From contig JAJFTD010000199.1 of NCBI GenBank assembly GCA_021373255.1, positions 611-64,610 of the forward strand: 64,000 nucleotides of DNA, written 5' to 3'. The DNA is from a bacterium. Its GTDB lineage: Bacteria > Armatimonadota > UBA5829. Of the stretch, positions 1 through 64,000 are shown piece by piece; positions within the stretch are counted from its first letter, which is position 1; each line of letters starts with the position of its first letter. The notes below the pieces were generated by a model, which did no database searches, was not told the origin of the DNA, and saw nothing but the letters and a program-made list of their open reading frames with translations. Made by a program: the position numbers and the translations under genes.

Positions 1-11
1 TCAATCCCGAG

Positions 12-200
12 ATGACCGCGAGGATTCGCGAGCACTGCCTCGAGAAGAACATGGATATGCTGGGCGAAATCCATTACGATACGGCAGTCACCCGGGCTCA
101 GATAGAAGGTAAGAGTGTTATCGAACACGACAACAGCATTGCGGCACAGGATATCAGAAGCCTGTGGAATACCGTAAGCACAAAACTCAATGACTCATAA
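12..200 (+). CDS. hypothetical protein, probably the 3' end of a gene running off the left edge of the window
   Basis: The reading frame stays open back to position 3 with no upstream stop. I recognised no motif. Confidence 0.3.
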   Translation: MTARIREHCLEKNMDMLGEIHYDTAVTRAQIEGKSVIEHDNSIAAQDIRSLWNTVSTKLNDS

Positions 201-224
201 ATGAAAGGATAACTGAACAAGATC

Positions 225-563
225 ATGAAAATCGCTATTCCAACCTCAAATGGCCTGCTTTGCCCCCACTTTGGGCATTGCGACGAGTTTACAATCGTCG
301 ACGTAAACCCGGAGAGCAAGAAGATCACGAACACAGAGGCGATCCCCGCGCCTGAGCACGAACCTGGGCTGCTTCCGAGGTGGCTGCACGAGATGGGAGC
401 CACCGTCATTATAGCCGGAGGAATGGGTGGTCGCGCACAGGGGTTGTTCGCACAGAACGGAATTCAGGTGTGTATAGGCGCTCCGGTTGCTCCTCCCGCC
501 GAGATAGTGGCTGCATATCTTAGTGGAACGTTGGAAACAGGAGCCAACCTTTGCGATCACTAG
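225..563 (+). CDS. NifX/NifB-like dinitrogenase FeMo-cofactor-family protein (DUF134-like)
   Basis: The N-terminus 'MKIAIPTSNGLLCPHFGHCDEF...VIIAGGMG' is typical of the NifX/NifB C-terminal family. Length is 112 aa. Confidence 0.55.
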   Translation: MKIAIPTSNGLLCPHFGHCDEFTIVDVNPESKKITNTEAIPAPEHEPGLLPRWLHEMGATVIIAGGMGGRAQGLFAQNGIQVCIGAPVAPPAEIVAAYLSGTLETGANLCDH

Positions 564-1021
564 GACAGGCGCAAGCTGCGAAGCAGTTGTATGCGGAGGA
601 TACCGGCAGTGCCGCCGGTCTTCACCGTGACTGCTTCGCCTGCGGGCATGGTGAAGACGGTCTGGGGCTGGTGTTCGACCTAAGTGGCGTCGATGCTGTC
701 TCGGCTGAGTGGTTTTGCGAAGAGAGATTCCAGAGCTATCCGGGAATCATACACGGCGGCATCATAGCTACTGTCCTCGACTGTGCCATGACAAATTGCC
801 TTTTAATTAAGGACATACCAGCGGTAACCGCGGACATGCATATCGAATACATAGAACCCCTGTGGGTCGGCAGCGTGGTGACGGTGAGTGCATCGTTGGT
901 GCGTTCTCGTTCGCCTCTTTTTATGCTTGACGCCAAGGTCGTTCAGAACGGCCGGGTGAGCGCGAGGGCTTCAGCAAAGTTCATGCGCGCGGATATATGG
1001 TCGGATACGAGCCATGTATAA
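551..1021 (+). CDS. PaaI/4HBT-type hotdog-fold thioesterase
   Basis: The motif 'IIHGGIIATVLDCAM' is present. There is an N-terminal CxxC...H pair of the kind seen in some PaaI-like proteins. The true start is probably internal to this ORF. Confidence 0.5.
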   Translation: MRSLGQAQAAKQLYAEDTGSAAGLHRDCFACGHGEDGLGLVFDLSGVDAVSAEWFCEERFQSYPGIIHGGIIATVLDCAMTNCLLIKDIPAVTADMHIEYIEPLWVGSVVTVSASLVRSRSPLFMLDAKVVQNGRVSARASAKFMRADIWSDTSHV

Positions 1022-1424
1022 TGAGATCATTATAGACCACTTTATGAACCCCAGATGTGTCGGTGAACTTGCCGACGCTAACGGCACGGGGACCATCGGA
1101 GACCCTGACTGCGGTGATTTCCTTCGGATTTGCGTCCGCGTCGAGGATGACGCGATACGCGACATCTCTTTCCTGTGCCAGGGCTGTCCCGCCGCAATCG
1201 CAAGCGGCAGCGCGACTTGCGAAATGGCTCTCGGCAAGACTATTCGTGAAGCGGCGCATATAACTGAGGAAGGCGTTTCAGAGTATCTTGGCGGATTGCC
1301 CGGAGAGAAAGTGCACTGCTCGAATCTGGGTGTGGGTGCGTTGAGGTATGCTGTGGCAGACTATCTCGGCATTCGCACAGACTGTCGGCGACAATGTGAT
1401 AATCCTGTCATACTGCTCGGTTGA
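1014..1424 (+). CDS. NifU/IscU/SufU-like Fe-S cluster assembly scaffold (N-terminal domain type)
   Basis: Conserved Cys residues lie in 'DPDCGDFLRI', 'LCQGCPAAIAS' and 'HCSNLG'. Length is about 136 aa. Confidence 0.65.
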   Translation: MYNEIIIDHFMNPRCVGELADANGTGTIGDPDCGDFLRICVRVEDDAIRDISFLCQGCPAAIASGSATCEMALGKTIREAAHITEEGVSEYLGGLPGEKVHCSNLGVGALRYAVADYLGIRTDCRRQCDNPVILLG

Positions 1425-1553
1425 TGAATTCGAACTGCCGGGCTTCAGTCTGACTATGGTTTTTGTCGATGAGCAGAACAATATACTGTAACAATGCGTC
1501 AACTCACCGGTTCTTGGGAACCTAACATCTAGTTCCGATAAGGAGGAAACGTT

Positions 1554-2108
1554 ATGAGAATCAAGTTACTTGTTACGCTGTTAATCTCTGCGCTGGTGCT
1601 CACTGCTGGAACAGTAATCGCTCAACGTGGGCGCGGTGGACCGGGACAAGGAATGGGGATGGGCGCGGGGATGCCCGGCTCATGCGGACTGGGTTTGGGG
1701 CTGGGCATGGGGCCCGCAGCCATAAGCGAGTTGAACCTGAGCAATGATCAGGTCGCCCAACTTCAGAAGATAACAAACCAGTTCATATCCGATACTCAAC
1801 AACTTCGCACTCAACTGCAGACTGAGCTGAGCGAGCTTGCCAAGCTATGGACTGCTGAGAAACCAGACGAGTCCGGCATTCGAAGCAAGATAGCGGAAGT
1901 GGATAGTATCCGAACACGAATCCGGAACGCGATGGTGGACAGGACTTTCGCAGTAATGAGAGTCCTGACGTCGGCGCAGAAGGCCAAATTGCGTAGCCTT
2001 GTAAAGAACCGACCAGGATTCGGAGTAGGTATGGGTTATAGGCTCGGACTGGGATGCGGTATGGGTGGTCCAGGCGGCCAGGGCTATCGCGGAGGCAAAG
2101 GCAACTGA
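1554..2108 (+). CDS. Spy/CpxP/ZraP-family periplasmic protein with LTXXQ motifs and a signal peptide
   Basis: The N-terminal segment 'LLVTLLISALVLTAGTVIA' is hydrophobic. The motifs 'LSNDQ' and 'LTSAQ' are present, and both termini are Gly-rich. A strong RBS 'AAGGAGG' sits 8 nt upstream. Confidence 0.6.
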   Translation: MRIKLLVTLLISALVLTAGTVIAQRGRGGPGQGMGMGAGMPGSCGLGLGLGMGPAAISELNLSNDQVAQLQKITNQFISDTQQLRTQLQTELSELAKLWTAEKPDESGIRSKIAEVDSIRTRIRNAMVDRTFAVMRVLTSAQKAKLRSLVKNRPGFGVGMGYRLGLGCGMGGPGGQGYRGGKGN

Positions 2109-2186
2109 ACACAAGACTAACTGCAGTTTACACTTATCACCCGGCGAGCATAAACATAGTCAGGAAAGAACTGGAGGACTGTGATT

Positions 2187-2882
2187 ATGCTCGCCGCGTT
2201 TGTGACAGGACCTGTTGCAGGTATTCTTAACACTCCACACTGCCTGGGCATGTGTGGAGGTTTTCTGCTGCACCTTGCCAAGTCATCGAAAAAGAGCAAG
2301 GCTACTTTTCGGCAGTTGCTCTTCGTGACAGGCAAGACATTTACCTACATCTTCCTCGGAGCAATAGCCGGAGCCTTGGGCGTCGTAGTGTTTAAGGACT
2401 CATCTATTGCATCATTTGCCCCCGTCCTGCGCGTGGTTGCGGGGCTTATCACCATCACGTTTGGACTCCTAATGATGGGTGTCAGGCTGCCATCCATCAA
2501 AGCGCTTCAAGGAATATCCGAGGCCGGATTTGTTCGCGGCCTATTCGGAGGGCTTTTTTCCAGCCCGAGCCCGGCAGCGGCATTCACCCTCGGTCTTGGC
2601 GTAGGGTTCCTGCCATGTCCGCTGCCCATGGGACTGCTTACCATCGCGGCGCTCTCCCACAACGTGGCTCACGGAATGGCGCTCATGGCGGGAATGGGTG
2701 TTGGCACTGCCCCGGGTTTGCTGGCTGTCGGGCTCTTTGGCGTGGGACTCGACCGCAGGTTCGCGAAAGTCGGGATGAGAGCAGCCGGAGTCGTCCTTGT
2801 CGCGATAGGATTGATCACTCTCGGCAAAGTAGCGGGAGTGGTGCCGGTACCACATCCGGCTATCGGGGGAATGCATCGCTGA
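2187..2882 (+). CDS. DsbD_2/UreH-like polytopic membrane protein, a putative metal or sulfite transporter
   Basis: The motif 'HCLGMCGGF' lies in the first TM helix, followed by several hydrophobic segments. The start could instead be the GTG at 2181. An RBS 'GGAGGA' precedes the ATG at 2187. Confidence 0.45.
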
Positions 2883-3556
2883 TGACCAAGAGCCGAATCT
2901 GCGACTACTGTGGCCTGCCGTTTACGGGCAACGGTTACTCTCCCGATGGTGAGCGCCACTACTGCTGCTATGGATGCCATCTTGTCCATCAGATAGTCCA
3001 TGCCAAGTGTGAGGAAGGATTCGCTACTTGGCTTCTTCTCCGCTTAGGTATCGGCGCGTTCCTCGCAATGAACGTGATGATGCTGAGCCTTGTGCTCTAC
3101 ACCACTTCCGAAGCGGATCTTGGCGTAGCAGAAGTTCAGGGGATCCGCTGGGCGATGTTTATCCTTTCTACCCAAGTTCTAGTCATTCTCGGAAGCCCTT
3201 TCATTCTTGGCGGGCTAAGAGAACTCAGGCGAGGTCGGATCGGAATGGATATGGCCGGCGACGGTATAAACGACGCGCCAGCGCTTGCCGATGCTGATGT
3301 AGGCATAGCTATCGGAGGTGGGACCGATCTTGCCAGACAATCGAGTGATGTTACGCTGATGGGTGACGATATATCCCGCATCCCCGAGATGCTCGCGCTT
3401 TCCAGATTCACTTATCGAGTGATCAGGCAGAACCTGTTGTGGGCATTTGGTTATAACAGCGTATACTACTGGTCAGAAGTGCGGGCGTTTGCTGAGGTCT
3501 TCTACAAGCCGCTCTCCCAGCAGAACCCAAGCGACCATGCGCGCATGGCGGCTTAA
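2882..3556 (+). pseudogene. heavy-metal P-type ATPase (CopA/ZntA-like) remnant with an internal deletion of the whole catalytic core
   Basis: A Cys-rich N-terminus 'CDYCGLPF...HYCCYGCH' is followed by 2 TM helices ending '...RRGRIGMDM'. The reading frame then jumps directly to the hinge motif '[19 protein letters not shown]' and '[12 protein letters not shown]'. The DKTGT phosphorylation domain and the other domains are absent, about 450 aa in all. The start codon overlaps the upstream stop (TGATG). Confidence 0.6.
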
Positions 3557-4580
3557 GGAGAGACTCGGATACAGGCTTATAGCTGATAGACTGACTGAAC
3601 TTGAAATTCCTACTCCGTCAGGCAAGATGGGCTGGTCAGCATCCACTGTTTATTCTCTCATTGGCGAAAAGGATAAGCTTCTACAATATGCTGGCTACAG
3701 CATCTGGAACAGAAGAAATTGCCAGGACGAGGACGGCGTAGTCAGACGTAGCACTTCCGAGTGGGTTGTCACCCAAGAAGCTCATCCAGCAATCATAAGT
3801 AAAGAAGAATGTGAAGACCTTATTGCATTGGCAAGACAAGTAGACCCCCAGCGCAAGGCAACAAAACCTATTTCACGTTTTGCCCTCTCAAGTGGGCCTA
3901 TGGTGTGTGCTCATTGCGGAAGCAGATATGCAGGGGCAAAGCGCCATGGTGGAGATTATTATGCTTGTGGGGCACACCTCTACAGACGTGGGGCAGGTTG
4001 TGGCAGATCCTGGTATATTCCAAAGGAACAGTTCGAGACACTTATCTTTGAGAAGCTCCTAAGCAGGCTTTCGGATGATAATGGAGATCTTTCACGCTGG
4101 ATTGATGAGGTTAATCAAGAGATAGATGCTGAGTGGGAGAAGTTTGCTGCTACCTCAGCTGAAAGAAGGAAGCAAATAGCCGATCTCGAGAAGCAGATGA
4201 GCAATCTTCTAGATCTTGCTGCATCCGGCACTCTTGTCCCTGAGATGGAGCAGAAGATAAAGGAGATATCAGATGTTATTGCCAGACTAAAGCGTCTGGA
4301 GTCGGTTCCAAGGCCAAGCAGGGTTACGGTTGAGGAGATACGGGAAAGCAGGGATACAATCGTTGCTTCCTTTAGGTCGGCTAAGCCTGGAAGACGAAAG
4401 GCAGTTCTTTCTCAGTATGTGGTTAGGATCAGCGTGGATTCCAATGCTCGTGTCGTTGAGGCCCAGTTGGTAGACCCGAGATGCCCTAAAAAGCAGCGAG
4501 GGTCGTCGGAGTTAACCGACGACCCTCATATACAGTTCAATGGTAGCCCCGAAGGGATTCGAGGGAATGGCCACATTTGA
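3447..4580 (+). pseudogene. large serine recombinase, N-terminally truncated: recombinase domain and zinc ribbon are present, the catalytic resolvase domain is missing
   Basis: Homology to the full recombinase at 22209-23906 begins near 3540 ('[16 protein letters not shown]...PTPSG...LLQYAGYSIWNRR' against 'WRLGEKAGPDVIAKRL...PTPRG...LLQYAGVGIWNRR'). The zinc ribbon 'CAHCGSRY...YYACG' is present. No Y-x-R-V-S catalytic region is found. Confidence 0.65.
4541..4561. repeat. 21-bp direct repeat TGGTAGCCCCGAAGGGATTCG, left copy, putative attL core
   Basis: It is an exact match to 23860-23880. It overlaps the last codons of the truncated recombinase. Confidence 0.7.
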
Positions 4581-4610
4581 AATCGTGTTCGGTGACAAAC
4601 GCCGATATCG

Positions 4611-4631
4611 CGTCAGGCTCGCTGCCTGACG
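4611..4631 (+). terminator. hairpin CGTCAGGC-tcgct-GCCTGACG downstream of the recombinase remnant
   Basis: An 8-bp perfect stem 30 nt after the stop codon. There is no U-tract, so its function as a terminator is uncertain. Confidence 0.2.
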
Positions 4632-4945
4632 AAGGTTGCAGGTCGCACACGGAACGGCCGCCCTACCAGAGAACTCTGTCACTCAGTGGGGAATGCTGTC
4701 GCCTGATTCTAATACACTCACGCACTTCCCCTGCGAGCGCGCCGTAGCGTTTCTTATTGAAAGATGCACTAGTCCGCGTGTTTGAAGAACTGACAAGAAC
4801 GCACGTCGTTCGACTGTCTGCGCAGGAAACTCATTCTGTAAGGTAGAACGCTACATTGTCGGGCTGAAGTTGTGCTCGGTGGAAATCAGACACCCGGTTA
4901 CCTTTCCAAGACCGGGCAGCCACACTAATGGTGGGACGCTGAGCA

Positions 4946-7711
4946 ATGCTTGAGAAGGACACTCGCCAACTACTAATAGACAGACGACTGCATCAGGCTG
5001 CATGGGGCGTGGATGACTCGTCCCGCGTCAGCCAGGAACTGCTTGTCCGCTATTCCCCGGAAGCTCTGCTCAGTAGCACCAACCACGGCTTCTGCGACTA
5101 TGTTCTCCTCGACAGGACAGGGACACCCATCGCGTTAGTAGAGGCGAAGAAGACAGCGCGGGACGCTTTGGTCGGCAAACAACAGGCCTCTGACTATGCT
5201 GATGCCATTCTGCGGGAGACTGGCCGAGAGCCATTCATTTTTATGACCAATGGCCCTGAGATCTGGTTCTGGGATCGGAGTTGGGCGGGTCCCAGACCTG
5301 TGCAGGGCTTTCTGAGCTTGGATGATCTTGAGGCCAGGCAATTCCAGAATGCAAATCGCCTATCTCTCCGCGCGACAGAAATTGACAACTCAATAGTCGA
5401 CCGGGACTACCAGATCGAAGCGATCAGGAGGGTTTACGAGAGGCTTGAGGCCAAGCGCCGGAAGTTTCTGCTTGTGCTAGCCACCGGCACCGGTAAGACT
5501 CGCATAGCAATGGCATTCATTGATGGGCTCATGAGAGCCAATTGGGTGAAGCGTGTGCTCTTCCTGGTTGACCGCCGAGCGCTGGCTGACCAGGCTATGG
5601 ACGACCTCAAGGAGCATCTGCCGTCGATTACTCGGGCTCGGATTGAAGCCGGTGAGATCGACACGGGCGCTCGGGCTTTTGTTACCACATACCCGTCTAT
5701 GATGCAGGCGATGGACAGCGTGTCAGTGGGCTTCTTTGACCTCGTGATCTGCGATGAGTCACATCGATCCATCTACAACCGCTACAAAAGACTGCTCGAT
5801 TACTTCGATGCATATCAGCTCGGGCTCACCGCCACCCCGGTAGACTTCATAGAGCGTAACACGTTCAGTCTCTTCGAATGTGACACCAGGCTTCCCACAT
5901 TCTCCTATCCGTTCGAGGATGCCGTCAACAACACGCCGCCGTATCTGACCGACTATAAAGTCTATTCCGCGCAGACGCGTTTCCAGCTCAGGGGGATTAA
6001 GGCCCACGATCTCCCGCCGGAGATTAAGCAACAGGTTGAGGCCCAAGGGATTACGCTTGATGAAATTGACTTCGAGGGCACCGACCTTGAGCGCCGAGTG
6101 ACCAACGCCGGCACTGACGAAGCTCTGGTTCAAGAGTTCATGGATATCTGCATCAAGGATTCCACCGGCACTCTGCCCGGTAAGAGCATCATCTTCGCCA
6201 TATCTCACCGGCACGCCATGAACCTCTATAAGGCCTTTGAAAGGCTTTACCCAGAGTACAGAGGGCGCTTGGTGGAAGTTATCGATTCCCACATGGAAGG
6301 CGCTGAGCGGATGCTCAAGCGCTTCAAGAACGAGAACTACCCGCGCGTGGCGATATCGGTGGACATGTTGGACACCGGCGTCGATATCCGGGAAGTGGTT
6401 AACCTCGTCTTTGCAAAGCCGGTCTACAGCCGCGTGAAGTTCTGGCAGATGATCGGGCGCGGAACCCGCCTGCTAGAACCGAGTAATATGAAACCCTGGT
6501 GCAAAGAGAAACCGCACTTCCTGATTATCGATCACTGGGATAACTTCACCTACTTCGAGATGACCCCGGAAGGGCACACACCGGACGCCAGCGAGGCCCT
6601 GCCTGTGCGCAGGTTCAGGACCCAGATCGATCTAATGGAACTGCTTCAGGGCTTGGGAGAAAGCGACAAGGCATTTCAACTCGGTCGCGAGCTGCGGGCG
6701 ACCATTGAGCTTCTGCCATCAGGTTTTGCCGAAATCAGTGCAGCCCACGCCGATATCGAGCAAGCAGCGCAACCGACATTCTGGGCTTGGCCGGGGGCGC
6801 CCGAACTGACTCACTTGCGTGCGAAGATCGCCCCTCTGTGCCGCTTCCTGATGGATGTCGACGAAGCCGCTATGGTGTTTGCCCTCAAGACCGAGCGCCT
6901 CGCTTTGGGACACCTGCAAAATGATGAGGCTGAGATAGAGCGGCAGAAAGAGCGAATCCGGGCAGACCTCAGACTTTTGCCCACAAACCTGCGAGAGGTC
7001 AAGGTCCACGAACGTGAGCTTATGGACGCAATTGCGGAGCCGTTCTGGGCCACACTCGACTATGATCGGATACTGAAGCTCCGGGACACGTTCGCGCCGC
7101 TGATGCGCTACCGGCGGGCGAATGGGCGGTCACTGATTGAGTTGAATCTGGAAGATACGGTCATTGATCGCCGGTGGATTGCTTTTGGCCCGGGCGGTGA
7201 GGGCGCATATGTGGAGAGCTACCGCGAGGAAGTGGAGGCACGGATTCGCGAACTGGCGGAATCCGACCCCACGATGCAGAAGATCAAGCGCGGCGAGCCC
7301 ATAACTGAGCAGGACCTGCACAATCTCGCTGAAACGCTGGATCAGGCTGATCTGTTCATCACCGAACAGAACTTGAAAGCAACCTATGGCGTGGATAGGG
7401 CTGGGCTGGTAGACTTCGTGCGGCACGCGCTGAATCTGGCTCAGCTAAAGACACAGGCCGATGAGATCGGAGAGGCATTCGACAGGTTCATTGCGGAACA
7501 TCAGAGCTACAGCGCCGATCAGATTCTGTTTATCAGGGTGGTGCGTTCGGTAATCGTTCACGAAGCTGAACTTGACCGACCTGCCAGGCTGACATACAAT
7601 GACTTGTTTGAGCCGCCGTTCACTCGCTTTGGCCGCAATGCAGTTGAGCGGCTCTTTACTCAGGAACAACTCGATGAGCTACTCGGATTTGTGGAACGGC
7701 TTGTTGCATAA
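4946..7711 (+). CDS. hsdR: type I restriction enzyme R subunit (HsdR)
   Basis: The N-terminal nuclease region 'DYVLLDRTGTPIALVEAKK' is present. Helicase motifs are 'LVLATGTGKT', 'VICDESHR' and 'QMIGRGTR'. Length is 921 aa. Confidence 0.85.
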   Translation: MLEKDTRQLLIDRRLHQAAWGVDDSSRVSQELLVRYSPEALLSSTNHGFCDYVLLDRTGTPIALVEAKKTARDALVGKQQASDYADAILRETGREPFIFMTNGPEIWFWDRSWAGPRPVQGFLSLDDLEARQFQNANRLSLRATEIDNSIVDRDYQIEAIRRVYERLEAKRRKFLLVLATGTGKTRIAMAFIDGLMRANWVKRVLFLVDRRALADQAMDDLKEHLPSITRARIEAGEIDTGARAFVTTYPSMMQAMDSVSVGFFDLVICDESHRSIYNRYKRLLDYFDAYQLGLTATPVDFIERNTFSLFECDTRLPTFSYPFEDAVNNTPPYLTDYKVYSAQTRFQLRGIKAHDLPPEIKQQVEAQGITLDEIDFEGTDLERRVTNAGTDEALVQEFMDICIKDSTGTLPGKSIIFAISHRHAMNLYKAFERLYPEYRGRLVEVIDSHMEGAERMLKRFKNENYPRVAISVDMLDTGVDIREVVNLVFAKPVYSRVKFWQMIGRGTRLLEPSNMKPWCKEKPHFLIIDHWDNFTYFEMTPEGHTPDASEALPVRRFRTQIDLMELLQGLGESDKAFQLGRELRATIELLPSGFAEISAAHADIEQAAQPTFWAWPGAPELTHLRAKIAPLCRFLMDVDEAAMVFALKTERLALGHLQNDEAEIERQKERIRADLRLLPTNLREVKVHERELMDAIAEPFWATLDYDRILKLRDTFAPLMRYRRANGRSLIELNLEDTVIDRRWIAFGPGGEGAYVESYREEVEARIRELAESDPTMQKIKRGEPITEQDLHNLAETLDQADLFITEQNLKATYGVDRAGLVDFVRHALNLAQLKTQADEIGEAFDRFIAEHQSYSADQILFIRVVRSVIVHEAELDRPARLTYNDLFEPPFTRFGRNAVERLFTQEQLDELLGFVERLVA

Positions 7712-7723
7712 AGAGGACTACCA

Positions 7724-9244
7724 ATGGCAAGGGAAGACTGGAAAGCAAAGATCGACCGGCTGTGGAACCTGTTCTGGTCGGGAGGCATAGCAAACCCGCT
7801 TTCGGCGATAGAACAGATATCCTATCTGATCTTCCTGAAGCGCCTCTCTGACCTCGACGACCAGGAGATAAAGGACAAGAAGCGTACGGTGTCCAGGTTC
7901 GAGGGGAACGAGCACTGCAAGTGGTCGTACATAAAAGACCTGAGTTCGGCGGATGAGGCGCTGCGAATCGTCCGTGATGAAGTCTTTCCATTCCTCAGAA
8001 GCCCTAAGGTAGGCGATGAGCTCTTCGCGCGAGCGATGCGGGATGCAGTTTTTATCATCCCTAAGCCCTCCCTTCTGCAGGGCGCGATAGACATCATCAA
8101 CGATATCGATATTACCGGGCTCGATGTGGACACTCAGGGCGAGATCTACGAGACTCTACTAGGAGAACTGAGCCAGTCCGGCAAGAACGGCCAGTTCCTG
8201 ACCAAGCGCCATATCGTGCGGACAATTGTGGAACTGGTAGACCCACAGCCTACCGAATACATCTGCGACCCAGCCGCAGGCACTGGTGGCTTCCCTATTG
8301 CTGCGTTCCAGCACATGGCTTACGAACGGACGCCGGGGGACGTGAGGATCAAGCTTCCCGATGGGACTCCACACAATCTGTTTCCGGTCTGGGACGACAA
8401 ACCATCCTGCGCGCAGTTCGTTGGCTACGACTTCGATACCACAATGGCCCGCCTCGGAATGATGAACATGATGCTCCACGGAATCGAGCATCCTTACTTC
8501 CTGTATCAGGATACTCTGTCCAAGACATTCATGCCGGAGCGCTCTAGCTTCGATATAATTCTTACGAATCCACCTTTCACGGGCAGCGTAGATATATCTG
8601 ATGTAAACGAAGACCGAATGCCGATCAAGACGCGAAAGACAGAGCTGCTATTCATTCAGCTCTGCTTGTCCCTGCTCGATATCGGCGGGCGTTGTGCGAT
8701 TATTGTGCCCGAGGGCGTCCTATTCGGCTCAAGCACTGCTCACAAGGATCTCCGCGAAAGACTTGTGAATGAAAATCAGATCGAGGCCGTGATCTCACTC
8801 CCTGCAGGATGCTTCAAGCCGTACACCGGCGTAAAGACTTCCATCCTGTATTTCACGAAGGGCGGCAGCACAGATAGAGTCTGGTTCTACGAGGTTACCG
8901 GCGATGGCTTTACTCTCGACGACAAACGAAATGATGACCCCTCGAACAACGATCTCAAGTACGTGCCCAATGCCTACCGATGCTTTGCGAAAGGTGAGTC
9001 AATTGATTGGAAGTCCGAGGAGGACAAGGCGAAAGCCGAGGCCCGGCAGTGGTGGGGGGAGTTGGAGCAGATCGTTGAAAGAGGTTACAATCTGACCGCT
9101 GGGGCTTATGCGCCAGTGATCCACGTCGCAGCGGAGCACGACAAACCGCGAGATATTATCCAACGCATAAGGAGTCTTGAGGCAGATATATCGGATAGAC
9201 TGGATCAGATTGACGTAGCCATTCTGGAGGCTACAGCCGAATGA
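7724..9244 (+). CDS. hsdM: type I RM N6-adenine DNA methyltransferase (HsdM)
   Basis: Carries the SAM motif 'CDPAAGTGGF' and the catalytic 'NPPF' motif. It lies immediately downstream of hsdR. Confidence 0.85.
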   Translation: MAREDWKAKIDRLWNLFWSGGIANPLSAIEQISYLIFLKRLSDLDDQEIKDKKRTVSRFEGNEHCKWSYIKDLSSADEALRIVRDEVFPFLRSPKVGDELFARAMRDAVFIIPKPSLLQGAIDIINDIDITGLDVDTQGEIYETLLGELSQSGKNGQFLTKRHIVRTIVELVDPQPTEYICDPAAGTGGFPIAAFQHMAYERTPGDVRIKLPDGTPHNLFPVWDDKPSCAQFVGYDFDTTMARLGMMNMMLHGIEHPYFLYQDTLSKTFMPERSSFDIILTNPPFTGSVDISDVNEDRMPIKTRKTELLFIQLCLSLLDIGGRCAIIVPEGVLFGSSTAHKDLRERLVNENQIEAVISLPAGCFKPYTGVKTSILYFTKGGSTDRVWFYEVTGDGFTLDDKRNDDPSNNDLKYVPNAYRCFAKGESIDWKSEEDKAKAEARQWWGELEQIVERGYNLTAGAYAPVIHVAAEHDKPRDIIQRIRSLEADISDRLDQIDVAILEATAE

Positions 9245-11148
9245 TCTCAAACCCTTGGGAGCAGAAGCCCGTCCGTGAAGTATGTGAGTTCATCCGTGGC
9301 TTAACATTTAGTCCGTCCGATGTAACAACATACCAGTCTGATAACAACATTGCGTGTATGCGCACGAAGAATGTTCAGAGCCGACTTGACCTATCTGACA
9401 CCATTTATGTACCAAGAGAGCTAGTTCGGGATCCAAAACAGATGCTTCGGCGTGGGGACATGCTCATATCCGTCGCTAACAGCAGTGAGCAAGTCGGTAA
9501 GTGTTGCCTCGTTGAGGAGTTGCCTTTTGAAGCTACACTTGGTGGATTCATTGCGGCCGCAAGAGCTGATGAAGCCTTGATGGCACCGCGTTTCCTCTAC
9601 TACTGGCTGAGTTCGCCGTGGATTCAGGCAAAGCTACGGCGGACGGCTCGAAAAACAACTAACATAGCGAACCTGCCATTGAGCGATGTTCAACGCTTGA
9701 TTATGCCTGTACCTCCCCTTGCGGAACAGCACAGCATCGTCGATATCCTCGATGCCGCCGATGAAGCCCGCCGCCTACGCGCTGAAGCTGATGGGGAGAT
9801 GAAGAGACTCATCCCGGCGCTGTTTGATGAGATGTTTGGAGACCCGGGTGTAACTTCGAAACAACGCGAACTAATCGAATGCGCGCATTTTGTTAGCGGA
9901 GGCACTCCTTCGAAGACCGAACCACGCTACTGGTCCGGCAATGTGCCTTGGGTATCACCCAAAGACATGAAGGTCGAGGAGCTTTGGGATGCGCAGGACC
10001 ACATCAATGCAGAAGCGGTTCAGTCTGCTGGACTCAAAGTGATTCCACAAGATAGCGTCTTGATCGTCGTGAGAGGTATGATACTGGCACATACGTTGCC
10101 GATTGGACTGAACAGAGTTCCAGTTACTATCAATCAAGATATGAAAGGCCTAATGCCTCGCTCGAATGTGAGTCCAGAGTTTCTGCAGTGGGCACTGCTT
10201 GCCCAGCGTGCGGAGATACTACGAAGCGTGCGCACCGCAGCCCACGGAACTAAGCGGTTGGAAACTGATTGGCTCACCAGTATCCGTTTGCACATTCCCC
10301 CGCGCCCGCTCCAGCGCCAGTTTGCTGCTCATGTCACAGAAATCCGCGCCATCCAAGACCAGCAGGCAAAGAGCCGTGAGGAACTGGACGCGCTATTCGA
10401 GTCTCTATTGCATCGAGCACTTGCGGGAGAGCTGACCGGAGGGACGGCCGAGACACAGACGTGGGCCGGGGCAGATATGCACGGACGTGACTTGACGAAT
10501 TTCACTCTCACAGGCAAAACCATGCGAAGAGCCAACTTGAAAGGCAGCAGATTGTGCGGAGCAATGCTTGCTTCAGCCGATCTTACCGAAGCAGTTCTGG
10601 AACACGCCGATCTTTCTGGTGCAAACTTGGCGGATGCCCAGTTGGGCTGGACAAAACTTAGGGGCGTGAACTTGCAAGATGCTAATCTTGAGAATGCCAG
10701 TCTAATCGGTGCCGACCTGCGGGATTCCAGCTTGGTTGGATGTAAGCTTTCTGGCGCTAATCTGACGTTGGCAAGGTTGGATAACCTTGATCTTTCCATG
10801 CTTGACCTAACGAATGTCAATCTGCGCGGTTCCAGTCGCGACGGATGCAAGATAGGCGATCTACACTTGGCAAGCGCTAAGCGTCGCCCTATTTGGTGGA
10901 GACTTTCAGATAGCCAGCGTTCAGTATGGAGCGCTATCATGCTTATCAAAGGGATATTCGAGGTGAAAGATGTGCTGGACGAACTTCGCTATTATCCTGG
11001 AGACTGGTCCAATAGCGAGCATATTCGTGGCACGCTCGATCTACTGGTGAGCCTGGCTGTACTGATAAAGGTGGACCGACGCGAAGCGTTTGGCTGGCGT
11101 AGATTCGATCCGGACACAGACCAGGAGGTAGTCATTGAGGATATATAA
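9241..11148 (+). CDS. hsdS: type I RM specificity subunit (HsdS) fused to a C-terminal pentapeptide-repeat domain
   Basis: Two target-recognition domains are separated by the conserved 'LPPLAEQHSIVDILD...' region and followed by 'LPPRPLQRQFAAHV...'. Then come 17 consecutive A(D/N)LXX pentapeptides (about 10573-10830) and roughly 105 aa of unknown sequence. The start overlaps the hsdM stop (ATGA). Confidence 0.75.
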   Translation: MISNPWEQKPVREVCEFIRGLTFSPSDVTTYQSDNNIACMRTKNVQSRLDLSDTIYVPRELVRDPKQMLRRGDMLISVANSSEQVGKCCLVEELPFEATLGGFIAAARADEALMAPRFLYYWLSSPWIQAKLRRTARKTTNIANLPLSDVQRLIMPVPPLAEQHSIVDILDAADEARRLRAEADGEMKRLIPALFDEMFGDPGVTSKQRELIECAHFVSGGTPSKTEPRYWSGNVPWVSPKDMKVEELWDAQDHINAEAVQSAGLKVIPQDSVLIVVRGMILAHTLPIGLNRVPVTINQDMKGLMPRSNVSPEFLQWALLAQRAEILRSVRTAAHGTKRLETDWLTSIRLHIPPRPLQRQFAAHVTEIRAIQDQQAKSREELDALFESLLHRALAGELTGGTAETQTWAGADMHGRDLTNFTLTGKTMRRANLKGSRLCGAMLASADLTEAVLEHADLSGANLADAQLGWTKLRGVNLQDANLENASLIGADLRDSSLVGCKLSGANLTLARLDNLDLSMLDLTNVNLRGSSRDGCKIGDLHLASAKRRPIWWRLSDSQRSVWSAIMLIKGIFEVKDVLDELRYYPGDWSNSEHIRGTLDLLVSLAVLIKVDRREAFGWRRFDPDTDQEVVIEDI

Positions 11149-12724
11149 GTTGTGGTTAGAGGACTACTACAACCTCAAGGATTGCACCATCCGCTTCAGG
11201 GACTGCGACTCGATATATGGGTCCGCCAGTATAAGGTTTTTTGTTGGGCTTAATGGGTCAGGGAAATCGCGAGCACTTGAGGCCATCGGCCTCATATTCA
11301 GCCACCTCTCCGCTGACCGCTGTCCTGGGATCGGTTTCGAAATAGATTATGAGCTGAATGGAAGGCAGATCCGCGTTTCTACTCGCAAGGGAAAGATCCT
11401 TGACAGGATCGGCGTTGCACTGATGACTCGAGAGTCGGCAGACGCCGAATGGGAGGATCAGGAAGTTTGGGCTTCGTCCGGCACCGGCATTGTGCCCACC
11501 CTAGTGGTAGGCTACTCTACGGGTCCGACAACGGGTCTGCCCTGGACAATGGTCCAGTCAATCGACAAACGCGCGAAGGACATCCGCGAACCAGAGTCCA
11601 GATCTGGAGGCGATTACTCCACTGAGGAACTGGCTGAGGATCAGCAGAAATCTGCCGACCAACAAGATGTCTACTATGCCGAGTCCAACACGATCTTCTT
11701 GGGTGGCGATGACGCGCTATGTGCAGTGATACCTCTACTTGCCCACGATGGGGTCGCGCCGGAAGAGGTAAAGCGTTACAAGCGTCGACGTAATGGCGTG
11801 ATGGATCGGGTCGGGCTTGACCGCGATGAGCCGCTTCAGGCCTTTTCCCTGCTAGTTGCGGGAGACTGGAGAACAAAGCTCTCCCCACGGCGGAGGACAG
11901 CGCTTAGTCGCCTGTTGCGTCGAGCGCACGGCATAGTCCCGGTTGACGTAGATTCTACTGATAGCGTGCCTCGAACTTCAGACAGCGAGGAAGCACTATC
12001 TGACTTCTGCGCGGCATTCGACATTGACCCGGAATTTCAGGACGTGGTCCTGAAGAAGCTCTATCCAAGACCTCTGGCATTCTTTCGTGAGCTGCTAGCT
12101 TGGAAACGCCAAGGCGCGCTTAGGGAGATCCACTTGGTGCTAAAGAAAAGCGACCCGACCGTCAGGGCACTCTTGCCGGAAAACGCCCTCTCGGACGGCG
12201 AGTACTTATACCTTGGCAGGAACGCCTTGCTGCTGATGGTGCGTGAGACGCCCGAGAGTCTGGTCCTGTTCGACGAACCGGATACACATTACAATGACCA
12301 GTGGAAGAAGGAGATGGTTCAGGACATTAGGCGTTGCCTTAGGGATGTAGACCCCGGATACTCCAAGAGCAGCTATCTGACTGAGGTCTTGGTAGCTACT
12401 CACTCCGACCTAACTCTGACTGATGCCGACCCGAGACAAGTTTACTACTTCGATAAGGGCCAGGTGCGCCCGTCGGTCCCAATCCTCTCATTTGCTGCCG
12501 ACAGAGATCAGGTATCGAAAGCTCTTTCAAATTCCGATGGATCGGTGCGCAGCTACTCGGAGCTGATGGTGGAACGCGCTCTAAGAGGAAAGAGCGAAGA
12601 GCGTGTAAGGGAACTACTGGATATTACCGGCCCTGGATTCACGCGCTACTTGCTCCGCAGGAAACTGGCTAGTCTAACTGGCGATAGCAATTCCGGAGGC
12701 GAAGATGCTTCTTCGTCTGAATAG
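11135..12724 (+). CDS. AAA_15/AAA_21-type ABC-like ATPase, Septu PtuA-like
   Basis: Walker A is 'GLNGSGKS'. Walker B and the D-loop are 'LVLFDEPDTH...VATHS'. The start is TTG, with an RBS 'AGGAGG' 6 nt upstream. The gene is followed by an overlapping HNH gene. Confidence 0.55.
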   Translation: MRIYKLWLEDYYNLKDCTIRFRDCDSIYGSASIRFFVGLNGSGKSRALEAIGLIFSHLSADRCPGIGFEIDYELNGRQIRVSTRKGKILDRIGVALMTRESADAEWEDQEVWASSGTGIVPTLVVGYSTGPTTGLPWTMVQSIDKRAKDIREPESRSGGDYSTEELAEDQQKSADQQDVYYAESNTIFLGGDDALCAVIPLLAHDGVAPEEVKRYKRRRNGVMDRVGLDRDEPLQAFSLLVAGDWRTKLSPRRRTALSRLLRRAHGIVPVDVDSTDSVPRTSDSEEALSDFCAAFDIDPEFQDVVLKKLYPRPLAFFRELLAWKRQGALREIHLVLKKSDPTVRALLPENALSDGEYLYLGRNALLLMVRETPESLVLFDEPDTHYNDQWKKEMVQDIRRCLRDVDPGYSKSSYLTEVLVATHSDLTLTDADPRQVYYFDKGQVRPSVPILSFAADRDQVSKALSNSDGSVRSYSELMVERALRGKSEERVRELLDITGPGFTRYLLRRKLASLTGDSNSGGEDASSSE

Positions 12725-13769
12725 ACCAACTTGCCAGCATGAGTTACGGTGCGTCTCTTGCATGCTCAGTCAGGTATTTGGCTATCTGGCAGAGCAGGAG
12801 AGCACAGCTCTTGACAAAGATGATCTAGAGAAAGCGGTCCACGTGTCAGCGGTCTTGCTTGGCCGGCCGAAGTTCATTGAATATCTCAATACGATTTTGC
12901 AGGAGAGCATGGATGATCGAAAGTGCCTTTGGAACGCCTTTCTCCACGATGTCGACTACCTGAGTCAGAGGACCAGCGCGGAGTTCACACTGGCGTTCGA
13001 CACGTTGCCGGAGAGCATACGTGCCACCACGCGCGAGCTGCTGGGTTGGCTCTATGACGATGTGTTTGTAGATGGATGTTTTCGTGGACTGCCCACCGCT
13101 AATGGGAAGGACCTTAACCGTGCTGTCTATTTCGATTCGCACGAAAAGGCCAACCCCCGGGCATCCAAGATCTGCCCGGTGTGCCTGCAGCCTATCAACG
13201 AGCTAGCCAACGCTGAATGCGATCACTTTCTACCGAGAAACCATTATCCTGCCCTGGCGATCCATCCCGATAATCTGGCCTTTGCCTGCGGCGGATGTAA
13301 TGGCAAATATAAACTAGCGCAGGACCCTCTCAGGGAGGGAACTACAGGGAGTCGGTGTCTTCTTGATAGCTACCTACCATATGAGCGCCCGGCTGAGGAC
13401 GAAGTTGATCTGCAGTTTCAAGTGGACAGCACGTTTCGCACTGCCACGCTGTTTGTGGCGCATCCGCAAGATGACGGACACGCAAGTGAGCGCCTAGGGA
13501 ATCTCGAAAGGCTCTACAGACTATCTAGGAGATTCAGCAGTTTCTTACCTGACACGTACTGCGAGCTTGCGGATCAGATACGGATCGCCATAGGTGAGGG
13601 GCGCGAAAGGGACGTGGTGCTAGGCCAACTGCAGAGCATAGGCAGATCACGCCTGCCGGACTACTACCTGAAGAGCCGGCTGGCGAGGTGGATTGCTGGC
13701 ACTGATTTTGACCAGTTCTATCAGTGCTACCTAGATCCCGACTGGATAGTCTCCTGGAGGCGAAGATGA
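12705..13769 (+). CDS. HNH endonuclease, Septu PtuB-like
   Basis: The HNH signature is 'CPVCLQPINELANAECDHFLP...HPDNLAFACGGCN'. The gene overlaps the ATPase gene by 20 nt. Confidence 0.55.
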   Translation: MLLRLNRPTCQHELRCVSCMLSQVFGYLAEQESTALDKDDLEKAVHVSAVLLGRPKFIEYLNTILQESMDDRKCLWNAFLHDVDYLSQRTSAEFTLAFDTLPESIRATTRELLGWLYDDVFVDGCFRGLPTANGKDLNRAVYFDSHEKANPRASKICPVCLQPINELANAECDHFLPRNHYPALAIHPDNLAFACGGCNGKYKLAQDPLREGTTGSRCLLDSYLPYERPAEDEVDLQFQVDSTFRTATLFVAHPQDDGHASERLGNLERLYRLSRRFSSFLPDTYCELADQIRIAIGEGRERDVVLGQLQSIGRSRLPDYYLKSRLARWIAGTDFDQFYQCYLDPDWIVSWRRR

Positions 13770-14671
13770 GCGATATCAAGCTATTCCGCATGGACAAGAA
13801 CTCCGTAACTGAGATCAAAGGCACATCGGTGGCTTTGGAGAAATCCCTGCAAGTCCTGATAGAGGAGCACCTTGAGGAGTTCTTGGGAGTCCGGTTCCTG
13901 GCAAGTGAGTTCACGACTGGCCCCAAACACGGCGGCCGCATCGACACATTAGGCATCGACGAAAACGGCTGCCCGGTGATTATCGAATATAAGCGGGCTA
14001 TCAACGAGAACGTTATCAATCAGGGCCTGTTCTATCTCGATTGGCTGCTGGATCATACGGGCGAGTTCACCTTACTCGTAATGAACAAGCTGGGGAAGGA
14101 CGTTGCCGATTCTATCGCTTGGAACATACCAAGGCTGCTGTGCATTGCCGGTGATTTCACCAAGTATGACGAGCACGCAGTCCAGCAGATCGGCCGCAAC
14201 ATCGAGCTCATTCGTTACCGGCACTATGGCGACCTGTTGCTACTCGACTTGGTAAACGCGGCCCGCACAGAATCCGTCCAGGAGTCAGCGCAACCCAGTG
14301 GGGGGAAGCAGAAGACCTGGGATAAGACCGTGTCTGAGCAGTTGGAGCAGGCCGACCAAGGCACAAAAGACCGCTTTGAGAGTATCAAGGCTTACCTGCT
14401 GGCCTTGGGCGACGACGTCCAGATGAACACGCTCAAGCTCTATGTGGCGTTCAAGAAGATCAAGAATTTCGTGTGCGTGCAGGTCCAGCCAAAAGTCATC
14501 ACGCTGTATCTCAGGCTAGACCCTGCGTCGGTTGAGATAGAAGACGGCTTCACAAGAGACGTCAGCAAGATTGGACACTGGGGCACTGGCGACTTGGAAG
14601 TGGTCATTCGCTCTGACGATGACTTTGAGAAAGCACAACCCTTATTGGCGAAGGCCTACGAGTTAAGCTAG
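13766..14671 (+). CDS. PD-(D/E)xK nuclease-fold protein with a C-terminal domain that resembles DUF5655 from memory
   Basis: The core 'GGRIDTLGIDENGCPVIIEYKR' gives D...E-x-K. The RBS and start context 'GGAGGCGAAGATG' is identical to that of the HNH gene. Confidence 0.45.
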   Translation: MSDIKLFRMDKNSVTEIKGTSVALEKSLQVLIEEHLEEFLGVRFLASEFTTGPKHGGRIDTLGIDENGCPVIIEYKRAINENVINQGLFYLDWLLDHTGEFTLLVMNKLGKDVADSIAWNIPRLLCIAGDFTKYDEHAVQQIGRNIELIRYRHYGDLLLLDLVNAARTESVQESAQPSGGKQKTWDKTVSEQLEQADQGTKDRFESIKAYLLALGDDVQMNTLKLYVAFKKIKNFVCVQVQPKVITLYLRLDPASVEIEDGFTRDVSKIGHWGTGDLEVVIRSDDDFEKAQPLLAKAYELS

Positions 14672-14699
14672 CATCCCGCAGGCAAGGAGAACCGAACAG

Positions 14700-15578
14700 A
14701 TGGGCCAGTTGAACTACCGCAAACACGAGCCGTTATCGCTGAAGAATCACCCAGATTTCGACGAGAAACGGCTCCAGGGCGTAATCGAAGAAGACCCCTC
14801 CATACTTGGACTCGGCGATCTGGAGGTCAGGGACGTAGAGCGAATCCAGCCCAAGGCGGGGCGGCTCGATCTGCTGCTCCGAGATCCCGAGACGGGGAAG
14901 CGCTACGAGGTCGAGATCATGCTCGGCGCGACTGACGAAAGCCACATCATCAGAACCATTGAATACTGGGACATCGAGCGAAAGCGTTACCCCCAGTATG
15001 ATCACTGCGCTGTGATCGTGGCCGAATGTGTCAATTCCAGATTCCTCAACGTGATCGGTCTCTTCAACAGTGCCATTCCAGTCATCGCAATACAACTCAA
15101 TGCCCTGAAGCTCGGTGATGACATAGTTCTCAGTTTCACGAAGGTCATTGACGAGGCCGCCTTGGGACTGGACGACGAAGACGAAGGCTCTGGCGGTAAG
15201 AGTGTCGACCGAGCTTACTGGGAGACAAAGGGCTCGAAGAAGTCGGTGGCGATTGTCGATGAATGCCTGGAGATCCTTCGAGAAGTTGATCCCCAATTGG
15301 GGCTAAATTACAACAAGAACTACATTGGCTTGGCCAATAGGCACGGCGTTAACAACTTTGTAGTGTTCCGCGCCAAGAAGAACTTCATCCGCACCGAGGC
15401 TAGGGTGCCCGACCAAGAGTCCTGGAAGATTCGGCTTGAGGAGGCTGGTATTGTGGTGCTGCCTGGCGTCACGATTCGAGAGAGGCTGCATTTCCGCTTG
15501 ACCAGCAAAGACATCAAAGCGAATCGCGAAATGCTGAAGGAGCTCTTCCAGACGGCGTACGCCAAAGATCAGGAATAG
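14700..15578 (+). CDS. paralogous nuclease-like protein ('GRLDLLLRD...YEVEI') with a similar C-terminal domain
   Basis: Its architecture parallels the preceding gene. An RBS 'AAGGAG' is present. Confidence 0.4.
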   Translation: MGQLNYRKHEPLSLKNHPDFDEKRLQGVIEEDPSILGLGDLEVRDVERIQPKAGRLDLLLRDPETGKRYEVEIMLGATDESHIIRTIEYWDIERKRYPQYDHCAVIVAECVNSRFLNVIGLFNSAIPVIAIQLNALKLGDDIVLSFTKVIDEAALGLDDEDEGSGGKSVDRAYWETKGSKKSVAIVDECLEILREVDPQLGLNYNKNYIGLANRHGVNNFVVFRAKKNFIRTEARVPDQESWKIRLEEAGIVVLPGVTIRERLHFRLTSKDIKANREMLKELFQTAYAKDQE

Positions 15579-15644
15579 CATTGCAGCGCATGCACATCGA
15601 CTCTGCGGCCAAGCGAACTGTGTCTGAGCGCTCGCTCACGAGAA

Positions 15645-15977
15645 GTGAAACAGAAGCAAGTCATGAACGTCGACCGACCGACATTGACCTTACACGAGGC
15701 GATGGTACAGATACTCAGCAAGTGCGCCGACCAGACGGCTGAACATGTATACCTGGCTTCGGAGATAAGGCGGCAGACTCTCTACTGGCAGAATGACGGC
15801 AGCGCGGCCCCTTCTGGCCAGATTGCCGTAAGAGCCAGGAATTACCCGGACCTGTTCGAGAAAATTCTGGCTGATCAAGTTAGAGGCCAGAGGGCAAAGA
15901 TAAGGCTCAGGTATGGGTCTGACAGCACTGGCACCGACGTGTGGACCCGTGATCATTGCACAAGAGAACTGGAGTGA
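15645..15977 (+). CDS. hypothetical small protein
   Basis: ORF only. No motif recognised. Confidence 0.3.
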   Translation: MKQKQVMNVDRPTLTLHEAMVQILSKCADQTAEHVYLASEIRRQTLYWQNDGSAAPSGQIAVRARNYPDLFEKILADQVRGQRAKIRLRYGSDSTGTDVWTRDHCTRELE

Positions 15978-16009
15978 ACTCAAGTAGCCGCGCTCATTGA
16001 GGCGGGTGA

Positions 16010-17773
16010 ATGACAACTATGGAAACCCCGGACCTTGGTGAACAAATGGACTATGCCAAGACAATAGGAGAACTGGGCGATGTAGTCATGCTTGCGGCCC
16101 ACTCAATGCATGCTAAGCTCGACATCAGCGTTATTCCGCCAATGCGTCGCGTAGCTTGGCCTGCTTGGGATGGCTTTCTGCCCTGGCGATATCCTGACGA
16201 AGCTTATGAAAGCATGGCTGTGTTAGTACGAACAGCGGGCCGGTCGGATGACTGGCTCAGGATGGGGTTCACCGGTCAATCGGGAGCGTCCTCCTACGCG
16301 GCGGAAGAGCACCTGCGCACGTGGAACACCCGTCGCAGCAAGGACCCGGACAAGGCAGCATTTGCCGACGATGTGTGCCGCAACCGATGGCCGCTTGTGG
16401 GTATTGACGAGCTGGCTAACCGTGTGGACGGGCTCGCACGGTATCTTGAAAAGAATGCACCATCGCTGCAGCTTACTGGGTTTCCAGAAACGAGATACCA
16501 GGACTCATTCTGGTTTCATGCCGGATTTGCCACAGTCTATCCAACAAGACTCCCCGTGTACGTTCTGCATCATGCAAGCCCCGCAGACACCTACACGTAC
16601 TTGTGGCCCCGCCAGCCGGCTGCCAGTCTTGACGTCGGTGAGTTGCGGACTCTATTACCTACCGCATTTGGTGAGGGTCCCGGGTTCTGGTATGGTTCGG
16701 GCTTTCGCGCTTACACCTGTGACTGTGAGTTGGTGCAGTGTGTTCCGTACCCTCAGTCGGCTCTATTGGAGTGTTTTACGAGCGCAGATGAGTTGTTGAT
16801 CCCGCGTCTGCGGACGAAGGTCATTGAAATCGGTCGTGCGATTCTTGCGGAACTGTCTAGTTCTCTAACCTCAAGAAACCCGCAGAGCCTTAGACATCGA
16901 TGCGTATCGATACTGACCGAAAGCCTTGATGCGAATGAGTTCGACAGTCTGGCGCTGGCGGATTATGGGATGACCCACAGCCTGGGGCTTGGTTACTCCG
17001 CACTGGGGTGCTACAATCTGGTTCACGGGGGTTTCCTCAGCAACCTCATCACGCTGATTGGCCATTGCGAGGAAGAACTTGCGGTCGGCCGCCTCTGGCA
17101 GACTCGACAGGCTATTGCCGGCGCTTTCTCCAGTGCCATTGCATTCGATGGTTTCGCTCCCGTGCGGTTCTGGTATGACGAAATTGATGGAACAGAGGAT
17201 CAGATCGCTGTCGACCGGGCATATGAAGTGTTCCACTCTCGCGCAAGCCAAGAGAGGGCATTCTGGGACTCATTCCGCCGTTGGATGATTGGGGTTCGGG
17301 ATGAGTTCTACACAGAGATATTTGGGGAGCGAGTCAGACGCCGCAACCAGCCCGAGTTTGAGGCCTATATGCGACAGATGGCAAGACTGGCAGCGAGTTC
17401 CGTAGAACTGACAGGCCAGCTTCCACAGAGCCGGGTCTTTCTGGAAGGTCAAGCTGATACTTGCACTTCTGTCCAGCCCACCATTAACCAGCCTGACCAA
17501 GGCGGCTCGAGGCACCAGTTCCGCCACTGGGACAACTATCGCCAAGTCGAGCGAGATGGCGTCACATATTCCCTTTCCCCCGCGCAGGCTCAGGCCGTCA
17601 GAGTACTTCTCGAAGCACGCGAGGCAGGAGAACAAACCTTATCGGCAGCCACGCTTCTTTCCCGTATGGGGGAACTTGCTCCACTAAGAATTAGCGAGAT
17701 ATTCAGAAGCAATGATCCTCGTAAAGCATTGGTCAAACGGATCGCCAAAGACTCCTATGAGCTGAATATCTGA
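16010..17773 (+). CDS. hypothetical protein of 587 aa, function unknown
   Basis: A long ORF in the same orientation as the element cargo. No recognisable motif. Confidence 0.5.
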   Translation: MTTMETPDLGEQMDYAKTIGELGDVVMLAAHSMHAKLDISVIPPMRRVAWPAWDGFLPWRYPDEAYESMAVLVRTAGRSDDWLRMGFTGQSGASSYAAEEHLRTWNTRRSKDPDKAAFADDVCRNRWPLVGIDELANRVDGLARYLEKNAPSLQLTGFPETRYQDSFWFHAGFATVYPTRLPVYVLHHASPADTYTYLWPRQPAASLDVGELRTLLPTAFGEGPGFWYGSGFRAYTCDCELVQCVPYPQSALLECFTSADELLIPRLRTKVIEIGRAILAELSSSLTSRNPQSLRHRCVSILTESLDANEFDSLALADYGMTHSLGLGYSALGCYNLVHGGFLSNLITLIGHCEEELAVGRLWQTRQAIAGAFSSAIAFDGFAPVRFWYDEIDGTEDQIAVDRAYEVFHSRASQERAFWDSFRRWMIGVRDEFYTEIFGERVRRRNQPEFEAYMRQMARLAASSVELTGQLPQSRVFLEGQADTCTSVQPTINQPDQGGSRHQFRHWDNYRQVERDGVTYSLSPAQAQAVRVLLEAREAGEQTLSAATLLSRMGELAPLRISEIFRSNDPRKALVKRIAKDSYELNI

Positions 17774-17902
17774 TCTCCGAAGCAGTTACGCCTCAATTAC
17801 GCTCCAATAACGCCCGACCTACGCCTAATGACTCCTGCTTTGCCGCTATGCTGAAGATGTGCATGGCCCGGCAAGAGTCCACGCATACAATCTCCTCCTG
17901 AA

Positions 17903-18277
17903 TTGGGAGGATTAGAAGCCCTGAGAGAGCCTTGCCGGGCCTGCCTCTCGGGGCTTTTCTACTTCTCTGTAAGGCGATTAACGATGTGTGGTAAGCATCA
18001 GGAAATCAAAGTGATCATGGAGTTGGCGGATTCCGCAATCCCGTCGGATGCGGACACTGTCGCTGACGCGCTCGCCCTCGACTTGCAGTCGGACGTCGTG
18101 ACGCGCTGGAGCGACGAAGTCCGGGAGGCCATCGCTTGCTCCAAGCGCATTGCAAATCCACTGAGCCCGGTGCAGGCCAACTTGGCTGCGCAGAGAAGAG
18201 ACGAGATTCAAGCCAGGATCACCTTACTAGAGAGGGAGTTGCTGGAACTAAGGAGCGTAGACTATGAGCATAAATAG
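17903..18277 (+). CDS. hypothetical small protein
   Basis: The ORF ends by overlapping the start of the primase gene. Confidence 0.3.
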   Translation: MGGLEALREPCRACLSGLFYFSVRRLTMCGKHQEIKVIMELADSAIPSDADTVADALALDLQSDVVTRWSDEVREAIACSKRIANPLSPVQANLAAQRRDEIQARITLLERELLELRSVDYEHK

Positions 18278-20993
18278 AGAAGTGGTTACGGCAGTCGAAG
18301 CGGCGCTCACGGCTATCACTGAGTCTGGACAGGTAGTCGAACTGCGAGTCCTCGACTACATGCGGCCAGGCTCAAGCTACCCCTGCACGATGTCGGGCTA
18401 CTTTGATGACTACCGGGCAATGGCCGAAGAGGCCGCTAAGCTCACGCCGCACGCTTCGGGAGTTTACTTCACCCCGAACCCCGTGAAGCCTGAACTGCTT
18501 GCCCGCGTCTGTAACAAGACGCGGGCTATGGGAAAGGGTGACAGCACAACTTCTGACAAGGATGTCATCCGGCGAAGGTGGTTCCTTATCGACTGTGACG
18601 CTGCACGAGTAAGCGGCATATCCGCAAGCGATGAAGAACACGCGGCGGCCATCAGCAGAGCTGAGACTATCCGGACGGCCTTGAGCGGGGAAGGATGGCC
18701 GGAACCGATACTTGCGGATTCGGGGAATGGCGGACACCTGATGTATCGCGTTGACATTCCGACAGATGATAAAGGGCTTGTGAAAGCGTGTCTTGAGGCT
18801 TTGGCGCAGCGTTTCAACAGCGACGGGGTACACGTGGACACCGCTGTGTTCAATCCCGCCCGAATCTGGAAGTTGCCCGGCACGCTTGCCCGCAAAGGCG
18901 AAGACATGCCCGGCAGACCCCATAGGTTAGCTAAGCTGTTGAACGTGCCCGAACCACTGGAAGTGGTTGCCGCTGGGCTGCTTCAAACACTTGCTGAGAC
19001 AGCCAATGCCGAAGTGCCTGCCATCGAGCATCCGATTGCCGGCGGGTTTGATCTTGTGTCTTGGATATCAAGCCATCTGGGCGCAGCTTCGCATAAGCGA
19101 ACAGCAGAGGGCGAAGTATGGACAATCGAGGTGTGCCCATTCAATCCAGAGCACCGCCGGGGTGAGGCGTTCATCATCCGCCGCGTCGATGGCACGATCG
19201 GCGCGGGCTGCAAGCACAACTCCTGCGAATGGGGGTGGCGAGAACTGCGGGAGAGATTCGAGCCAGGCTGCTATGATCGAGCACCGGAGATTTCCGCACG
19301 CACCGAAACGGAGTTCCGAAGACCAGACTTCCCTCAAAGCGACTTGGACAACGCGGAGTACTTCGTCACGCGGCACGGACGTAACGTGCGGTTCAACGTC
19401 GATACCGCGCAGTGGCACGTCTGGAATGAAGGGCTGTGGGACGTCGACGGCAAGGGCAACGTGAAGCGACTTGTGGCTGAGTCCGTGCGGTCGATGCACG
19501 CTCTTCTGCCCAACATTACCAACTTCAAGCAACGCGAGGCGCTCTTCCGCCACATCCATACATCGGAAAGCCGTTCCCGGCTTGAGGCTATTGAGAGCTT
19601 GGCACAGAGCAGGGATGGCATTCCTATCCAGAGCGCCGAGCTTAACTGTGACCCGATGCTTCTGAACGTCAGGAACGGCACAATCGACCTGAGAACAGGC
19701 GAGCTGAAACAGCATCAACGTGGTGACTTGATCTCGAAGCTCTGTCCTGTTGCGTATGATCGGGAAGCACAGTGTCCGAGGTGGATGCAGTTTCTTGAAG
19801 AAGTGTTTCAGGGCAACGCTGATCTGATCGGGTTTGCGAAGCGTTCAGTAGGCAACTGGCTTACGGGTGACTGCCGTGAGGAAACCGCTTGGGTGCTCTA
19901 TGGCAAGGCTCAGACCGGCAAGAGCAAGTTCCTCGCAGTGATACGCGCGATCCTTGGCGACTACGCGGCGACAGCGGCCATGACGACATTTATGGGATCG
20001 GGGGAACGCAATACGTATGATCTTGCCGACCTTGCAGGAAGGAGGTTCGTGACGGCATCAGAGGCGAGTGACAGCGAAACGTTCAACGAGCCGCTGCTAA
20101 AAGCGCTCACAGGCAGAGACGCTATAAAGTGCAGACCGATCTACGGCCGCCCGATGGAGTATCTGCCACAATTCAAGATCGTGTTCGCGACAAACGAGCT
20201 TCCACGCATCAAGTCTCAGGGCCTGGACATGCGGCGGCGGCTGAAGGTGATACCGTTCCGCCAGCGTTTCTATGACCCGGATGAAGGCAGACAGCCCGTC
20301 AAAGATGACCGATTGCTCGAAAAGCTCACCAAGGAACTGCCCGGGGTACTGCAGTGGGCGGTAGAAGGGTGCCTTGAATGGCAGCGTGAGGGCTTGGGCG
20401 TGCCTGCCTGCGTCAAAGCAGAGATCAAGTCCATATTCGAGCAGCAAGACCCACTTGCCGAGTTTCTTGAGGAGTGCTGCGTTATCGAGCCAGCCGCACT
20501 GGTAAGGACCTCTGACCTCTACCAAGCACTAGGAGAGTGGAGCGAATCGAAGGGCATTGAGCCGCCTTTCAAGAACACGCAGACGCTCAGCCGAAGCCTC
20601 ACCAAGCGCGACGAAATCGACTCGATCCGCGACTGGACGGGCCAGAGGGTGTTTCGAGGAATTGGTCTCTTGTCGCAATTGACGCAACATGGCAATTCCT
20701 GCAAACCCTCTCACGAGGGGGATTCTTGCGAGGGGGTCTGCGCAAACAGCCCAGATGCGTCAATTGCGTCAGACGACGAGAATACCGATGCACTTGTCTA
20801 CGCTTGCGGAGCGTGCAAAGCACAGGTTTGGCTCACCGACTACAAGCCCCAAGTCTACACTTACTCATGCGAGTCGTGTGGTCATGATGGTATAGTGACT
20901 CACTGTGACTACCGGTTTTGGCTAGGTCATCGAAGTGCTGATACGGCAACAGCAGGTGTACAGCAACAAAGCGGGGAATTGCGCGGGAGGTAA
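18264..20993 (+). CDS. bifunctional primase-polymerase fused to a D5/P4-type SF3 helicase, with a C-terminal zinc ribbon
   Basis: The Prim-Pol-like motif is 'SGNGGHLMYRVDIP'. Walker A of the SF3 helicase is 'GKAQTGKSKF'. The C-terminal zinc ribbon is 'CGACKAQVW...CESCGHDG'. Confidence 0.75.
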   Translation: MSINREVVTAVEAALTAITESGQVVELRVLDYMRPGSSYPCTMSGYFDDYRAMAEEAAKLTPHASGVYFTPNPVKPELLARVCNKTRAMGKGDSTTSDKDVIRRRWFLIDCDAARVSGISASDEEHAAAISRAETIRTALSGEGWPEPILADSGNGGHLMYRVDIPTDDKGLVKACLEALAQRFNSDGVHVDTAVFNPARIWKLPGTLARKGEDMPGRPHRLAKLLNVPEPLEVVAAGLLQTLAETANAEVPAIEHPIAGGFDLVSWISSHLGAASHKRTAEGEVWTIEVCPFNPEHRRGEAFIIRRVDGTIGAGCKHNSCEWGWRELRERFEPGCYDRAPEISARTETEFRRPDFPQSDLDNAEYFVTRHGRNVRFNVDTAQWHVWNEGLWDVDGKGNVKRLVAESVRSMHALLPNITNFKQREALFRHIHTSESRSRLEAIESLAQSRDGIPIQSAELNCDPMLLNVRNGTIDLRTGELKQHQRGDLISKLCPVAYDREAQCPRWMQFLEEVFQGNADLIGFAKRSVGNWLTGDCREETAWVLYGKAQTGKSKFLAVIRAILGDYAATAAMTTFMGSGERNTYDLADLAGRRFVTASEASDSETFNEPLLKALTGRDAIKCRPIYGRPMEYLPQFKIVFATNELPRIKSQGLDMRRRLKVIPFRQRFYDPDEGRQPVKDDRLLEKLTKELPGVLQWAVEGCLEWQREGLGVPACVKAEIKSIFEQQDPLAEFLEECCVIEPAALVRTSDLYQALGEWSESKGIEPPFKNTQTLSRSLTKRDEIDSIRDWTGQRVFRGIGLLSQLTQHGNSCKPSHEGDSCEGVCANSPDASIASDDENTDALVYACGACKAQVWLTDYKPQVYTYSCESCGHDGIVTHCDYRFWLGHRSADTATAGVQQQSGELRGR

Positions 20994-21002
20994 CACAACG
21001 CG

Positions 21003-21341
21003 ATGGGCTGGGAAGCTAGACAACGCGGCGGCCGATACTACACACGGTCCAAGAAAGTCGGCGGGCGGGTAGTGCGGGAATACGTGGGAACCGGCATGGC
21101 GGCAGAACTTGCAGCCGAACTTGACACGCTTGAACGGCAGGAACGCGAGCGTGCGCATGCGGCTGTTAAGTCCGAGCGAGACACCGACAAGACACTGGAA
21201 GCGGCCCTACACGATTACTACAAGATCGTTGATGCAATAACGGAGGAGGCCCTGCTTGCAGCAGGGTACCACAAGCACAAAGGACAATGGAGGCGCAGAC
21301 GTGGCAAGAAAGAAGACGATAACCGACCTGGCAAAGCTTGA
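21003..21341 (+). CDS. hypothetical small basic protein
   Basis: ORF only. Confidence 0.3.
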   Translation: MGWEARQRGGRYYTRSKKVGGRVVREYVGTGMAAELAAELDTLERQERERAHAAVKSERDTDKTLEAALHDYYKIVDAITEEALLAAGYHKHKGQWRRRRGKKEDDNRPGKA

Positions 21342-21387
21342 TGATCTTCATCTGTTGAGAGAGGCAGACGGAGGTAGCCAGGAAGCC

Positions 21388-21864
21388 ATGACGTTGTTGC
21401 AGCAGCATTATGACGCCAATCCGGGCGCCTTTCCATGCGCCGACATGCCAAAGACTGTGGCTGGAGCACGCATGGTACAAGCGGGGCTTCCCGCCGGGAC
21501 TAGACTCGCGCTGCAACACACGAGTGACAGACTCCTCGAAGATGTAGCAGGAAAGAACCCCACCCCGCTTGAAAAACTACTCGCCGAACGCATAGTAGCT
21601 TGCTGGCTTGACGTCCAAATCCTTGAGGTACGCTGGGCATCTGCTCAAGAAGTAACGTGCCAAAAAAGTGAATACTTCTCTCGCATGCTTGACCGTGCTC
21701 ATAGCCGCTATTTATCAGCCATAAAGGTTCTGGCACAGGTGCGAAGACTCAACGCGCCGTTGATACAACTCAACGTAGCCGACAAGCAGATCAACGTGCT
21801 CTCTGGCACAGATATGGGCAATGAAGTGGCCGACGCTCAATGTGCGAGCGGGGACGGCGCATAA
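21388..21864 (+). CDS. hypothetical protein
   Basis: The ORF has an RBS 'GGAGG' before the ATG at 21388. The longer ORF call from 21256 overlaps the upstream gene. Confidence 0.35.
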   Translation: MTLLQQHYDANPGAFPCADMPKTVAGARMVQAGLPAGTRLALQHTSDRLLEDVAGKNPTPLEKLLAERIVACWLDVQILEVRWASAQEVTCQKSEYFSRMLDRAHSRYLSAIKVLAQVRRLNAPLIQLNVADKQINVLSGTDMGNEVADAQCASGDGA

Positions 21865-21999
21865 ACTGAACTCCATTGTGCTTCGGATGAATTCTTCAAG
21901 AATCTCCTCCAGATTAGTTGACGCGTTGTCAACTATGGAGTATATTGACATGTAGGCAAGGGTCGGATGAGAGGCCTGCTGTTTGGAACGGAGGAGACC

Positions 22000-22206
22000 A
22001 TGACTGTCACACTGTCAGAAGCTGCAGAAGCGAAGCATATCAGCCGCAATGCTGTCTGGAAGGCGATAAGGCGCGGTGAGCTCACCGCCCGTAAGTCATC
22101 GGGAGGTGTGTGGCTGGTCGAAGAGGACCAGCAGTGGCAGGACTATAGACCCCGCAACTACGTGGGCAAGCGCGGGGAATCGGCATCCCGCGTTGAGGAG
22201 GAGTAA
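22000..22206 (+). CDS. HTH_17/excisionase-family DNA-binding protein, a likely recombination directionality factor
   Basis: The sequence 'MTVTLSEAAEAKHISRNAVWKAIRRGEL' is a helix-turn-helix. It sits directly upstream of the recombinase. An RBS 'GGAGGA' is present. Confidence 0.55.
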   Translation: MTVTLSEAAEAKHISRNAVWKAIRRGELTARKSSGGVWLVEEDQQWQDYRPRNYVGKRGESASRVEEE

Positions 22207-22208
22207 GC

Positions 22209-23906
22209 ATGGCACTACTTGATCTTGTCAACAACTCTGATGTCAGGTCGGCGGAGACAAAGGCACAGCAGAAAGCCCTCGCTTACATCCGCGTTTCGCA
22301 CGAAGATTCGGCTGACAGGGGAGCCAGTCTTGAGACCCAGCGGCGCGACATCGAGTGCTACGCCGCACGTGAAGGTATTGAGGTTGTCGAATGGTTCGAG
22401 GAGCCCGGCAAGTCAGCATTCAAAGACTCAGCAAAACGCCCGGAGTTCCAGCGAGTCATCAGAAATGCCAAGGAGTGTTCCTCTATCTCAATTATCCTCG
22501 TCTGGAAATCCGATAGGTTCAGCCGCGACCGGTATCTGGCTAGTGCGGTAAAGGGCGAACTCCAGAAAGCAGGGGTCCGAGTGCTGTCCGTTACCGAGCC
22601 TTACGATTCGAGAACCACGTCTGGTATCGTGATGGAATCCGTAACCGACGCAATCAACCAAGTGCGGTCTATGGAGATTGGCTTGGTCACGCACCGAAGC
22701 CTTCTGGTAAATTGCGAAATGCGCGACCCGGCAACTGGCTGGGCATACAAGAACGGTGGAATGGCGCAGTTTGGATACCGCAACCTGCGCGTATATGCGG
22801 ACGTAGATCGGAAGTATCAACGTATCAGTCATTGCGTCTGGGAGCTTGACGATGAGATAGTTGCTGGCAAGCCCATACACGAGTGGGCTCGCGTAGTCTT
22901 GCTTGATTGGCGGCTCGGAGAAAAGGCCGGGCCGGACGTCATCGCCAAGCGACTAACACAGGCGGGCGTGCCCACACCGCGCGGTCGAAAGGCCTGGTCT
23001 GACAGCAGCGTCAACTACCTTCTGATGCCGGATAAGCTTCTTCAGTATGCCGGCGTTGGAATATGGAACAGGCGAGACTTTCGCACTGGCGGCAAGTCGT
23101 GGAAGGACAAAGAAGACTGGAAGGTCGTGGAGAATGCCCATCCCGCAATTATCACGATGGAGCAAGCGGAAGCGATACACGCCATCCGTGAGCAGCGCAC
23201 ATGCCGGCCTGGCAAGCGGGGCAAGAAGCCCTCACCATTCGTTCTATCGGGTGGTCTGTTGGTCTGCTCGCATTGCGGTGCGAACTACGCCGGAAGAAAC
23301 AAGCACTCCGTGGACTACTACGTATGCGGTGCTCAAATCTACCGAGACGGAGCCGACTGCGACACTCCCTGGTATATCAGACGTGAAGATGCTGAAAATG
23401 CCGCCTTTGATTGCATACAGAAGGTGCTATCATCCAGCTCAAAGCACACCCTAAGAGCGGTGAACGCATATAACAAGTGGGTGGACTCTCAACTGTCCCT
23501 CTACGGTTCGACCGAAAACGCCAGGCGCACTGAGATCAAGCGTCTGCGGTCGGAGGTCGACAACCTTATGCAATCACTTGCCGCAGGCATAGACCCCAGC
23601 ACAATCAGTGCGGCCATCAATGAGCGCGCGCAGCACATTCAGAAGCTTGAAGCTCTTGGCGACGTGGAACTACCTCAGAAGATCACGACGAAGGAACTGG
23701 ATGCTCAAGCAGCAGAAGTGCGACAGATCGCGGAGAACTGCCCGCCTGATAAGAAGAGGCTGATTCTCAGGAAGTATATTGACTCAATGCGGGTAGTAGC
23801 AGAAGAGCGGACCATCAAAGTGATGATCCGCCCTCTACCCACGATTTGTGGTCATTGGTTGGTAGCCCCGAAGGGATTCGTTGGCCTGACCAAACGTTCA
23901 GATTGA
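22209..23906 (+). CDS. large serine recombinase (integrase), full length
   Basis: Catalytic motif 'YIRVSHEDS...R', followed by a recombinase domain and the zinc ribbon 'CSHCGANY...YYVCG'. The last 15 codons overlap the right copy of the direct repeat. Confidence 0.85.
   Translation: MALLDLVNNSDVRSAETKAQQKALAYIRVSHEDSADRGASLETQRRDIECYAAREGIEVVEWFEEPGKSAFKDSAKRPEFQRVIRNAKECSSISIILVWKSDRFSRDRYLASAVKGELQKAGVRVLSVTEPYDSRTTSGIVMESVTDAINQVRSMEIGLVTHRSLLVNCEMRDPATGWAYKNGGMAQFGYRNLRVYADVDRKYQRISHCVWELDDEIVAGKPIHEWARVVLLDWRLGEKAGPDVIAKRLTQAGVPTPRGRKAWSDSSVNYLLMPDKLLQYAGVGIWNRRDFRTGGKSWKDKEDWKVVENAHPAIITMEQAEAIHAIREQRTCRPGKRGKKPSPFVLSGGLLVCSHCGANYAGRNKHSVDYYVCGAQIYRDGADCDTPWYIRREDAENAAFDCIQKVLSSSSKHTLRAVNAYNKWVDSQLSLYGSTENARRTEIKRLRSEVDNLMQSLAAGIDPSTISAAINERAQHIQKLEALGDVELPQKITTKELDAQAAEVRQIAENCPPDKKRLILRKYIDSMRVVAEERTIKVMIRPLPTICGHWLVAPKGFVGLTKRSD
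23860..23880. repeat. 21-bp direct repeat TGGTAGCCCCGAAGGGATTCG, right copy, putative attR core
   Basis: It is an exact match to 4541-4561. Here it is translated in a different frame ('VAPKGFV' against 'GSPEGIR'). Confidence 0.7.
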
Positions 23907-23947
23907 GCTGGCGGAACAGGGTATTTGAGCGTGAATTGATCGAGGCG
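23902..23947. repeat. flank sequence immediately right of attR, copy 1
   Basis: It matches 27909-27960 with an 8-nt indel. Read in the frame of the truncated recombinase after the core, it encodes '...WRNRVFERELIEA*'. Confidence 0.55.
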
Positions 23948-24253
23948 TGAACCACAACCGATGAGTTATGCGGCAGCGGATACTCGTCAATTGGCCGTGC
24001 AGTCTGCTCATCGCCCAACCCACTGATGAGCCGATAGTCCCACGATATACCCGAAGTAACATGCTAGAGGCTGGCCAGTATATCCCATGCGCAGTGTCTG
24101 GAACAGCTTGCTTATGCTGTGCCATTCGTGGAAGGCACAACACTGCTTATCCGACTCCAGGAGTGTAGCGGAAGACCAGCTAAGTGCAGTTCTGCCCGAA
24201 AACGAGAGCCGCGTCTTGTTCGGCGGAGACGCAGCGGCGAGGCATCAGTTGGC

Positions 24254-25546
24254 TCAGCGCAGTTGGCCCAGCCACCACTGGCGGCTTCTACGTATGTGCA
24301 GCGACTGGTTCTTCCGCGCGGCGATACTTGGATATGCAATGCGCAGGAATTGCAGAGTATAGTCTATGACTGTAATATCGTCTGATACAGACAGTGTGTG
24401 TGCGGCTAATTCGCAATAGTGTGGCTCAAAGTGTCCCCGCGTACGCAGCCAGTATAGATCCACAGCCTGCAGAGTTTCAGACGCTTCCAGAATAGTGGCC
24501 GCATTGCCGGAATCAAGCTGCTGCAACCTCTGGCCCCAGCCCGATCCCACAATGAACAGCTCTTCCGAAGGTGTCATAGACGGCTTTGCAGCCAGTTCGT
24601 CGAGCCTTTGCCATAGTGGGTTCTGATCTCGTTTGGTGCACAAGGCGACCCATATGCGGTGACCGACAGACTGGCACCCAAGCCATGGTTGCCAGCGCCC
24701 GTTCGGTAGATCGACCACAAGCTCACCACCGGCAGTACTTGCTTCAATATTGGCGGTGCCAGCCAGCGCAGCTATCCCCAAAAGCTCCGCATTGTCTTCT
24801 GTGAAGATGTCCACGCAGTGGACATAGGCTATCTGAAGGTTAGGGATTTCCTCCGTATCCGATGTGAACTGAGCAAACTCGCCTTCGGTAACATATCCGC
24901 AAGCGCCATAGCCCGTTGGTCTTTGAATGTAGAAGTCCTCATCGTCGGGACGGGAAATGCGTAGCAGGTCCGGTGCGGCTTGGGGTGACTTCCTGCCATT
25001 AACCACGGCGACGATATAGACGTCTATGGTCTCACCACTGATGCCGTCGGTTGCCGCAGTCAAGGCTTGCACGATGCGTCGGACCGCGTTGCCTACCCCT
25101 GTCGTGTCAATGCACAGTACCTTGAGCTTATCCTCCGCTTTCGCATTGGCCGCTAGCAGCGCTTCCATCTCGGAGACTGCATAATCAAAGCAAGTAGCAC
25201 CGTGTAGCTTCTGAGGCCAGTTCAGGCCAGGAAGCATGTGGAACACATTCTCAAAGGCCCGAGTGTGCAGTCTGCCAGGCAGATATTGTATGGTCGGGAG
25301 TGCGATGGCTAAGCCCCCACTTGCGAAGAAGAAAACCAAATCTGGCTGCACTGCTGCTATATGGTCAGCCACTCCACTCACGACCGAATAAAGACTGTCG
25401 AACGATGAGTAAGGAATGTGGTATATGTTGCTCAGAGCATTATCAATCTCTTCAGATAATACTGCTGCAAGTTCGTTTTCGGAAGGATGAGCTGTATAAC
25501 TCTGGATTCTTCTGAATACGCGCTCGCCACCGCACATGGTCAGCAC
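24254..25546 (-). CDS. hypothetical protein of 430 aa, with a possible PRTase-like signature
   Basis: The motifs 'LKVLCIDTTGVGNAV' and 'LVFFFASGGLAI' are reminiscent of phosphoribosyltransferase motifs. This is a weak call. Confidence 0.45.
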   Translation of the reverse strand: MLTMCGGERVFRRIQSYTAHPSENELAAVLSEEIDNALSNIYHIPYSSFDSLYSVVSGVADHIAAVQPDLVFFFASGGLAIALPTIQYLPGRLHTRAFENVFHMLPGLNWPQKLHGATCFDYAVSEMEALLAANAKAEDKLKVLCIDTTGVGNAVRRIVQALTAATDGISGETIDVYIVAVVNGRKSPQAAPDLLRISRPDDEDFYIQRPTGYGACGYVTEGEFAQFTSDTEEIPNLQIAYVHCVDIFTEDNAELLGIAALAGTANIEASTAGGELVVDLPNGRWQPWLGCQSVGHRIWVALCTKRDQNPLWQRLDELAAKPSMTPSEELFIVGSGWGQRLQQLDSGNAATILEASETLQAVDLYWLRTRGHFEPHYCELAAHTLSVSDDITVIDYTLQFLRIAYPSIAARKNQSLHIRRSRQWWLGQLR

Positions 25547-26215
25547 CTCCTACGATGATGTGAAAACTGTTGTGATACGACTGATAGCTAGGCAGGCATT
25601 ATGTTAGCATGCCGGTGTTGTCGCCAGGTGACTCCTTTTCGACAAGCGAAATGCCAGACAGCTGCTGACACACATCCCCTGTTGCAGGCTGAACCTTGCA
25701 CTCCAATTCGCGTGCTGCTCTTCAGACTGCCCCTTTAGCATTCCTGCTGGCCTTTCAAGTAAAAGCTCAGTCATCGGCGCTCTTACCTGCAACGGGATTG
25801 GGAGCAACTACATCGGTGAGAAGAAGAAAGCTACGACTTGGAGAGTCTGCGCGTTTTGCGCTGCACTTGTCGCATGATTCATTCACCCGTTCGTTGCTGC
25901 AGGCAGGCCTATAGCCGGACTTACCGGTCTTCGGGCTCTCCCAGCGGCGGGCATACACGTCGTCACGCCCTCGTAAGAGACTGCGGATGAGCGATCTTCT
26001 CTTCTGGAGGCGAGCCGTTCGTCATAGGCGCATCGGCAAATGATGGTGCCGAACATGCTGACTCTCTCTCTCCCGCGCGGCTTGATCCTGGAGTTTGCTC
26101 AGCTCCCGAGTTAATTCAGCACGCTCTGCATCGAGCACTTTCAGTCGCTGTTCAATCTCAATTATTCTGCTTTCGATGTCAAATATCCGGCTGTTCATGC
26201 TTGGCCAAATCCGCG

Positions 26216-27184
26216 TTAGTGAGCCTTTTCACTGTGCCACGGTCCCGGGGCGATCCAGTTTGAGGCAAAAGCTTCACCGGAACATAATGCGACTACTACT
26301 GGGGCAAGAAAGTCTCTCACTGCCGATGTGATCTCGCTAAATTCCACCGGTAAATCTTCTACCTGAAGTCGTTTTCGAAAAGCCACCCATTGTACCTGTT
26401 TCTCGGATGTGAAATCCTCGGAAAACGCCACAATCTCGGCAGGCAGATCCGTATTTCGGTTGCTGAATGTCTGCCTGATAGCTTCGGAAAGCACTGCACC
26501 ATCAAAATCGAACTGGCGAGACAGCAGCCAGATATCGTGGAAATCCTTCATCCGGCTGTTTAACTCACGCAATTTTACCATCGCCTCGAACTTCTCCGCA
26601 ATTGCACTCTCGCGACTATAGCACAGCAATCGCGGCGCCGGAAAATCCAGAATTGTTGGCAGTTCAAATATCTCTGGCTCCGGATGCACAACATCTCCAA
26701 ATCCGATATCGATTTGCATATTGACTCTAGCCGAATCCAGCAGTCCTTGAAAGCGAACTCGTATTCCTTTATAATCTGCCTCTTCCGTGATCTGCTCAGT
26801 CTGGATTGTCTGAAGATCAAAGATGAGCCCGCCCGGCTCGATATCTACTTGCAGCGCATCTCGGAACTGAGCAACGATATCTGACTCACTGTTGCTTGTT
26901 CTGCCCAACATGTCGATATCCATTGTTGGGCGGGTTTCGGGAGAGTTCCAGACGCGCAACAGCAGAGCACCCTTTAGGACGAACCTGCTCGCATGCTTTG
27001 ATTGTGATAAGCGATACAAAAAGCGCTCCATCGCGTAATACTGCAGCAGTTCAGCGAATGGTCGCTTATCAGCCTTGGCTTTATTGAGAAGGCGCTGCCG
27101 GATTGAAGCAGGAAGATTCTTGATAGATCTGGTATTCACAGCATCGCCTCGATATAAGGCCTCATAACGTTTTCGACCCTGCAT
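26216..27184 (-). CDS. AbiEii-type nucleotidyltransferase toxin (DUF1814 family)
   Basis: The hallmark 'LKGALLL...TMDIDM' is present. The gene overlaps the upstream AbiEi-like gene. Confidence 0.7.
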   Translation of the reverse strand: MQGRKRYEALYRGDAVNTRSIKNLPASIRQRLLNKAKADKRPFAELLQYYAMERFLYRLSQSKHASRFVLKGALLLRVWNSPETRPTMDIDMLGRTSNSESDIVAQFRDALQVDIEPGGLIFDLQTIQTEQITEEADYKGIRVRFQGLLDSARVNMQIDIGFGDVVHPEPEIFELPTILDFPAPRLLCYSRESAIAEKFEAMVKLRELNSRMKDFHDIWLLSRQFDFDGAVLSEAIRQTFSNRNTDLPAEIVAFSEDFTSEKQVQWVAFRKRLQVEDLPVEFSEITSAVRDFLAPVVVALCSGEAFASNWIAPGPWHSEKAH

Positions 27185-27756
27185 ATTTTGGCATACTTCA
27201 GCAGCTCGCCGACACTGAATGGTTTCCTTGCCCTATAAAGTCTAAGCGCCTCCAAAACAACATCCATACCGAGCTTGTTTCTGAACCTGAAACAATCCGC
27301 CAGCGTTTTCTCCGGACTGTATACCCTCACCCCAACGTCATCCACTGTATGCTCCTGAATCCCCTGAGTGAGGGCATCGCCAGAGAAGCGATGAACAGTG
27401 ATAGGCGGATAGTCCAGCCGTGGCGTCTCAGCACCTTTTTCGAGTGCTATGGAGATGGTGTGAGGAATCTGCATTGTAATATCGTGGAAAGCCAGAGCAG
27501 AAACAAGGCAGATAACCGCCCTGGGAATGCGAGATGCTACAGTCACAATATCAATGTTGGATACTGGCTGCTGATCTGTCAGCCGATATACACCGCGCGA
27601 TATCTGAACTAGTTCTCCAGCATCACGAAGTTCGTACAGGGTGCGCGGGTGGACACCCGCCTGAATGGCTTCAGCAGTCCGGATAACCCCGCTTTTCTCT
27701 CTTATCAGACGTTTCGCATCTTCTCTTGCGGAAGCGGTTGGGCCACGTTTTCTCAT
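27136..27756 (-). CDS. AbiEi-family antitoxin or transcriptional regulator
   Basis: The N-terminal region 'GVIRTAEAIQAGVHPRTLYELRDAGELVQISRGVYRL' is characteristic of AbiEi. Confidence 0.7.
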   Translation of the reverse strand: MRKRGPTASAREDAKRLIREKSGVIRTAEAIQAGVHPRTLYELRDAGELVQISRGVYRLTDQQPVSNIDIVTVASRIPRAVICLVSALAFHDITMQIPHTISIALEKGAETPRLDYPPITVHRFSGDALTQGIQEHTVDDVGVRVYSPEKTLADCFRFRNKLGMDVVLEALRLYRARKPFSVGELLKYAKICRVENVMRPYIEAML

Positions 27757-27908
27757 GGATAGAATTACCTACGTTTATTGTTGACTATAGGTATTATTAT
27801 CCATGTAGCAAGAAAAAGCAAGTGCCTTCTTTCTAGTTGCCAGCATAGTTGCTATGGATACCCTGGTAGATACGAGTCCTCGGTTCCACGTTTCATATAT
27901 TGCCCTGT

Positions 27909-27960
27909 ATTGAGCTCAAAACTTGGCAAAACAGGGCATTTGAGCGTGAATTAGTAGAGG
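27909..27960. repeat. diverged second copy of the attR right flank, a scar of the 3' end of a third recombinase
   Basis: It encodes '...TWQNRAFERELVEV*', which is conserved at the protein level with copy 1. The upstream recombinase body is absent: there is an in-frame stop at about 27867. Confidence 0.5.
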
Positions 27961-28068
27961 TCTGAGGGGTCGTGTATAGCTTACTAATCATCTTCTGTCG
28001 ATGCATGCACTACGCGATAAGAAAATACTACTCGAGTAGTTGGTAACAGGTACCTGAGATACAGCGTT

Positions 28069-29094
28069 TCAGCCTAAGCCTTTGTGCTGCCGGACGTTTT
28101 GCGCCTTCCACTGAAGCATAGGCTGCAAAGCAATAATGTCCATCATTTCCGTTTCCGTCGTCAGCAGTGAAGGCACAATTTCTCCACGATCCATTACCTG
28201 ATCCAGGAACTCCGTCTCGTTGCCACTCAGCGGCAGGATGGCATCTAACGCCGACCGGCACTCTTCCACGAGCGACTGCGCCCAGGCGTCAAAATCTCCG
28301 ACCGTGCCCAGAAAGTCAGTTCGTAGCACAGGAAGGAGCATCTCTCTCAGCTCCTGCGGATCGAAGCCAACGTCGTCAATGGAGACTGTGCGCCAGTCCT
28401 TGCGGTTCATTGCGCCGTATACTACGAATGCTAGCCGCAGTTTCTCCCTTTCCAACATACCGGCGGTCAGAAGCCGATGTGCATCAAAAAGGTCCCTCCC
28501 TGCGTGCCTAGATAGCAGCGCAGCCAGTTTTCCGGCAGCTAACTCGTGTATGTCCAGCACCGGAACACCGTGAGCACCGTAGCCGCCGACCAATCTGGAA
28601 TCGAGCCTTTGAATCGGCCACATTGGCCGCCTCAACATGAGATTCAAGTCTACTTCCAGATTAGCTCCCTGGGTAGCGGATGTCTGATAACGGAGACGCC
28701 ACTTGCCTCCAGCATGTTCCGCTGGCACTCGTTGAATGCCAAACTCCAGCCTACCGCAAGTAGCAGAGATGGCTTGCTCCAAATCGGGGCGCTCAGCTAG
28801 CATTACTTCCCGGTCATGCGATCCTACGTAGTTTAGGTCGATGTCCACGGAGAGCCTGGGCAAGTCGAATACGAAGAGGTTCAGCGCCGTGCCTCCCTTG
28901 AGGACTAGGCGATGTCTGAGATATGGGTGCTCCACGAACTCTCTGAGAATGGTAAGAAGCTGTGCGACCTTTTCCACAATCTCGGCACGATAACCGGTTG
29001 AAGCGGTCAGTTCATTCAGTCGCTGCGTCGAAATCCTCAAGCTGGTTCCTCCCAAGAGCGATTCAGGATGTCTTGAGGGACAATCAAGTTCCAC
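28069..29094 (-). CDS. AbiEii-like nucleotidyltransferase (DUF1814), second copy
   Basis: The hallmark motif is 'LKGGTALNLF...RLSVDIDL'. Confidence 0.7.
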   Translation of the reverse strand: MELDCPSRHPESLLGGTSLRISTQRLNELTASTGYRAEIVEKVAQLLTILREFVEHPYLRHRLVLKGGTALNLFVFDLPRLSVDIDLNYVGSHDREVMLAERPDLEQAISATCGRLEFGIQRVPAEHAGGKWRLRYQTSATQGANLEVDLNLMLRRPMWPIQRLDSRLVGGYGAHGVPVLDIHELAAGKLAALLSRHAGRDLFDAHRLLTAGMLEREKLRLAFVVYGAMNRKDWRTVSIDDVGFDPQELREMLLPVLRTDFLGTVGDFDAWAQSLVEECRSALDAILPLSGNETEFLDQVMDRGEIVPSLLTTETEMMDIIALQPMLQWKAQNVRQHKGLG

Positions 29095-29840
29095 GAGTCT
29101 ACCAATCGCCCTTGTCCTCTCAGTCTATCCACATAGCGGCGCTGTCGTGGGATAGCCGATCTCAGCCGCTCCAAGTGCTCGGTTGTGACCATGAGCGCAT
29201 CGGCATGTTGTTCCAGGAAGAAACCGACCTTCGCTATCGTAGTGGCGTTGCCTAGAAGTAGGGCATACTCCACTACCTTGTCCAGATGGAAGTACTCAAC
29301 CTGCTCCAGCGACCTCCATATTTCCTCCCAGCCCCCAGATAGGTCGGGACGATCAAGCACATCCACGAGCGTCCTTTCAAAGCTGGCAATCCGCACATCC
29401 AGCCCCGCAATTTCCAATGTCTCTATGCCAAATCCCTGCTGCGACTCTTCCGCAAGCTGTTTCGGGTATGGCACAGCCCGATATTGGCTTCCCCGAAAGG
29501 TGAATGGACGCACCTTGTCGTCCGTTAGGAGTGTGAACGTATTGAAGACCGAATATGCCCGGCCCCGGAACTGCAGCGCCGTGTGATATGCCAATGCTGC
29601 ATCAGGGGCGAGACGGGATGCTACGAGATAGGGGTCGGGGTCAGTTGTTTCCGGTGTTTGTCCGGGAGGCACGCTGGCATATAGCCCACGCCTGATTCTC
29701 ATGATCTGACCGTTGCCGGTATATCGCCTCAAAGCGGCAGTGAGTGTATTAACGTTACCCGAACCGTGCGTGGCTGCGAACGCAGCGAACTCATCGTAGG
29801 TAAACACCGGGTGGGTGGCGAAGAATGTTGTAGTCTTCAT
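29037..29840 (-). CDS. AbiEi-like antitoxin, second copy
   Basis: The N-terminus '...QIMRIRRGLYASVP' matches the AbiEi pattern. The gene overlaps its toxin partner. Confidence 0.65.
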   Translation of the reverse strand: MKTTTFFATHPVFTYDEFAAFAATHGSGNVNTLTAALRRYTGNGQIMRIRRGLYASVPPGQTPETTDPDPYLVASRLAPDAALAYHTALQFRGRAYSVFNTFTLLTDDKVRPFTFRGSQYRAVPYPKQLAEESQQGFGIETLEIAGLDVRIASFERTLVDVLDRPDLSGGWEEIWRSLEQVEYFHLDKVVEYALLLGNATTIAKVGFFLEQHADALMVTTEHLERLRSAIPRQRRYVDRLRGQGRLVDSWNLIVPQDILNRSWEEPA

Positions 29841-30218
29841 CTGTGGCCTGCCTGATGTTGCGTATCAACGCCCGTAGTTGGTAATGGCCAGCAATACCAT
29901 TACAAATAGTAATGGTATTGAGCTGTTTTGTCAACTCGCATGGTATCCTGCTGGGGACATTGTAGACTGTCGGGCACTGCGACGCATCCAACTGCAAACT
30001 CAGTTGGGCCAGCCGTTGATCGTACAATTCGTCGGTATATATCGATAACTACCGACACTTTGTACAAGGAAGCTGAGCGATGTCGGAACTCGCTACCAAT
30101 GAATTGGTGGTTGCCTCCAATATCTATCCTGCTACAAATGCCGCGCGTTCATAGCAAGATTTGTCGGGATGGACCGGCTCGCAACTGCCATTTTCATTGC
30201 GCAGGAAAAGTAGCGAAT

Positions 30219-31394
30219 TCAGCGAGACTTACGAAGCCCGTCACCCTCCAGTGTATCATCATCTTCATCGCTGTCATCGTACCGCTTGCCCAGTATTGGA
30301 TCTTCGCGAGCCACAAGAGGATCGAGCCAGGCGATCTTTTCCCTAGCCCATGCTATGTAGTTCAGCAGCCTGTCCCGCTTTCCAGTATCAGTTTCATTCT
30401 GAGCCTGCTTTTCCAACTCTCCTACATACTGCTCAATTACACGTGCCTTTTGCCAATCGAGAGCGTTTTCTTCCAGAGACTGGAATCGCTCCATTTCTTC
30501 TCTCTGTCGCTCTTCTCGTTCCCGTCGTTCCTGCTCTCGCTGCCATCGGAGTTGTTCTTCGCGGCGACGCTCTTCACGTAATGTCCGCAGAGCATGCGCA
30601 CATTCCAGAAGACCAATCACAAAAGAACCCGCTTCGCTCTCTAACTGCTTTGTTTTTGCATCGCGCCAGTTCTTTCGAGGTGCGTGGTAGTCGTCAATCA
30701 TCAAAGCCAAGTCGTGCTCTTTGCTCCTCAGCCGGATTCGCATCGGCTCTCCCAGCCAGACAATCTGTGTGTGCCTTTCCTTCTCATCTAGCTTGACTGA
30801 ACCACCGAGTTCCTCAACCACATGGAATATGGCATTGAGCAGGCGGTAGGCGCGAGTCATATCATCAGGCTGCACATTAATGTCCAGTATTTTCTTATAC
30901 CAGGTGGACCAATAGTTGTGGTCTGAGTTGTAGTTGCTGTCCAAATAGTTGAAGGGTTTCCTTTCCCGTTCTTTGCGTTTGTGCTCTGCTCGGACTTCTT
31001 GATCCTGCTTGATCAACGGGTGCGGATTTGTAAGTCGGTCCTTCACCTGCAGATTGTCGCAAAGCTGCAGCACCTTAGTCCGCTCATCTTCCTCCAGGAA
31101 TACCAGCCGCTCCCCTGACTTGGCCGGAGTAGTTGGTCGGGGTCGATCCGATGATAGTGATATCCGGCGTATCCTCTTGGGGCCATCGTAAGGCGGTAGT
31201 GGCTCACGTGCAACACTTTGCCCGGCACTCAGCTTCGCCCAATATCCTCGCGGCGGCACAGGCACTTGAAGTCGCTTACATGCCTTGTGAATGGCAACAT
31301 CAGAGACACCATATCGTTTGGCGACCGTAGTAACCGGCTCCGACCAGACCTCCTCATACAGCTTGCCGCGCTCATAACTATTGTCAGTTATCAA
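30219..31394 (-). CDS. hypothetical protein with an N-terminal HTH-like region and a highly charged coiled coil
   Basis: The N-terminal region is 'VAKRYGVSDVAIHKACKRLQVPVPPRGYW'. The coiled-coil stretch is 'RREEQLRWQREQERREREERQREEMERF'. Confidence 0.45.
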   Translation of the reverse strand: MITDNSYERGKLYEEVWSEPVTTVAKRYGVSDVAIHKACKRLQVPVPPRGYWAKLSAGQSVAREPLPPYDGPKRIRRISLSSDRPRPTTPAKSGERLVFLEEDERTKVLQLCDNLQVKDRLTNPHPLIKQDQEVRAEHKRKERERKPFNYLDSNYNSDHNYWSTWYKKILDINVQPDDMTRAYRLLNAIFHVVEELGGSVKLDEKERHTQIVWLGEPMRIRLRSKEHDLALMIDDYHAPRKNWRDAKTKQLESEAGSFVIGLLECAHALRTLREERRREEQLRWQREQERREREERQREEMERFQSLEENALDWQKARVIEQYVGELEKQAQNETDTGKRDRLLNYIAWAREKIAWLDPLVAREDPILGKRYDDSDEDDDTLEGDGLRKSR

Positions 31395-31438
31395 TACCTT
31401 ACCTCATCAAATGGATCAACGACAGACACCAACGTACC

Positions 31439-32323
31439 TCAAACACAAGAGCCGCCTAGTTTCTCCACATCTCTAAGCTGTGCCAGCGCTCGGAACCACT
31501 GGAGCCTGGTTTTGCCATCAAGAAGAACGTCCGCATTAACCCGCCCGGAGGTGGACGGGACAACGAACACCTTGGACGACCCGATGCTTATCCCTGCCAA
31601 TCCATAATGATGATGTCCGGAACCAGCAATGGCAGTGTATGCGGTCTTGCCATTAAAGCAGACGATCTTGGGACTGAAGGCGATTATCTTCTTCTTGAGT
31701 GATGGCGCGCCACCCGATAGTTCTGATCTCGACAGATTGGAATCATCCCCTGCATGCCTATTCTTTACCATGTCGGTCAGACCGACGCCGTATTCGGGGA
31801 GCCTCCAATCATCTTCTAGTCCCAACGGCACTGGGACAATGCCAGCTTGAAATATGCATTTGTAGAATGCATTGTTGTATCCAGAATAGTAGTGTTTCCT
31901 GACCGCAGAGACATCGCTGGCAGCCGTGCCGACAAATACGATGTCGAGCCCGTCTCTAAGATAATCCGGCAACACATGTGGCTGATCGGTTTCCACCTGC
32001 TGGATAGGTATCTCAGGTTTTGCAGGCTCAGCCTGGGCAATGGGTTCGTGGCGGTCATGACCGCACGCTCTGATATACCACCTACCATTGGGTTCTTGAT
32101 GCTGGCCACGAACCTGGCCCTTACGTAACAGATTGCGCAACGGCAGACCGGGCCTACTCGCCGAATCTTTGAGCAGATCTGCCTGGTGCAACCACAGCGC
32201 TGCCTGTATAGCAGTGACTTTGTAGAGGCTCTCACGCTTCAGTCGGTCCTGAAGATATCGGTTGATGGTATTCATATCAGCCACGTAATCATTTCCTCCC
32301 CAAGTGAAAGACCACCGCCTCAT
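31439..32323 (-). CDS. uracil-DNA glycosylase superfamily-like protein with an N-terminal extension
   Basis: The segments 'IVFVGTAASD', 'KIVCFNGKTAY' and 'VFVVPSTSGRVN' resemble the UDG/Mug fold. The family was not resolved. Confidence 0.4.
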   Translation of the reverse strand: MRRWSFTWGGNDYVADMNTINRYLQDRLKRESLYKVTAIQAALWLHQADLLKDSASRPGLPLRNLLRKGQVRGQHQEPNGRWYIRACGHDRHEPIAQAEPAKPEIPIQQVETDQPHVLPDYLRDGLDIVFVGTAASDVSAVRKHYYSGYNNAFYKCIFQAGIVPVPLGLEDDWRLPEYGVGLTDMVKNRHAGDDSNLSRSELSGGAPSLKKKIIAFSPKIVCFNGKTAYTAIAGSGHHHYGLAGISIGSSKVFVVPSTSGRVNADVLLDGKTRLQWFRALAQLRDVEKLGGSCV

Positions 32324-33440
32324 TTAGCAACGTCCGCTTCCTTACCTTGAATCGTCGCTCGAACAGGTCATCAGACTCCCGTTCAATCTCCACCAACCCC
32401 AGGAACTCAGCAAACCCTTTGATACAGCGCGAGGAATAGCAATTGCGCACCGTTTGTTCCGGCGTGCTATACGATAATGAAGGCACCTCTTTCATCACGA
32501 CTGGAAATGCCCGCAGAAAGGTGTCTTCATAGAAACTGTTCGGTCGCCACTCATCACCATAGAGGTCGAGCAGGTAGAGTGTGAACAGGAACGAGTGTTG
32601 AATGAAATCGATCTCTGGATAGCCATCGCGGTAACCCCAATTGAACTGTTCGGCATAGGTACGCAGCAGTCGAGGATATATGCCGGCCAAGCCATGCTCG
32701 CTCAGCAGCTTGCGGCACTCGCGACCCAGGATGAACCTGCCCTTGTACTTGCGCACCAGCCCGTAAAGCTCGGCAACAATCCGGGTGGCGTGCATATCAT
32801 AGAAGTCAGGCTCGGTGTAGATATTGCTGATCTCGGTATGCTTCTTGTATCCCTCTTCGCCCCAGTATGCCAGCCCAGCCTCGCGCAAGAACCTCTGCGG
32901 CAGGTTGCCGGTTGCGGTTGGTTTGAGCCCCTGGTCGCCGATAGCCTTCGCGAGCAATTGGAACAGCATCACAATAGGCGCGGACGGCGGCACATCGAGA
33001 CAGGACGGGAATGTGACCAGTTCCGGGGAATCAAATGGATGATATAGGATCCCGCCCATCTGATCCGATGACAGCCCGTGGAACTCGTCCCTTGGCGCAC
33101 TATTACGCTGTCGCATAAAGCCGTCCAGAAAAACCTGGGCCTCTTCCCGTGAGGTGAACTCCTCGCCCTGCATTGCTTGGCGCACGTCCGCAAATAGCTC
33201 TTCATGCAGGCCCGACGTTGAAGATGCCTCTTCCCGCCCAAGGCAGCATTTCTTGTATTTCAGACCACTGCCACACGGGCAGGGATCATTTCTTCCCACG
33301 CTATACATAGTCTCGCACCCTGTATTCCATAATCCTCTGAACAGCAGCAATTCCTCAATTGTAGCATAGCCAGCGTCCTGAAGTATTAGATGATTCAAGG
33401 CAAGGTCGATGTGGATGCTGCGCCAGATATTGGGAAGCAA
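32289..33440 (-). CDS. SEC-C motif (zinc-binding) domain protein
   Basis: The SEC-C signature 'NDPCPCGSGLKYKKCC' lies near the N-terminus. The true start may be at 'MYSVGRND'. Confidence 0.5.
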   Translation of the reverse strand: MLPNIWRSIHIDLALNHLILQDAGYATIEELLLFRGLWNTGCETMYSVGRNDPCPCGSGLKYKKCCLGREEASSTSGLHEELFADVRQAMQGEEFTSREEAQVFLDGFMRQRNSAPRDEFHGLSSDQMGGILYHPFDSPELVTFPSCLDVPPSAPIVMLFQLLAKAIGDQGLKPTATGNLPQRFLREAGLAYWGEEGYKKHTEISNIYTEPDFYDMHATRIVAELYGLVRKYKGRFILGRECRKLLSEHGLAGIYPRLLRTYAEQFNWGYRDGYPEIDFIQHSFLFTLYLLDLYGDEWRPNSFYEDTFLRAFPVVMKEVPSLSYSTPEQTVRNCYSSRCIKGFAEFLGLVEIERESDDLFERRFKVRKRTLLNEAVVFHLGRK

Positions 33441-34411
33441 GAGCCCTAGGATCCATTGGCAGACAATTCACATCACAGCTCGAAAGCTCCAACACTACGG
33501 ACTTTGCGGCCTCTGCCTGGTCAATTGGGAGTAGTCCGTTTAGGTTACCGCCATTTTGATTCGATCTCACCCTTTGGTGGATTTTTGCATTTTCTTACTG
33601 CGACCGCGGATGCTCTGCAGGTCCAGGTAGACTCGAATTGGTGAAGCAGCACATGCACCGTCAATAGGTCGAGAGCCGTAGGAAACATTTCGGCCACATA
33701 GAGAGTTGAAGCCGACGATCACACCGCTTGCTTACTTGAGAACTCAGGGCTTCCACAAACGGATTCTTCTCTACCGCAGTCTTTGCATATGCAGGCTAAA
33801 AGTTGGAGCGGCAGTTACCGGCAAGGTCCATGTATCTAATGTTTCTCCAAACACAGATATAAGCGGATCACGGAGATATCATAGCTACGAAGATGCCGTG
33901 CATTTGGGAGGTCGCTAATCATTTAGTCGATCTGACTCATAGCATCTCTTGGGATATAGCTGCCCGCTAGATCTGACCTCTATTGACAGGGCGATCTCAT
34001 CTGTGGACATCTTCAGCTTGACGAGCAGATCTAGTCATCGTCCTTCGATAGCGAATCTCGTCTGACATCTTGCATCTGGACCAGAGTTGTCTGTGTAAGC
34101 AAAAGCAAAGACCAACAATGAGCAGGTTTTCCTGTCTACACTTGGTAGGGCAAGAAATCACTGACAAGACTTGTAACTCAGCTTGAGAATGGGGTCGGAG
34201 TTAACTGAATCGATGGCGGAGGAGATCAGCCGTGAGCTAACCTTTTGCCACGGGTTTACCGACAGTGTCAAGTTTGCAGATTTCATCGGCTCGGATAGGA
34301 GACTGCCCGGTATCAGGATGGGCACAGCGTACCCGGGTTATCATCGTTATGCTCGCAGATCGGCAGCGCACTCCTCACCAACCACTACTGAGCTTCTCCT
34401 GCACAGCTCTA

Positions 34412-34933
34412 TCAAATCCAGCTCTCGATCACTACAGCCATCACCAACGCCAGAACAGCCAGAAGTAGAAGAGCAAGCGACCCAACGAACACACGATACT
34501 TCCGCACAGCAATCTGCGAGTTCTGGATGATCTGCTCAGCGTACAGATATTCCTCGTTCCGCCGTGAGGGTGGTTCCGAACCGCAAACACTGTGGAGAGC
34601 ATCCAAATATTTATTTGCGCGGCCGTATTTTGCTATATCCCCCCAGAAAAGCAGGTTATCACCCGTTCTGGGGGTCCCGTAGCCACGCAATAGGCCTATC
34701 CCGCATTTCGGCCACATGGACAGTAAGGCAAGGATAAGGCTAAGCGAGCTTAACGCGGCGGAACAGAGAAGGCAAACTTTGGACGTGTAAGCGAACTTGG
34801 TTGAGTCCTTCAGCAGGGACAAGACTGCGACTGCGGCAGCACCATTCAAAGCCACCAAGGCAGCGTTCTTTGCCTCTGCAAACTTGAGCCACTCATTAAT
34901 ATTGTTGAAGACGAATCTTAGTCTTTCTTCCAT
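34412..34933 (-). CDS. small integral membrane protein with about 3 TM helices
   Basis: Hydrophobic segments are 'AALVALNGAAAVAVLSLL', 'VCLLCSAALSSLSLILALL' and 'FVGSLALLLLAVLALVMAVVI'. Confidence 0.45.
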   Translation of the reverse strand: MEERLRFVFNNINEWLKFAEAKNAALVALNGAAAVAVLSLLKDSTKFAYTSKVCLLCSAALSSLSLILALLSMWPKCGIGLLRGYGTPRTGDNLLFWGDIAKYGRANKYLDALHSVCGSEPPSRRNEEYLYAEQIIQNSQIAVRKYRVFVGSLALLLLAVLALVMAVVIESWI

Positions 34934-35127
34934 ACGTCACTCCTTTGAACTCGCCAATCCTGCAACTGCCACGATCAATCTGACTCGGGAGACCCCTCAA
35001 CCCCAACTTTAGCTCAACGCGTTCCACGAGTGGGGAACGCAGACAGTTGATGATAGCTGTCGCAGATCTGGTAGCACCTAATCTTGTCTGCTTGTCTGGG
35101 CCAGCGCTCTTGGTTGGGCGAATGCTA

Positions 35128-35757
35128 CTAAACCTTGAAGGCTTTAGATCGGAGTACCTCAACGATCTCTGTTCTCGAAAGCAAGGCTAGCGTGTTGTCG
35201 ACAACCGGAACATCGTTCAGAACCCCGACAGCTAAAAGCTGATCCAAATCCTGATGCTCCAGAGAAATCAGGGCATACTCAACGTTAGCATCGGTGAGTT
35301 GTCGCGGTTTCTGGATTCTGTTGATGCAGAAGAATTCGATCCGGTACACGGTCCAGGCGCTTTGCGTCTTCGAGTACTTCAACCAATACTCCGGTTCAAT
35401 GATAGGCGCTGGCTCGATTTCTATTCCGCCGCAGGCATAGAGTGCATCAAACTCTGATGCGGCTTTGGTCAGTCTAGACTCCAGAGGGCACTTAACAACC
35501 TTGTCAAATTCGCTCAGGAGATCGCCGTAGCGCTCTGCTCGAAAGGCATAAATGTCGTTGGTAGTGGAAAAGAACGGCATCCATTCGTTCCACCGAGTCG
35601 GCTCATAGTTGATTACTACCAGTCCGCCTTGATGTGTCGTTTTGTGGTCAATGGCGTACAGCAAGTTCGTAGAGATGGCGTACCTGCTAGGCCTTGCGTC
35701 GACGGGGATGGGTTCATTACTGCCAGCCATTGCGTTCGTAATGCTGATATTGGTCAT
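35128..35757 (-). CDS. hypothetical cytosolic protein upstream of the membrane protein
   Basis: ORF only. It sits in the same orientation as 34412-34933, separated by a 194-nt gap. Confidence 0.4.
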   Translation of the reverse strand: MTNISITNAMAGSNEPIPVDARPSRYAISTNLLYAIDHKTTHQGGLVVINYEPTRWNEWMPFFSTTNDIYAFRAERYGDLLSEFDKVVKCPLESRLTKAASEFDALYACGGIEIEPAPIIEPEYWLKYSKTQSAWTVYRIEFFCINRIQKPRQLTDANVEYALISLEHQDLDQLLAVGVLNDVPVVDNTLALLSRTEIVEVLRSKAFKV

Positions 35758-35802
35758 CTTTCAGGCTCCTTTGGTTTATCAGATTGCCGCTCAATCTCGA
35801 CT

Positions 35803-37152
35803 CTATGGTTGATGCTCCAGTATGCGTAGCTGAATCAGAGACTCCTTCTCCTGTTGCTCATAGGTGTCTACGCAAGCAAACCTATGTTGATCGAATATCT
35901 CTTTATGCCGCTCATAAAAGTCAGGCAATACGGCAAAGTATATTAAGCTCGTTGGCTCTTGTCCTCGTTCTTCCACCCATCTCCGAAGCACACTTTGAAT
36001 CCGCGACAGTGTTATCAGGGCTTTGCCCGTATGGCCACCGGTTTCGCTGTGAAGCCCGCCAGTTTTGCCATATGTGTAATCATCGAGCATTAAAGCACAT
36101 CTTGAACTGAACGAGGCCTCGCTCGCAGTTATTGCATTGTTTACCTTAGCCATAACTGTGATAACAAGTCTCAGCGTTCGGTCGAGTTGGTTAGCAACCT
36201 TTTCCTCTGGCTTGAGGTAGCCGACCTGCTGCCTGAGGGGGGAGGTGGCCAAGAATCCGTCACCTTCAATGACACGCTGGTAATAGCCAAACTTATCCAA
36301 GCTCTGTCTAAAAACGGACGACAGTACCAGCAACAACTCGTGCGCTATCTCCTGACCGCTTTCTGTAAGGGACCTGAATTCATCGTGAACCCTGTAATAG
36401 AACTTCCCGAACGAGACCAGGTCGAAAGATAAGATCAGGCCGTATTCGCTGTACACTAACTCCTGTTCAGATATGTCAATAGGATGACTGCATAATAGCT
36501 GTATCTCATTGGCGAAGAAAGGGTAAGCAACGTTTGTCGATAGGGGCTTGCCTCTAAAAAACATCTTCTCAGGATCATCGCCCGGAATCTCCAGAACCTC
36601 GTTCAAATCCTCGATGCATAGGAACTCAAAGCCCCTAATACACTCCGGATCCGCGACATTCAACTTGCCCAAAGTCTCCAATTCCGTTACGAGGCTCCGC
36701 TTTACGAAGTAACACTTCCACTTGTCTGGCTCCCTCGTGGATCGCTTGAACTCCAGTATGTCATCCATAGGGATTAGACGCCCAGGAGACACTCCCATAT
36801 GGTAGAAGTTGTACGCTATCCTTTCTGCTATCGACGCGGAATGTCGTTCAGTCTCTTCGCGGAAGAACTGCCGGATATGCCCGACTTGATGGTACTTGTT
36901 CGGCCCGCTCTCTACCTTATAGGCTATGTAGGGTGTGGACCAGATACACTCTCTGACGCCCCCGTTCTGGGGCAATCGCCTGGAGTAGCTTGGATACTGC
37001 AAGACAAGATAGTGTTGGCCCCCGTTCCTCAGCACATATATGAAGAGATGGAGAAACCAGAATTCGGACGGTGAGGGGTCTAGTTCATAGGTATCTGGCA
37101 CCATCGTCAAGTCACGCCAGTCATTCGAGTACATATCTCGAGCAGTATTCAT
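35803..37152 (-). CDS. hypothetical protein of 449 aa
   Basis: A long ORF. Its start overlaps the stop of the upstream radical SAM gene by 4 nt. Confidence 0.45.
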   Translation of the reverse strand: MNTARDMYSNDWRDLTMVPDTYELDPSPSEFWFLHLFIYVLRNGGQHYLVLQYPSYSRRLPQNGGVRECIWSTPYIAYKVESGPNKYHQVGHIRQFFREETERHSASIAERIAYNFYHMGVSPGRLIPMDDILEFKRSTREPDKWKCYFVKRSLVTELETLGKLNVADPECIRGFEFLCIEDLNEVLEIPGDDPEKMFFRGKPLSTNVAYPFFANEIQLLCSHPIDISEQELVYSEYGLILSFDLVSFGKFYYRVHDEFRSLTESGQEIAHELLLVLSSVFRQSLDKFGYYQRVIEGDGFLATSPLRQQVGYLKPEEKVANQLDRTLRLVITVMAKVNNAITASEASFSSRCALMLDDYTYGKTGGLHSETGGHTGKALITLSRIQSVLRRWVEERGQEPTSLIYFAVLPDFYERHKEIFDQHRFACVDTYEQQEKESLIQLRILEHQP

Positions 37153-38702
37153 TGAGCACCTACCCTATTATCTAGCCGCCGAGTCATATCCAAGAAGAGC
37201 TTGCGCAGGCGTTTGCCTAGATCTCGAGAGTCCTTCTCCGCTTCACTGCAGCACGCACGCAGCAATTCATAGTCGTGCCTTCTTAAGATGGCTAGTTCAA
37301 GCTTTAAGCCATCGATTCTCTGACTGTCATTAAGATCGCTCCGAATCCTGCTCTGCAGGTCGTATGCCATAGAAATAGAACGTTCTTCCCACCGCGAGTA
37401 GGTATCATATATCAACGCGATATCCTCTGATTGGAAGACAACTTCTACCTCTACACTATCCATGTTCACCCCACTAGTGATCCAGTCTCCATCTTCGTAA
37501 TACTTGAACAAGGACGTGTTAGGTACCGTCCGTAACCGCTTACCAAATCGTGAGTAGTGGCTCAGGAGGCCACTGCGTTCCAGGAAGTCCAGGTTGTCGC
37601 GCAGGTCATGGAGAGTCATCTCAGGATCAAACATAATGAAGCCGGCATCGACATCAAGATCACAACGGGACAGCAGATCTAGTGCCCACATGTTATCATC
37701 GACCGTGACTCCCTTGTTATACCGCGCCAACTGATTGGGATTCCCCGACTCCACACCAAGGAAAAAGCCCAAGAAACCGGCGGTCCTCATAGTCGTCAAT
37801 AGCTCAGTGTTCTCCAACTCGTCATAGCTACCGATAACCGACCGAGTACTCGTGCTAGCATAGAACTTCAAACTAGCATCTATCACTTTATTCCTTTTCA
37901 ACTCTAGGATTTCATTGCACAGGTAGAACATTCGCTGCCTATCAGGCCCGATGAAGTCCTCGTCCGTGAAATAAACTATCCCAGTGCCTGCTTGCGAAAC
38001 TTCAATGATCTCCGAGAGAACTTTCTGCACAGGAAATGGTCTCCAGAGACTCTGGCCGTATTTCCACGGAATTATGCAGAAACTGCATTGGCTCCAGGGG
38101 CAACCTCGGCTTCCTTCAATTCGGATCACCCCATGATTATCTAGTATGCTTTTCACATATGGGCGAAAGGGCTTAACGTAGAAATTCCGGCAGTCTATTG
38201 CGCTTCTGATCGTACACACTACAGTACCCTGACAGTTAATAGCCAGATTAGGGACAGCCCCCTCGACCAATCGTTCTCTAAAAACGTCCGATGCAGTCGG
38301 ACCAAGCGCAAGTGATTGCTCTACTATTGCAGTAATGGCCTCTTCGCCTTCTCCAATCACACAGATCACATCTTCATATCTGGATAGCACATCCGAATAA
38401 GCCATGGTAGGTAAGCTATCACCCAGTATCACAACTGGTACCGGATCCATTTTTAGTATCTCATCTTGCACAAACCGAAGGGTTTCAAACGAACCGATCT
38501 TGCAAGAAATGCCGACAATATCTGGGCGAAAGCTGCCTAGCAGGACTCCAACAGTAGGATGAGCCAACTTGAGGTAGGCTAGTTCTATACGCACGTCCTC
38601 CTCGAAACGCGCTAACAGCGCACCGGCAAGTGCCTCTATACCTAGCGGTTCGTTTAGCTCTTCCCGTGGATAGCCTATATCAATTAACAGAATCTTTAAC
38701 AT
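37149..38702 (-). CDS. B12-binding domain radical SAM protein
   Basis: The N-terminus 'MLKILLIDIGYP...' looks like a B12-binding fold. The Cys cluster is 'GSRGCPWSQCSFC'. The ORF call extends to 38780, but the likely start is at 38702, where 'AAGTGG' precedes the ATG. Confidence 0.65.
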   Translation of the reverse strand: MLKILLIDIGYPREELNEPLGIEALAGALLARFEEDVRIELAYLKLAHPTVGVLLGSFRPDIVGISCKIGSFETLRFVQDEILKMDPVPVVILGDSLPTMAYSDVLSRYEDVICVIGEGEEAITAIVEQSLALGPTASDVFRERLVEGAVPNLAINCQGTVVCTIRSAIDCRNFYVKPFRPYVKSILDNHGVIRIEGSRGCPWSQCSFCIIPWKYGQSLWRPFPVQKVLSEIIEVSQAGTGIVYFTDEDFIGPDRQRMFYLCNEILELKRNKVIDASLKFYASTSTRSVIGSYDELENTELLTTMRTAGFLGFFLGVESGNPNQLARYNKGVTVDDNMWALDLLSRCDLDVDAGFIMFDPEMTLHDLRDNLDFLERSGLLSHYSRFGKRLRTVPNTSLFKYYEDGDWITSGVNMDSVEVEVVFQSEDIALIYDTYSRWEERSISMAYDLQSRIRSDLNDSQRIDGLKLELAILRRHDYELLRACCSEAEKDSRDLGKRLRKLFLDMTRRLDNRVGAQ

Positions 38703-39393
38703 TAAGTGGCCTTTGCTCAGATGCAATGTTGTCGTTTCTTTTGCATTGCTTAAGCGACAGCATTCTAGATAGAATCTCATTGTCGGTTAGTGTGGAACTG
38801 GCACCTGCCAGCCATACGTTAGGACCATTGAAAACCTTAGTATAACCAGTGAGTCCTTCGGGATTGAAACAGATAAAATTCTCGGATGCCGGCTTCTGAA
38901 CAGACTGGCGCTCCACAAATCCCCACTGGTTCACAACTCCCGGTAACGGCACTGTCACACCATCGACAGCCACTGCGATAATGCCCTCGCATTCTCGTCT
39001 ACGGACCGAGAAAACCCGGTGCGTTCCATCACACAGGACAAGTTGCGATTGCCTGCGTTCGATTATGGGAGGAGATACTAGCTGCACGAGATCCTGCTCA
39101 TAGCGGACCAGTATAGGCTCAAACAAACCTATACAGTGAGCACCGTACAGGTCAATAAGCCTTTCAGCAGTCTCTATTCGCCTTTCGTAGACATATCTGG
39201 TTAGGGGAACGATGTTGGCGACACGAATGCGTTCCAGTGTGTAAGTTGCATTAGAATGGCAGGTAAGCCTGCGCAGCAGAAAATCCAGAAAGCAGGTTCT
39301 ATCTACGGGCTTGACGGACTGTATTTGCAGTTGACGCGAATAGTACGGATTAGCCATGGTGCGCCTGACCTCGAGTAATGAAGAAAGGCTCAT
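38680..39393 (-). CDS. ParB/Srx-fold (DGxHR-type) domain protein
   Basis: The segment 'QLVLCDGTHRVFSV' resembles the ParB/sulfiredoxin/DndB 'DGxHR' box. Confidence 0.4.
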   Translation of the reverse strand: MSLSSLLEVRRTMANPYYSRQLQIQSVKPVDRTCFLDFLLRRLTCHSNATYTLERIRVANIVPLTRYVYERRIETAERLIDLYGAHCIGLFEPILVRYEQDLVQLVSPPIIERRQSQLVLCDGTHRVFSVRRRECEGIIAVAVDGVTVPLPGVVNQWGFVERQSVQKPASENFICFNPEGLTGYTKVFNGPNVWLAGASSTLTDNEILSRMLSLKQCKRNDNIASEQRPLNVKDSVN

Positions 39394-39552
39394 CTCGCAA
39401 CATCACCAGGAGTGCCAATGTTGGTGCCCAACGTGGAGTCCGGCAGGGGATGTTCTGGGCATCAGTTGGGCCGCCATAGATGTCTATCCGAGCTGCGTCG
39501 AACTTGCCCATTGATACTACGCAGTGGAAAAAGCTTATGCTCATCCCCGATG

Positions 39553-40791
39553 TCAGCACTCCTCTCGTGCTTCAGTGTTATGTATAATCTCGCAGTAACT
39601 GGAGATTACAGAGTCCCTGTGAAAAACTCTCCTGGCGTGTGCACTAGCATTCTTGCTCATTCGCCTTCTAAGCCTTTCCGAGTTCACTAGAGTCAGTACG
39701 CAGTTGACCGCAGATTCGAAGTCGAAAGAACACCGATTCTTGCCGTCTGAACTGCGAACACAGGAGAACAGCAATCCACACTCGGAGGCGAGAATCTCCT
39801 GGCCGATTCCCACTACATCCGTCGATACGCAAGGCACCCCGCAGGCCATAGCCTCAGCAAGGCTCAGGTTGAATGAGTCGTGAAAGCTGCAATTGAGCTC
39901 GACATCAGCCGCACGCAGCACTTCTTCGACCCTATCAACGACTCCTGTCTGGATCAGACGGAAGTTGCGGCTCCGCTTTCGGGTAGGGAATGCAATCTTC
40001 GGTCCAACCATAGCCAGCGTGATCTGCCTGTCCGTGCGTTCAGCTACTGCGGCGGCGATATCAATCACAGCCTCTGGCATTTTCACAGGTCTCATATTGG
40101 AGTGGGACGATATAAGTAATTCACTCTCGCGCACCTGCAAAACCTTTCTAGCTTGAGCACGTTCTGCGGCCGAGGCTGCATGGAATCTTGAGAAATCGAG
40201 GATAGGGTAGGCAGTAACGAACGGACGGTTCAGTTCGTACATTGTAGTGATCTCGTCCGCAAACTGCCTGGTGTAGGTGATCAGAACAGATACTTCTGAA
40301 CTGCCGAGGATTCCTTTTGTCGTGTTCCGAACCTGCGGTCCAATCTCCCACATATCAGATCCGGCAGGAGTGAGCCAAAGGTCAGCAGGAAGACCCATTT
40401 CGGTTAGGGTGCGCTTACTGAGCCAGGCGGCATGTCCGTACGGAAACATGTATACGCCCCATAGTATAAGCCTGGAACCTGTACTGTGTAGCTTGATGGC
40501 AAGGTCAGTCATTTGCTCAGCTATGGTAAATACGGCAAGGACATCGCTGCTTTTGATTGGTTTTAGATCGCCTATTGCACCTGAACTAATGTCTTTGACT
40601 GTGTGAAAAGCAATCTGATCCGCATCATTAGTTCGGAAACGGAAGGGTCTTTCAAACCCAATGTAGTGGACGCATAGGCCTTCCCTTGAGAGTTCGTATA
40701 TGATGCCACTCATTATTTGTTGGGCACCCGAGAACCCGTGCGGACCAGTTACGATCAAAGCTACATCGTCAGTCGTTGTCGTCATCGTCAT
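39553..40791 (-). CDS. GT4-family (GT-B) glycosyltransferase
   Basis: The C-terminal motif is 'FHDSFNLSLAEAMACGVPCVSTDVVGI'. Length is 412 aa. Confidence 0.75.
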   Translation of the reverse strand: MTMTTTTDDVALIVTGPHGFSGAQQIMSGIIYELSREGLCVHYIGFERPFRFRTNDADQIAFHTVKDISSGAIGDLKPIKSSDVLAVFTIAEQMTDLAIKLHSTGSRLILWGVYMFPYGHAAWLSKRTLTEMGLPADLWLTPAGSDMWEIGPQVRNTTKGILGSSEVSVLITYTRQFADEITTMYELNRPFVTAYPILDFSRFHAASAAERAQARKVLQVRESELLISSHSNMRPVKMPEAVIDIAAAVAERTDRQITLAMVGPKIAFPTRKRSRNFRLIQTGVVDRVEEVLRAADVELNCSFHDSFNLSLAEAMACGVPCVSTDVVGIGQEILASECGLLFSCVRSSDGKNRCSFDFESAVNCVLTLVNSERLRRRMSKNASAHARRVFHRDSVISSYCEIIHNTEAREEC

Positions 40792-41623
40792 GTCTGGTCC
40801 TCATTGGCACTAGAATAGTATGGAGCGAATGTGCGATGCTCTGAGCTGTCCAGTGCTCTTTTTCAAAGTCTATCCCAGCAGCACTTGCATATATCTCGGT
40901 ATCTTGTAAGAATCGATCTATGCAAAAAAGAAGCGAATCAATTATGGAATCAGCATCGTAACGTGGCAACGTGTCGCCCAACGAACCTGCAAGTTCCGTC
41001 CCAAGATCAGTCTCAAACTTCTTTGATGGCAGCCGAAAATCCAATCCCGGCGGGGGTGAGTGCCGCAGAAGCCGGTTGGCAATCAGCAATTGGTCTCTAA
41101 CGTCCGATAGGTGACGTATGGCCAACCAAAGATGACCACGCTGAATATCCTTACACGTTGCCAGAGATCGTAACCAGAAGTAAGTATACGCCGACATGAA
41201 CACCTCGTGGTTGTCGACAGACAAGTCCTGGTTGGCCATGAGGAACGATGTATAGAACCCAGTGTGATCCCAAAGCACGTGGTCGTCTACTTGCATTGGA
41301 GTGGGAATGAGCGTGTCCCTAGTATTGATATTGAGTTGGCACACAAACGATGGAGAGAACAGAACAGTGAAGGAATACCCGTAACCATCAACTAAGACAG
41401 GTCCTCGGAACATGAGTATTTCGCCCAATTGCGACATGATGTCCCGTACGCCAAGCCGAAGAAATGCGTGGAGATCGCAACTGCTGGCGAGAGCGAAAAG
41501 GTCAAGGTCTGAATACCGATCCATCTGCCCCCTGCTAGCAGACCCACCTATAGCAAGCGCCTCCAGGTGCACTGCGCTTTCGTGATGTTGCAGATCTATA
41601 CATCTACTGATAAACTTATCCAT
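40769..41623 (-). CDS. pol-beta superfamily nucleotidyltransferase (KNTase/Lnu/ANT-like)
   Basis: The NTase signature is 'IGGSASRGQMDRYSDLDLFAL'. The gene overlaps the GT gene by 23 nt. Confidence 0.55.
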   Translation of the reverse strand: MDKFISRCIDLQHHESAVHLEALAIGGSASRGQMDRYSDLDLFALASSCDLHAFLRLGVRDIMSQLGEILMFRGPVLVDGYGYSFTVLFSPSFVCQLNINTRDTLIPTPMQVDDHVLWDHTGFYTSFLMANQDLSVDNHEVFMSAYTYFWLRSLATCKDIQRGHLWLAIRHLSDVRDQLLIANRLLRHSPPPGLDFRLPSKKFETDLGTELAGSLGDTLPRYDADSIIDSLLFCIDRFLQDTEIYASAAGIDFEKEHWTAQSIAHSLHTILVPMRTRHDDDDND

Positions 41624-42407
41624 ATCTCAATAACCTTGTCACTGCATCCTGCACAGTGCCTCGTGAGCCAGGCTCAGTTAAACAATACAGCGGATTAATG
41701 TTGATGGAGCATAGCGTGCATTCTGAGAACTTGGCGGATTCTGCCGGCTCAGAATCACTCTCTGCCACCTTGCTTACACCAACATTTCGAGCGCAACGAA
41801 CTTATCAAGACAAGGGCCTTGCATCAAGTTTTTATGGTCTAGGACACAGACGTCTAGCATCGACATTCTCGACAGAAATGCACCCATTCATTGGCAACTT
41901 CCGACTTGTCTGTCCAGCAACGTCAAATGCGATGCACGTATGGAACAAACCTAACTAAAGTCGATGATTCTGATGCCTCTATTGTGTCACCATTGTGACG
42001 TCAGTCGCACGCAGCTTAACAATATGCATGTTCGTCACATGGTGGAAAATGTCCTTCCGAATCATATAAAACTCATTACTGTTGAGTTCTAATGTTGAAA
42101 CGCCACTTTGGTGGTTCACAGGCCGATTCTAGTGGCAGTATGGTAGCCCTGACTCATATCCTGTCCAAACGTACTTCAGCGGTAGATGCTACTCCGCTGC
42201 TGACTACCCTAAAGAGTAATACGAGGAGTGCCTCACAGGTACGACGCAGCATATGACCTACCTCTGTGATTTATGAAAACTCAGAGCTAGCTTGAGAGGG
42301 TCCCGGAAACGGAGAAGTCGGCGGTAGTTAACGAACAACTATTGGGTATTGGTCATTGGAGGTCGGCCTAGGATGACCAATGCCGGCAGGAGAGGAGTGA
42401 AACTCAG

Positions 42408-42930
42408 ATGTCGACCACCAGCAGGGAGCTTAGCCAATCGTTCAGGGCAGACCTCATGAACGGCTTGCTAACGCCCGTCCTGCACCTGGTAAGGGCTGAC
42501 CATACACTTAGCCTTAACATCCGGAATGAGTATATGAACATCTGTTACAGGGGGGGTAACCTGGCTAAGATCAGCAGAGAGAATGGTGGTGGCTATACGT
42601 TCGAGTTCGACCAAATTACGGGAATGTGAGCCGCAAAGGACTTGGTGCATTGCCGCTCCTGAATATAGATGATCTCCCTCGCCATGTGCGACCCGATGGC
42701 AACAGCGACATCGATCAATGGATTGCTTCCGTGCCGTTGCTGAAGTGTACGATGAATCTATGGCTGCGACAGCAGAAGAACAACTTGGAGAGGAATTCCA
42801 GCAACTCGTGGAGCGCGCAAACAACGAGAACTCGGTCAGTGTATCCAATTGCAATATACCCCTGAGCCTTATTCGCCTTATCCAGCGGCGCGGCGGTTGT
42901 CTGGCACCATTACACAGGCTCTCAAGGTGA
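42408..42930 (+). pseudogene. possible frameshifted gene remnant (three short ORFs in different frames)
   Basis: The ORFs 42408-42629, 42626-42865 and 42718-42930 tile the region in shifting frames. No motif was recognised. Confidence 0.2.
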
Positions 42931-45900
42931 TCAAAATCCGAACTCGCTCAACGGCTCGCGCATTCGAGACTTGAGAGATGACAGAGTCTCGAATGTGTCC
43001 GCTACGGGCAAGTGTTCGCCAAGCATACTGTAGAGCCTGTGGCACTCGACTCTTGTCATTCCTCCTACTGCAGCATAGAGCGCGAGCTTCTCTGGCAAAT
43101 CAAAGCCTTCCTTGATACAAGCAGCAAGCACCCCTAGTGTTAACGGCATCTGCTCATCAGTTGAATTGCTCTCTATACATCGGCGGTGGAGCAACGTGAC
43201 CAGACCAACTGCATAGCTGAGTTCGGGAACAACCCGGAGGGCAAACTTACGACCGCGCTCAGCATAACGAGTTTTCGAGTTCAACCCCGTCTCAAGTTGC
43301 TTGATCGTAGCGCCGGAAATCCAAGATCGAGCAACCGAAAACAAAGCCTGGACCAGAGCAGCTTTCTCATCTACTGTGGCTTTCTCTGGTTCTTTAGAGT
43401 TCTTGAGCTTAACGAGCTTGCTAAATGCACCTGAAATAGTTTGGGGCCTAAGTATTCCGAACAGCCAATCCGGGTGCTTCTGAAGCCACTCACAAAACCA
43501 TATTAGCCAATCAGACACAGTCCACATCGGTAACGTTCCGATCTCACGCAACGCACAATGCAGACTCGAGACGATTGCAGGGTCAACTCCACTGTCGTTT
43601 GCTGCCCGCGCGAGCCACAGTGGAACGCTCATATCTGTCTCAACACGGCTTTTGAACTGTGAGAACCGCTGAATCCTCTCCTTAAACTCCGCAGATTGCC
43701 CCCGAATATCTGCATAATAAGCAGATAGGCTCCGATTAAGGAACGAGATGTCAACAATACCAGCATCGTCAACCGGCACGCGGTTTACAAAATACGTAAG
43801 GTCTGGATCATAGTTGCCACCGGCATTCTGTATCTTGTCCAAACACAGGTTTATGGGATCCTCTATTTCAACGCACTGATCACTTTGCGAAAAGACCTGT
43901 CGTTGCAAGTCAAACCATCGAGGATGAATAGCATTCTTCCCTTCGTCAAAGTCCACCACAGAACCGGGAATGATCACCACCATTCCTTGAGGGCAATACC
44001 CAGCTCTGCCGGCGCGACCAGCAGCATTTAGCAACTCGTGTGCCTCAAGAGATCGGGCATGCCCTGAATTTATATCGAACCGGTCATCCCCTGCGATAAT
44101 GACAGCTTCCGCTGGCAAGTTCATTCCTTGTGCTAGGGTGTTCGTAGCCGCGATAAGCTGTATGCCATCGCGTCTGCGAAATGCCTCTTCATTAAGCAAC
44201 CTTTCAGAGGGAAGCATCAAGGCGTGGTGACATCCTGCTAACCCGTCAAACGGACTGTAGACGCAAGCTGCATCGCCCATCTCAACTGCCGCGTTTTCGA
44301 TGAGTTCGAGTTCCCGAGAGGAAGGCACAGCCGACTGTATACTATCCTTTAGCTCCCTGGATGCCTCGCGGGCAAGTGACACAGTGTGAGTAGTGTTCTG
44401 TAGAAAGACCAGAGTCTTCATTCCAGCTTTTGCCATGCGAACGCCAATTGAGCGTGCCACCTCCACACGATTGGGAGTCAACGACCACCAAGCATTTGCC
44501 GACAATGGAACAGCGTCACCAAAGCCTAATAGAGCATAGTCCTTACGATCTGTGGTATTCCAAGTCTGATGTAAGCAAAAGAAACCATGTGGTTCTGCGC
44601 TCAGCTGTCTCACCACGTCCTTGCTGGGTGGCTTTGGTTTCTCACCTCGAGCACGAGCAACACGAAGTATCTGGGCTCTCCCTGCTCCGTTGAGCTGCTT
44701 GTATAGATCACCTATCTGATTAGATGGGTAGACAACACAACCACGTGCCTGACGTGTTGGCTTCCACGGCAGATGGATTGACAAACACATCTTGCCACAG
44801 CGTCCGCTGAGCCATTCAGCTAGCTTGTCTGGGTTCTGCATCATTGCAGATAACAGCAAGACATCTGCGCCCGGAGCAGCAGCCATTACGTGTAATAGAC
44901 ACATCGTAGCATCAATGCTACGTCTTGCCGAATTCGCGTCGTTTTCTGAGTAATGAATCAAGTGGCATTCATCGAAGACTACCAATCCACACGATGTGTA
45001 GGACTCCGGTGCAAAGCGAACTTCTGTCAGACATCGCTCAGGAGTCATTACGGCTACTACTGGGCTTTCAAATGACGGTCTTTCATCAGTTTCGGAATAT
45101 TCCCCGCCTCCTGAAAGATAAGTCAGCACTCGATGCGCAGGGAAAGCTTTTCGTAAGTCACTGATAACCTGACTTACCAGAGCGTGGGTCGGCACAAGGA
45201 ACACTACGCTCTGGCCACGGAGTAGTGCCGTAGCGATTTTCAGTTCTGCAAGAGCTGATTTTCCCGCGCCGGTTGGAAAGCTTACCGCGGCCGAGTGACC
45301 CGGAATCAAGTACCCTTTTCGGATCGCCTCCCAGTGATTTTCCCAAAGATAAGGTCTTCTGGTTGCCAGCCCCCTTACGTAGTGTCTCCATTCTTCTTGG
45401 TCAATCCCCATGGGTGCGCTCAAGGCTATGGCGGACACTTGCATCAAGCGATCTGTAGCTATTGAGAGCAGGGATGCTAGATGATGAGGGCCTCCGAACA
45501 ACTCACAGGCTGAATCAAGATATTCGAGGGGTGCGCCAATCTTTTCTCTGAACTCCGGTGGTGGTTGAAACTGCACAACTGCATCTTTGCGCACGTTGCT
45601 GAACAATCCGTATGGATCAACAGATGGCTTGTCACCAAGTAGCATTTGTGATACTGCCCGAACTCCAGCGTAAAGCCGATTCCACAACACTCGACAGGCA
45701 ATTACGTAGAGATCGTCGGACTCCGGATATGAGCTAGTAACATCCGGCGATAATCTGGCAATTCCGGCCAAGTCACCCTTGGCAAGCCCGGATATCGCAT
45801 TTATGAGTGCAGATTCTATGGTGGATTCAGTTTCAGCATTGACCTTATTGGCGACTGCACTTGCATCGGATGGGTAGCCAGCGATTATAAACAGCAGGAT

Positions 45901-46380
45901 TGCAGATAAGTCAGAGGAAATTGCGTCAGCACGCAGGTAACTAGTGAGGTTCTCATCTCGCCGAATCGACTCGGCAAGGTGAAGCAAATGGCGGGCAGAT
46001 GCGGCTACAAACGCGGCACTTCTTGTCTGGGGATTGTCGGGCTGTACTACAACCAAAGACTCATACGTGTTCGCCAATCGCTTGAGTTTGTCTAGGACCA
46101 TGCTTAACTCGTCTTCTGACGGAGCCGCGTCGTTGGCAAGGGATAGTCGCAAGGATACTATAGTCGCATAGGCCTCTGTCATTTCCTCAGGCAAGCTATC
46201 CAGATCCAATTGGTCCAGAGAAGGGGCTTGCGTAATTAGCAGTCGCGTCGTCGCATCAAACATCGGCTGCCTCGAGAAGTGTTTTGATCTCATCAGAGAC
46301 AGACTTGCAGAAGTTGTCCATCCAAGTGCGCATATCTGAAAAAGCGACTGTTTCAGCTCTGCGGCGCGAGATATTGCCAC
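42931..46380 (-). CDS. SF2 DEAD/DEAH-like helicase of 1149 aa, Hachiman HamB-like
   Basis: Helicase motifs are 'FPTGAGKSALAE', 'VVFDECHLI', 'LLSAMMQ' and 'LNAAGRAGRAG'. It has a large C-terminal extension. Its start overlaps the upstream HamA-like gene. Confidence 0.6.
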   Translation of the reverse strand: MAISRAAELKQSLFQICALGWTTSASLSLMRSKHFSRQPMFDATTRLLITQAPSLDQLDLDSLPEEMTEAYATIVSLRLSLANDAAPSEDELSMVLDKLKRLANTYESLVVVQPDNPQTRSAAFVAASARHLLHLAESIRRDENLTSYLRADAISSDLSAILLFIIAGYPSDASAVANKVNAETESTIESALINAISGLAKGDLAGIARLSPDVTSSYPESDDLYVIACRVLWNRLYAGVRAVSQMLLGDKPSVDPYGLFSNVRKDAVVQFQPPPEFREKIGAPLEYLDSACELFGGPHHLASLLSIATDRLMQVSAIALSAPMGIDQEEWRHYVRGLATRRPYLWENHWEAIRKGYLIPGHSAAVSFPTGAGKSALAELKIATALLRGQSVVFLVPTHALVSQVISDLRKAFPAHRVLTYLSGGGEYSETDERPSFESPVVAVMTPERCLTEVRFAPESYTSCGLVVFDECHLIHYSENDANSARRSIDATMCLLHVMAAAPGADVLLLSAMMQNPDKLAEWLSGRCGKMCLSIHLPWKPTRQARGCVVYPSNQIGDLYKQLNGAGRAQILRVARARGEKPKPPSKDVVRQLSAEPHGFFCLHQTWNTTDRKDYALLGFGDAVPLSANAWWSLTPNRVEVARSIGVRMAKAGMKTLVFLQNTTHTVSLAREASRELKDSIQSAVPSSRELELIENAAVEMGDAACVYSPFDGLAGCHHALMLPSERLLNEEAFRRRDGIQLIAATNTLAQGMNLPAEAVIIAGDDRFDINSGHARSLEAHELLNAAGRAGRAGYCPQGMVVIIPGSVVDFDEGKNAIHPRWFDLQRQVFSQSDQCVEIEDPINLCLDKIQNAGGNYDPDLTYFVNRVPVDDAGIVDISFLNRSLSAYYADIRGQSAEFKERIQRFSQFKSRVETDMSVPLWLARAANDSGVDPAIVSSLHCALREIGTLPMWTVSDWLIWFCEWLQKHPDWLFGILRPQTISGAFSKLVKLKNSKEPEKATVDEKAALVQALFSVARSWISGATIKQLETGLNSKTRYAERGRKFALRVVPELSYAVGLVTLLHRRCIESNSTDEQMPLTLGVLAACIKEGFDLPEKLALYAAVGGMTRVECHRLYSMLGEHLPVADTFETLSSLKSRMREPLSEFGF

Positions 46381-47053
46381 TCACAACCATATCGTACCCT
46401 TTGAACAGAAGTGCGTGGGAGACTGCCGGCTTAACTGTAACGCAAACCCGATACTGCTGATGTTTGTTCCAAAACACATCAGCCACTATATCTTCAGCCT
46501 GCTCTACTCCTTTGGCTGCCAGTATAGTAGACACTTCAGCCATCAGTTCATTGTCGCGTTCACCACGTTCATAGGCTGCAAACTCTGGCCAAACCTTATC
46601 TCTAACCTCATCCCGACTATTGTCAGTGGCCTTATCTTCGCAAATAGTAATCCCCCTCAGTCCACTAACACTATCGTTGAGGTGGACAATGAGCCCATCC
46701 TGTCCCTTCTCCGCTGGTTGCATTTGTGGTCTGCGCAGTATGACTAGGGAATCAGTTGACTGCTTAGCAGCAAGCCAGGAGATCAACTGGAACACCCAAC
46801 CATCGCGATGCCAACGTAGACCATCAGAGGCAGGAGGAGAAAGGTGCTTTAGGGCCGCCTGCGCTGCGTTCACGACCATTTTGGGAGACTTGTGTTGCTC
46901 TCCCTCAAGTATCTTCGCTATGTGGATGTGATAGCCTAGAGCAAGCCACGCAACGTACTGAGCAAGAAGCTCGGCGTCATGGATGGTCCACGTGGCACCA
47001 TGACACAGATTCTCGATGGTATAAGGCTGCAACTGAATAGGCATCGTCGTCAT
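46256..47053 (-). CDS. DUF1837-like PD-(D/E)xK protein, Hachiman HamA-like
   Basis: The D-x(n)-E-D-K arrangement is seen in 'GLIVHLND...ITICEDKATD'. The likely start is 'MTTMPIQ', with an RBS 'AAGGA' 4 nt upstream. The ORF call extends to 47212. Confidence 0.5.
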   Translation of the reverse strand: MTTMPIQLQPYTIENLCHGATWTIHDAELLAQYVAWLALGYHIHIAKILEGEQHKSPKMVVNAAQAALKHLSPPASDGLRWHRDGWVFQLISWLAAKQSTDSLVILRRPQMQPAEKGQDGLIVHLNDSVSGLRGITICEDKATDNSRDEVRDKVWPEFAAYERGERDNELMAEVSTILAAKGVEQAEDIVADVFWNKHQQYRVCVTVKPAVSHALLFKGYDMVVSGNISRRRAETVAFSDMRTWMDNFCKSVSDEIKTLLEAADV

Positions 47054-47181
47054 CCTTACGCAGACACATCCATTGAATACCGAGCCAGCATTCACCAGAC
47101 TGATCGCTGCGACAGCGCCGTTACTAATCGTAACACTTATATCATTCGCTACCAGGCAGACATTTACCTGCCAAACTCGGG

Positions 47182-47229
47182 CGTGTCGCCTCCACACTAG
47201 CGCTGAGTGCAAGGTGTGGAGGCGACACG
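47182..47229. other. 16-bp perfect-stem hairpin with a 16-nt loop, between the DUF4238 and HamA-like genes
   Basis: The stem is CGTGTCGCCTCCACAC...GTGTGGAGGCGACACG. It lies about 130 nt upstream of the HamA-like start, on the minus strand. Confidence 0.4.
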
Positions 47230-47438
47230 GGCTTCCGGCAGCAAGACTGCACCGAGGTTCGCGGCTATCCTATTCAAGGACAGTTGATGTTCCTTCCAGG
47301 TTACTATCCGCAGCATTTCTCCCTAATTGCGGGCTCAGGGCACGAGTGGAGTGTTTGATGATAGGCCGCAATTATGACCCTGTCTGTGTCGGCCACAGCT
47401 GCAGGCAACGCGAACAACGGAGCTCAGTTTGAACATTC

Positions 47439-48377
47439 TTATTCTCTGATCGAATCGGCGGCCGTGATCATTTCCTGGCATACGATGTCTGGATGCCGTG
47501 ACGAGATCATATAGCGATCTGCATTCTGCCACAGCAGAATATTGAAGAATCTCTCATTGTTGGCGGCCAATGGGTAATACTGACATGACGGTTCGTTGCG
47601 CATATCATCCATTGTGAGCAGTCGAGTTGGACTCAACGTAAAAAGAACAACTGTGTGTTTTGTCTTCAGTCCAAATGTGCCTTTAGCCAGGTCACTATTC
47701 GTATAGGTTACCGGATTGTCAGTTGTAATAAATACCGGCTCATCAGCAACGATGACCGACCACCGCTTTTCAAGCAGCACAGTCGCGATTTCTCCGACTG
47801 AGTACTTTATGTGGTCCACAAATATCCTCTGGAGTTCGTTGCCAGAAGCAGACTTGTATGTATTATATGAGGTTGCACCGAACGACATTGCCCGTCCTCG
47901 AAACACAATCTCGCCTATCCTCGGGTTTTCTAGACTATCTTTGGGAAGCGTTTCATAAAAAGAGACCAACTCATCATGTATCTTTTTCGTTTGCTCAAGC
48001 ATTGCGGGAGTTCGCACAAGCATGATGGATGTCAGGAGTGCGATGCCCTTTCTAAGTGATGGGGAACTCAAATCGACAAATCCAGTGGCCAACTGCGGCC
48101 ATATTCGTGAGAGCAATGCCTCAGCTTGTGCGAATCGGCTCTCCATTTCGAATGAATGCTTCCCATCGATATCTGCTGGTGAGTAGAGATGGTTTTGAGC
48201 GCATATATCATTGACTCCTGCAAGAACAGGATCACCATCATGTCGGTGAAAGATCCACACTCGAGGCTTTGGCGTGTTTACTGTCTCAGGTGTGGCAAAG
48301 TACTTGAGATAAAACCTTGGAACCCAATGCTGCTTGACTGGATCGTTCATCTTCTCAGTGCATTCCTCTCTTCTCAT
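47439..48377 (-). CDS. DUF4238 family protein
   Basis: The N-terminus 'QHWVPRFYLKYF' is a hallmark I recall for DUF4238. Confidence 0.5.
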   Translation of the reverse strand: MRREECTEKMNDPVKQHWVPRFYLKYFATPETVNTPKPRVWIFHRHDGDPVLAGVNDICAQNHLYSPADIDGKHSFEMESRFAQAEALLSRIWPQLATGFVDLSSPSLRKGIALLTSIMLVRTPAMLEQTKKIHDELVSFYETLPKDSLENPRIGEIVFRGRAMSFGATSYNTYKSASGNELQRIFVDHIKYSVGEIATVLLEKRWSVIVADEPVFITTDNPVTYTNSDLAKGTFGLKTKHTVVLFTLSPTRLLTMDDMRNEPSCQYYPLAANNERFFNILLWQNADRYMISSRHPDIVCQEMITAADSIRE

Positions 48378-48875
48378 CAGTAGGCAGCAGATTACCGCTG
48401 ATTGTCCATCGCAACGGAAGATCCTGATGAGAAAGCGAGCGATATTTGAGAGCGACTACACTAATGCTCATCACTCATCTACCTCTGCGCATACGAAACG
48501 GCAATCAAAAGCATCCTAGACGCAAACGTTACGGTGCGACGTTGACGGGTTTTCGATGCGCTTCGGCTTCGCTATGACTCCCTTATCCTTCGCCATCTGA
48601 TGTCAATCGTCCACAAGACCGGAACACATACAAAACATTGCCAGTGTCATTATTGCAAGGAACCTGAGCATGATGAGTACCCTCTCAATGTTAGCCAGTA
48701 GCCTTAATAATATTCGGCGATTCTTGTTCTTCGGCCTTCTTGAGAATGGAGGTTGCCTTGGCTAAGCAGCCGCTAATTTGGTAAGATGGTAGCAATTCTA
48801 TCACTATAGATTCACGACTCGTGTGCGCCTGGTAGCATCGAAACCGAGCCTAAATGCCGCGAGTAGGGAAATCCG

Positions 48876-50282
48876 ATGCTCTTAACTATTACTACAACTC
48901 ACAAGCCAGCTACTGATCTCGGTTACCTTCTGCACAAGAATCCGGCGCGGGCGCAAGTATTTGAGCTTGCGTTCGGTCAGGCGCACGTCTTCTATCCGAA
49001 GGCGACGGAGGGTCGCTGCACGGCGGCATTGCTGCTCGATGTTGATCCGGTGGCTCTCGTGCGCGGTAGAAAGAGCGGACCGGAGAGCTTTGCGCTTGGC
49101 CAGTATGTGAACGAGCGACCGTATGTGGTGTCGTCATTTATGAGCAACGCGATCTCGCGAGTCTTTGGCACTGCGATGGGCGGCAGGTGCTCCGGCAAAC
49201 CCGAACTTGCTGACCTGGAGATTCCGCTTGTAGCGAAGCTGTCGGTTGTTCCCTGTCGGGGCGGTGAGGATCTGCTGCGGCGTCTGTTTGAGCCGCTGGG
49301 TTACTCGGTGGCGGCTGAGGGGTACCCGCTTGATGACAAGTTCCCGGACTGGGGCGAGAGCGCGTTCTTCACGGTCAGCCTGAAGAAGACCTGCCGATTG
49401 AGCGAGTTGCTCACGCATCTGTATGTACTGATTCCTGTCCTGGATGACGAGAAGCACTACTGGGTCGGGGAGGACGAAGTCGAAAAGCTCCTCAAGCATG
49501 GCGAGGACTGGCTTTCCTCTCACCCGGAAAAGGACCTGATCGTGAAGCGCTACCTTAGGCACCGCCGAAACCTGATGAGCCAGGCAATGGCGCAGCTAAT
49601 GGAGGAGGATTCGTCTGACCCGGATGAAGTCCAGAAAGTGGCCTCTCAGGAAGAGTGGGTGATAGAGGAACGGATCAGCCTCAACGAACAGAGGATGGGC
49701 GCGGTTGTTGCGGCGCTCCGGGCAATTGGCGCAAAGCGTATTCTGGATCTTGGCTGCGGTGAAGGAAAGCTGATCGGGTCACTCCTCAAAGACAAGGAGT
49801 TTGTCGAGATAGTAGGTGTGGACGTATCGTACCGGACTCTTGAGAGGGCCCAGGACAGGCTGCGCGTTGAACAGATGGCGCCTATGCAGCGGGAGCGCAT
49901 TAAGCTCCTGCACGGGTCCCTGATCTATCGCGACAAGCGGCTGGAGGATTACGACGCAGCTGCGGTGGTCGAGGTGATCGAGCACATGGATCTGGCGCGC
50001 CTGGCTGCGTTCGAGCGGGTTCTTTTCGAGTTCGCAAGGCCTGGGACGGTGGTCCTGACGACCCCCAACTCGGAGTATAACGTGAAGTGGGAGAGCCTGC
50101 CTGCGGGGAAGATGCGGCATCGTGACCACCGGTTCGAGTGGACACGCGAGGAGTTCCAGAACTGGGCAAACGGCATTGGTGAGCGATTTGGCTACAGCGT
50201 GCGTTTCCTGCCCGTTGGGCCGGAGGATGCGGAAGTCGGGGCTCCGACACAAATGGCGGTGTTTGAGAGGGATGCGCGGTAA
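48876..50282 (+). CDS. hen1: bacterial Hen1 RNA 3'-terminal ribose 2'-O-methyltransferase
   Basis: About 260 aa of Hen1-specific N-terminal domain are followed by a methyltransferase domain with SAM motif I 'ILDLGCGEGKL'. Length is 468 aa. Pnkp is encoded in the same locus. Confidence 0.75.
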   Translation: MLLTITTTHKPATDLGYLLHKNPARAQVFELAFGQAHVFYPKATEGRCTAALLLDVDPVALVRGRKSGPESFALGQYVNERPYVVSSFMSNAISRVFGTAMGGRCSGKPELADLEIPLVAKLSVVPCRGGEDLLRRLFEPLGYSVAAEGYPLDDKFPDWGESAFFTVSLKKTCRLSELLTHLYVLIPVLDDEKHYWVGEDEVEKLLKHGEDWLSSHPEKDLIVKRYLRHRRNLMSQAMAQLMEEDSSDPDEVQKVASQEEWVIEERISLNEQRMGAVVAALRAIGAKRILDLGCGEGKLIGSLLKDKEFVEIVGVDVSYRTLERAQDRLRVEQMAPMQRERIKLLHGSLIYRDKRLEDYDAAAVVEVIEHMDLARLAAFERVLFEFARPGTVVLTTPNSEYNVKWESLPAGKMRHRDHRFEWTREEFQNWANGIGERFGYSVRFLPVGPEDAEVGAPTQMAVFERDAR

Positions 50283-50497
50283 TGTCGAGAAGCATCCATA
50301 CCAACCGCAAGGACATCATCGAACTTGCCCAGTGGAAATACGCCGATCCCGAAGTTCGACGAGCTAAGGCTCAAGAACTATGGGCAGATATTCGCCGAAA
50401 GCGAAGGGCAAAGCGACAGGTGAAAGGCGAACGTGCCACCGAAGATGCGATGGTTGCATCCGCAGAGGTCGAGGCCGTGCCCTATATCAGTGCATGA
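50282..50497 (+). CDS. small basic ORF, possibly a frameshifted N-terminus of the following gene
   Basis: It starts in TAATG overlap with the hen1 stop. It overlaps the 50433 ORF in a different frame. Confidence 0.25.
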   Translation: MSRSIHTNRKDIIELAQWKYADPEVRRAKAQELWADIRRKRRAKRQVKGERATEDAMVASAEVEAVPYISA

Positions 50498-52511
50498 CGC
50501 TGGACAATTCGTGCATTTCCCTGCCTCCCCTGATGACATCCGAAATGTCATGCGCCTCCTGCCGGGCGGATCGCTGGACGGGCTCGCCGGAATCGAGCTG
50601 TGCCTGGGAACCGAATACCAGAAAGATCCCTCGGTATACGACCCAGAAGACGGCTACGAACCAGATCCGCTCGTGGGACGCATCGGTGATGAGATGCTTC
50701 CCGGTATCTACAGGGGACACTGCCTGGGTTACTACAGCCGGCCGCACTCAGCAATCCGTGTCTTCGCCTATGTGCACGATCCTGAAAAGGTGGACGTCCG
50801 CCTGTGGGAAATCTACCTGAAGCTGCAAATGCTCGCAACCGTTGTCCACGAGATAGCGCACTCAGTTGATCTTACGACTCGGGTGGCCAAGGATCGCTGG
50901 CTGGCTGATGACAAGTCAAAGGTCGAGATGTATGCCGAGAAGCTGGAATACTCATGGCTGATGGATTGCGTGGTACCTTACTTGGAGATGACATATCCTG
51001 AACAGGTGAAGGCTTTGCTCGATTGGATAGAGCATTACGGCGGTGACCGTATCAGTCTCGCTCTACTTGCGGGAGAACCGCGTCGCACTGGAGCGAAAGG
51101 TATAACGCGCCTTGTTACAGATGCTTCAGAAGCTCTGCACGATCTGGCCCGATCGGTTGCGGATGGTAAGGATCTGAGGGAATCAAGGCTGGACTTCGCC
51201 AGGTATCTTCATAATGCCGAGTTGAATGGTGAGGCGTTGCGGATACTGGATCGGTTGCTGGCCGAGGATCAGAACGACGCTGAAGTGTTTGCACTGAAAG
51301 CTGATGTGTTCTATGATCTTGAGGATTACGAACAGAGCCGGGTAGCCGCCGAGCGGGCGATCTCGTTGGACGCTGATTCCGAAGATGCATGGATCCATCT
51401 TTCCTACGCTCACACGGAGCTTGGGAATTGGGATGACGCAATTCGAGTGACCACCCATCTGCTCGATCACTTCGACTTGCGCAAGCCTCGGAAAGCTAGC
51501 ATGCTGGTTAGTCGCGCGCACGCCAAGCTGAATACGGGCGACATACGGGGAATGAAGTGTGACCTGGGACTTGCGCTGCAGGAAAACGACAAGCCACCTG
51601 TTCGCTGGCAAGTTGCTACTGTTCGAGCACTGCATGAAGCAAGGTTAGACATGGACGGGACTAGAAAGATGAGCGAGACTGCCGGAGAGAATGAGCGCCC
51701 AGCGTCAGAGTTGATCGAGAAAGCTCTGGAGTCGCTGCCGGACCGTGAGGATGTCTACTGGGGCGCTGTCAGGGCATTGTGGACGCGTGGGAGCAAGGAT
51801 GTCTTTGAAGAGGCAAAGCGCCTGTGCTCAAGTGAGAACGCGTTAGAGAGGCGGTTGGGAGTGGATGTCCTCGGACAATTGGATGCTCCGGAGCGCAAGT
51901 TTGCGGGCGAGTCTGTTCTCATCCTTACCGGGATGCTGCGGAGACAGGGCCTGGTCCGCAAGGAGCAGGATCCGAACGTGCTCTACTCAATCGGTATCGC
52001 ACTCGGACATCTTGGCGATCCGAAAGCAACAAAGCCGCTTGCCGGTATGTCCGAGCATCCATCCGCTGCGGTGCGCTATGGCGTCGCCTTCGGCCTGTGT
52101 GGGCACACGAACAAACAGGCCGTGAAGGTCCTGATCGAGCTGTCATCGGACCCATACGCGTTCGTGCGGAACTGGGCCACATTTGGGCTGGCACAGCAGA
52201 TCGACTTGGATACTCCTGCGATCCGTGAGGCATTATTCCAGCGGGTCGATGACGAGGATGATGATACTCGCGCTGAAGCCTTGTTGGGACTTGCTATCAG
52301 AAAAGATGAGAGGGTAATTGAGCCGCTGACCAGCGAACTGAGCCGAGACGATGTGTCAGCACTTGCCATTGAAGCGGCGGAGAAGATGGCTGACCAGAGG
52401 CTGTATCCAGCGTTGCTTGCATTGAGCCAAGATTGGACCGGCGACGATGAGGCACTGGCATCCGCGATTGCCGCTTGTGAACAAGCTACCGGGAGGCCCG
52501 ACCGTGAGTGA
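50433..52511 (+). CDS. putative HExxH zinc-metallopeptidase-like protein with TPR and HEAT/PBS-lyase-like repeats
   Basis: The motif 'VVHEIAHSVD' is present. TPR-like repeats cover about aa 250-380. HEAT-like repeats include 'AVRYGVAFGL' and 'FVRNWATFGL'. The start is uncertain. Confidence 0.45.
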   Translation: MPPKMRWLHPQRSRPCPISVHDAGQFVHFPASPDDIRNVMRLLPGGSLDGLAGIELCLGTEYQKDPSVYDPEDGYEPDPLVGRIGDEMLPGIYRGHCLGYYSRPHSAIRVFAYVHDPEKVDVRLWEIYLKLQMLATVVHEIAHSVDLTTRVAKDRWLADDKSKVEMYAEKLEYSWLMDCVVPYLEMTYPEQVKALLDWIEHYGGDRISLALLAGEPRRTGAKGITRLVTDASEALHDLARSVADGKDLRESRLDFARYLHNAELNGEALRILDRLLAEDQNDAEVFALKADVFYDLEDYEQSRVAAERAISLDADSEDAWIHLSYAHTELGNWDDAIRVTTHLLDHFDLRKPRKASMLVSRAHAKLNTGDIRGMKCDLGLALQENDKPPVRWQVATVRALHEARLDMDGTRKMSETAGENERPASELIEKALESLPDREDVYWGAVRALWTRGSKDVFEEAKRLCSSENALERRLGVDVLGQLDAPERKFAGESVLILTGMLRRQGLVRKEQDPNVLYSIGIALGHLGDPKATKPLAGMSEHPSAAVRYGVAFGLCGHTNKQAVKVLIELSSDPYAFVRNWATFGLAQQIDLDTPAIREALFQRVDDEDDDTRAEALLGLAIRKDERVIEPLTSELSRDDVSALAIEAAEKMADQRLYPALLALSQDWTGDDEALASAIAACEQATGRPDRE

Positions 52512-53442
52512 TGGAGATCAATTCCAATCTCTTGTCCCCACTGGCACCGAGATTGTTACGCGCGCAGTCGCAGGTGAACACCCTGTAGGTTCCGTTGGAG
52601 TCATAACTGCATCGCCGGCGGATAACACGCACTCGTATCAAATCCACCTGGTGGACGGCGCCGAGATCAGCTTGCGGCGAGAGGAGTTTGCGATCTTGAA
52701 GCACTTCCAGCGCCATGGGATCGACGAGCCGGGAGCAGTGCTTGCGGAGTATGATCTGTATGACTGCGTGATCTATCGGTGCGTGGTCGGGTCGCGGGCG
52801 TACGGGCTGGACGGCGATGAGTCGGATATTGATAGGAGAGGGATCTATCTGCCACCGGCTGATCTGCAGTGGTCGCTTTACGGGGTGCCCGAACAGCTTG
52901 AGAACAAGGAGACTGACGAGGCCTATTGGGAGCTAAGGAAGTTCCTGATCCTGGCGCTGAAGGCCAATCCAAATATTCTGGAGTGTCTGCACACGCCTAT
53001 TGTGGAGATGGTGACACCTCTTGCCCAGGAACTGCTCGATATGCGGGAGGCGTTTCTATCGAAGCTGGTCTACCAAACCTACAATGGCTATGTGATATCC
53101 CAGTTCAAGAAGCTGGAGCAGGACCTGCGCACGCGCGGAGAGATTCGCTGGAAGCACGCGATGCACCTGATCCGGCTGCTCCTGTCGGGGATCACGGCGC
53201 TGCGCGAGCGCTATGTGCCGGTAAGCGTGGAGGAGCATCGGGACCGGCTTCTTGCGATCCGGCGGGGCGAAGTGCCGTGGGAGGAGATCGACGCGTGGCG
53301 GCTGGAGTTGCACAAGGAGTTCGATGCGGCGTATGAGAAGACGTCACTGCCGGAGAGGCCGGATTATGCCGGGGCGAATGAATTTCTGATAAAAGCGAGG
53401 AAGATGAGAGCTTTCGAGAATGGGTGCGATGGACATGGATAG
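52504..53442 (+). CDS. pol-beta superfamily nucleotidyltransferase, RlaP-like, associated with an RNA-repair operon
   Basis: The NTase motif is 'VGSRAYGLDGDESDIDRRGIY'. A likely GTG start overlaps the upstream stop. The full ORF call begins at 52447. Confidence 0.5.
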   Translation: MSDGDQFQSLVPTGTEIVTRAVAGEHPVGSVGVITASPADNTHSYQIHLVDGAEISLRREEFAILKHFQRHGIDEPGAVLAEYDLYDCVIYRCVVGSRAYGLDGDESDIDRRGIYLPPADLQWSLYGVPEQLENKETDEAYWELRKFLILALKANPNILECLHTPIVEMVTPLAQELLDMREAFLSKLVYQTYNGYVISQFKKLEQDLRTRGEIRWKHAMHLIRLLLSGITALRERYVPVSVEEHRDRLLAIRRGEVPWEEIDAWRLELHKEFDAAYEKTSLPERPDYAGANEFLIKARKMRAFENGCDGHG

Positions 53443-54409
53443 CAGGCTCACTAAGGTAATCGAGGAACACCCATACCCGCTGCTGTTCGCAACGATCAGC
53501 GGGGCGCATCTCTACGGGTTTCCGTCGCCGGATTCCGACTACGACCTGCGCGGTGTGCACATGCTGCCGGCCAAGGAAGTGGTAGGGCTGGAGCCCGGGC
53601 GGGAGACGATAGAACTGTCGGAAATGCGTGACGGCCTTGAAATCGACCTGGTGACGCACGACATCCGCAAGTTCTTCCTGCTCCTATTGAAGAACAACGG
53701 CTACGTGCTGGAGCAGTTATACTCGCCACTGGTTGTCCATACGACGCCGGAGCACGAGGAACTGAAGCAGATCGCAAGGGGCTGCATTACTCGCCACCAT
53801 GCCCACCACTACATGGGCTTTGCAGAGACTCAGTGGAAGCTCTTCGAGAAAGAACAGCCGCGCCGGGTGAAGCCGCTGCTATATACATTCCGGGTGCTGC
53901 TGACTGGTATCCACCTGATGCGCACGGGTCAGATCGAGGCCAATCTGCCTCGGCTGAATGAAGAGGCGAAGCTGTCCTATATCGATGATCTCATAACCAT
54001 GAAGGTGTCGGGGGCGGAGCAGTCGGCGCTGGATGATGCCAACGTATCATTCTACCTATCGGAGTATGATCGACTGCGGTATGATCTGGAAAACGCTTTC
54101 GGAAAGAGCACGCTGCCGGAGCGACCTCTTCGCCGAGGTGCTCTCAATGATCTCCTTGTCCGGGTGCGCCTGGGTCAAATCGGGGTTACGCCCGGAACTA
54201 CATGCCCCGTATGTGGACTGGAAGATGCATTTGATGAGCCGGGTGGCTATGATATCTGCGAACGATGTGGTTGGGAAGATGATCCCGTCCAGTCCGCCAA
54301 TCCCGATCCTTCCGGTGGAGCGAACAAGGAATCACTGAACGAGGCGCGGAAGCACAGTGAGGAAATGATTGCCCGATGGCAGCGTGTGAGGAGAGCGCAT
54401 GGCAACTGA
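53420..54409 (+). CDS. second RlaP-like pol-beta nucleotidyltransferase (paralogue)
   Basis: The NTase motif is 'SGAHLYGFPSPDSDYDLRGVH'. The C-terminal zinc ribbon is 'CPVCG...CERCGWEDD'. Confidence 0.5.
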   Translation: MGAMDMDSRLTKVIEEHPYPLLFATISGAHLYGFPSPDSDYDLRGVHMLPAKEVVGLEPGRETIELSEMRDGLEIDLVTHDIRKFFLLLLKNNGYVLEQLYSPLVVHTTPEHEELKQIARGCITRHHAHHYMGFAETQWKLFEKEQPRRVKPLLYTFRVLLTGIHLMRTGQIEANLPRLNEEAKLSYIDDLITMKVSGAEQSALDDANVSFYLSEYDRLRYDLENAFGKSTLPERPLRRGALNDLLVRVRLGQIGVTPGTTCPVCGLEDAFDEPGGYDICERCGWEDDPVQSANPDPSGGANKESLNEARKHSEEMIARWQRVRRAHGN

Positions 54410-54635
54410 GAAGATCTACATTCAACTGCTCAATGAGGGCACAGTTGTCTATCGCCCGACGCTTGGTGTAGTAGTGTCGGAAGGAGTATATCGCGTTCTG
54501 CCCACTGAAAACTATGATCCCGAAGACGAGGTGTGGGAGTTTCTGCCAGGTGACACTGTAAAGTGCACAGCAGAGGTGAAATCTGGAGCGCAAGGCGAGG
54601 AGACCGTGCTGGTTGCCAAAGAGAGAGTCGGCTGA
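54399..54635 (+). CDS. hypothetical 78-aa protein
   Basis: An RBS 'AGGAGAG' is present. The gene overlaps the end of the upstream gene. Confidence 0.35.
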   Translation: MATEKIYIQLLNEGTVVYRPTLGVVVSEGVYRVLPTENYDPEDEVWEFLPGDTVKCTAEVKSGAQGEETVLVAKERVG

Positions 54636-54667
54636 GCACACGAGCTACGCCCCCCGATGGAGAAACA

Positions 54668-57220
54668 ATGAAACTAACAATCCCTGAACTTGCCCTGGTG
54701 GTCCTGATCGGCCCATCGGGTTGTGGAAAATCGAGCTTTGCGCGGGCGCAGTTCAAGCCGACGGAGGTTCTATCCTCGGACTTTTACCGCGCGCTGGTTT
54801 CTGACGACGAGAACGATCAGGCGGCGACCAAAGATGCGTTCGAGATCCTGCACTTTATCGCGGCCAAAAGGCTTGCAGCCGGGAAGCTGACTGTGGTGGA
54901 TGCCACGAACGTCCAGCCGGAGGCCCGTAAGCCCCTGGTTGCACTTGCGCGGGAGTATCACTGCCTGCCGGTGGTGATAGTGCTCAACATCAATGAGAGG
55001 ATCTGCCATGATCGCAATCGGGAGCGCCCCGACCGCGACTTCGGCCCGCACGTCATTCGCCAGCAGAGCGCGCAGCTCAAGAAGTCCCTGGGTTACCTCA
55101 AGCGGGAGGGATTCCGGCACGTATTTGAGCTAAGATCGCCTGAGGAGGTTGCCGAGGTCGAGATAGAGCGGCAGCCTCTATGGAACAACAAGCGAGATGA
55201 GCATGGCCCATTCGATATCATCGGAGATGTTCACGGTTGCTTTGACGAGCTTTCCACGCTGATTGCCCATCTCGGTTATGAGGTCTCGGAGAACGTGGCC
55301 AGGCACCCGGAAGGGCGCAAGCTCGTGTTCCTCGGAGACGTCGTTGACCGGGGGCCTGGAATAGTCGAAACGCTGCGGCTGGTGATGGGGTCAGTTGCGG
55401 CGGGTACGGCGCTGTGTGTGCCCGGAAACCACGATATAAAGCTGTTGCGCAAGCTCTCGGGCCGGGACGTGCAAATCACCCACGGTCTTGAGGACTCACT
55501 CTCACAGCTCGCAGATGAGCCTGATGAGTTCAGGGAGCAGGTAAAGTTATTCATCGATGGCCTCGTGAGCCATTATGTGCTTGATGACGACAAACTCGTG
55601 GTAGCGCATGCAGGGATGAAAGAGGAGATGCAGGGGCGAGGCTCCGGCAAGGTCCGTGACTTCGCCTACTACGGCGAGACCACAGGTGAAACCGATGAGT
55701 TCGGTCTGCCGGTCCGTTACAACTGGGCGGCGGAGTATCGGGGAAAGGCCACCGTCGTCTACGGCCACACACCGGTGCCCGAAGCCGATTGGCTGAACCG
55801 CACTATCAATATTGACACCGGCTGCGTGTTCGGCGGGAGCCTCACGGCGCTGCGTTATCCTGAGAAAGAACTCGTGTCGGTTCCGGCAGCCCGGATCTAC
55901 GCAGAGCCCGCTAAGCCATTCGAGCCCAACGCGGACGCGCAGGCACTTTCCGCCCAGCAGGAGCATGATGATATCTTGGATATCGACGATGTCATTGGCA
56001 AGCGGATCGTGTCAACCCGCCTGAACCGCACCGTCACTATCCGGGAAGAGAATGCGACTGCCGCTCTCGAAGTTATGAGCCGGTTTGCCGCCAATCATAG
56101 GTGGCTGATCTACCTGCCGCCGACTATGTCTCCGTGCGAGACAAGTCGCAGACCCGATCTGCTGGAGCACCCCGAAGAGGCATTTTCATACTACCGGCAC
56201 GAGGGAGTATCGCGCGTGGTCTGCGAGCAGAAGCACATGGGCTCGCGGGCAGTTGTGATTGTCTGCCGAGACGAGGACGCCGCTCGCAAGCGCTTTGGTG
56301 TCGTGAGTGAAGGCATCGGCGTCTGCTACACCCGCACGGGCCGTCGGTTCTTCAACGACCTGGAGCTTGAGAAACAAATGTTGGAGGGAGTCCACTCGGC
56401 GCTGGATTCATCCGGCTTCTGGGACGAGTTCGCCACCGACTGGGTCTGCCTGGACTGTGAGCTTATGCCGTGGTCGGCAAAGGCTTATGAGTTGCTAAAG
56501 TCGCAGTATTCCGCCGTCGGGGCGGCATCAAAGGCTTCGCTGAGTGAGGCTGTCGCGGTCCTGGAGACTGCTGTCGGTAATGGCGCCGATGTGTCCGAGC
56601 TTCTTGGAAGATTCCAGAGCCGCAGGGTGATGGTAGGACAATATGTGGATGCGTACCGCCAATACTGCTGGCCTGTGGCTGGAATATCAGACTACAAACT
56701 CGCGCCGTTCCACATCCTGGCGACGGAGAGCGGAGTCCATGTAGACAAAGATCACATCTGGCACATGGATACTCTGGCGAAGATCTGCCGCGCTCTCGAT
56801 GGCGGCGACTCTTTGTTTCTTTCCACCCCGTATAAGGTAGTCGATGTAACCGACCCCGCAAGCCAGGAAGATGGAGTCCGCTGGTGGGAGGAGCTCACTG
56901 GCTCCGGCGGCGAGGGGATGGTTGTCAAGCCAATGGACTTCGTCACCAGGGGCCGCAAGGGCCTTTCGCAGCCAGCGGTGAAATGCCGTGGCCGGGAGTA
57001 CCTGCGTATCATCTACGGACCGGAATATACTGCGCCGGAGAACCTGGAACGACTGCGCTCGCGCGCTCTGGCTGGGAAACGGTCGCTTGCGATACGTGAG
57101 TTCGCCCTCGGAGTGGAGGGCTTGGAGCGGTTCGTTCGCAAGGAGCCGCTCAGACGGGTGCATGAGTGCGTGTTCGGCGTCCTTGCGCTCGAAAGTGAGC
57201 CGGTGGACCCGAGGCTTTAG
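54668..57220 (+). CDS. pnkp: polynucleotide kinase-phosphatase-ligase (bacterial Pnkp)
   Basis: The kinase P-loop is 'GPSGCGKSS'. The calcineurin-like phosphatase motifs are 'DIIGDVHGCFDEL', 'GDVVDRGP' and 'GNHD'. The adenylyltransferase/ligase motifs are 'KHMGSR' and 'GEGMVVKP'. The protein is 850 aa from the ATG at 54668. Confidence 0.8.
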   Translation: MKLTIPELALVVLIGPSGCGKSSFARAQFKPTEVLSSDFYRALVSDDENDQAATKDAFEILHFIAAKRLAAGKLTVVDATNVQPEARKPLVALAREYHCLPVVIVLNINERICHDRNRERPDRDFGPHVIRQQSAQLKKSLGYLKREGFRHVFELRSPEEVAEVEIERQPLWNNKRDEHGPFDIIGDVHGCFDELSTLIAHLGYEVSENVARHPEGRKLVFLGDVVDRGPGIVETLRLVMGSVAAGTALCVPGNHDIKLLRKLSGRDVQITHGLEDSLSQLADEPDEFREQVKLFIDGLVSHYVLDDDKLVVAHAGMKEEMQGRGSGKVRDFAYYGETTGETDEFGLPVRYNWAAEYRGKATVVYGHTPVPEADWLNRTINIDTGCVFGGSLTALRYPEKELVSVPAARIYAEPAKPFEPNADAQALSAQQEHDDILDIDDVIGKRIVSTRLNRTVTIREENATAALEVMSRFAANHRWLIYLPPTMSPCETSRRPDLLEHPEEAFSYYRHEGVSRVVCEQKHMGSRAVVIVCRDEDAARKRFGVVSEGIGVCYTRTGRRFFNDLELEKQMLEGVHSALDSSGFWDEFATDWVCLDCELMPWSAKAYELLKSQYSAVGAASKASLSEAVAVLETAVGNGADVSELLGRFQSRRVMVGQYVDAYRQYCWPVAGISDYKLAPFHILATESGVHVDKDHIWHMDTLAKICRALDGGDSLFLSTPYKVVDVTDPASQEDGVRWWEELTGSGGEGMVVKPMDFVTRGRKGLSQPAVKCRGREYLRIIYGPEYTAPENLERLRSRALAGKRSLAIREFALGVEGLERFVRKEPLRRVHECVFGVLALESEPVDPRL

Positions 57221-57482
57221 TGCTCGGAATACACAAGATCAACTGCCGATCAAGCAGATACACTTTGTAGCTGGGCATAGTGAGGGTGATGCCATTTGTC
57301 CTGTCTGCAGTCTCAAGACTGGCAGTATTGCCAAAGATCGGGACTGTCGCGTTCGTGTAGAAGTGGATTGTCTGTGGCAGTGTCTTGCGGCCATATAGAA
57401 AAGATTCTTTCTCCTATTATGTCCGGAGACCGGAACTGACGGAGGCTGATCCATCTGCTCTATTGTCAACCAGCAGCACACG

Positions 57483-60400
57483 CTATCGCACTCGCGGGCG
57501 CTTGGGAGGAGACAGATCGATTCGATATTGAACGAGTATGTCCTCGCCCGGATCGCTTCCGAGCTTCTGCCTAAGAAACTCTACCAGATCTTCTTGACGC
57601 GGCTGTCCGAATGCCAATCTGTATAGCGCCATGCTGCTCTTCAGGTTCTGTAAGCGTCGTTCGTCTCGGCTCAGTGGCAGTATAGGCACGTGGCGCTCAA
57701 TGCAGTATCCGCCGTTTGCCTCGCATATCCAGAACGGAACCAGATCATTGTCGCCTTTATGTCTTGCAGCAACAGCACGACTAAAGAGAGTTTTCCATGG
57801 GTCCGAGAATGGCTTCCACTCGCGGCACAAACCTCCCAAACCATACGTCTTCGCCAGATTCCGGCGAATAACATGTCCTTTGTAACGGTGGATTCTCCCT
57901 TCACGCTGTTCCATATCTACTGGGTTGGATGGCAGGTTCCAGTGGTATATCCTGTGGCAATACTGGTGGAAGTCCAGTCCTTCCTGCCCGATGGACGTCG
58001 ATGCGAGGATGAATGGTCTGAACGGTGAGTTGAATGCCGACCTAACCTGGTCCTCACGTGTCACATCTTCACCCTCCTCGTTTTTGCCTTCGCCAAACGC
58101 AAGGGCGAAGCGGCATCGGATGCTCCGCTTGACAAGGGGTGTTGTAACCAGCCTGCTAGTCGGATCCAAGCTGATCTCATCGAAGTCTAATCGTGTAGTA
58201 CGGATGGCAACAGCATCATGGATCACCTCTGCAATACCTGGCGCCGCTTTCTCAGGCGATGAGCCCAGTAGACCCAACGATTCGTTTAAGACGTGGACGT
58301 ACTCGTCCATCACTGATTGGATGTTCCCATCGATGCAATAGTCAAGAACCTGCTCCCAGAAAGGCTTTCCCTCACTACTACCTCTAATCAATGCTATGGA
58401 CTCAGGTAGGTTGAACATACTTCGAAAACCCATCGCAATGCGGGCGGCAGCAGTGAGAACTTCCGGCATGGACGTAACATTGTGTCCTGGCCACAGTCTG
58501 CAAAGTGCCCGTAGCGCAGTGACCGCGGGAGACGCAACTGCCAACTTGGATACGAGCTTGACTACTGCCTCGGGCACGCTTCCCAAGTCCTTGGGATTGT
58601 GGAACCACTCGCGGAATAGGTTCAAGTGATCAGCAAAGGAGGTCTGATCCTCATCGTCAACCCGTGTCTTAAGTGTACTCTTCCAGCCGATGGTGTCCGA
58701 ATTGCAGTCCAGCCAGCTTCCGGCTTCATTCTCGGCAAATGCCTTGTCGAGCAAGGCTACAGAAGACCACGCCCATCTATCGTCAAAGCCGTCGTCTCTC
58801 CGCATTCTCTTGTCTGTTGCTTTGCGCAGTAATGCACTGACCTGCTGCTCAATGGCCGATAGGACAAGCTCCTTTGTTGGGGCGATCCCATCTTTAGCCA
58901 AGCGTTTGGATATGGCCAGTGGGTCTATCCCGGTAGCCAAAGACACACATGGGTAGAGCAAGGGTAAGACTGCCATTCCAGTAAGGCGTCCCTCGCTTCT
59001 GGCAAACCTGAGGAGAGGACCGCGCTTTCGTCTCAGTTCGGTATAGTCCGTGCCTAAGTTCCCCAAACTTACCATCTGACGCTCCGCCTCATAGCTGCAT
59101 AGCGCTGCGATGACTTTGGATACCACTTTCCACGATGAAAAGATCAGACTCTTGGTTACATCCTGGACGCCGGCATCCGCAAATACACCGTCGGATTCGT
59201 AGTAGGGAAGTGACGGCGGCACCCATAGTAGCTTCCACGCGCCAGTGTCGAGATATTGCTGCATCAGCGCACGAAGCTTCGCGTTCTGAGCTTTGATCGG
59301 CCTATACTCTAAGAACGTATCCCATGTCAGCACGTAATCCGGATTTGAGATGATCACATCGCTCACGCGTCTGTTGCCGGTCTGGGAGGCCAACTCACGT
59401 TCGAATTGCTTCTTTATCTGGTAGCTGTCCATGAAGTTCAACAGGTACGGGCTTGACTTCCAATACTCGATCTGGTCGCAGGTCTGGAGCCCACGCGCGA
59501 TGCTATCGACGGCTGCATACCCCCGGATATCGTCGCTCTCCAACGTACAAGTTCCGGCCGCACGGTGCACGTCCTGGACCATGCCATTTCTATTGCTGCT
59601 TACCGCCAGGCGTTCCGTCCGAACCATAACACTGCGCAGCATCTCCTCAACTCTGCACTTGATAGTCCTGAGGCCTTTGGTGTCGTCTACACTTGTTCTT
59701 TGGAGTTGCCTTCTATACTGCTCCATCAACACTGCGAACTGAGCCGATTTCTCTTCATCGTCGAGAAGAAACCTAACAGTTCCAAGGAAGTCCCTGTAGT
59801 GATCCTCTTCGGTTCCCTCTTGGCTAAGAGTATACATTTTGTAGGGAGTTGCCGAGAGTAGCACTACCTTGGCATCTTTATACTGGAAGAGTGCTTGTGC
59901 GAGCTGGCTGGCTTCATCATCACCATTCAGAAGGTGCCTGAATCGCTGGAATTCGTCGAGAATTATCAGGTCAGGCTCAAGAGCATTAACGCAGCTTTTT
60001 GCAAGGATGCTCCTTAGCTCGCCAACAACCGCGTTCCTATCCCGTCGATCTTGCGCGGGGACGTTCTTGTAATGCTGCCTGCGACGCTGGAAGCTGGTGC
60101 AGACGTCATCAAACCGATGGCGAACTTCAGGATGCTCCTCCAGATCGCACAGAAAAAGCGCCTGTAGCCTTTTGTCGATGTCTTCTGGGTCAATTCCATG
60201 GTTACACCACCAATCCCAAGAAGTCGAGCTGACGTTCCCTTGGAACACGTTAGCCGCCGCTGTCCCTCGGAATCCCCAGCCGTCTCTAAGCATATGGTAG
60301 ATAAGGGCTCTTTCCTGCATCATCCCCAGATTGGATCCCAAGTCCAGCGAAGTGGCAGGAGTGAACGAAATGAAGTTGAGCTTCTTATCCGTCAAGTCTT

Positions 60401-60743
60401 TGAGACGGAGCGGTAGAAGAGTCAACCGTGAAGCAAGCGGGAAGTGATCTACTCCGACGCTCAGCCGATTTAGATTTTGGCGCGCGATATCTGCATTGGA
60501 GCACACATAGACTACATCGATGCGTTTGGTCGTGTCCCAGAGGCGGTCGACTGCTTTGGCTATGAGGCCACGGGCGACCATTGTCTTACCCAGCCCCACC
60601 TCATCGGCTACGAGGAACCGCTTAGTGGGGTTTTCGCCCTCATACAGCCTTTGGTATACGAAGTCCACTGTATTGCGCTGGAAGTCCTTCAGAGTGTTCA
60701 TGACCTCATCTGGATTAGGACGATTACTGCTCGAATCACTCAT
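57483..60743 (-). CDS. SNF2/RapA-like SF2 helicase of 1086 aa
   Basis: Helicase motifs are 'ADEVGLGKT', 'LIILDEFQRF', 'LLSATP' and 'QREGRIHRYKG'. Confidence 0.75.
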   Translation of the reverse strand: MSDSSSNRPNPDEVMNTLKDFQRNTVDFVYQRLYEGENPTKRFLVADEVGLGKTMVARGLIAKAVDRLWDTTKRIDVVYVCSNADIARQNLNRLSVGVDHFPLASRLTLLPLRLKDLTDKKLNFISFTPATSLDLGSNLGMMQERALIYHMLRDGWGFRGTAAANVFQGNVSSTSWDWWCNHGIDPEDIDKRLQALFLCDLEEHPEVRHRFDDVCTSFQRRRQHYKNVPAQDRRDRNAVVGELRSILAKSCVNALEPDLIILDEFQRFRHLLNGDDEASQLAQALFQYKDAKVVLLSATPYKMYTLSQEGTEEDHYRDFLGTVRFLLDDEEKSAQFAVLMEQYRRQLQRTSVDDTKGLRTIKCRVEEMLRSVMVRTERLAVSSNRNGMVQDVHRAAGTCTLESDDIRGYAAVDSIARGLQTCDQIEYWKSSPYLLNFMDSYQIKKQFERELASQTGNRRVSDVIISNPDYVLTWDTFLEYRPIKAQNAKLRALMQQYLDTGAWKLLWVPPSLPYYESDGVFADAGVQDVTKSLIFSSWKVVSKVIAALCSYEAERQMVSLGNLGTDYTELRRKRGPLLRFARSEGRLTGMAVLPLLYPCVSLATGIDPLAISKRLAKDGIAPTKELVLSAIEQQVSALLRKATDKRMRRDDGFDDRWAWSSVALLDKAFAENEAGSWLDCNSDTIGWKSTLKTRVDDEDQTSFADHLNLFREWFHNPKDLGSVPEAVVKLVSKLAVASPAVTALRALCRLWPGHNVTSMPEVLTAAARIAMGFRSMFNLPESIALIRGSSEGKPFWEQVLDYCIDGNIQSVMDEYVHVLNESLGLLGSSPEKAAPGIAEVIHDAVAIRTTRLDFDEISLDPTSRLVTTPLVKRSIRCRFALAFGEGKNEEGEDVTREDQVRSAFNSPFRPFILASTSIGQEGLDFHQYCHRIYHWNLPSNPVDMEQREGRIHRYKGHVIRRNLAKTYGLGGLCREWKPFSDPWKTLFSRAVAARHKGDNDLVPFWICEANGGYCIERHVPILPLSRDERRLQNLKSSMALYRLAFGQPRQEDLVEFLRQKLGSDPGEDILVQYRIDLSPPKRPRVR

Positions 60744-62577
60744 CTTTACTCCTCCGGATCAGCTCTTCCTCAAATGGTCGCCATATGTCTGCGAATCCGT
60801 GGGGCAGAACCTCATCAGCTCTAGGGTTCTTTTGTATCTCTTTAACCATGGAAGCGATGCGGCCCATCTTATCGGGGTAGCGAGAGAATGCCCTAACCAG
60901 CTCCTCCAGTAGAGGCACGCTCGATAGCCAATTCTCCCAGCTACCAATTCCAGCAATATGACCGGCTATGCGCAATGCAGTTGCGGCGTCATCATCTTCG
61001 CTCTCCGATAGTAAAAACAGCAGATATCGGATGAACCTGTCCTTGTTGCAGATGATCTCCTGTAACACTCGCTCACTTCTCCCGTCTGGCATGCCGGTAA
61101 CAGGCAAGTTAAGCACAAATCGCACAGAATCACAGGTTGTCGCTCCGTCATCGGCCGTAACCTCAAAGGCAACGAAGCTGGTTAACGCCGCAAAAGAGAC
61201 ATTTCCGAACCCAAGCCGACCGCACTCCCACAAACAACTGGCGTCCACAGCCCGCGATTCGTTCAGTGTCACTGGCCAGCATTTTACCTTTAGATCACTA
61301 TGCAATGAGTCTGAGTCCTCCGACTTCAGCAAGGCGAGGTTGTACGTGTCATCTTCGCCACACTCCACCTGCAATCTCAGTCCTGCAATCGAGATTGCTT
61401 CACGTGCCGACTCTACAAGTTGCTGGAGCCTTACCAGCACTGGATCCTGCGCACTTGCTTTGTTTGGTTCCTGGTATTCACAGAGTAGGTGAAGCAACGA
61501 CGAGTCGCTGTCCTGCTGCAGTAGTGCATCGATACCTACCTGACTGCGTTTTCCACTCATCTTTACCAGAAACTCGATATTGTTGCGGAAGGCCGCATTT
61601 GTGGCGTTCGCTGACCCGGTCCACAGATCGGCGTTCCACCCATTCTCTGTGATATACAGCTTTGCATGGAGACCTCTGTTGCTATTAGCTAAAGATGCAT
61701 CTTCAGTTCCATCTTGTTCTTCCGGTTCATCTCCAGTTTCCTCGATGGTGTAAATTCTGCTGAAGTGTTTGCGAGTTTCAGGGTCGAGCTGGTCCAAGCT
61801 CTCAACGCGGGAGACGATTATGGTAGTGTCCGCACTGTTCGCAATCTGTATTGAGACTCGATCTGATACGAATGGAGACACTACGAGCAGCCGCTTGTAA
61901 CCTCCCGGAAATGGGAAAATGCGTCGTCGGCTCATTCCCAGAGGCAAGAACTCCATATCTTCGAATGGAGACGGTGGAACGAAGTCCACGTAACGGATCT
62001 CTTCTGCCATTTCATCAATATCGCTGAGAACGCGCTCGTCGGGGGTTGTGACTGCTATCGTCGGCAGAAATCGCAAGAAGTCAGCTAGCGGTCGGTTCTT
62101 GCCTCGTGGACGTGTCGAAACGCCCCCGTCAATGGTGAGCACAGTATCCCAAGACCGGTCGAAAGTGAGGTTTCGGCTGAGGCAGAGCAGTCTGTAGATC
62201 GGCGCATCTTGCTCGTGAATAAACCGAAGGAACCACAGCTTTGGGTGAAAGACACCCGACCCGGCGGGCTGTACTTCAACCACCATCTTCTCAAGATAGC
62301 TATACAGAAGATTGTCAGGGCTGGGGACCGAGATTCTTCCTCGTTGGCAAAAGACAGATATCCGCTCCGACGTTCTGCGCAGTGCCTCAAGTATAGCCAC
62401 TGGCTCTCGCAACGCTTCGGCTTGGTCATTGATGTCAAAAAGCGAGAAGGACATAGGAGCGACGAGCAGAGCCATGAGGTCCAGAGAGAATGTGGTGGTA
62501 ATGGCTCGGTCAAACCTGTAACCAACGGGTGGCTTCAGTGCATCAAGGTAGACTTGACGGCTGTTCGCATCAAGCAT
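60736..62577 (-). CDS. PLD-family nuclease with two HKD motifs
   Basis: The two HKD motifs are 'FHPKLWFLRF' and 'LHAKLYITENGWNADLWTGSANATN'. Its end overlaps the start of the SNF2 gene by 8 nt. Confidence 0.7.
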   Translation of the reverse strand: MLDANSRQVYLDALKPPVGYRFDRAITTTFSLDLMALLVAPMSFSLFDINDQAEALREPVAILEALRRTSERISVFCQRGRISVPSPDNLLYSYLEKMVVEVQPAGSGVFHPKLWFLRFIHEQDAPIYRLLCLSRNLTFDRSWDTVLTIDGGVSTRPRGKNRPLADFLRFLPTIAVTTPDERVLSDIDEMAEEIRYVDFVPPSPFEDMEFLPLGMSRRRIFPFPGGYKRLLVVSPFVSDRVSIQIANSADTTIIVSRVESLDQLDPETRKHFSRIYTIEETGDEPEEQDGTEDASLANSNRGLHAKLYITENGWNADLWTGSANATNAAFRNNIEFLVKMSGKRSQVGIDALLQQDSDSSLLHLLCEYQEPNKASAQDPVLVRLQQLVESAREAISIAGLRLQVECGEDDTYNLALLKSEDSDSLHSDLKVKCWPVTLNESRAVDASCLWECGRLGFGNVSFAALTSFVAFEVTADDGATTCDSVRFVLNLPVTGMPDGRSERVLQEIICNKDRFIRYLLFLLSESEDDDAATALRIAGHIAGIGSWENWLSSVPLLEELVRAFSRYPDKMGRIASMVKEIQKNPRADEVLPHGFADIWRPFEEELIRRSKDE

Positions 62578-63835
62578 CTGATGCCTCCTTGCTTTTCAGC
62601 CCAGTAAGGATATCGTTCAGTAGCCTGGCAACCACGTTCCAGCGATAGTCGAGCTGGGCAGTTCCAGATGCACCGTTCCAAAGCTCCAGTGCGCGAGTAT
62701 TGACTAATCGTGCTCTGGCGTGTTTCAGCTCGAACTCTCGCCTGCATACCAGATCGCGAGCCATGCTGCGGTCTGCCAGATCCCGCAGATCATCTGAGGT
62801 CATCACAAGCCGTATCCATTCGCTAATGAATCGTTGAGCTCTTGCCGGAATCCTCCTCCAAGAGGATTGCACCACTTCCCAAAACTCAGTCACGTCCCAA
62901 TCCTCCAGTTGCTGCCACCGCCCCTCGATAGCAGCTGTCCAATCTTCAATTGTATGCCGGTAATGCTCAATCCACTCGGTATGGCCACACTTTTCAGCGA
63001 GTAGGAGGTTATAGAGCAGGGCTGATCCACGGATGATCTCAGAGAAGCATCTGGCATGTTCTATCTGAGTTTTTAGACTGGTTGGGAACTTGGAGAGGTC
63101 CGGATGCATCCAGACAAACGGCACGCCTCTGGTCGGCTTTGTATGGTCAACAAGATGGGCAAGGAGTGTTCCTGAACAGCTCATCATCATTCTTTCTTGA
63201 AGATACGAGGCTTGCGCTTTGCTCAGTGCCAGGTTGGCCTTGTTGGGGAAGTCACTCTCCATGGATGGGATACCTGGATCCCAATTACAGGCAACGGTAT
63301 CAAGTATCAACTCGCCGTCGTCTCCCCGGATCTGCCGCTTGTTGATCGCGTAGTAAGTATTCAGGTAACGATGATATTGGTCTTGGGAGCCGGGAAATCT
63401 GAGGATTCCCCAAGTACGTAGTCCGTTCCAGTAGATGCTGCTTGGCGCTCGAACTGGCAGAGCTTTCAGTCGCCTCCCGATTACTCCCTCGAGATCATCC
63501 GACCTGAGCAATGCTCTTACCAAGGCCTCTTCATCCCTGCGCACCTTGCCCCGGATCTCGTGCGACGGTGTCTTACGATCTTCGTGTCGCCTGTATATGC
63601 AAGGAATAAACAGAATGTACTTGGCACGGGTCTGAATGGTGCTGGTGCCTGGGAACATGAGGTCCGCCAGCGCATCACGAACAGGTCCGATGCCGAGCTC
63701 GTCCAGAGTATCAGGCTCCCGAAATGACCTGATGATCTCGAGCATCTTATGTCTATCCTGTTCTGAGAAATCTACCCAACCAAAAGAAGATGGCACTGTT
63801 TGACTCTCCAGTTTACTCATATTGCGGCAGTCCAT
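62570..63835 (-). CDS. hypothetical protein of 421 aa, first gene of the PLD/SNF2 operon
   Basis: A long ORF overlapping the PLD gene by 8 nt. No motif recognised. Confidence 0.45.
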   Translation of the reverse strand: MDCRNMSKLESQTVPSSFGWVDFSEQDRHKMLEIIRSFREPDTLDELGIGPVRDALADLMFPGTSTIQTRAKYILFIPCIYRRHEDRKTPSHEIRGKVRRDEEALVRALLRSDDLEGVIGRRLKALPVRAPSSIYWNGLRTWGILRFPGSQDQYHRYLNTYYAINKRQIRGDDGELILDTVACNWDPGIPSMESDFPNKANLALSKAQASYLQERMMMSCSGTLLAHLVDHTKPTRGVPFVWMHPDLSKFPTSLKTQIEHARCFSEIIRGSALLYNLLLAEKCGHTEWIEHYRHTIEDWTAAIEGRWQQLEDWDVTEFWEVVQSSWRRIPARAQRFISEWIRLVMTSDDLRDLADRSMARDLVCRREFELKHARARLVNTRALELWNGASGTAQLDYRWNVVARLLNDILTGLKSKEASDA

Positions 63836-64000
63836 CAGCCACTTTCACGCTCTTGCAATCGCACTCACGTCTACCCGAACCAACAGATATAGTCGCTAAG
63901 GTTCATGGCAATTTTCGGTGGATTTGAGCTGCATTTGCGCAGAAGATCAGGATTGCCTTACCCACTTATCTGAGAGACCTCTGGCTTAGGATACACGCGT

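What the first reader, a model, noticed from the sequence alone, without database searches (positions are those of the whole stretch)
57483..63835. Three-gene operon at the window edge: unknown 421-aa protein, two-HKD PLD nuclease and SNF2/RapA-like helicase (DISARM-like parts)
The genes overlap by 8 nt each, so translation is probably coupled. SNF2 helicases and PLD nucleases are the DrmD and DrmC parts of class 1 DISARM.

Here the PLD protein is unusually large at 613 aa. No DrmA, DrmB or methylase is visible within the window, which ends 165 nt past the first gene.

It may be a partial view of a DISARM-like system. It may also be a distinct SNF2 plus PLD module with a novel third component.
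Basis: partly seen in the sequence, partly recalled or inferred. Interest (0 to 1): 0.55.

Follow-up and report, generated by a model that had tools for sequence, protein, structure and literature searches.

The report
Azaca (ZacABC) anti-phage defence operon
The three overlapping genes are a complete copy of Azaca (ZacA, ZacB, ZacC), an anti-phage defence system that has already been described and tested experimentally; it is not a fragment of DISARM, so the finding is real but ordinary.

Summary
Three co-directional minus-strand ORFs (421, 613 and 1086 aa) lie at the stated coordinates. Both junctions are 8-nt ATGnnTGA overlaps with strong Shine-Dalgarno sites.

The DISARM reading does not hold. 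PADLOC models match all three proteins nearly end to end: ZacA 3.9e-132, ZacB 2.4e-179, ZacC E=0 at 1141 bits. DrmD, DrmC and RapA models reach only a tenth or less of their cut-offs.

The window comes from an Armatimonadota MAG contig. The 9.8 kb beyond the window edge holds AddAB, a SauUSI-type Type IV restriction enzyme and an orphan gene. It holds no DrmA, DrmB or methylase.

In 80 related loci from many phyla, zacA-zacB-zacC is always adjacent on one strand, and no fourth gene recurs. ZacB has two conserved HxK…N motifs and a Tdp1/PLD3-like two-lobed fold, and 613 aa is normal for its family. All ATPase motifs of ZacC are intact. ZacA (DUF6361) gives a confident all-helical model with no structural relative.

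Published work on Bacillus Azaca shows that all three subunits are needed to cleave T4 DNA. The system is already known and interest is low. The role of ZacA remains open.

The parts
62570..63835 (-). zacA: DUF6361 protein, the essential third subunit of Azaca, biochemical role unknown. The longest ORF is 421 aa. NCBI starts it at 63820 (416 aa). The likely true start is GTG at 63796 (408 aa).
   Evidence: Pfam DUF6361 1.3e-58, above the gathering score. PADLOC ZacA 3.9e-132 covering model positions 2-395 of 396. Start-codon analysis. AlphaFold model pLDDT 85.5, pTM 0.82, all-helical. No structural relative in PDB or BFVD.
60736..62577 (-). zacB: 613-aa single-chain nuclease of the PLD superfamily with two HKD-type motifs, followed by a beta-rich domain (about residues 365-500) and a helical domain (about 500-613).
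   Evidence: PADLOC ZacB 2.4e-179 covering positions 1-581 of 586. Model pLDDT 81.9. Foldseek best matches are Tdp1, PLD3 and PPK1 at E 5e-8, probability 1.0, 412-475 aligned columns.
57483..60743 (-). zacC: 1086-aa SF2 ATPase/helicase with a family-specific insertion of about 590 aa between motif III and motifs V-VI.
   Evidence: PADLOC ZacC E=0, 1141 bits, covering positions 6-1017 of 1019. Pfam Helicase_C and DEAD are weak hits. The nearest solved relative by profile is RapA, in the core motifs only.
62164..62250 (-). Codes ZacB residues 110-138: first HKD-type motif, F-H111-P-K113-x-W ... S-R135-N136-x-T138 (degenerate, Tdp1-like HKN).
   Evidence: At least 97% conserved across 67 orthologues and intact in the query. 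Invariant in alignment A2.
61600..61674 (-). Codes ZacB residues 302-326: second HKD-type motif, G-L-H304-A-K306-x4-E ... G321-S322-A-N324-A-T326.
   Evidence: This is the only stretch that Pfam PLDc_2 and NCBIfam DrmC touch.
60582..60608 (-). Codes the ZacC Walker A motif (motif I), A46-D-E-V-G50-L-G-K53-T54.
   Evidence: Invariant in 55 orthologues and in A3. Mutating Walker A in Bacillus ZacC abolishes DNA cleavage (bioRxiv 10.1101/2025.07.10.664194).
59946..59957 (-). Codes the ZacC Walker B motif (motif II), D263-E264-F265-Q266. Motif III, S297-A-T299, follows about 100 nt downstream.
   Evidence: Invariant.
57885..57998 (-). Codes ZacC motifs V-VI: T916-S-x-G-Q-E-G-L-D924 ... Q946-R-E-G-R950-x-x-R953.
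   Evidence: Invariant. This is the only segment shared with DrmD, DpdE, BrxH and RapA.
62570..62590 (-). zacA/zacB junction: SD AAGGAGG (62584-62590), zacB ATG (62575-62577), zacA TGA (62570-62572); 8-nt overlap.
   Evidence: The same 8-nt overlap occurs in 41 of 76 scorable related loci.
60736..60755 (-). zacB/zacC junction: SD GGAGGAG (60749-60755), zacC ATG (60741-60743), zacB TGA (60736-60738); 8-nt overlap.
63836..64000 (-). Start of the roughly 300-nt non-coding leader and presumed promoter region upstream of zacA. It continues 134 nt beyond the window, up to the stop codon of an unrelated 365-aa gene.
   Evidence: The sigma-70 consensus scan found no site here, so the promoter is inferred from the gap, not shown.
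57221..57482 (.). 262-nt convergent intergenic spacer between the zacC stop and the pnkp stop. It contains one weak terminator-like hairpin on the minus strand (57257-57243).
   Evidence: One such site was found against 5.0 expected in shuffles, so this is not significant.

Best explanation
The locus is a complete, apparently functional Azaca system (zacA-zacB-zacC) sitting in a defence island of an Armatimonadota genome.

The proposed mechanism is as follows.
1. The three proteins are made from one translationally coupled mRNA and assemble into a ZacABC complex.
2. ZacC, an SF2 ATPase with SNF2-like core motifs, binds ATP and most likely translocates on double-stranded DNA.
3. ZacB carries both halves of a PLD active site (H111/K113 and H304/K306) in one chain. 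It cuts DNA without a metal ion, through a covalent phospho-histidine intermediate.
4. ZacA is required for activity, as a scaffold or as the target-sensing part.
5. Self is spared because the complex prefers hypermodified phage DNA such as the glucosyl-hydroxymethylcytosine DNA of T4, not because host DNA is methylated. This makes Azaca work like a three-subunit Type IV, modification-dependent restriction enzyme.

Shown here: family membership, gene order, intact catalytic motifs, the PLD fold, and independence from neighbouring genes.
Shown elsewhere for the Bacillus and Klebsiella systems: defence against T4, preferential cleavage of T4 DNA, and the requirement for all three subunits, the PLD site and the Walker A motif.
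Inferred: that this orthologue behaves the same way, that ZacC is a translocase, the role of ZacA, and that DNA modification is the cue.
For: - Membership: near full-length PADLOC hits to ZacA, ZacB and ZacC, plus DUF6361 above Pfam's cut-off.
- Architecture: zacA-zacB-zacC adjacent on one strand in 69 of 80 loci from Bacillota, Chloroflexota, Acidobacteriota, Planctomycetota, Pseudomonadota, Cyanobacteria, Actinomycetota and methanogenic archaea. The other 11 are cut by contig ends.
- Self-contained: no flanking family recurs in more than 6 of 80 loci. Homologues occur on 52 plasmids, including Cronobacter pESA3 next to an integrase.
- Catalytic competence: both HxK...N motifs of ZacB and motifs I, II, III, V and VI of ZacC are intact. 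ZacB has a two-lobed PLD fold like Tdp1 and PLD3.
- Coupled expression: ATGnnTGA junctions with strong SD sites, and the overlap is conserved.
- Function, from bioRxiv 10.1101/2025.07.10.664194: more than 1,000,000-fold protection against T4; purified ZacABC preferentially degrades T4 dsDNA; all three subunits are required; PLD active-site and ZacC Walker A mutants are dead; the cut site is degenerate.
- Context: the locus lies among other defence genes, namely a SauUSI-type Type IV enzyme, a HamB-like helicase, a PycTM effector and a type I R-M system.
Against: - Nothing about this particular orthologue has been tested. It shares only 37-54% identity with the other ZacA sequences found. I could not align it directly with the Bacillus or Klebsiella proteins that were assayed.
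- The authors of the preprint suggest the modified-DNA cue; they do not demonstrate it.
- Mutating conserved ZacA residues did not affect complex formation or cleavage in vitro, so a sensing role for ZacA has no direct support.
- The phages of Armatimonadota and their DNA modifications are unknown.
- No promoter was detected by the sigma-70 consensus scan. That scan may simply not suit this phylum.
Confidence: 0.9

Rival explanations
1. It is a fragment or variant of class 1 DISARM. The helicase would be DrmD and the PLD protein DrmC, with DrmA, DrmB and the methylase lying just outside the window.
For: PADLOC and NCBIfam DrmD and DrmC models give weak hits. The domain types, an SF2/SNF2-like helicase plus a PLD protein, are the same as in DISARM.
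Against: - The hits cover only about 60 residues of motif V-VI and about 45 residues of one HKD motif. They score 62 against 610 bits and 17 against 133 bits.
- The Zac models match end to end.
- The next 9.8 kb of the source contig contains AddAB, a SauUSI-like enzyme and an orphan gene, and no DrmA, DrmB or methyltransferase.
- None of 80 related loci has a recurrent extra gene.
Confidence: 0.02
2. It is a housekeeping nucleic-acid repair or transcription module, RapA-like or working together with the flanking AddAB and Pnkp/Hen1 repair genes, and not an immune system.
For: RapA is the nearest solved relative of ZacC. The operon lies between AddAB and a Hen1/RlaP/Pnkp RNA-repair operon. A related genome keeps the same AddAB ... 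Azaca ... Pnkp order. The best structural matches of ZacB include the repair enzyme Tdp1.
Against: - NCBIfam RapA scores 31.6 against a cut-off of 576 bits, and the RapA similarity spans about 45 residues.
- Neighbours are unrelated in the other loci across phyla.
- The cassette sits on plasmids next to integrases.
- The distribution is patchy and cuts across phyla, as expected of mobile defence genes.
- Homologous operons protect against T4 experimentally.
Confidence: 0.03
3. It is Azaca, but it acts by abortive infection. A phage cue would activate the complex, which would then degrade all DNA including the host chromosome, with no discrimination of modified phage DNA.
For: Other nuclease-helicase systems such as Hachiman work this way (PMC12278908, listed). 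The Azaca cleavage motif is highly degenerate. No host-protecting methylase accompanies the system.
Against: Purified Bacillus Azaca showed a clear preference for T4 DNA over host chromosomal and plasmid DNA in the same assay, with no added activator. In vivo protection of more than 1,000,000-fold in plaque assays fits direct restriction better.
Confidence: 0.15

Closest known systems
Azaca (ZacABC), named by Millman et al. 2022 (cited in PMC10952713) and studied biochemically in bioRxiv 10.1101/2025.07.10.664194
   Same: It has the same three protein families in the same order: a DUF6361 protein, a two-HKD PLD nuclease and a large SF2 helicase. The profile matches are near full-length and the catalytic motifs are intact.
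   Different: The host phylum is different (an Armatimonadota MAG), and the nearest ZacA found is only 54% identical. A few positions that are at least 90% conserved differ in the ZacC insertion (S542, A658, A726, V727). None lies in a catalytic motif. No functional difference is indicated.
SauUSI-type Type IV ATP-dependent restriction enzymes (PDB 7CLG; PMC7913695)
   Same: Both combine a PLD-family nuclease with an SF2 ATP-driven motor, lack a cognate methylase, and act on modified foreign DNA. A SauUSI homologue lies two genes upstream of zacA (L001:5362-8490; 1.5e-87 to 7clg_A). The ZacB profile weakly matches the SauUSI PLD motif (E 0.0023).
   Different: SauUSI is one polypeptide with a single HKD motif, so the active site forms on dimerisation, and it has a DUF3427 recognition domain. 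Azaca is split over three proteins. ZacB carries both HKD motifs in one chain, there is no DUF3427 domain, and ZacA has no counterpart in SauUSI.
Class 1 DISARM (DrmA, DrmB, DrmC, DrmD, DrmMI)
   Same: It includes a PLD-domain protein and an SNF2-like helicase. The helicase C-terminal motifs are alignable.
   Different: There is no DrmA, DrmB (DUF1998) or methyltransferase. Scores are ten-fold or more below the family cut-offs. DrmC is a small single-HKD protein (model lengths 153-236 positions), whereas ZacB is a 613-aa two-HKD enzyme.
Mokosh (PLD nuclease plus helicase defence system)
   Same: It pairs a PLD-type nuclease with a helicase in anti-phage defence. The literature groups it with Azaca among nuclease-NTPase systems.
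   Different: The Mokosh helicase is SF1 and RNA-helicase-like, and type II Mokosh cleaved only ssDNA. Azaca has an SF2 helicase, cleaves T4 dsDNA, and needs the extra ZacA subunit. No Mokosh model matched these proteins.
Tdp1 / PLD3 (eukaryotic two-lobed PLD-superfamily nucleic-acid phosphodiesterases)
   Same: They are the best structural matches to the ZacB model. Like ZacB they are single chains with two HxK...N half-sites forming one active site.
   Different: Sequence identity is 9-14% and target-normalised TM-score is only 0.40-0.48. ZacB has an extra C-terminal region of about 250 aa and works inside a helicase complex. The resemblance is at superfamily level only.

Membership tests
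Azaca (ZacABC) | A ZacA subunit (DUF6361) is present | tested here: met
   Pfam PF19888 1.3e-58, 199 bits against a cut-off of 25. PADLOC ZacA 3.9e-132 covering 2-395 of 396.
Azaca (ZacABC) | A ZacB PLD-family nuclease is present with its catalytic HxK motifs | tested here: met
   PADLOC ZacB 2.4e-179 covering 1-581 of 586. H111/K113 and H304/K306 are conserved and intact. PLD fold confirmed.
Azaca (ZacABC) | A ZacC SF2 helicase is present with Walker A and B motifs | tested here: met
   PADLOC ZacC E=0, 1141 bits, covering 6-1017 of 1019. GLGKT 50-54, DEFQ 263-266, SAT 297-299 and QREGR 946-950 are intact.
Azaca (ZacABC) | The three genes are contiguous, on one strand, in the order A-B-C | tested here: met
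   The same layout occurs in 69 of 80 related loci with no counter-example.
Azaca (ZacABC) | Confers resistance to phage; the complex cleaves phage DNA | not testable with these tools
   Shown only for the Bacillus massilioanorexius and Klebsiella operons.
DISARM class 1 | The core pair DrmA (helicase) and DrmB (DUF1998) is present | tested here: not met
   Neither is present in the window genes scanned or in the 9.8 kb beyond the window edge.
DISARM class 1 | The helicase reaches the DrmD family threshold | tested here: not met
   NCBIfam DISARM_DrmD scores 62.4 bits against a cut-off of 610, over residues 894-954 only.
DISARM class 1 | The PLD protein reaches the DrmC family threshold | tested here: not met
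   NCBIfam DISARM_DrmC_I scores 17.2 bits against a cut-off of 133, over residues 299-345 only.
DISARM class 1 | An adjacent DNA methyltransferase (DrmMI) is present | tested here: not met
   The only DNA methyltransferase is HsdM (7724-9244), inside its own type I R-M operon 48 kb away. Hen1 (48876-50282) is an RNA methyltransferase in the Pnkp operon.
RapA (RNA polymerase-associated SNF2 ATPase) | Full-length match at the family threshold | tested here: not met
   NCBIfam PRK04914 scores 31.6 bits against a cut-off of 576. The profile-to-PDB match to RapA spans about 45 residues at E 2e-5.
SNF2 family (Pfam SNF2-rel_dom) | The N-terminal ATPase domain scores above the gathering threshold | tested here: not met
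   21.8 bits against 24.9. Affinity to SNF2-type enzymes (RapA, DrmD, DpdE) is confined to the core motifs, so ZacC is best described as SF2 with SNF2-like motifs.
PLD superfamily | Duplicated HxK...(G/S)(S/R)xN motifs and a two-lobed alpha/beta fold | tested here: met
   Motifs. Foldseek probability 1.0 to Tdp1, PLD3 and PPK1. Pfam PLDc_2 itself is below its cut-off, 21.1 against 27.

The most novel reading that the evidence does not exclude
ZacA (DUF6361) may be a protein fold not seen before that acts as the target-discriminating subunit of Azaca. On this reading Azaca is a three-piece counterpart of single-chain Type IV enzymes such as SauUSI, which here sits two genes away. ZacA would supply what the DUF3427 recognition domain supplies in SauUSI. 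Its invariant but low-confidence N-terminal peptide (S11, W15, D17 in 416-aa numbering) would dock on ZacB or ZacC. In this Armatimonadota lineage Azaca would be the fixed member of a variable defence hotspot between addAB and the pnkp operon. None of this is excluded by the evidence, and none of it is shown.
Probability: 0.25. Interest if true: 0.45.

Novelty: already known. Interest (0 to 1): 0.15.

Why it matters
As an annotation result it matters little. Standard defence-finding tools already recognise this operon, and NCBI already labels its parts as a DUF6361 protein and a phospholipase D family protein. The useful outcome is the correction: this is not DISARM, nothing is missing beyond the window edge, and the size of the PLD protein is normal for its family.

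Some side results may help people who work on Azaca. The 8-nt zacA/zacB overlap is conserved across phyla. ZacB is a single-chain two-HKD enzyme of the Tdp1/PLD3 structural type with an extra C-terminal region of about 250 aa. ZacA gives a confident model with no detectable structural relative. No Azaca subunit has a detectable relative with a solved structure. The role of ZacA and the way Azaca recognises its target remain open questions about a system found in hundreds of species.

Tried and rejected
- My first reading of 'Zac' as 'Zorya-accessory' came from memory and was wrong. The literature shows ZacABC is Azaca. No ZorA or ZorB is present.
- DISARM and RapA membership both failed their thresholds.
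- The exact-sequence look-up of the 421-aa ZacA found nothing. The 416-aa form found the source contig.
- I looked for a recurrent fourth gene in 715 flanking ORFs of 80 loci. None recurs in more than 6 loci, and the top clusters look like type I R-M subunits.
- Sequence and profile searches of ZacA, ZacB and ZacC against PDB gave nothing for ZacA, a marginal SauUSI PLD-motif hit for ZacB, and RapA motif-only hits for ZacC.
- Fold searches for ZacA in PDB and in BFVD gave no match better than E=1.5.
- PHROGs gave no hit for ZacA or ZacB.
- The promoter and terminator consensus scan of 57000-64000 found fewer sites than in shuffled sequence.
- I could not align this locus directly with the assayed Bacillus or Klebsiella Azaca proteins, because those sequences were not retrievable with the tools.

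Full report
OBSERVATION. Both junctions have the form ATGnnTGA, an 8-nt overlap. A strong Shine-Dalgarno sequence lies inside the end of each upstream gene: AAGGAGG 6 nt before the second ATG and GGAGGAG 5 nt before the third. Translational coupling is therefore a reasonable inference. One refinement concerns the first gene. Its homologues begin MPS(T/S)FGW.DF exactly where this protein reads VPSSFGWVDF. That V is a GTG codon at 63796 with GGAGAG 7 nt upstream. The real product is thus most likely 408 aa, which fits the 399-416 aa of most relatives. NCBI annotates a 416-aa form.

IDENTITY. PADLOC profiles match all three proteins almost end to end: ZacA at 3.9e-132, ZacB at 2.4e-179, and ZacC at E=0 with 1141 bits. 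Pfam places the first protein in DUF6361 at 1.3e-58. For the other two it finds only sub-threshold PLD and helicase signals. The literature identifies ZacABC as the Azaca anti-phage system, made of a helicase, a PLD nuclease and a DUF6361 protein. My own first recollection, that Zac stood for Zorya-accessory, was wrong and is withdrawn.

WHY IT IS NOT DISARM. The DrmD, DrmC and RapA models of NCBIfam score 62 against 610 bits, 17 against 133 bits, and 32 against 576 bits. Those matches cover only the conserved helicase motifs V-VI or a single HKD motif. The 416-aa ZacA is on record on NCBI contig JBDKRM010000055.1 (GCA_039683435.1, 168,930 bp, labelled as an Armatimonadota MAG). That contig is 100% identical to the window over 11,431 nt. 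Beyond the window edge it carries three things.
- An orphan 365-aa gene.
- A 1042-aa enzyme with PLD, helicase and DUF3427 domains. It matches PADLOC's Type IV restriction model at 4e-257 and the solved structure of SauUSI (7CLG) at 1.5e-87.
- AddA and AddB.
There is no DrmA, DrmB or methyltransferase. The only DNA methylase in the whole window is the HsdM of a complete type I R-M operon at 4.9-11.1 kb.

CONSERVATION AND AUTONOMY. ZacA relatives number more than 3,500 clusters in the protein collection. They occur in at least 545 species-representative genomes. Among the 80 best loci, which span many bacterial phyla and Methanotrichaceae archaea, 69 have zacB and zacC directly after zacA on the same strand. 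Nine have zacB and then the contig ends, and two end after zacA. There is no counter-example. The 8-nt zacA/zacB overlap recurs in 41 of 76 scorable loci. Clustering 715 flanking ORFs showed no family present in more than 6 loci. So Azaca is a self-contained three-gene cassette. ZacC homologues are found on 52 plasmids. On Cronobacter pESA3 the cassette is annotated as a DUF6361 protein, a phospholipase D family protein and a helicase-related protein, next to a tyrosine integrase. One 24-kb record labelled as a phage also carries a homologue.

THE PARTS.
ZacB. Two motifs are at least 97% conserved in 67 orthologues and intact here: F-H111-P-K113...S-R135-N136-x-T138 and G-L-H304-A-K306...G321-S322-x-N324-x-T326. 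An AlphaFold model built from 36 sequences (pLDDT 81.9, pTM 0.80) shows two alpha/beta lobes followed by a beta-rich domain and a helical domain. Its best Foldseek matches are single-chain two-lobed PLD-superfamily enzymes that act on nucleic acids or phosphoanhydrides: Tdp1, PLD3 and PPK1 (E about 5e-8, probability 1.0). So 'two-HKD PLD nuclease' is confirmed. The claim that it is unusually large is not, because family members are 598-669 aa.

ZacC. The Walker A motif (GLGKT 50-54), DEFQ 263-266, SAT 297-299, motif V and QREGR 946-950 are invariant and intact. About 590 residues between motif III and motif V are specific to the family. A 22-sequence profile finds only RapA among solved structures, over about 45 residues at E about 2e-5. 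Pfam's SNF2 domain is below threshold. ZacC is best called an SF2 ATPase with SNF2-like core motifs.

ZacA. The model is confident (pLDDT 85.5, pTM 0.82) and all-helical. It has no structural relative in PDB or in the viral structure set, with a best E of 1.5. No sequence or profile hit to PDB was found either. Its first 38 residues or so are modelled with low confidence yet contain invariant residues S11, W15 and D17. I read this, as inference only, as a possible docking peptide for a partner subunit.

MECHANISM. The following was shown for homologues in bioRxiv 10.1101/2025.07.10.664194.
- The Bacillus massilioanorexius and Klebsiella Azaca operons give more than 1,000,000-fold protection against T4.
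- Purified Bacillus ZacABC preferentially degrades T4 dsDNA, starting at about 10 nM.
- All three subunits are required.
- PLD active-site mutants and a ZacC Walker A mutant are inactive.
- The cleavage motif is degenerate.
- Mutating conserved ZacA residues had no effect on complex formation or cleavage.
- The authors suggest glucosyl-hydroxymethylcytosine as the recognition cue but do not prove it.
Transferring this to the present locus is an inference. It rests on full-length homology, intact motifs and identical architecture. On that basis the most likely mechanism is a ZacABC complex in which ATP-bound ZacC engages and probably translocates along DNA. ZacB then cuts through a phospho-histidine intermediate, which is general PLD-superfamily chemistry. 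Hypermodified phage DNA is the preferred substrate, which explains the absence of a protective methylase. In effect this is a three-subunit analogue of Type IV enzymes such as SauUSI. The main mechanistic rival is activation followed by indiscriminate DNA degradation (abortive infection, as in Hachiman). I give that about 0.15.

CONTEXT. The window is a mosaic of defence and mobile-element genes.
- A type I R-M operon, an AAA_21/AAA_15 ATPase, a D5-type primase-helicase and a large serine recombinase lie in the first 24 kb.
- A PycTM/2TM effector lies at 34412-34933.
- A HamB-like helicase lies at 42931-46380.
- A Hen1, HEAT/TPR, RlaP, RlaP-CPCC and Pnkp RNA-repair operon lies at 48876-57220 and converges on zacC.
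A related metagenomic genome whose ZacB is 90% identical keeps the order AddAB, Azaca, Pnkp. In it, the SauUSI-like gene is replaced by two unknown genes, one of which is 33% identical to the 365-aa orphan. So the interval between addA and zacA behaves as a variable slot.

VERDICT. The DISARM interpretation is rejected. Novelty is 'already known' and interest is low (0.15). What remains open is general to Azaca and not specific to this locus: what ZacA does, and how targets are recognised.

Noticed in passing
L001:5362-8490 (source contig, 1.3-4.5 kb beyond window position 64000): A 1042-aa enzyme with PLD, SF2 helicase and DUF3427 domains belongs to the SauUSI family of Type IV modification-dependent restriction enzymes (PADLOC mREase_IV 4e-257; 7clg_A 1.5e-87 over 875 residues). 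It lies two genes upstream of zacA, so two PLD-plus-motor systems without methylases sit side by side.
   Followed up: partly
L001:8589-9686 and L084:5842-6957: An orphan 365-aa protein lies directly upstream of zacA, with no Pfam, PADLOC or PHROGs hit. A 33%-identical homologue (E 3e-56) occupies the same addA-zacA interval in a related genome. There the SauUSI-like gene is replaced by that homologue plus an unknown 511-aa protein. The interval looks like a variable cargo slot.
   Followed up: partly
window 48876-57220 (+ strand): A bacterial Pnkp/Hen1 RNA-repair operon in an expanded form: Hen1 (468 aa), a 692-aa HEAT/TPR repeat protein, two RlaP paralogues (the second fused to a Cys-rich CPCC domain) and Pnkp (885 aa). 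It converges on zacC.
   Followed up: no
window 42931-48377 (- strand): A 1149-aa HamB-like DEAD-box helicase (PADLOC HamB 7e-37). The gene upstream of it (46256-47212, 318 aa) has no HamA/DUF1837, Pfam, PADLOC or PHROGs hit. A DUF4238 protein lies at 47439-48377. This may be a Hachiman-like pair with an unrecognised effector.
   Followed up: no
window 34412-37152 (- strand): A 173-aa PycTM/CBASS-type 2TM effector (PADLOC 8.7e-37) has no recognisable cyclase beside it. The two upstream genes (209 aa and 449 aa) have no Pfam or PADLOC hit.
   Followed up: no
window 4946-12724 (+ strand): A complete type I R-M operon (HsdR 921 aa, HsdM 506 aa). Its 635-aa specificity subunit carries a C-terminal pentapeptide-repeat region. 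An AAA_21/AAA_15 ATPase follows it.
   Followed up: no
window 18264-23906 (+ strand) and the GC profile at 24-48 kb: A D5_N/DUF5906 primase-helicase and a large serine recombinase suggest the boundary of an integrated mobile element. GC content falls from about 0.55 to 0.49-0.51 between 26 and 48 kb, and the GC skew changes sign near 24 kb.
   Followed up: no
window 37149-40791 (- strand): A B12-binding radical SAM enzyme (543 aa) lies next to a GT4 glycosyltransferase (412 aa). The glycosyltransferase has a weak, sub-threshold hit to the Pfam 'GT4 in conflict systems' family.
   Followed up: no
L085:8775-12003: In one related metagenome assembly, zacC is called as two genes (139 aa and 938 aa). 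This is either a frameshift that inactivates the helicase or an assembly error.
   Followed up: no
GenBank MT835621.1, 16146-19328 (hit H16): A 24-kb unannotated 'Bacteriophage sp.' contig from human faeces encodes a full-length ZacC homologue (34% identity, 98% coverage). Either Azaca is carried by a phage or the contig is misclassified.
   Followed up: no
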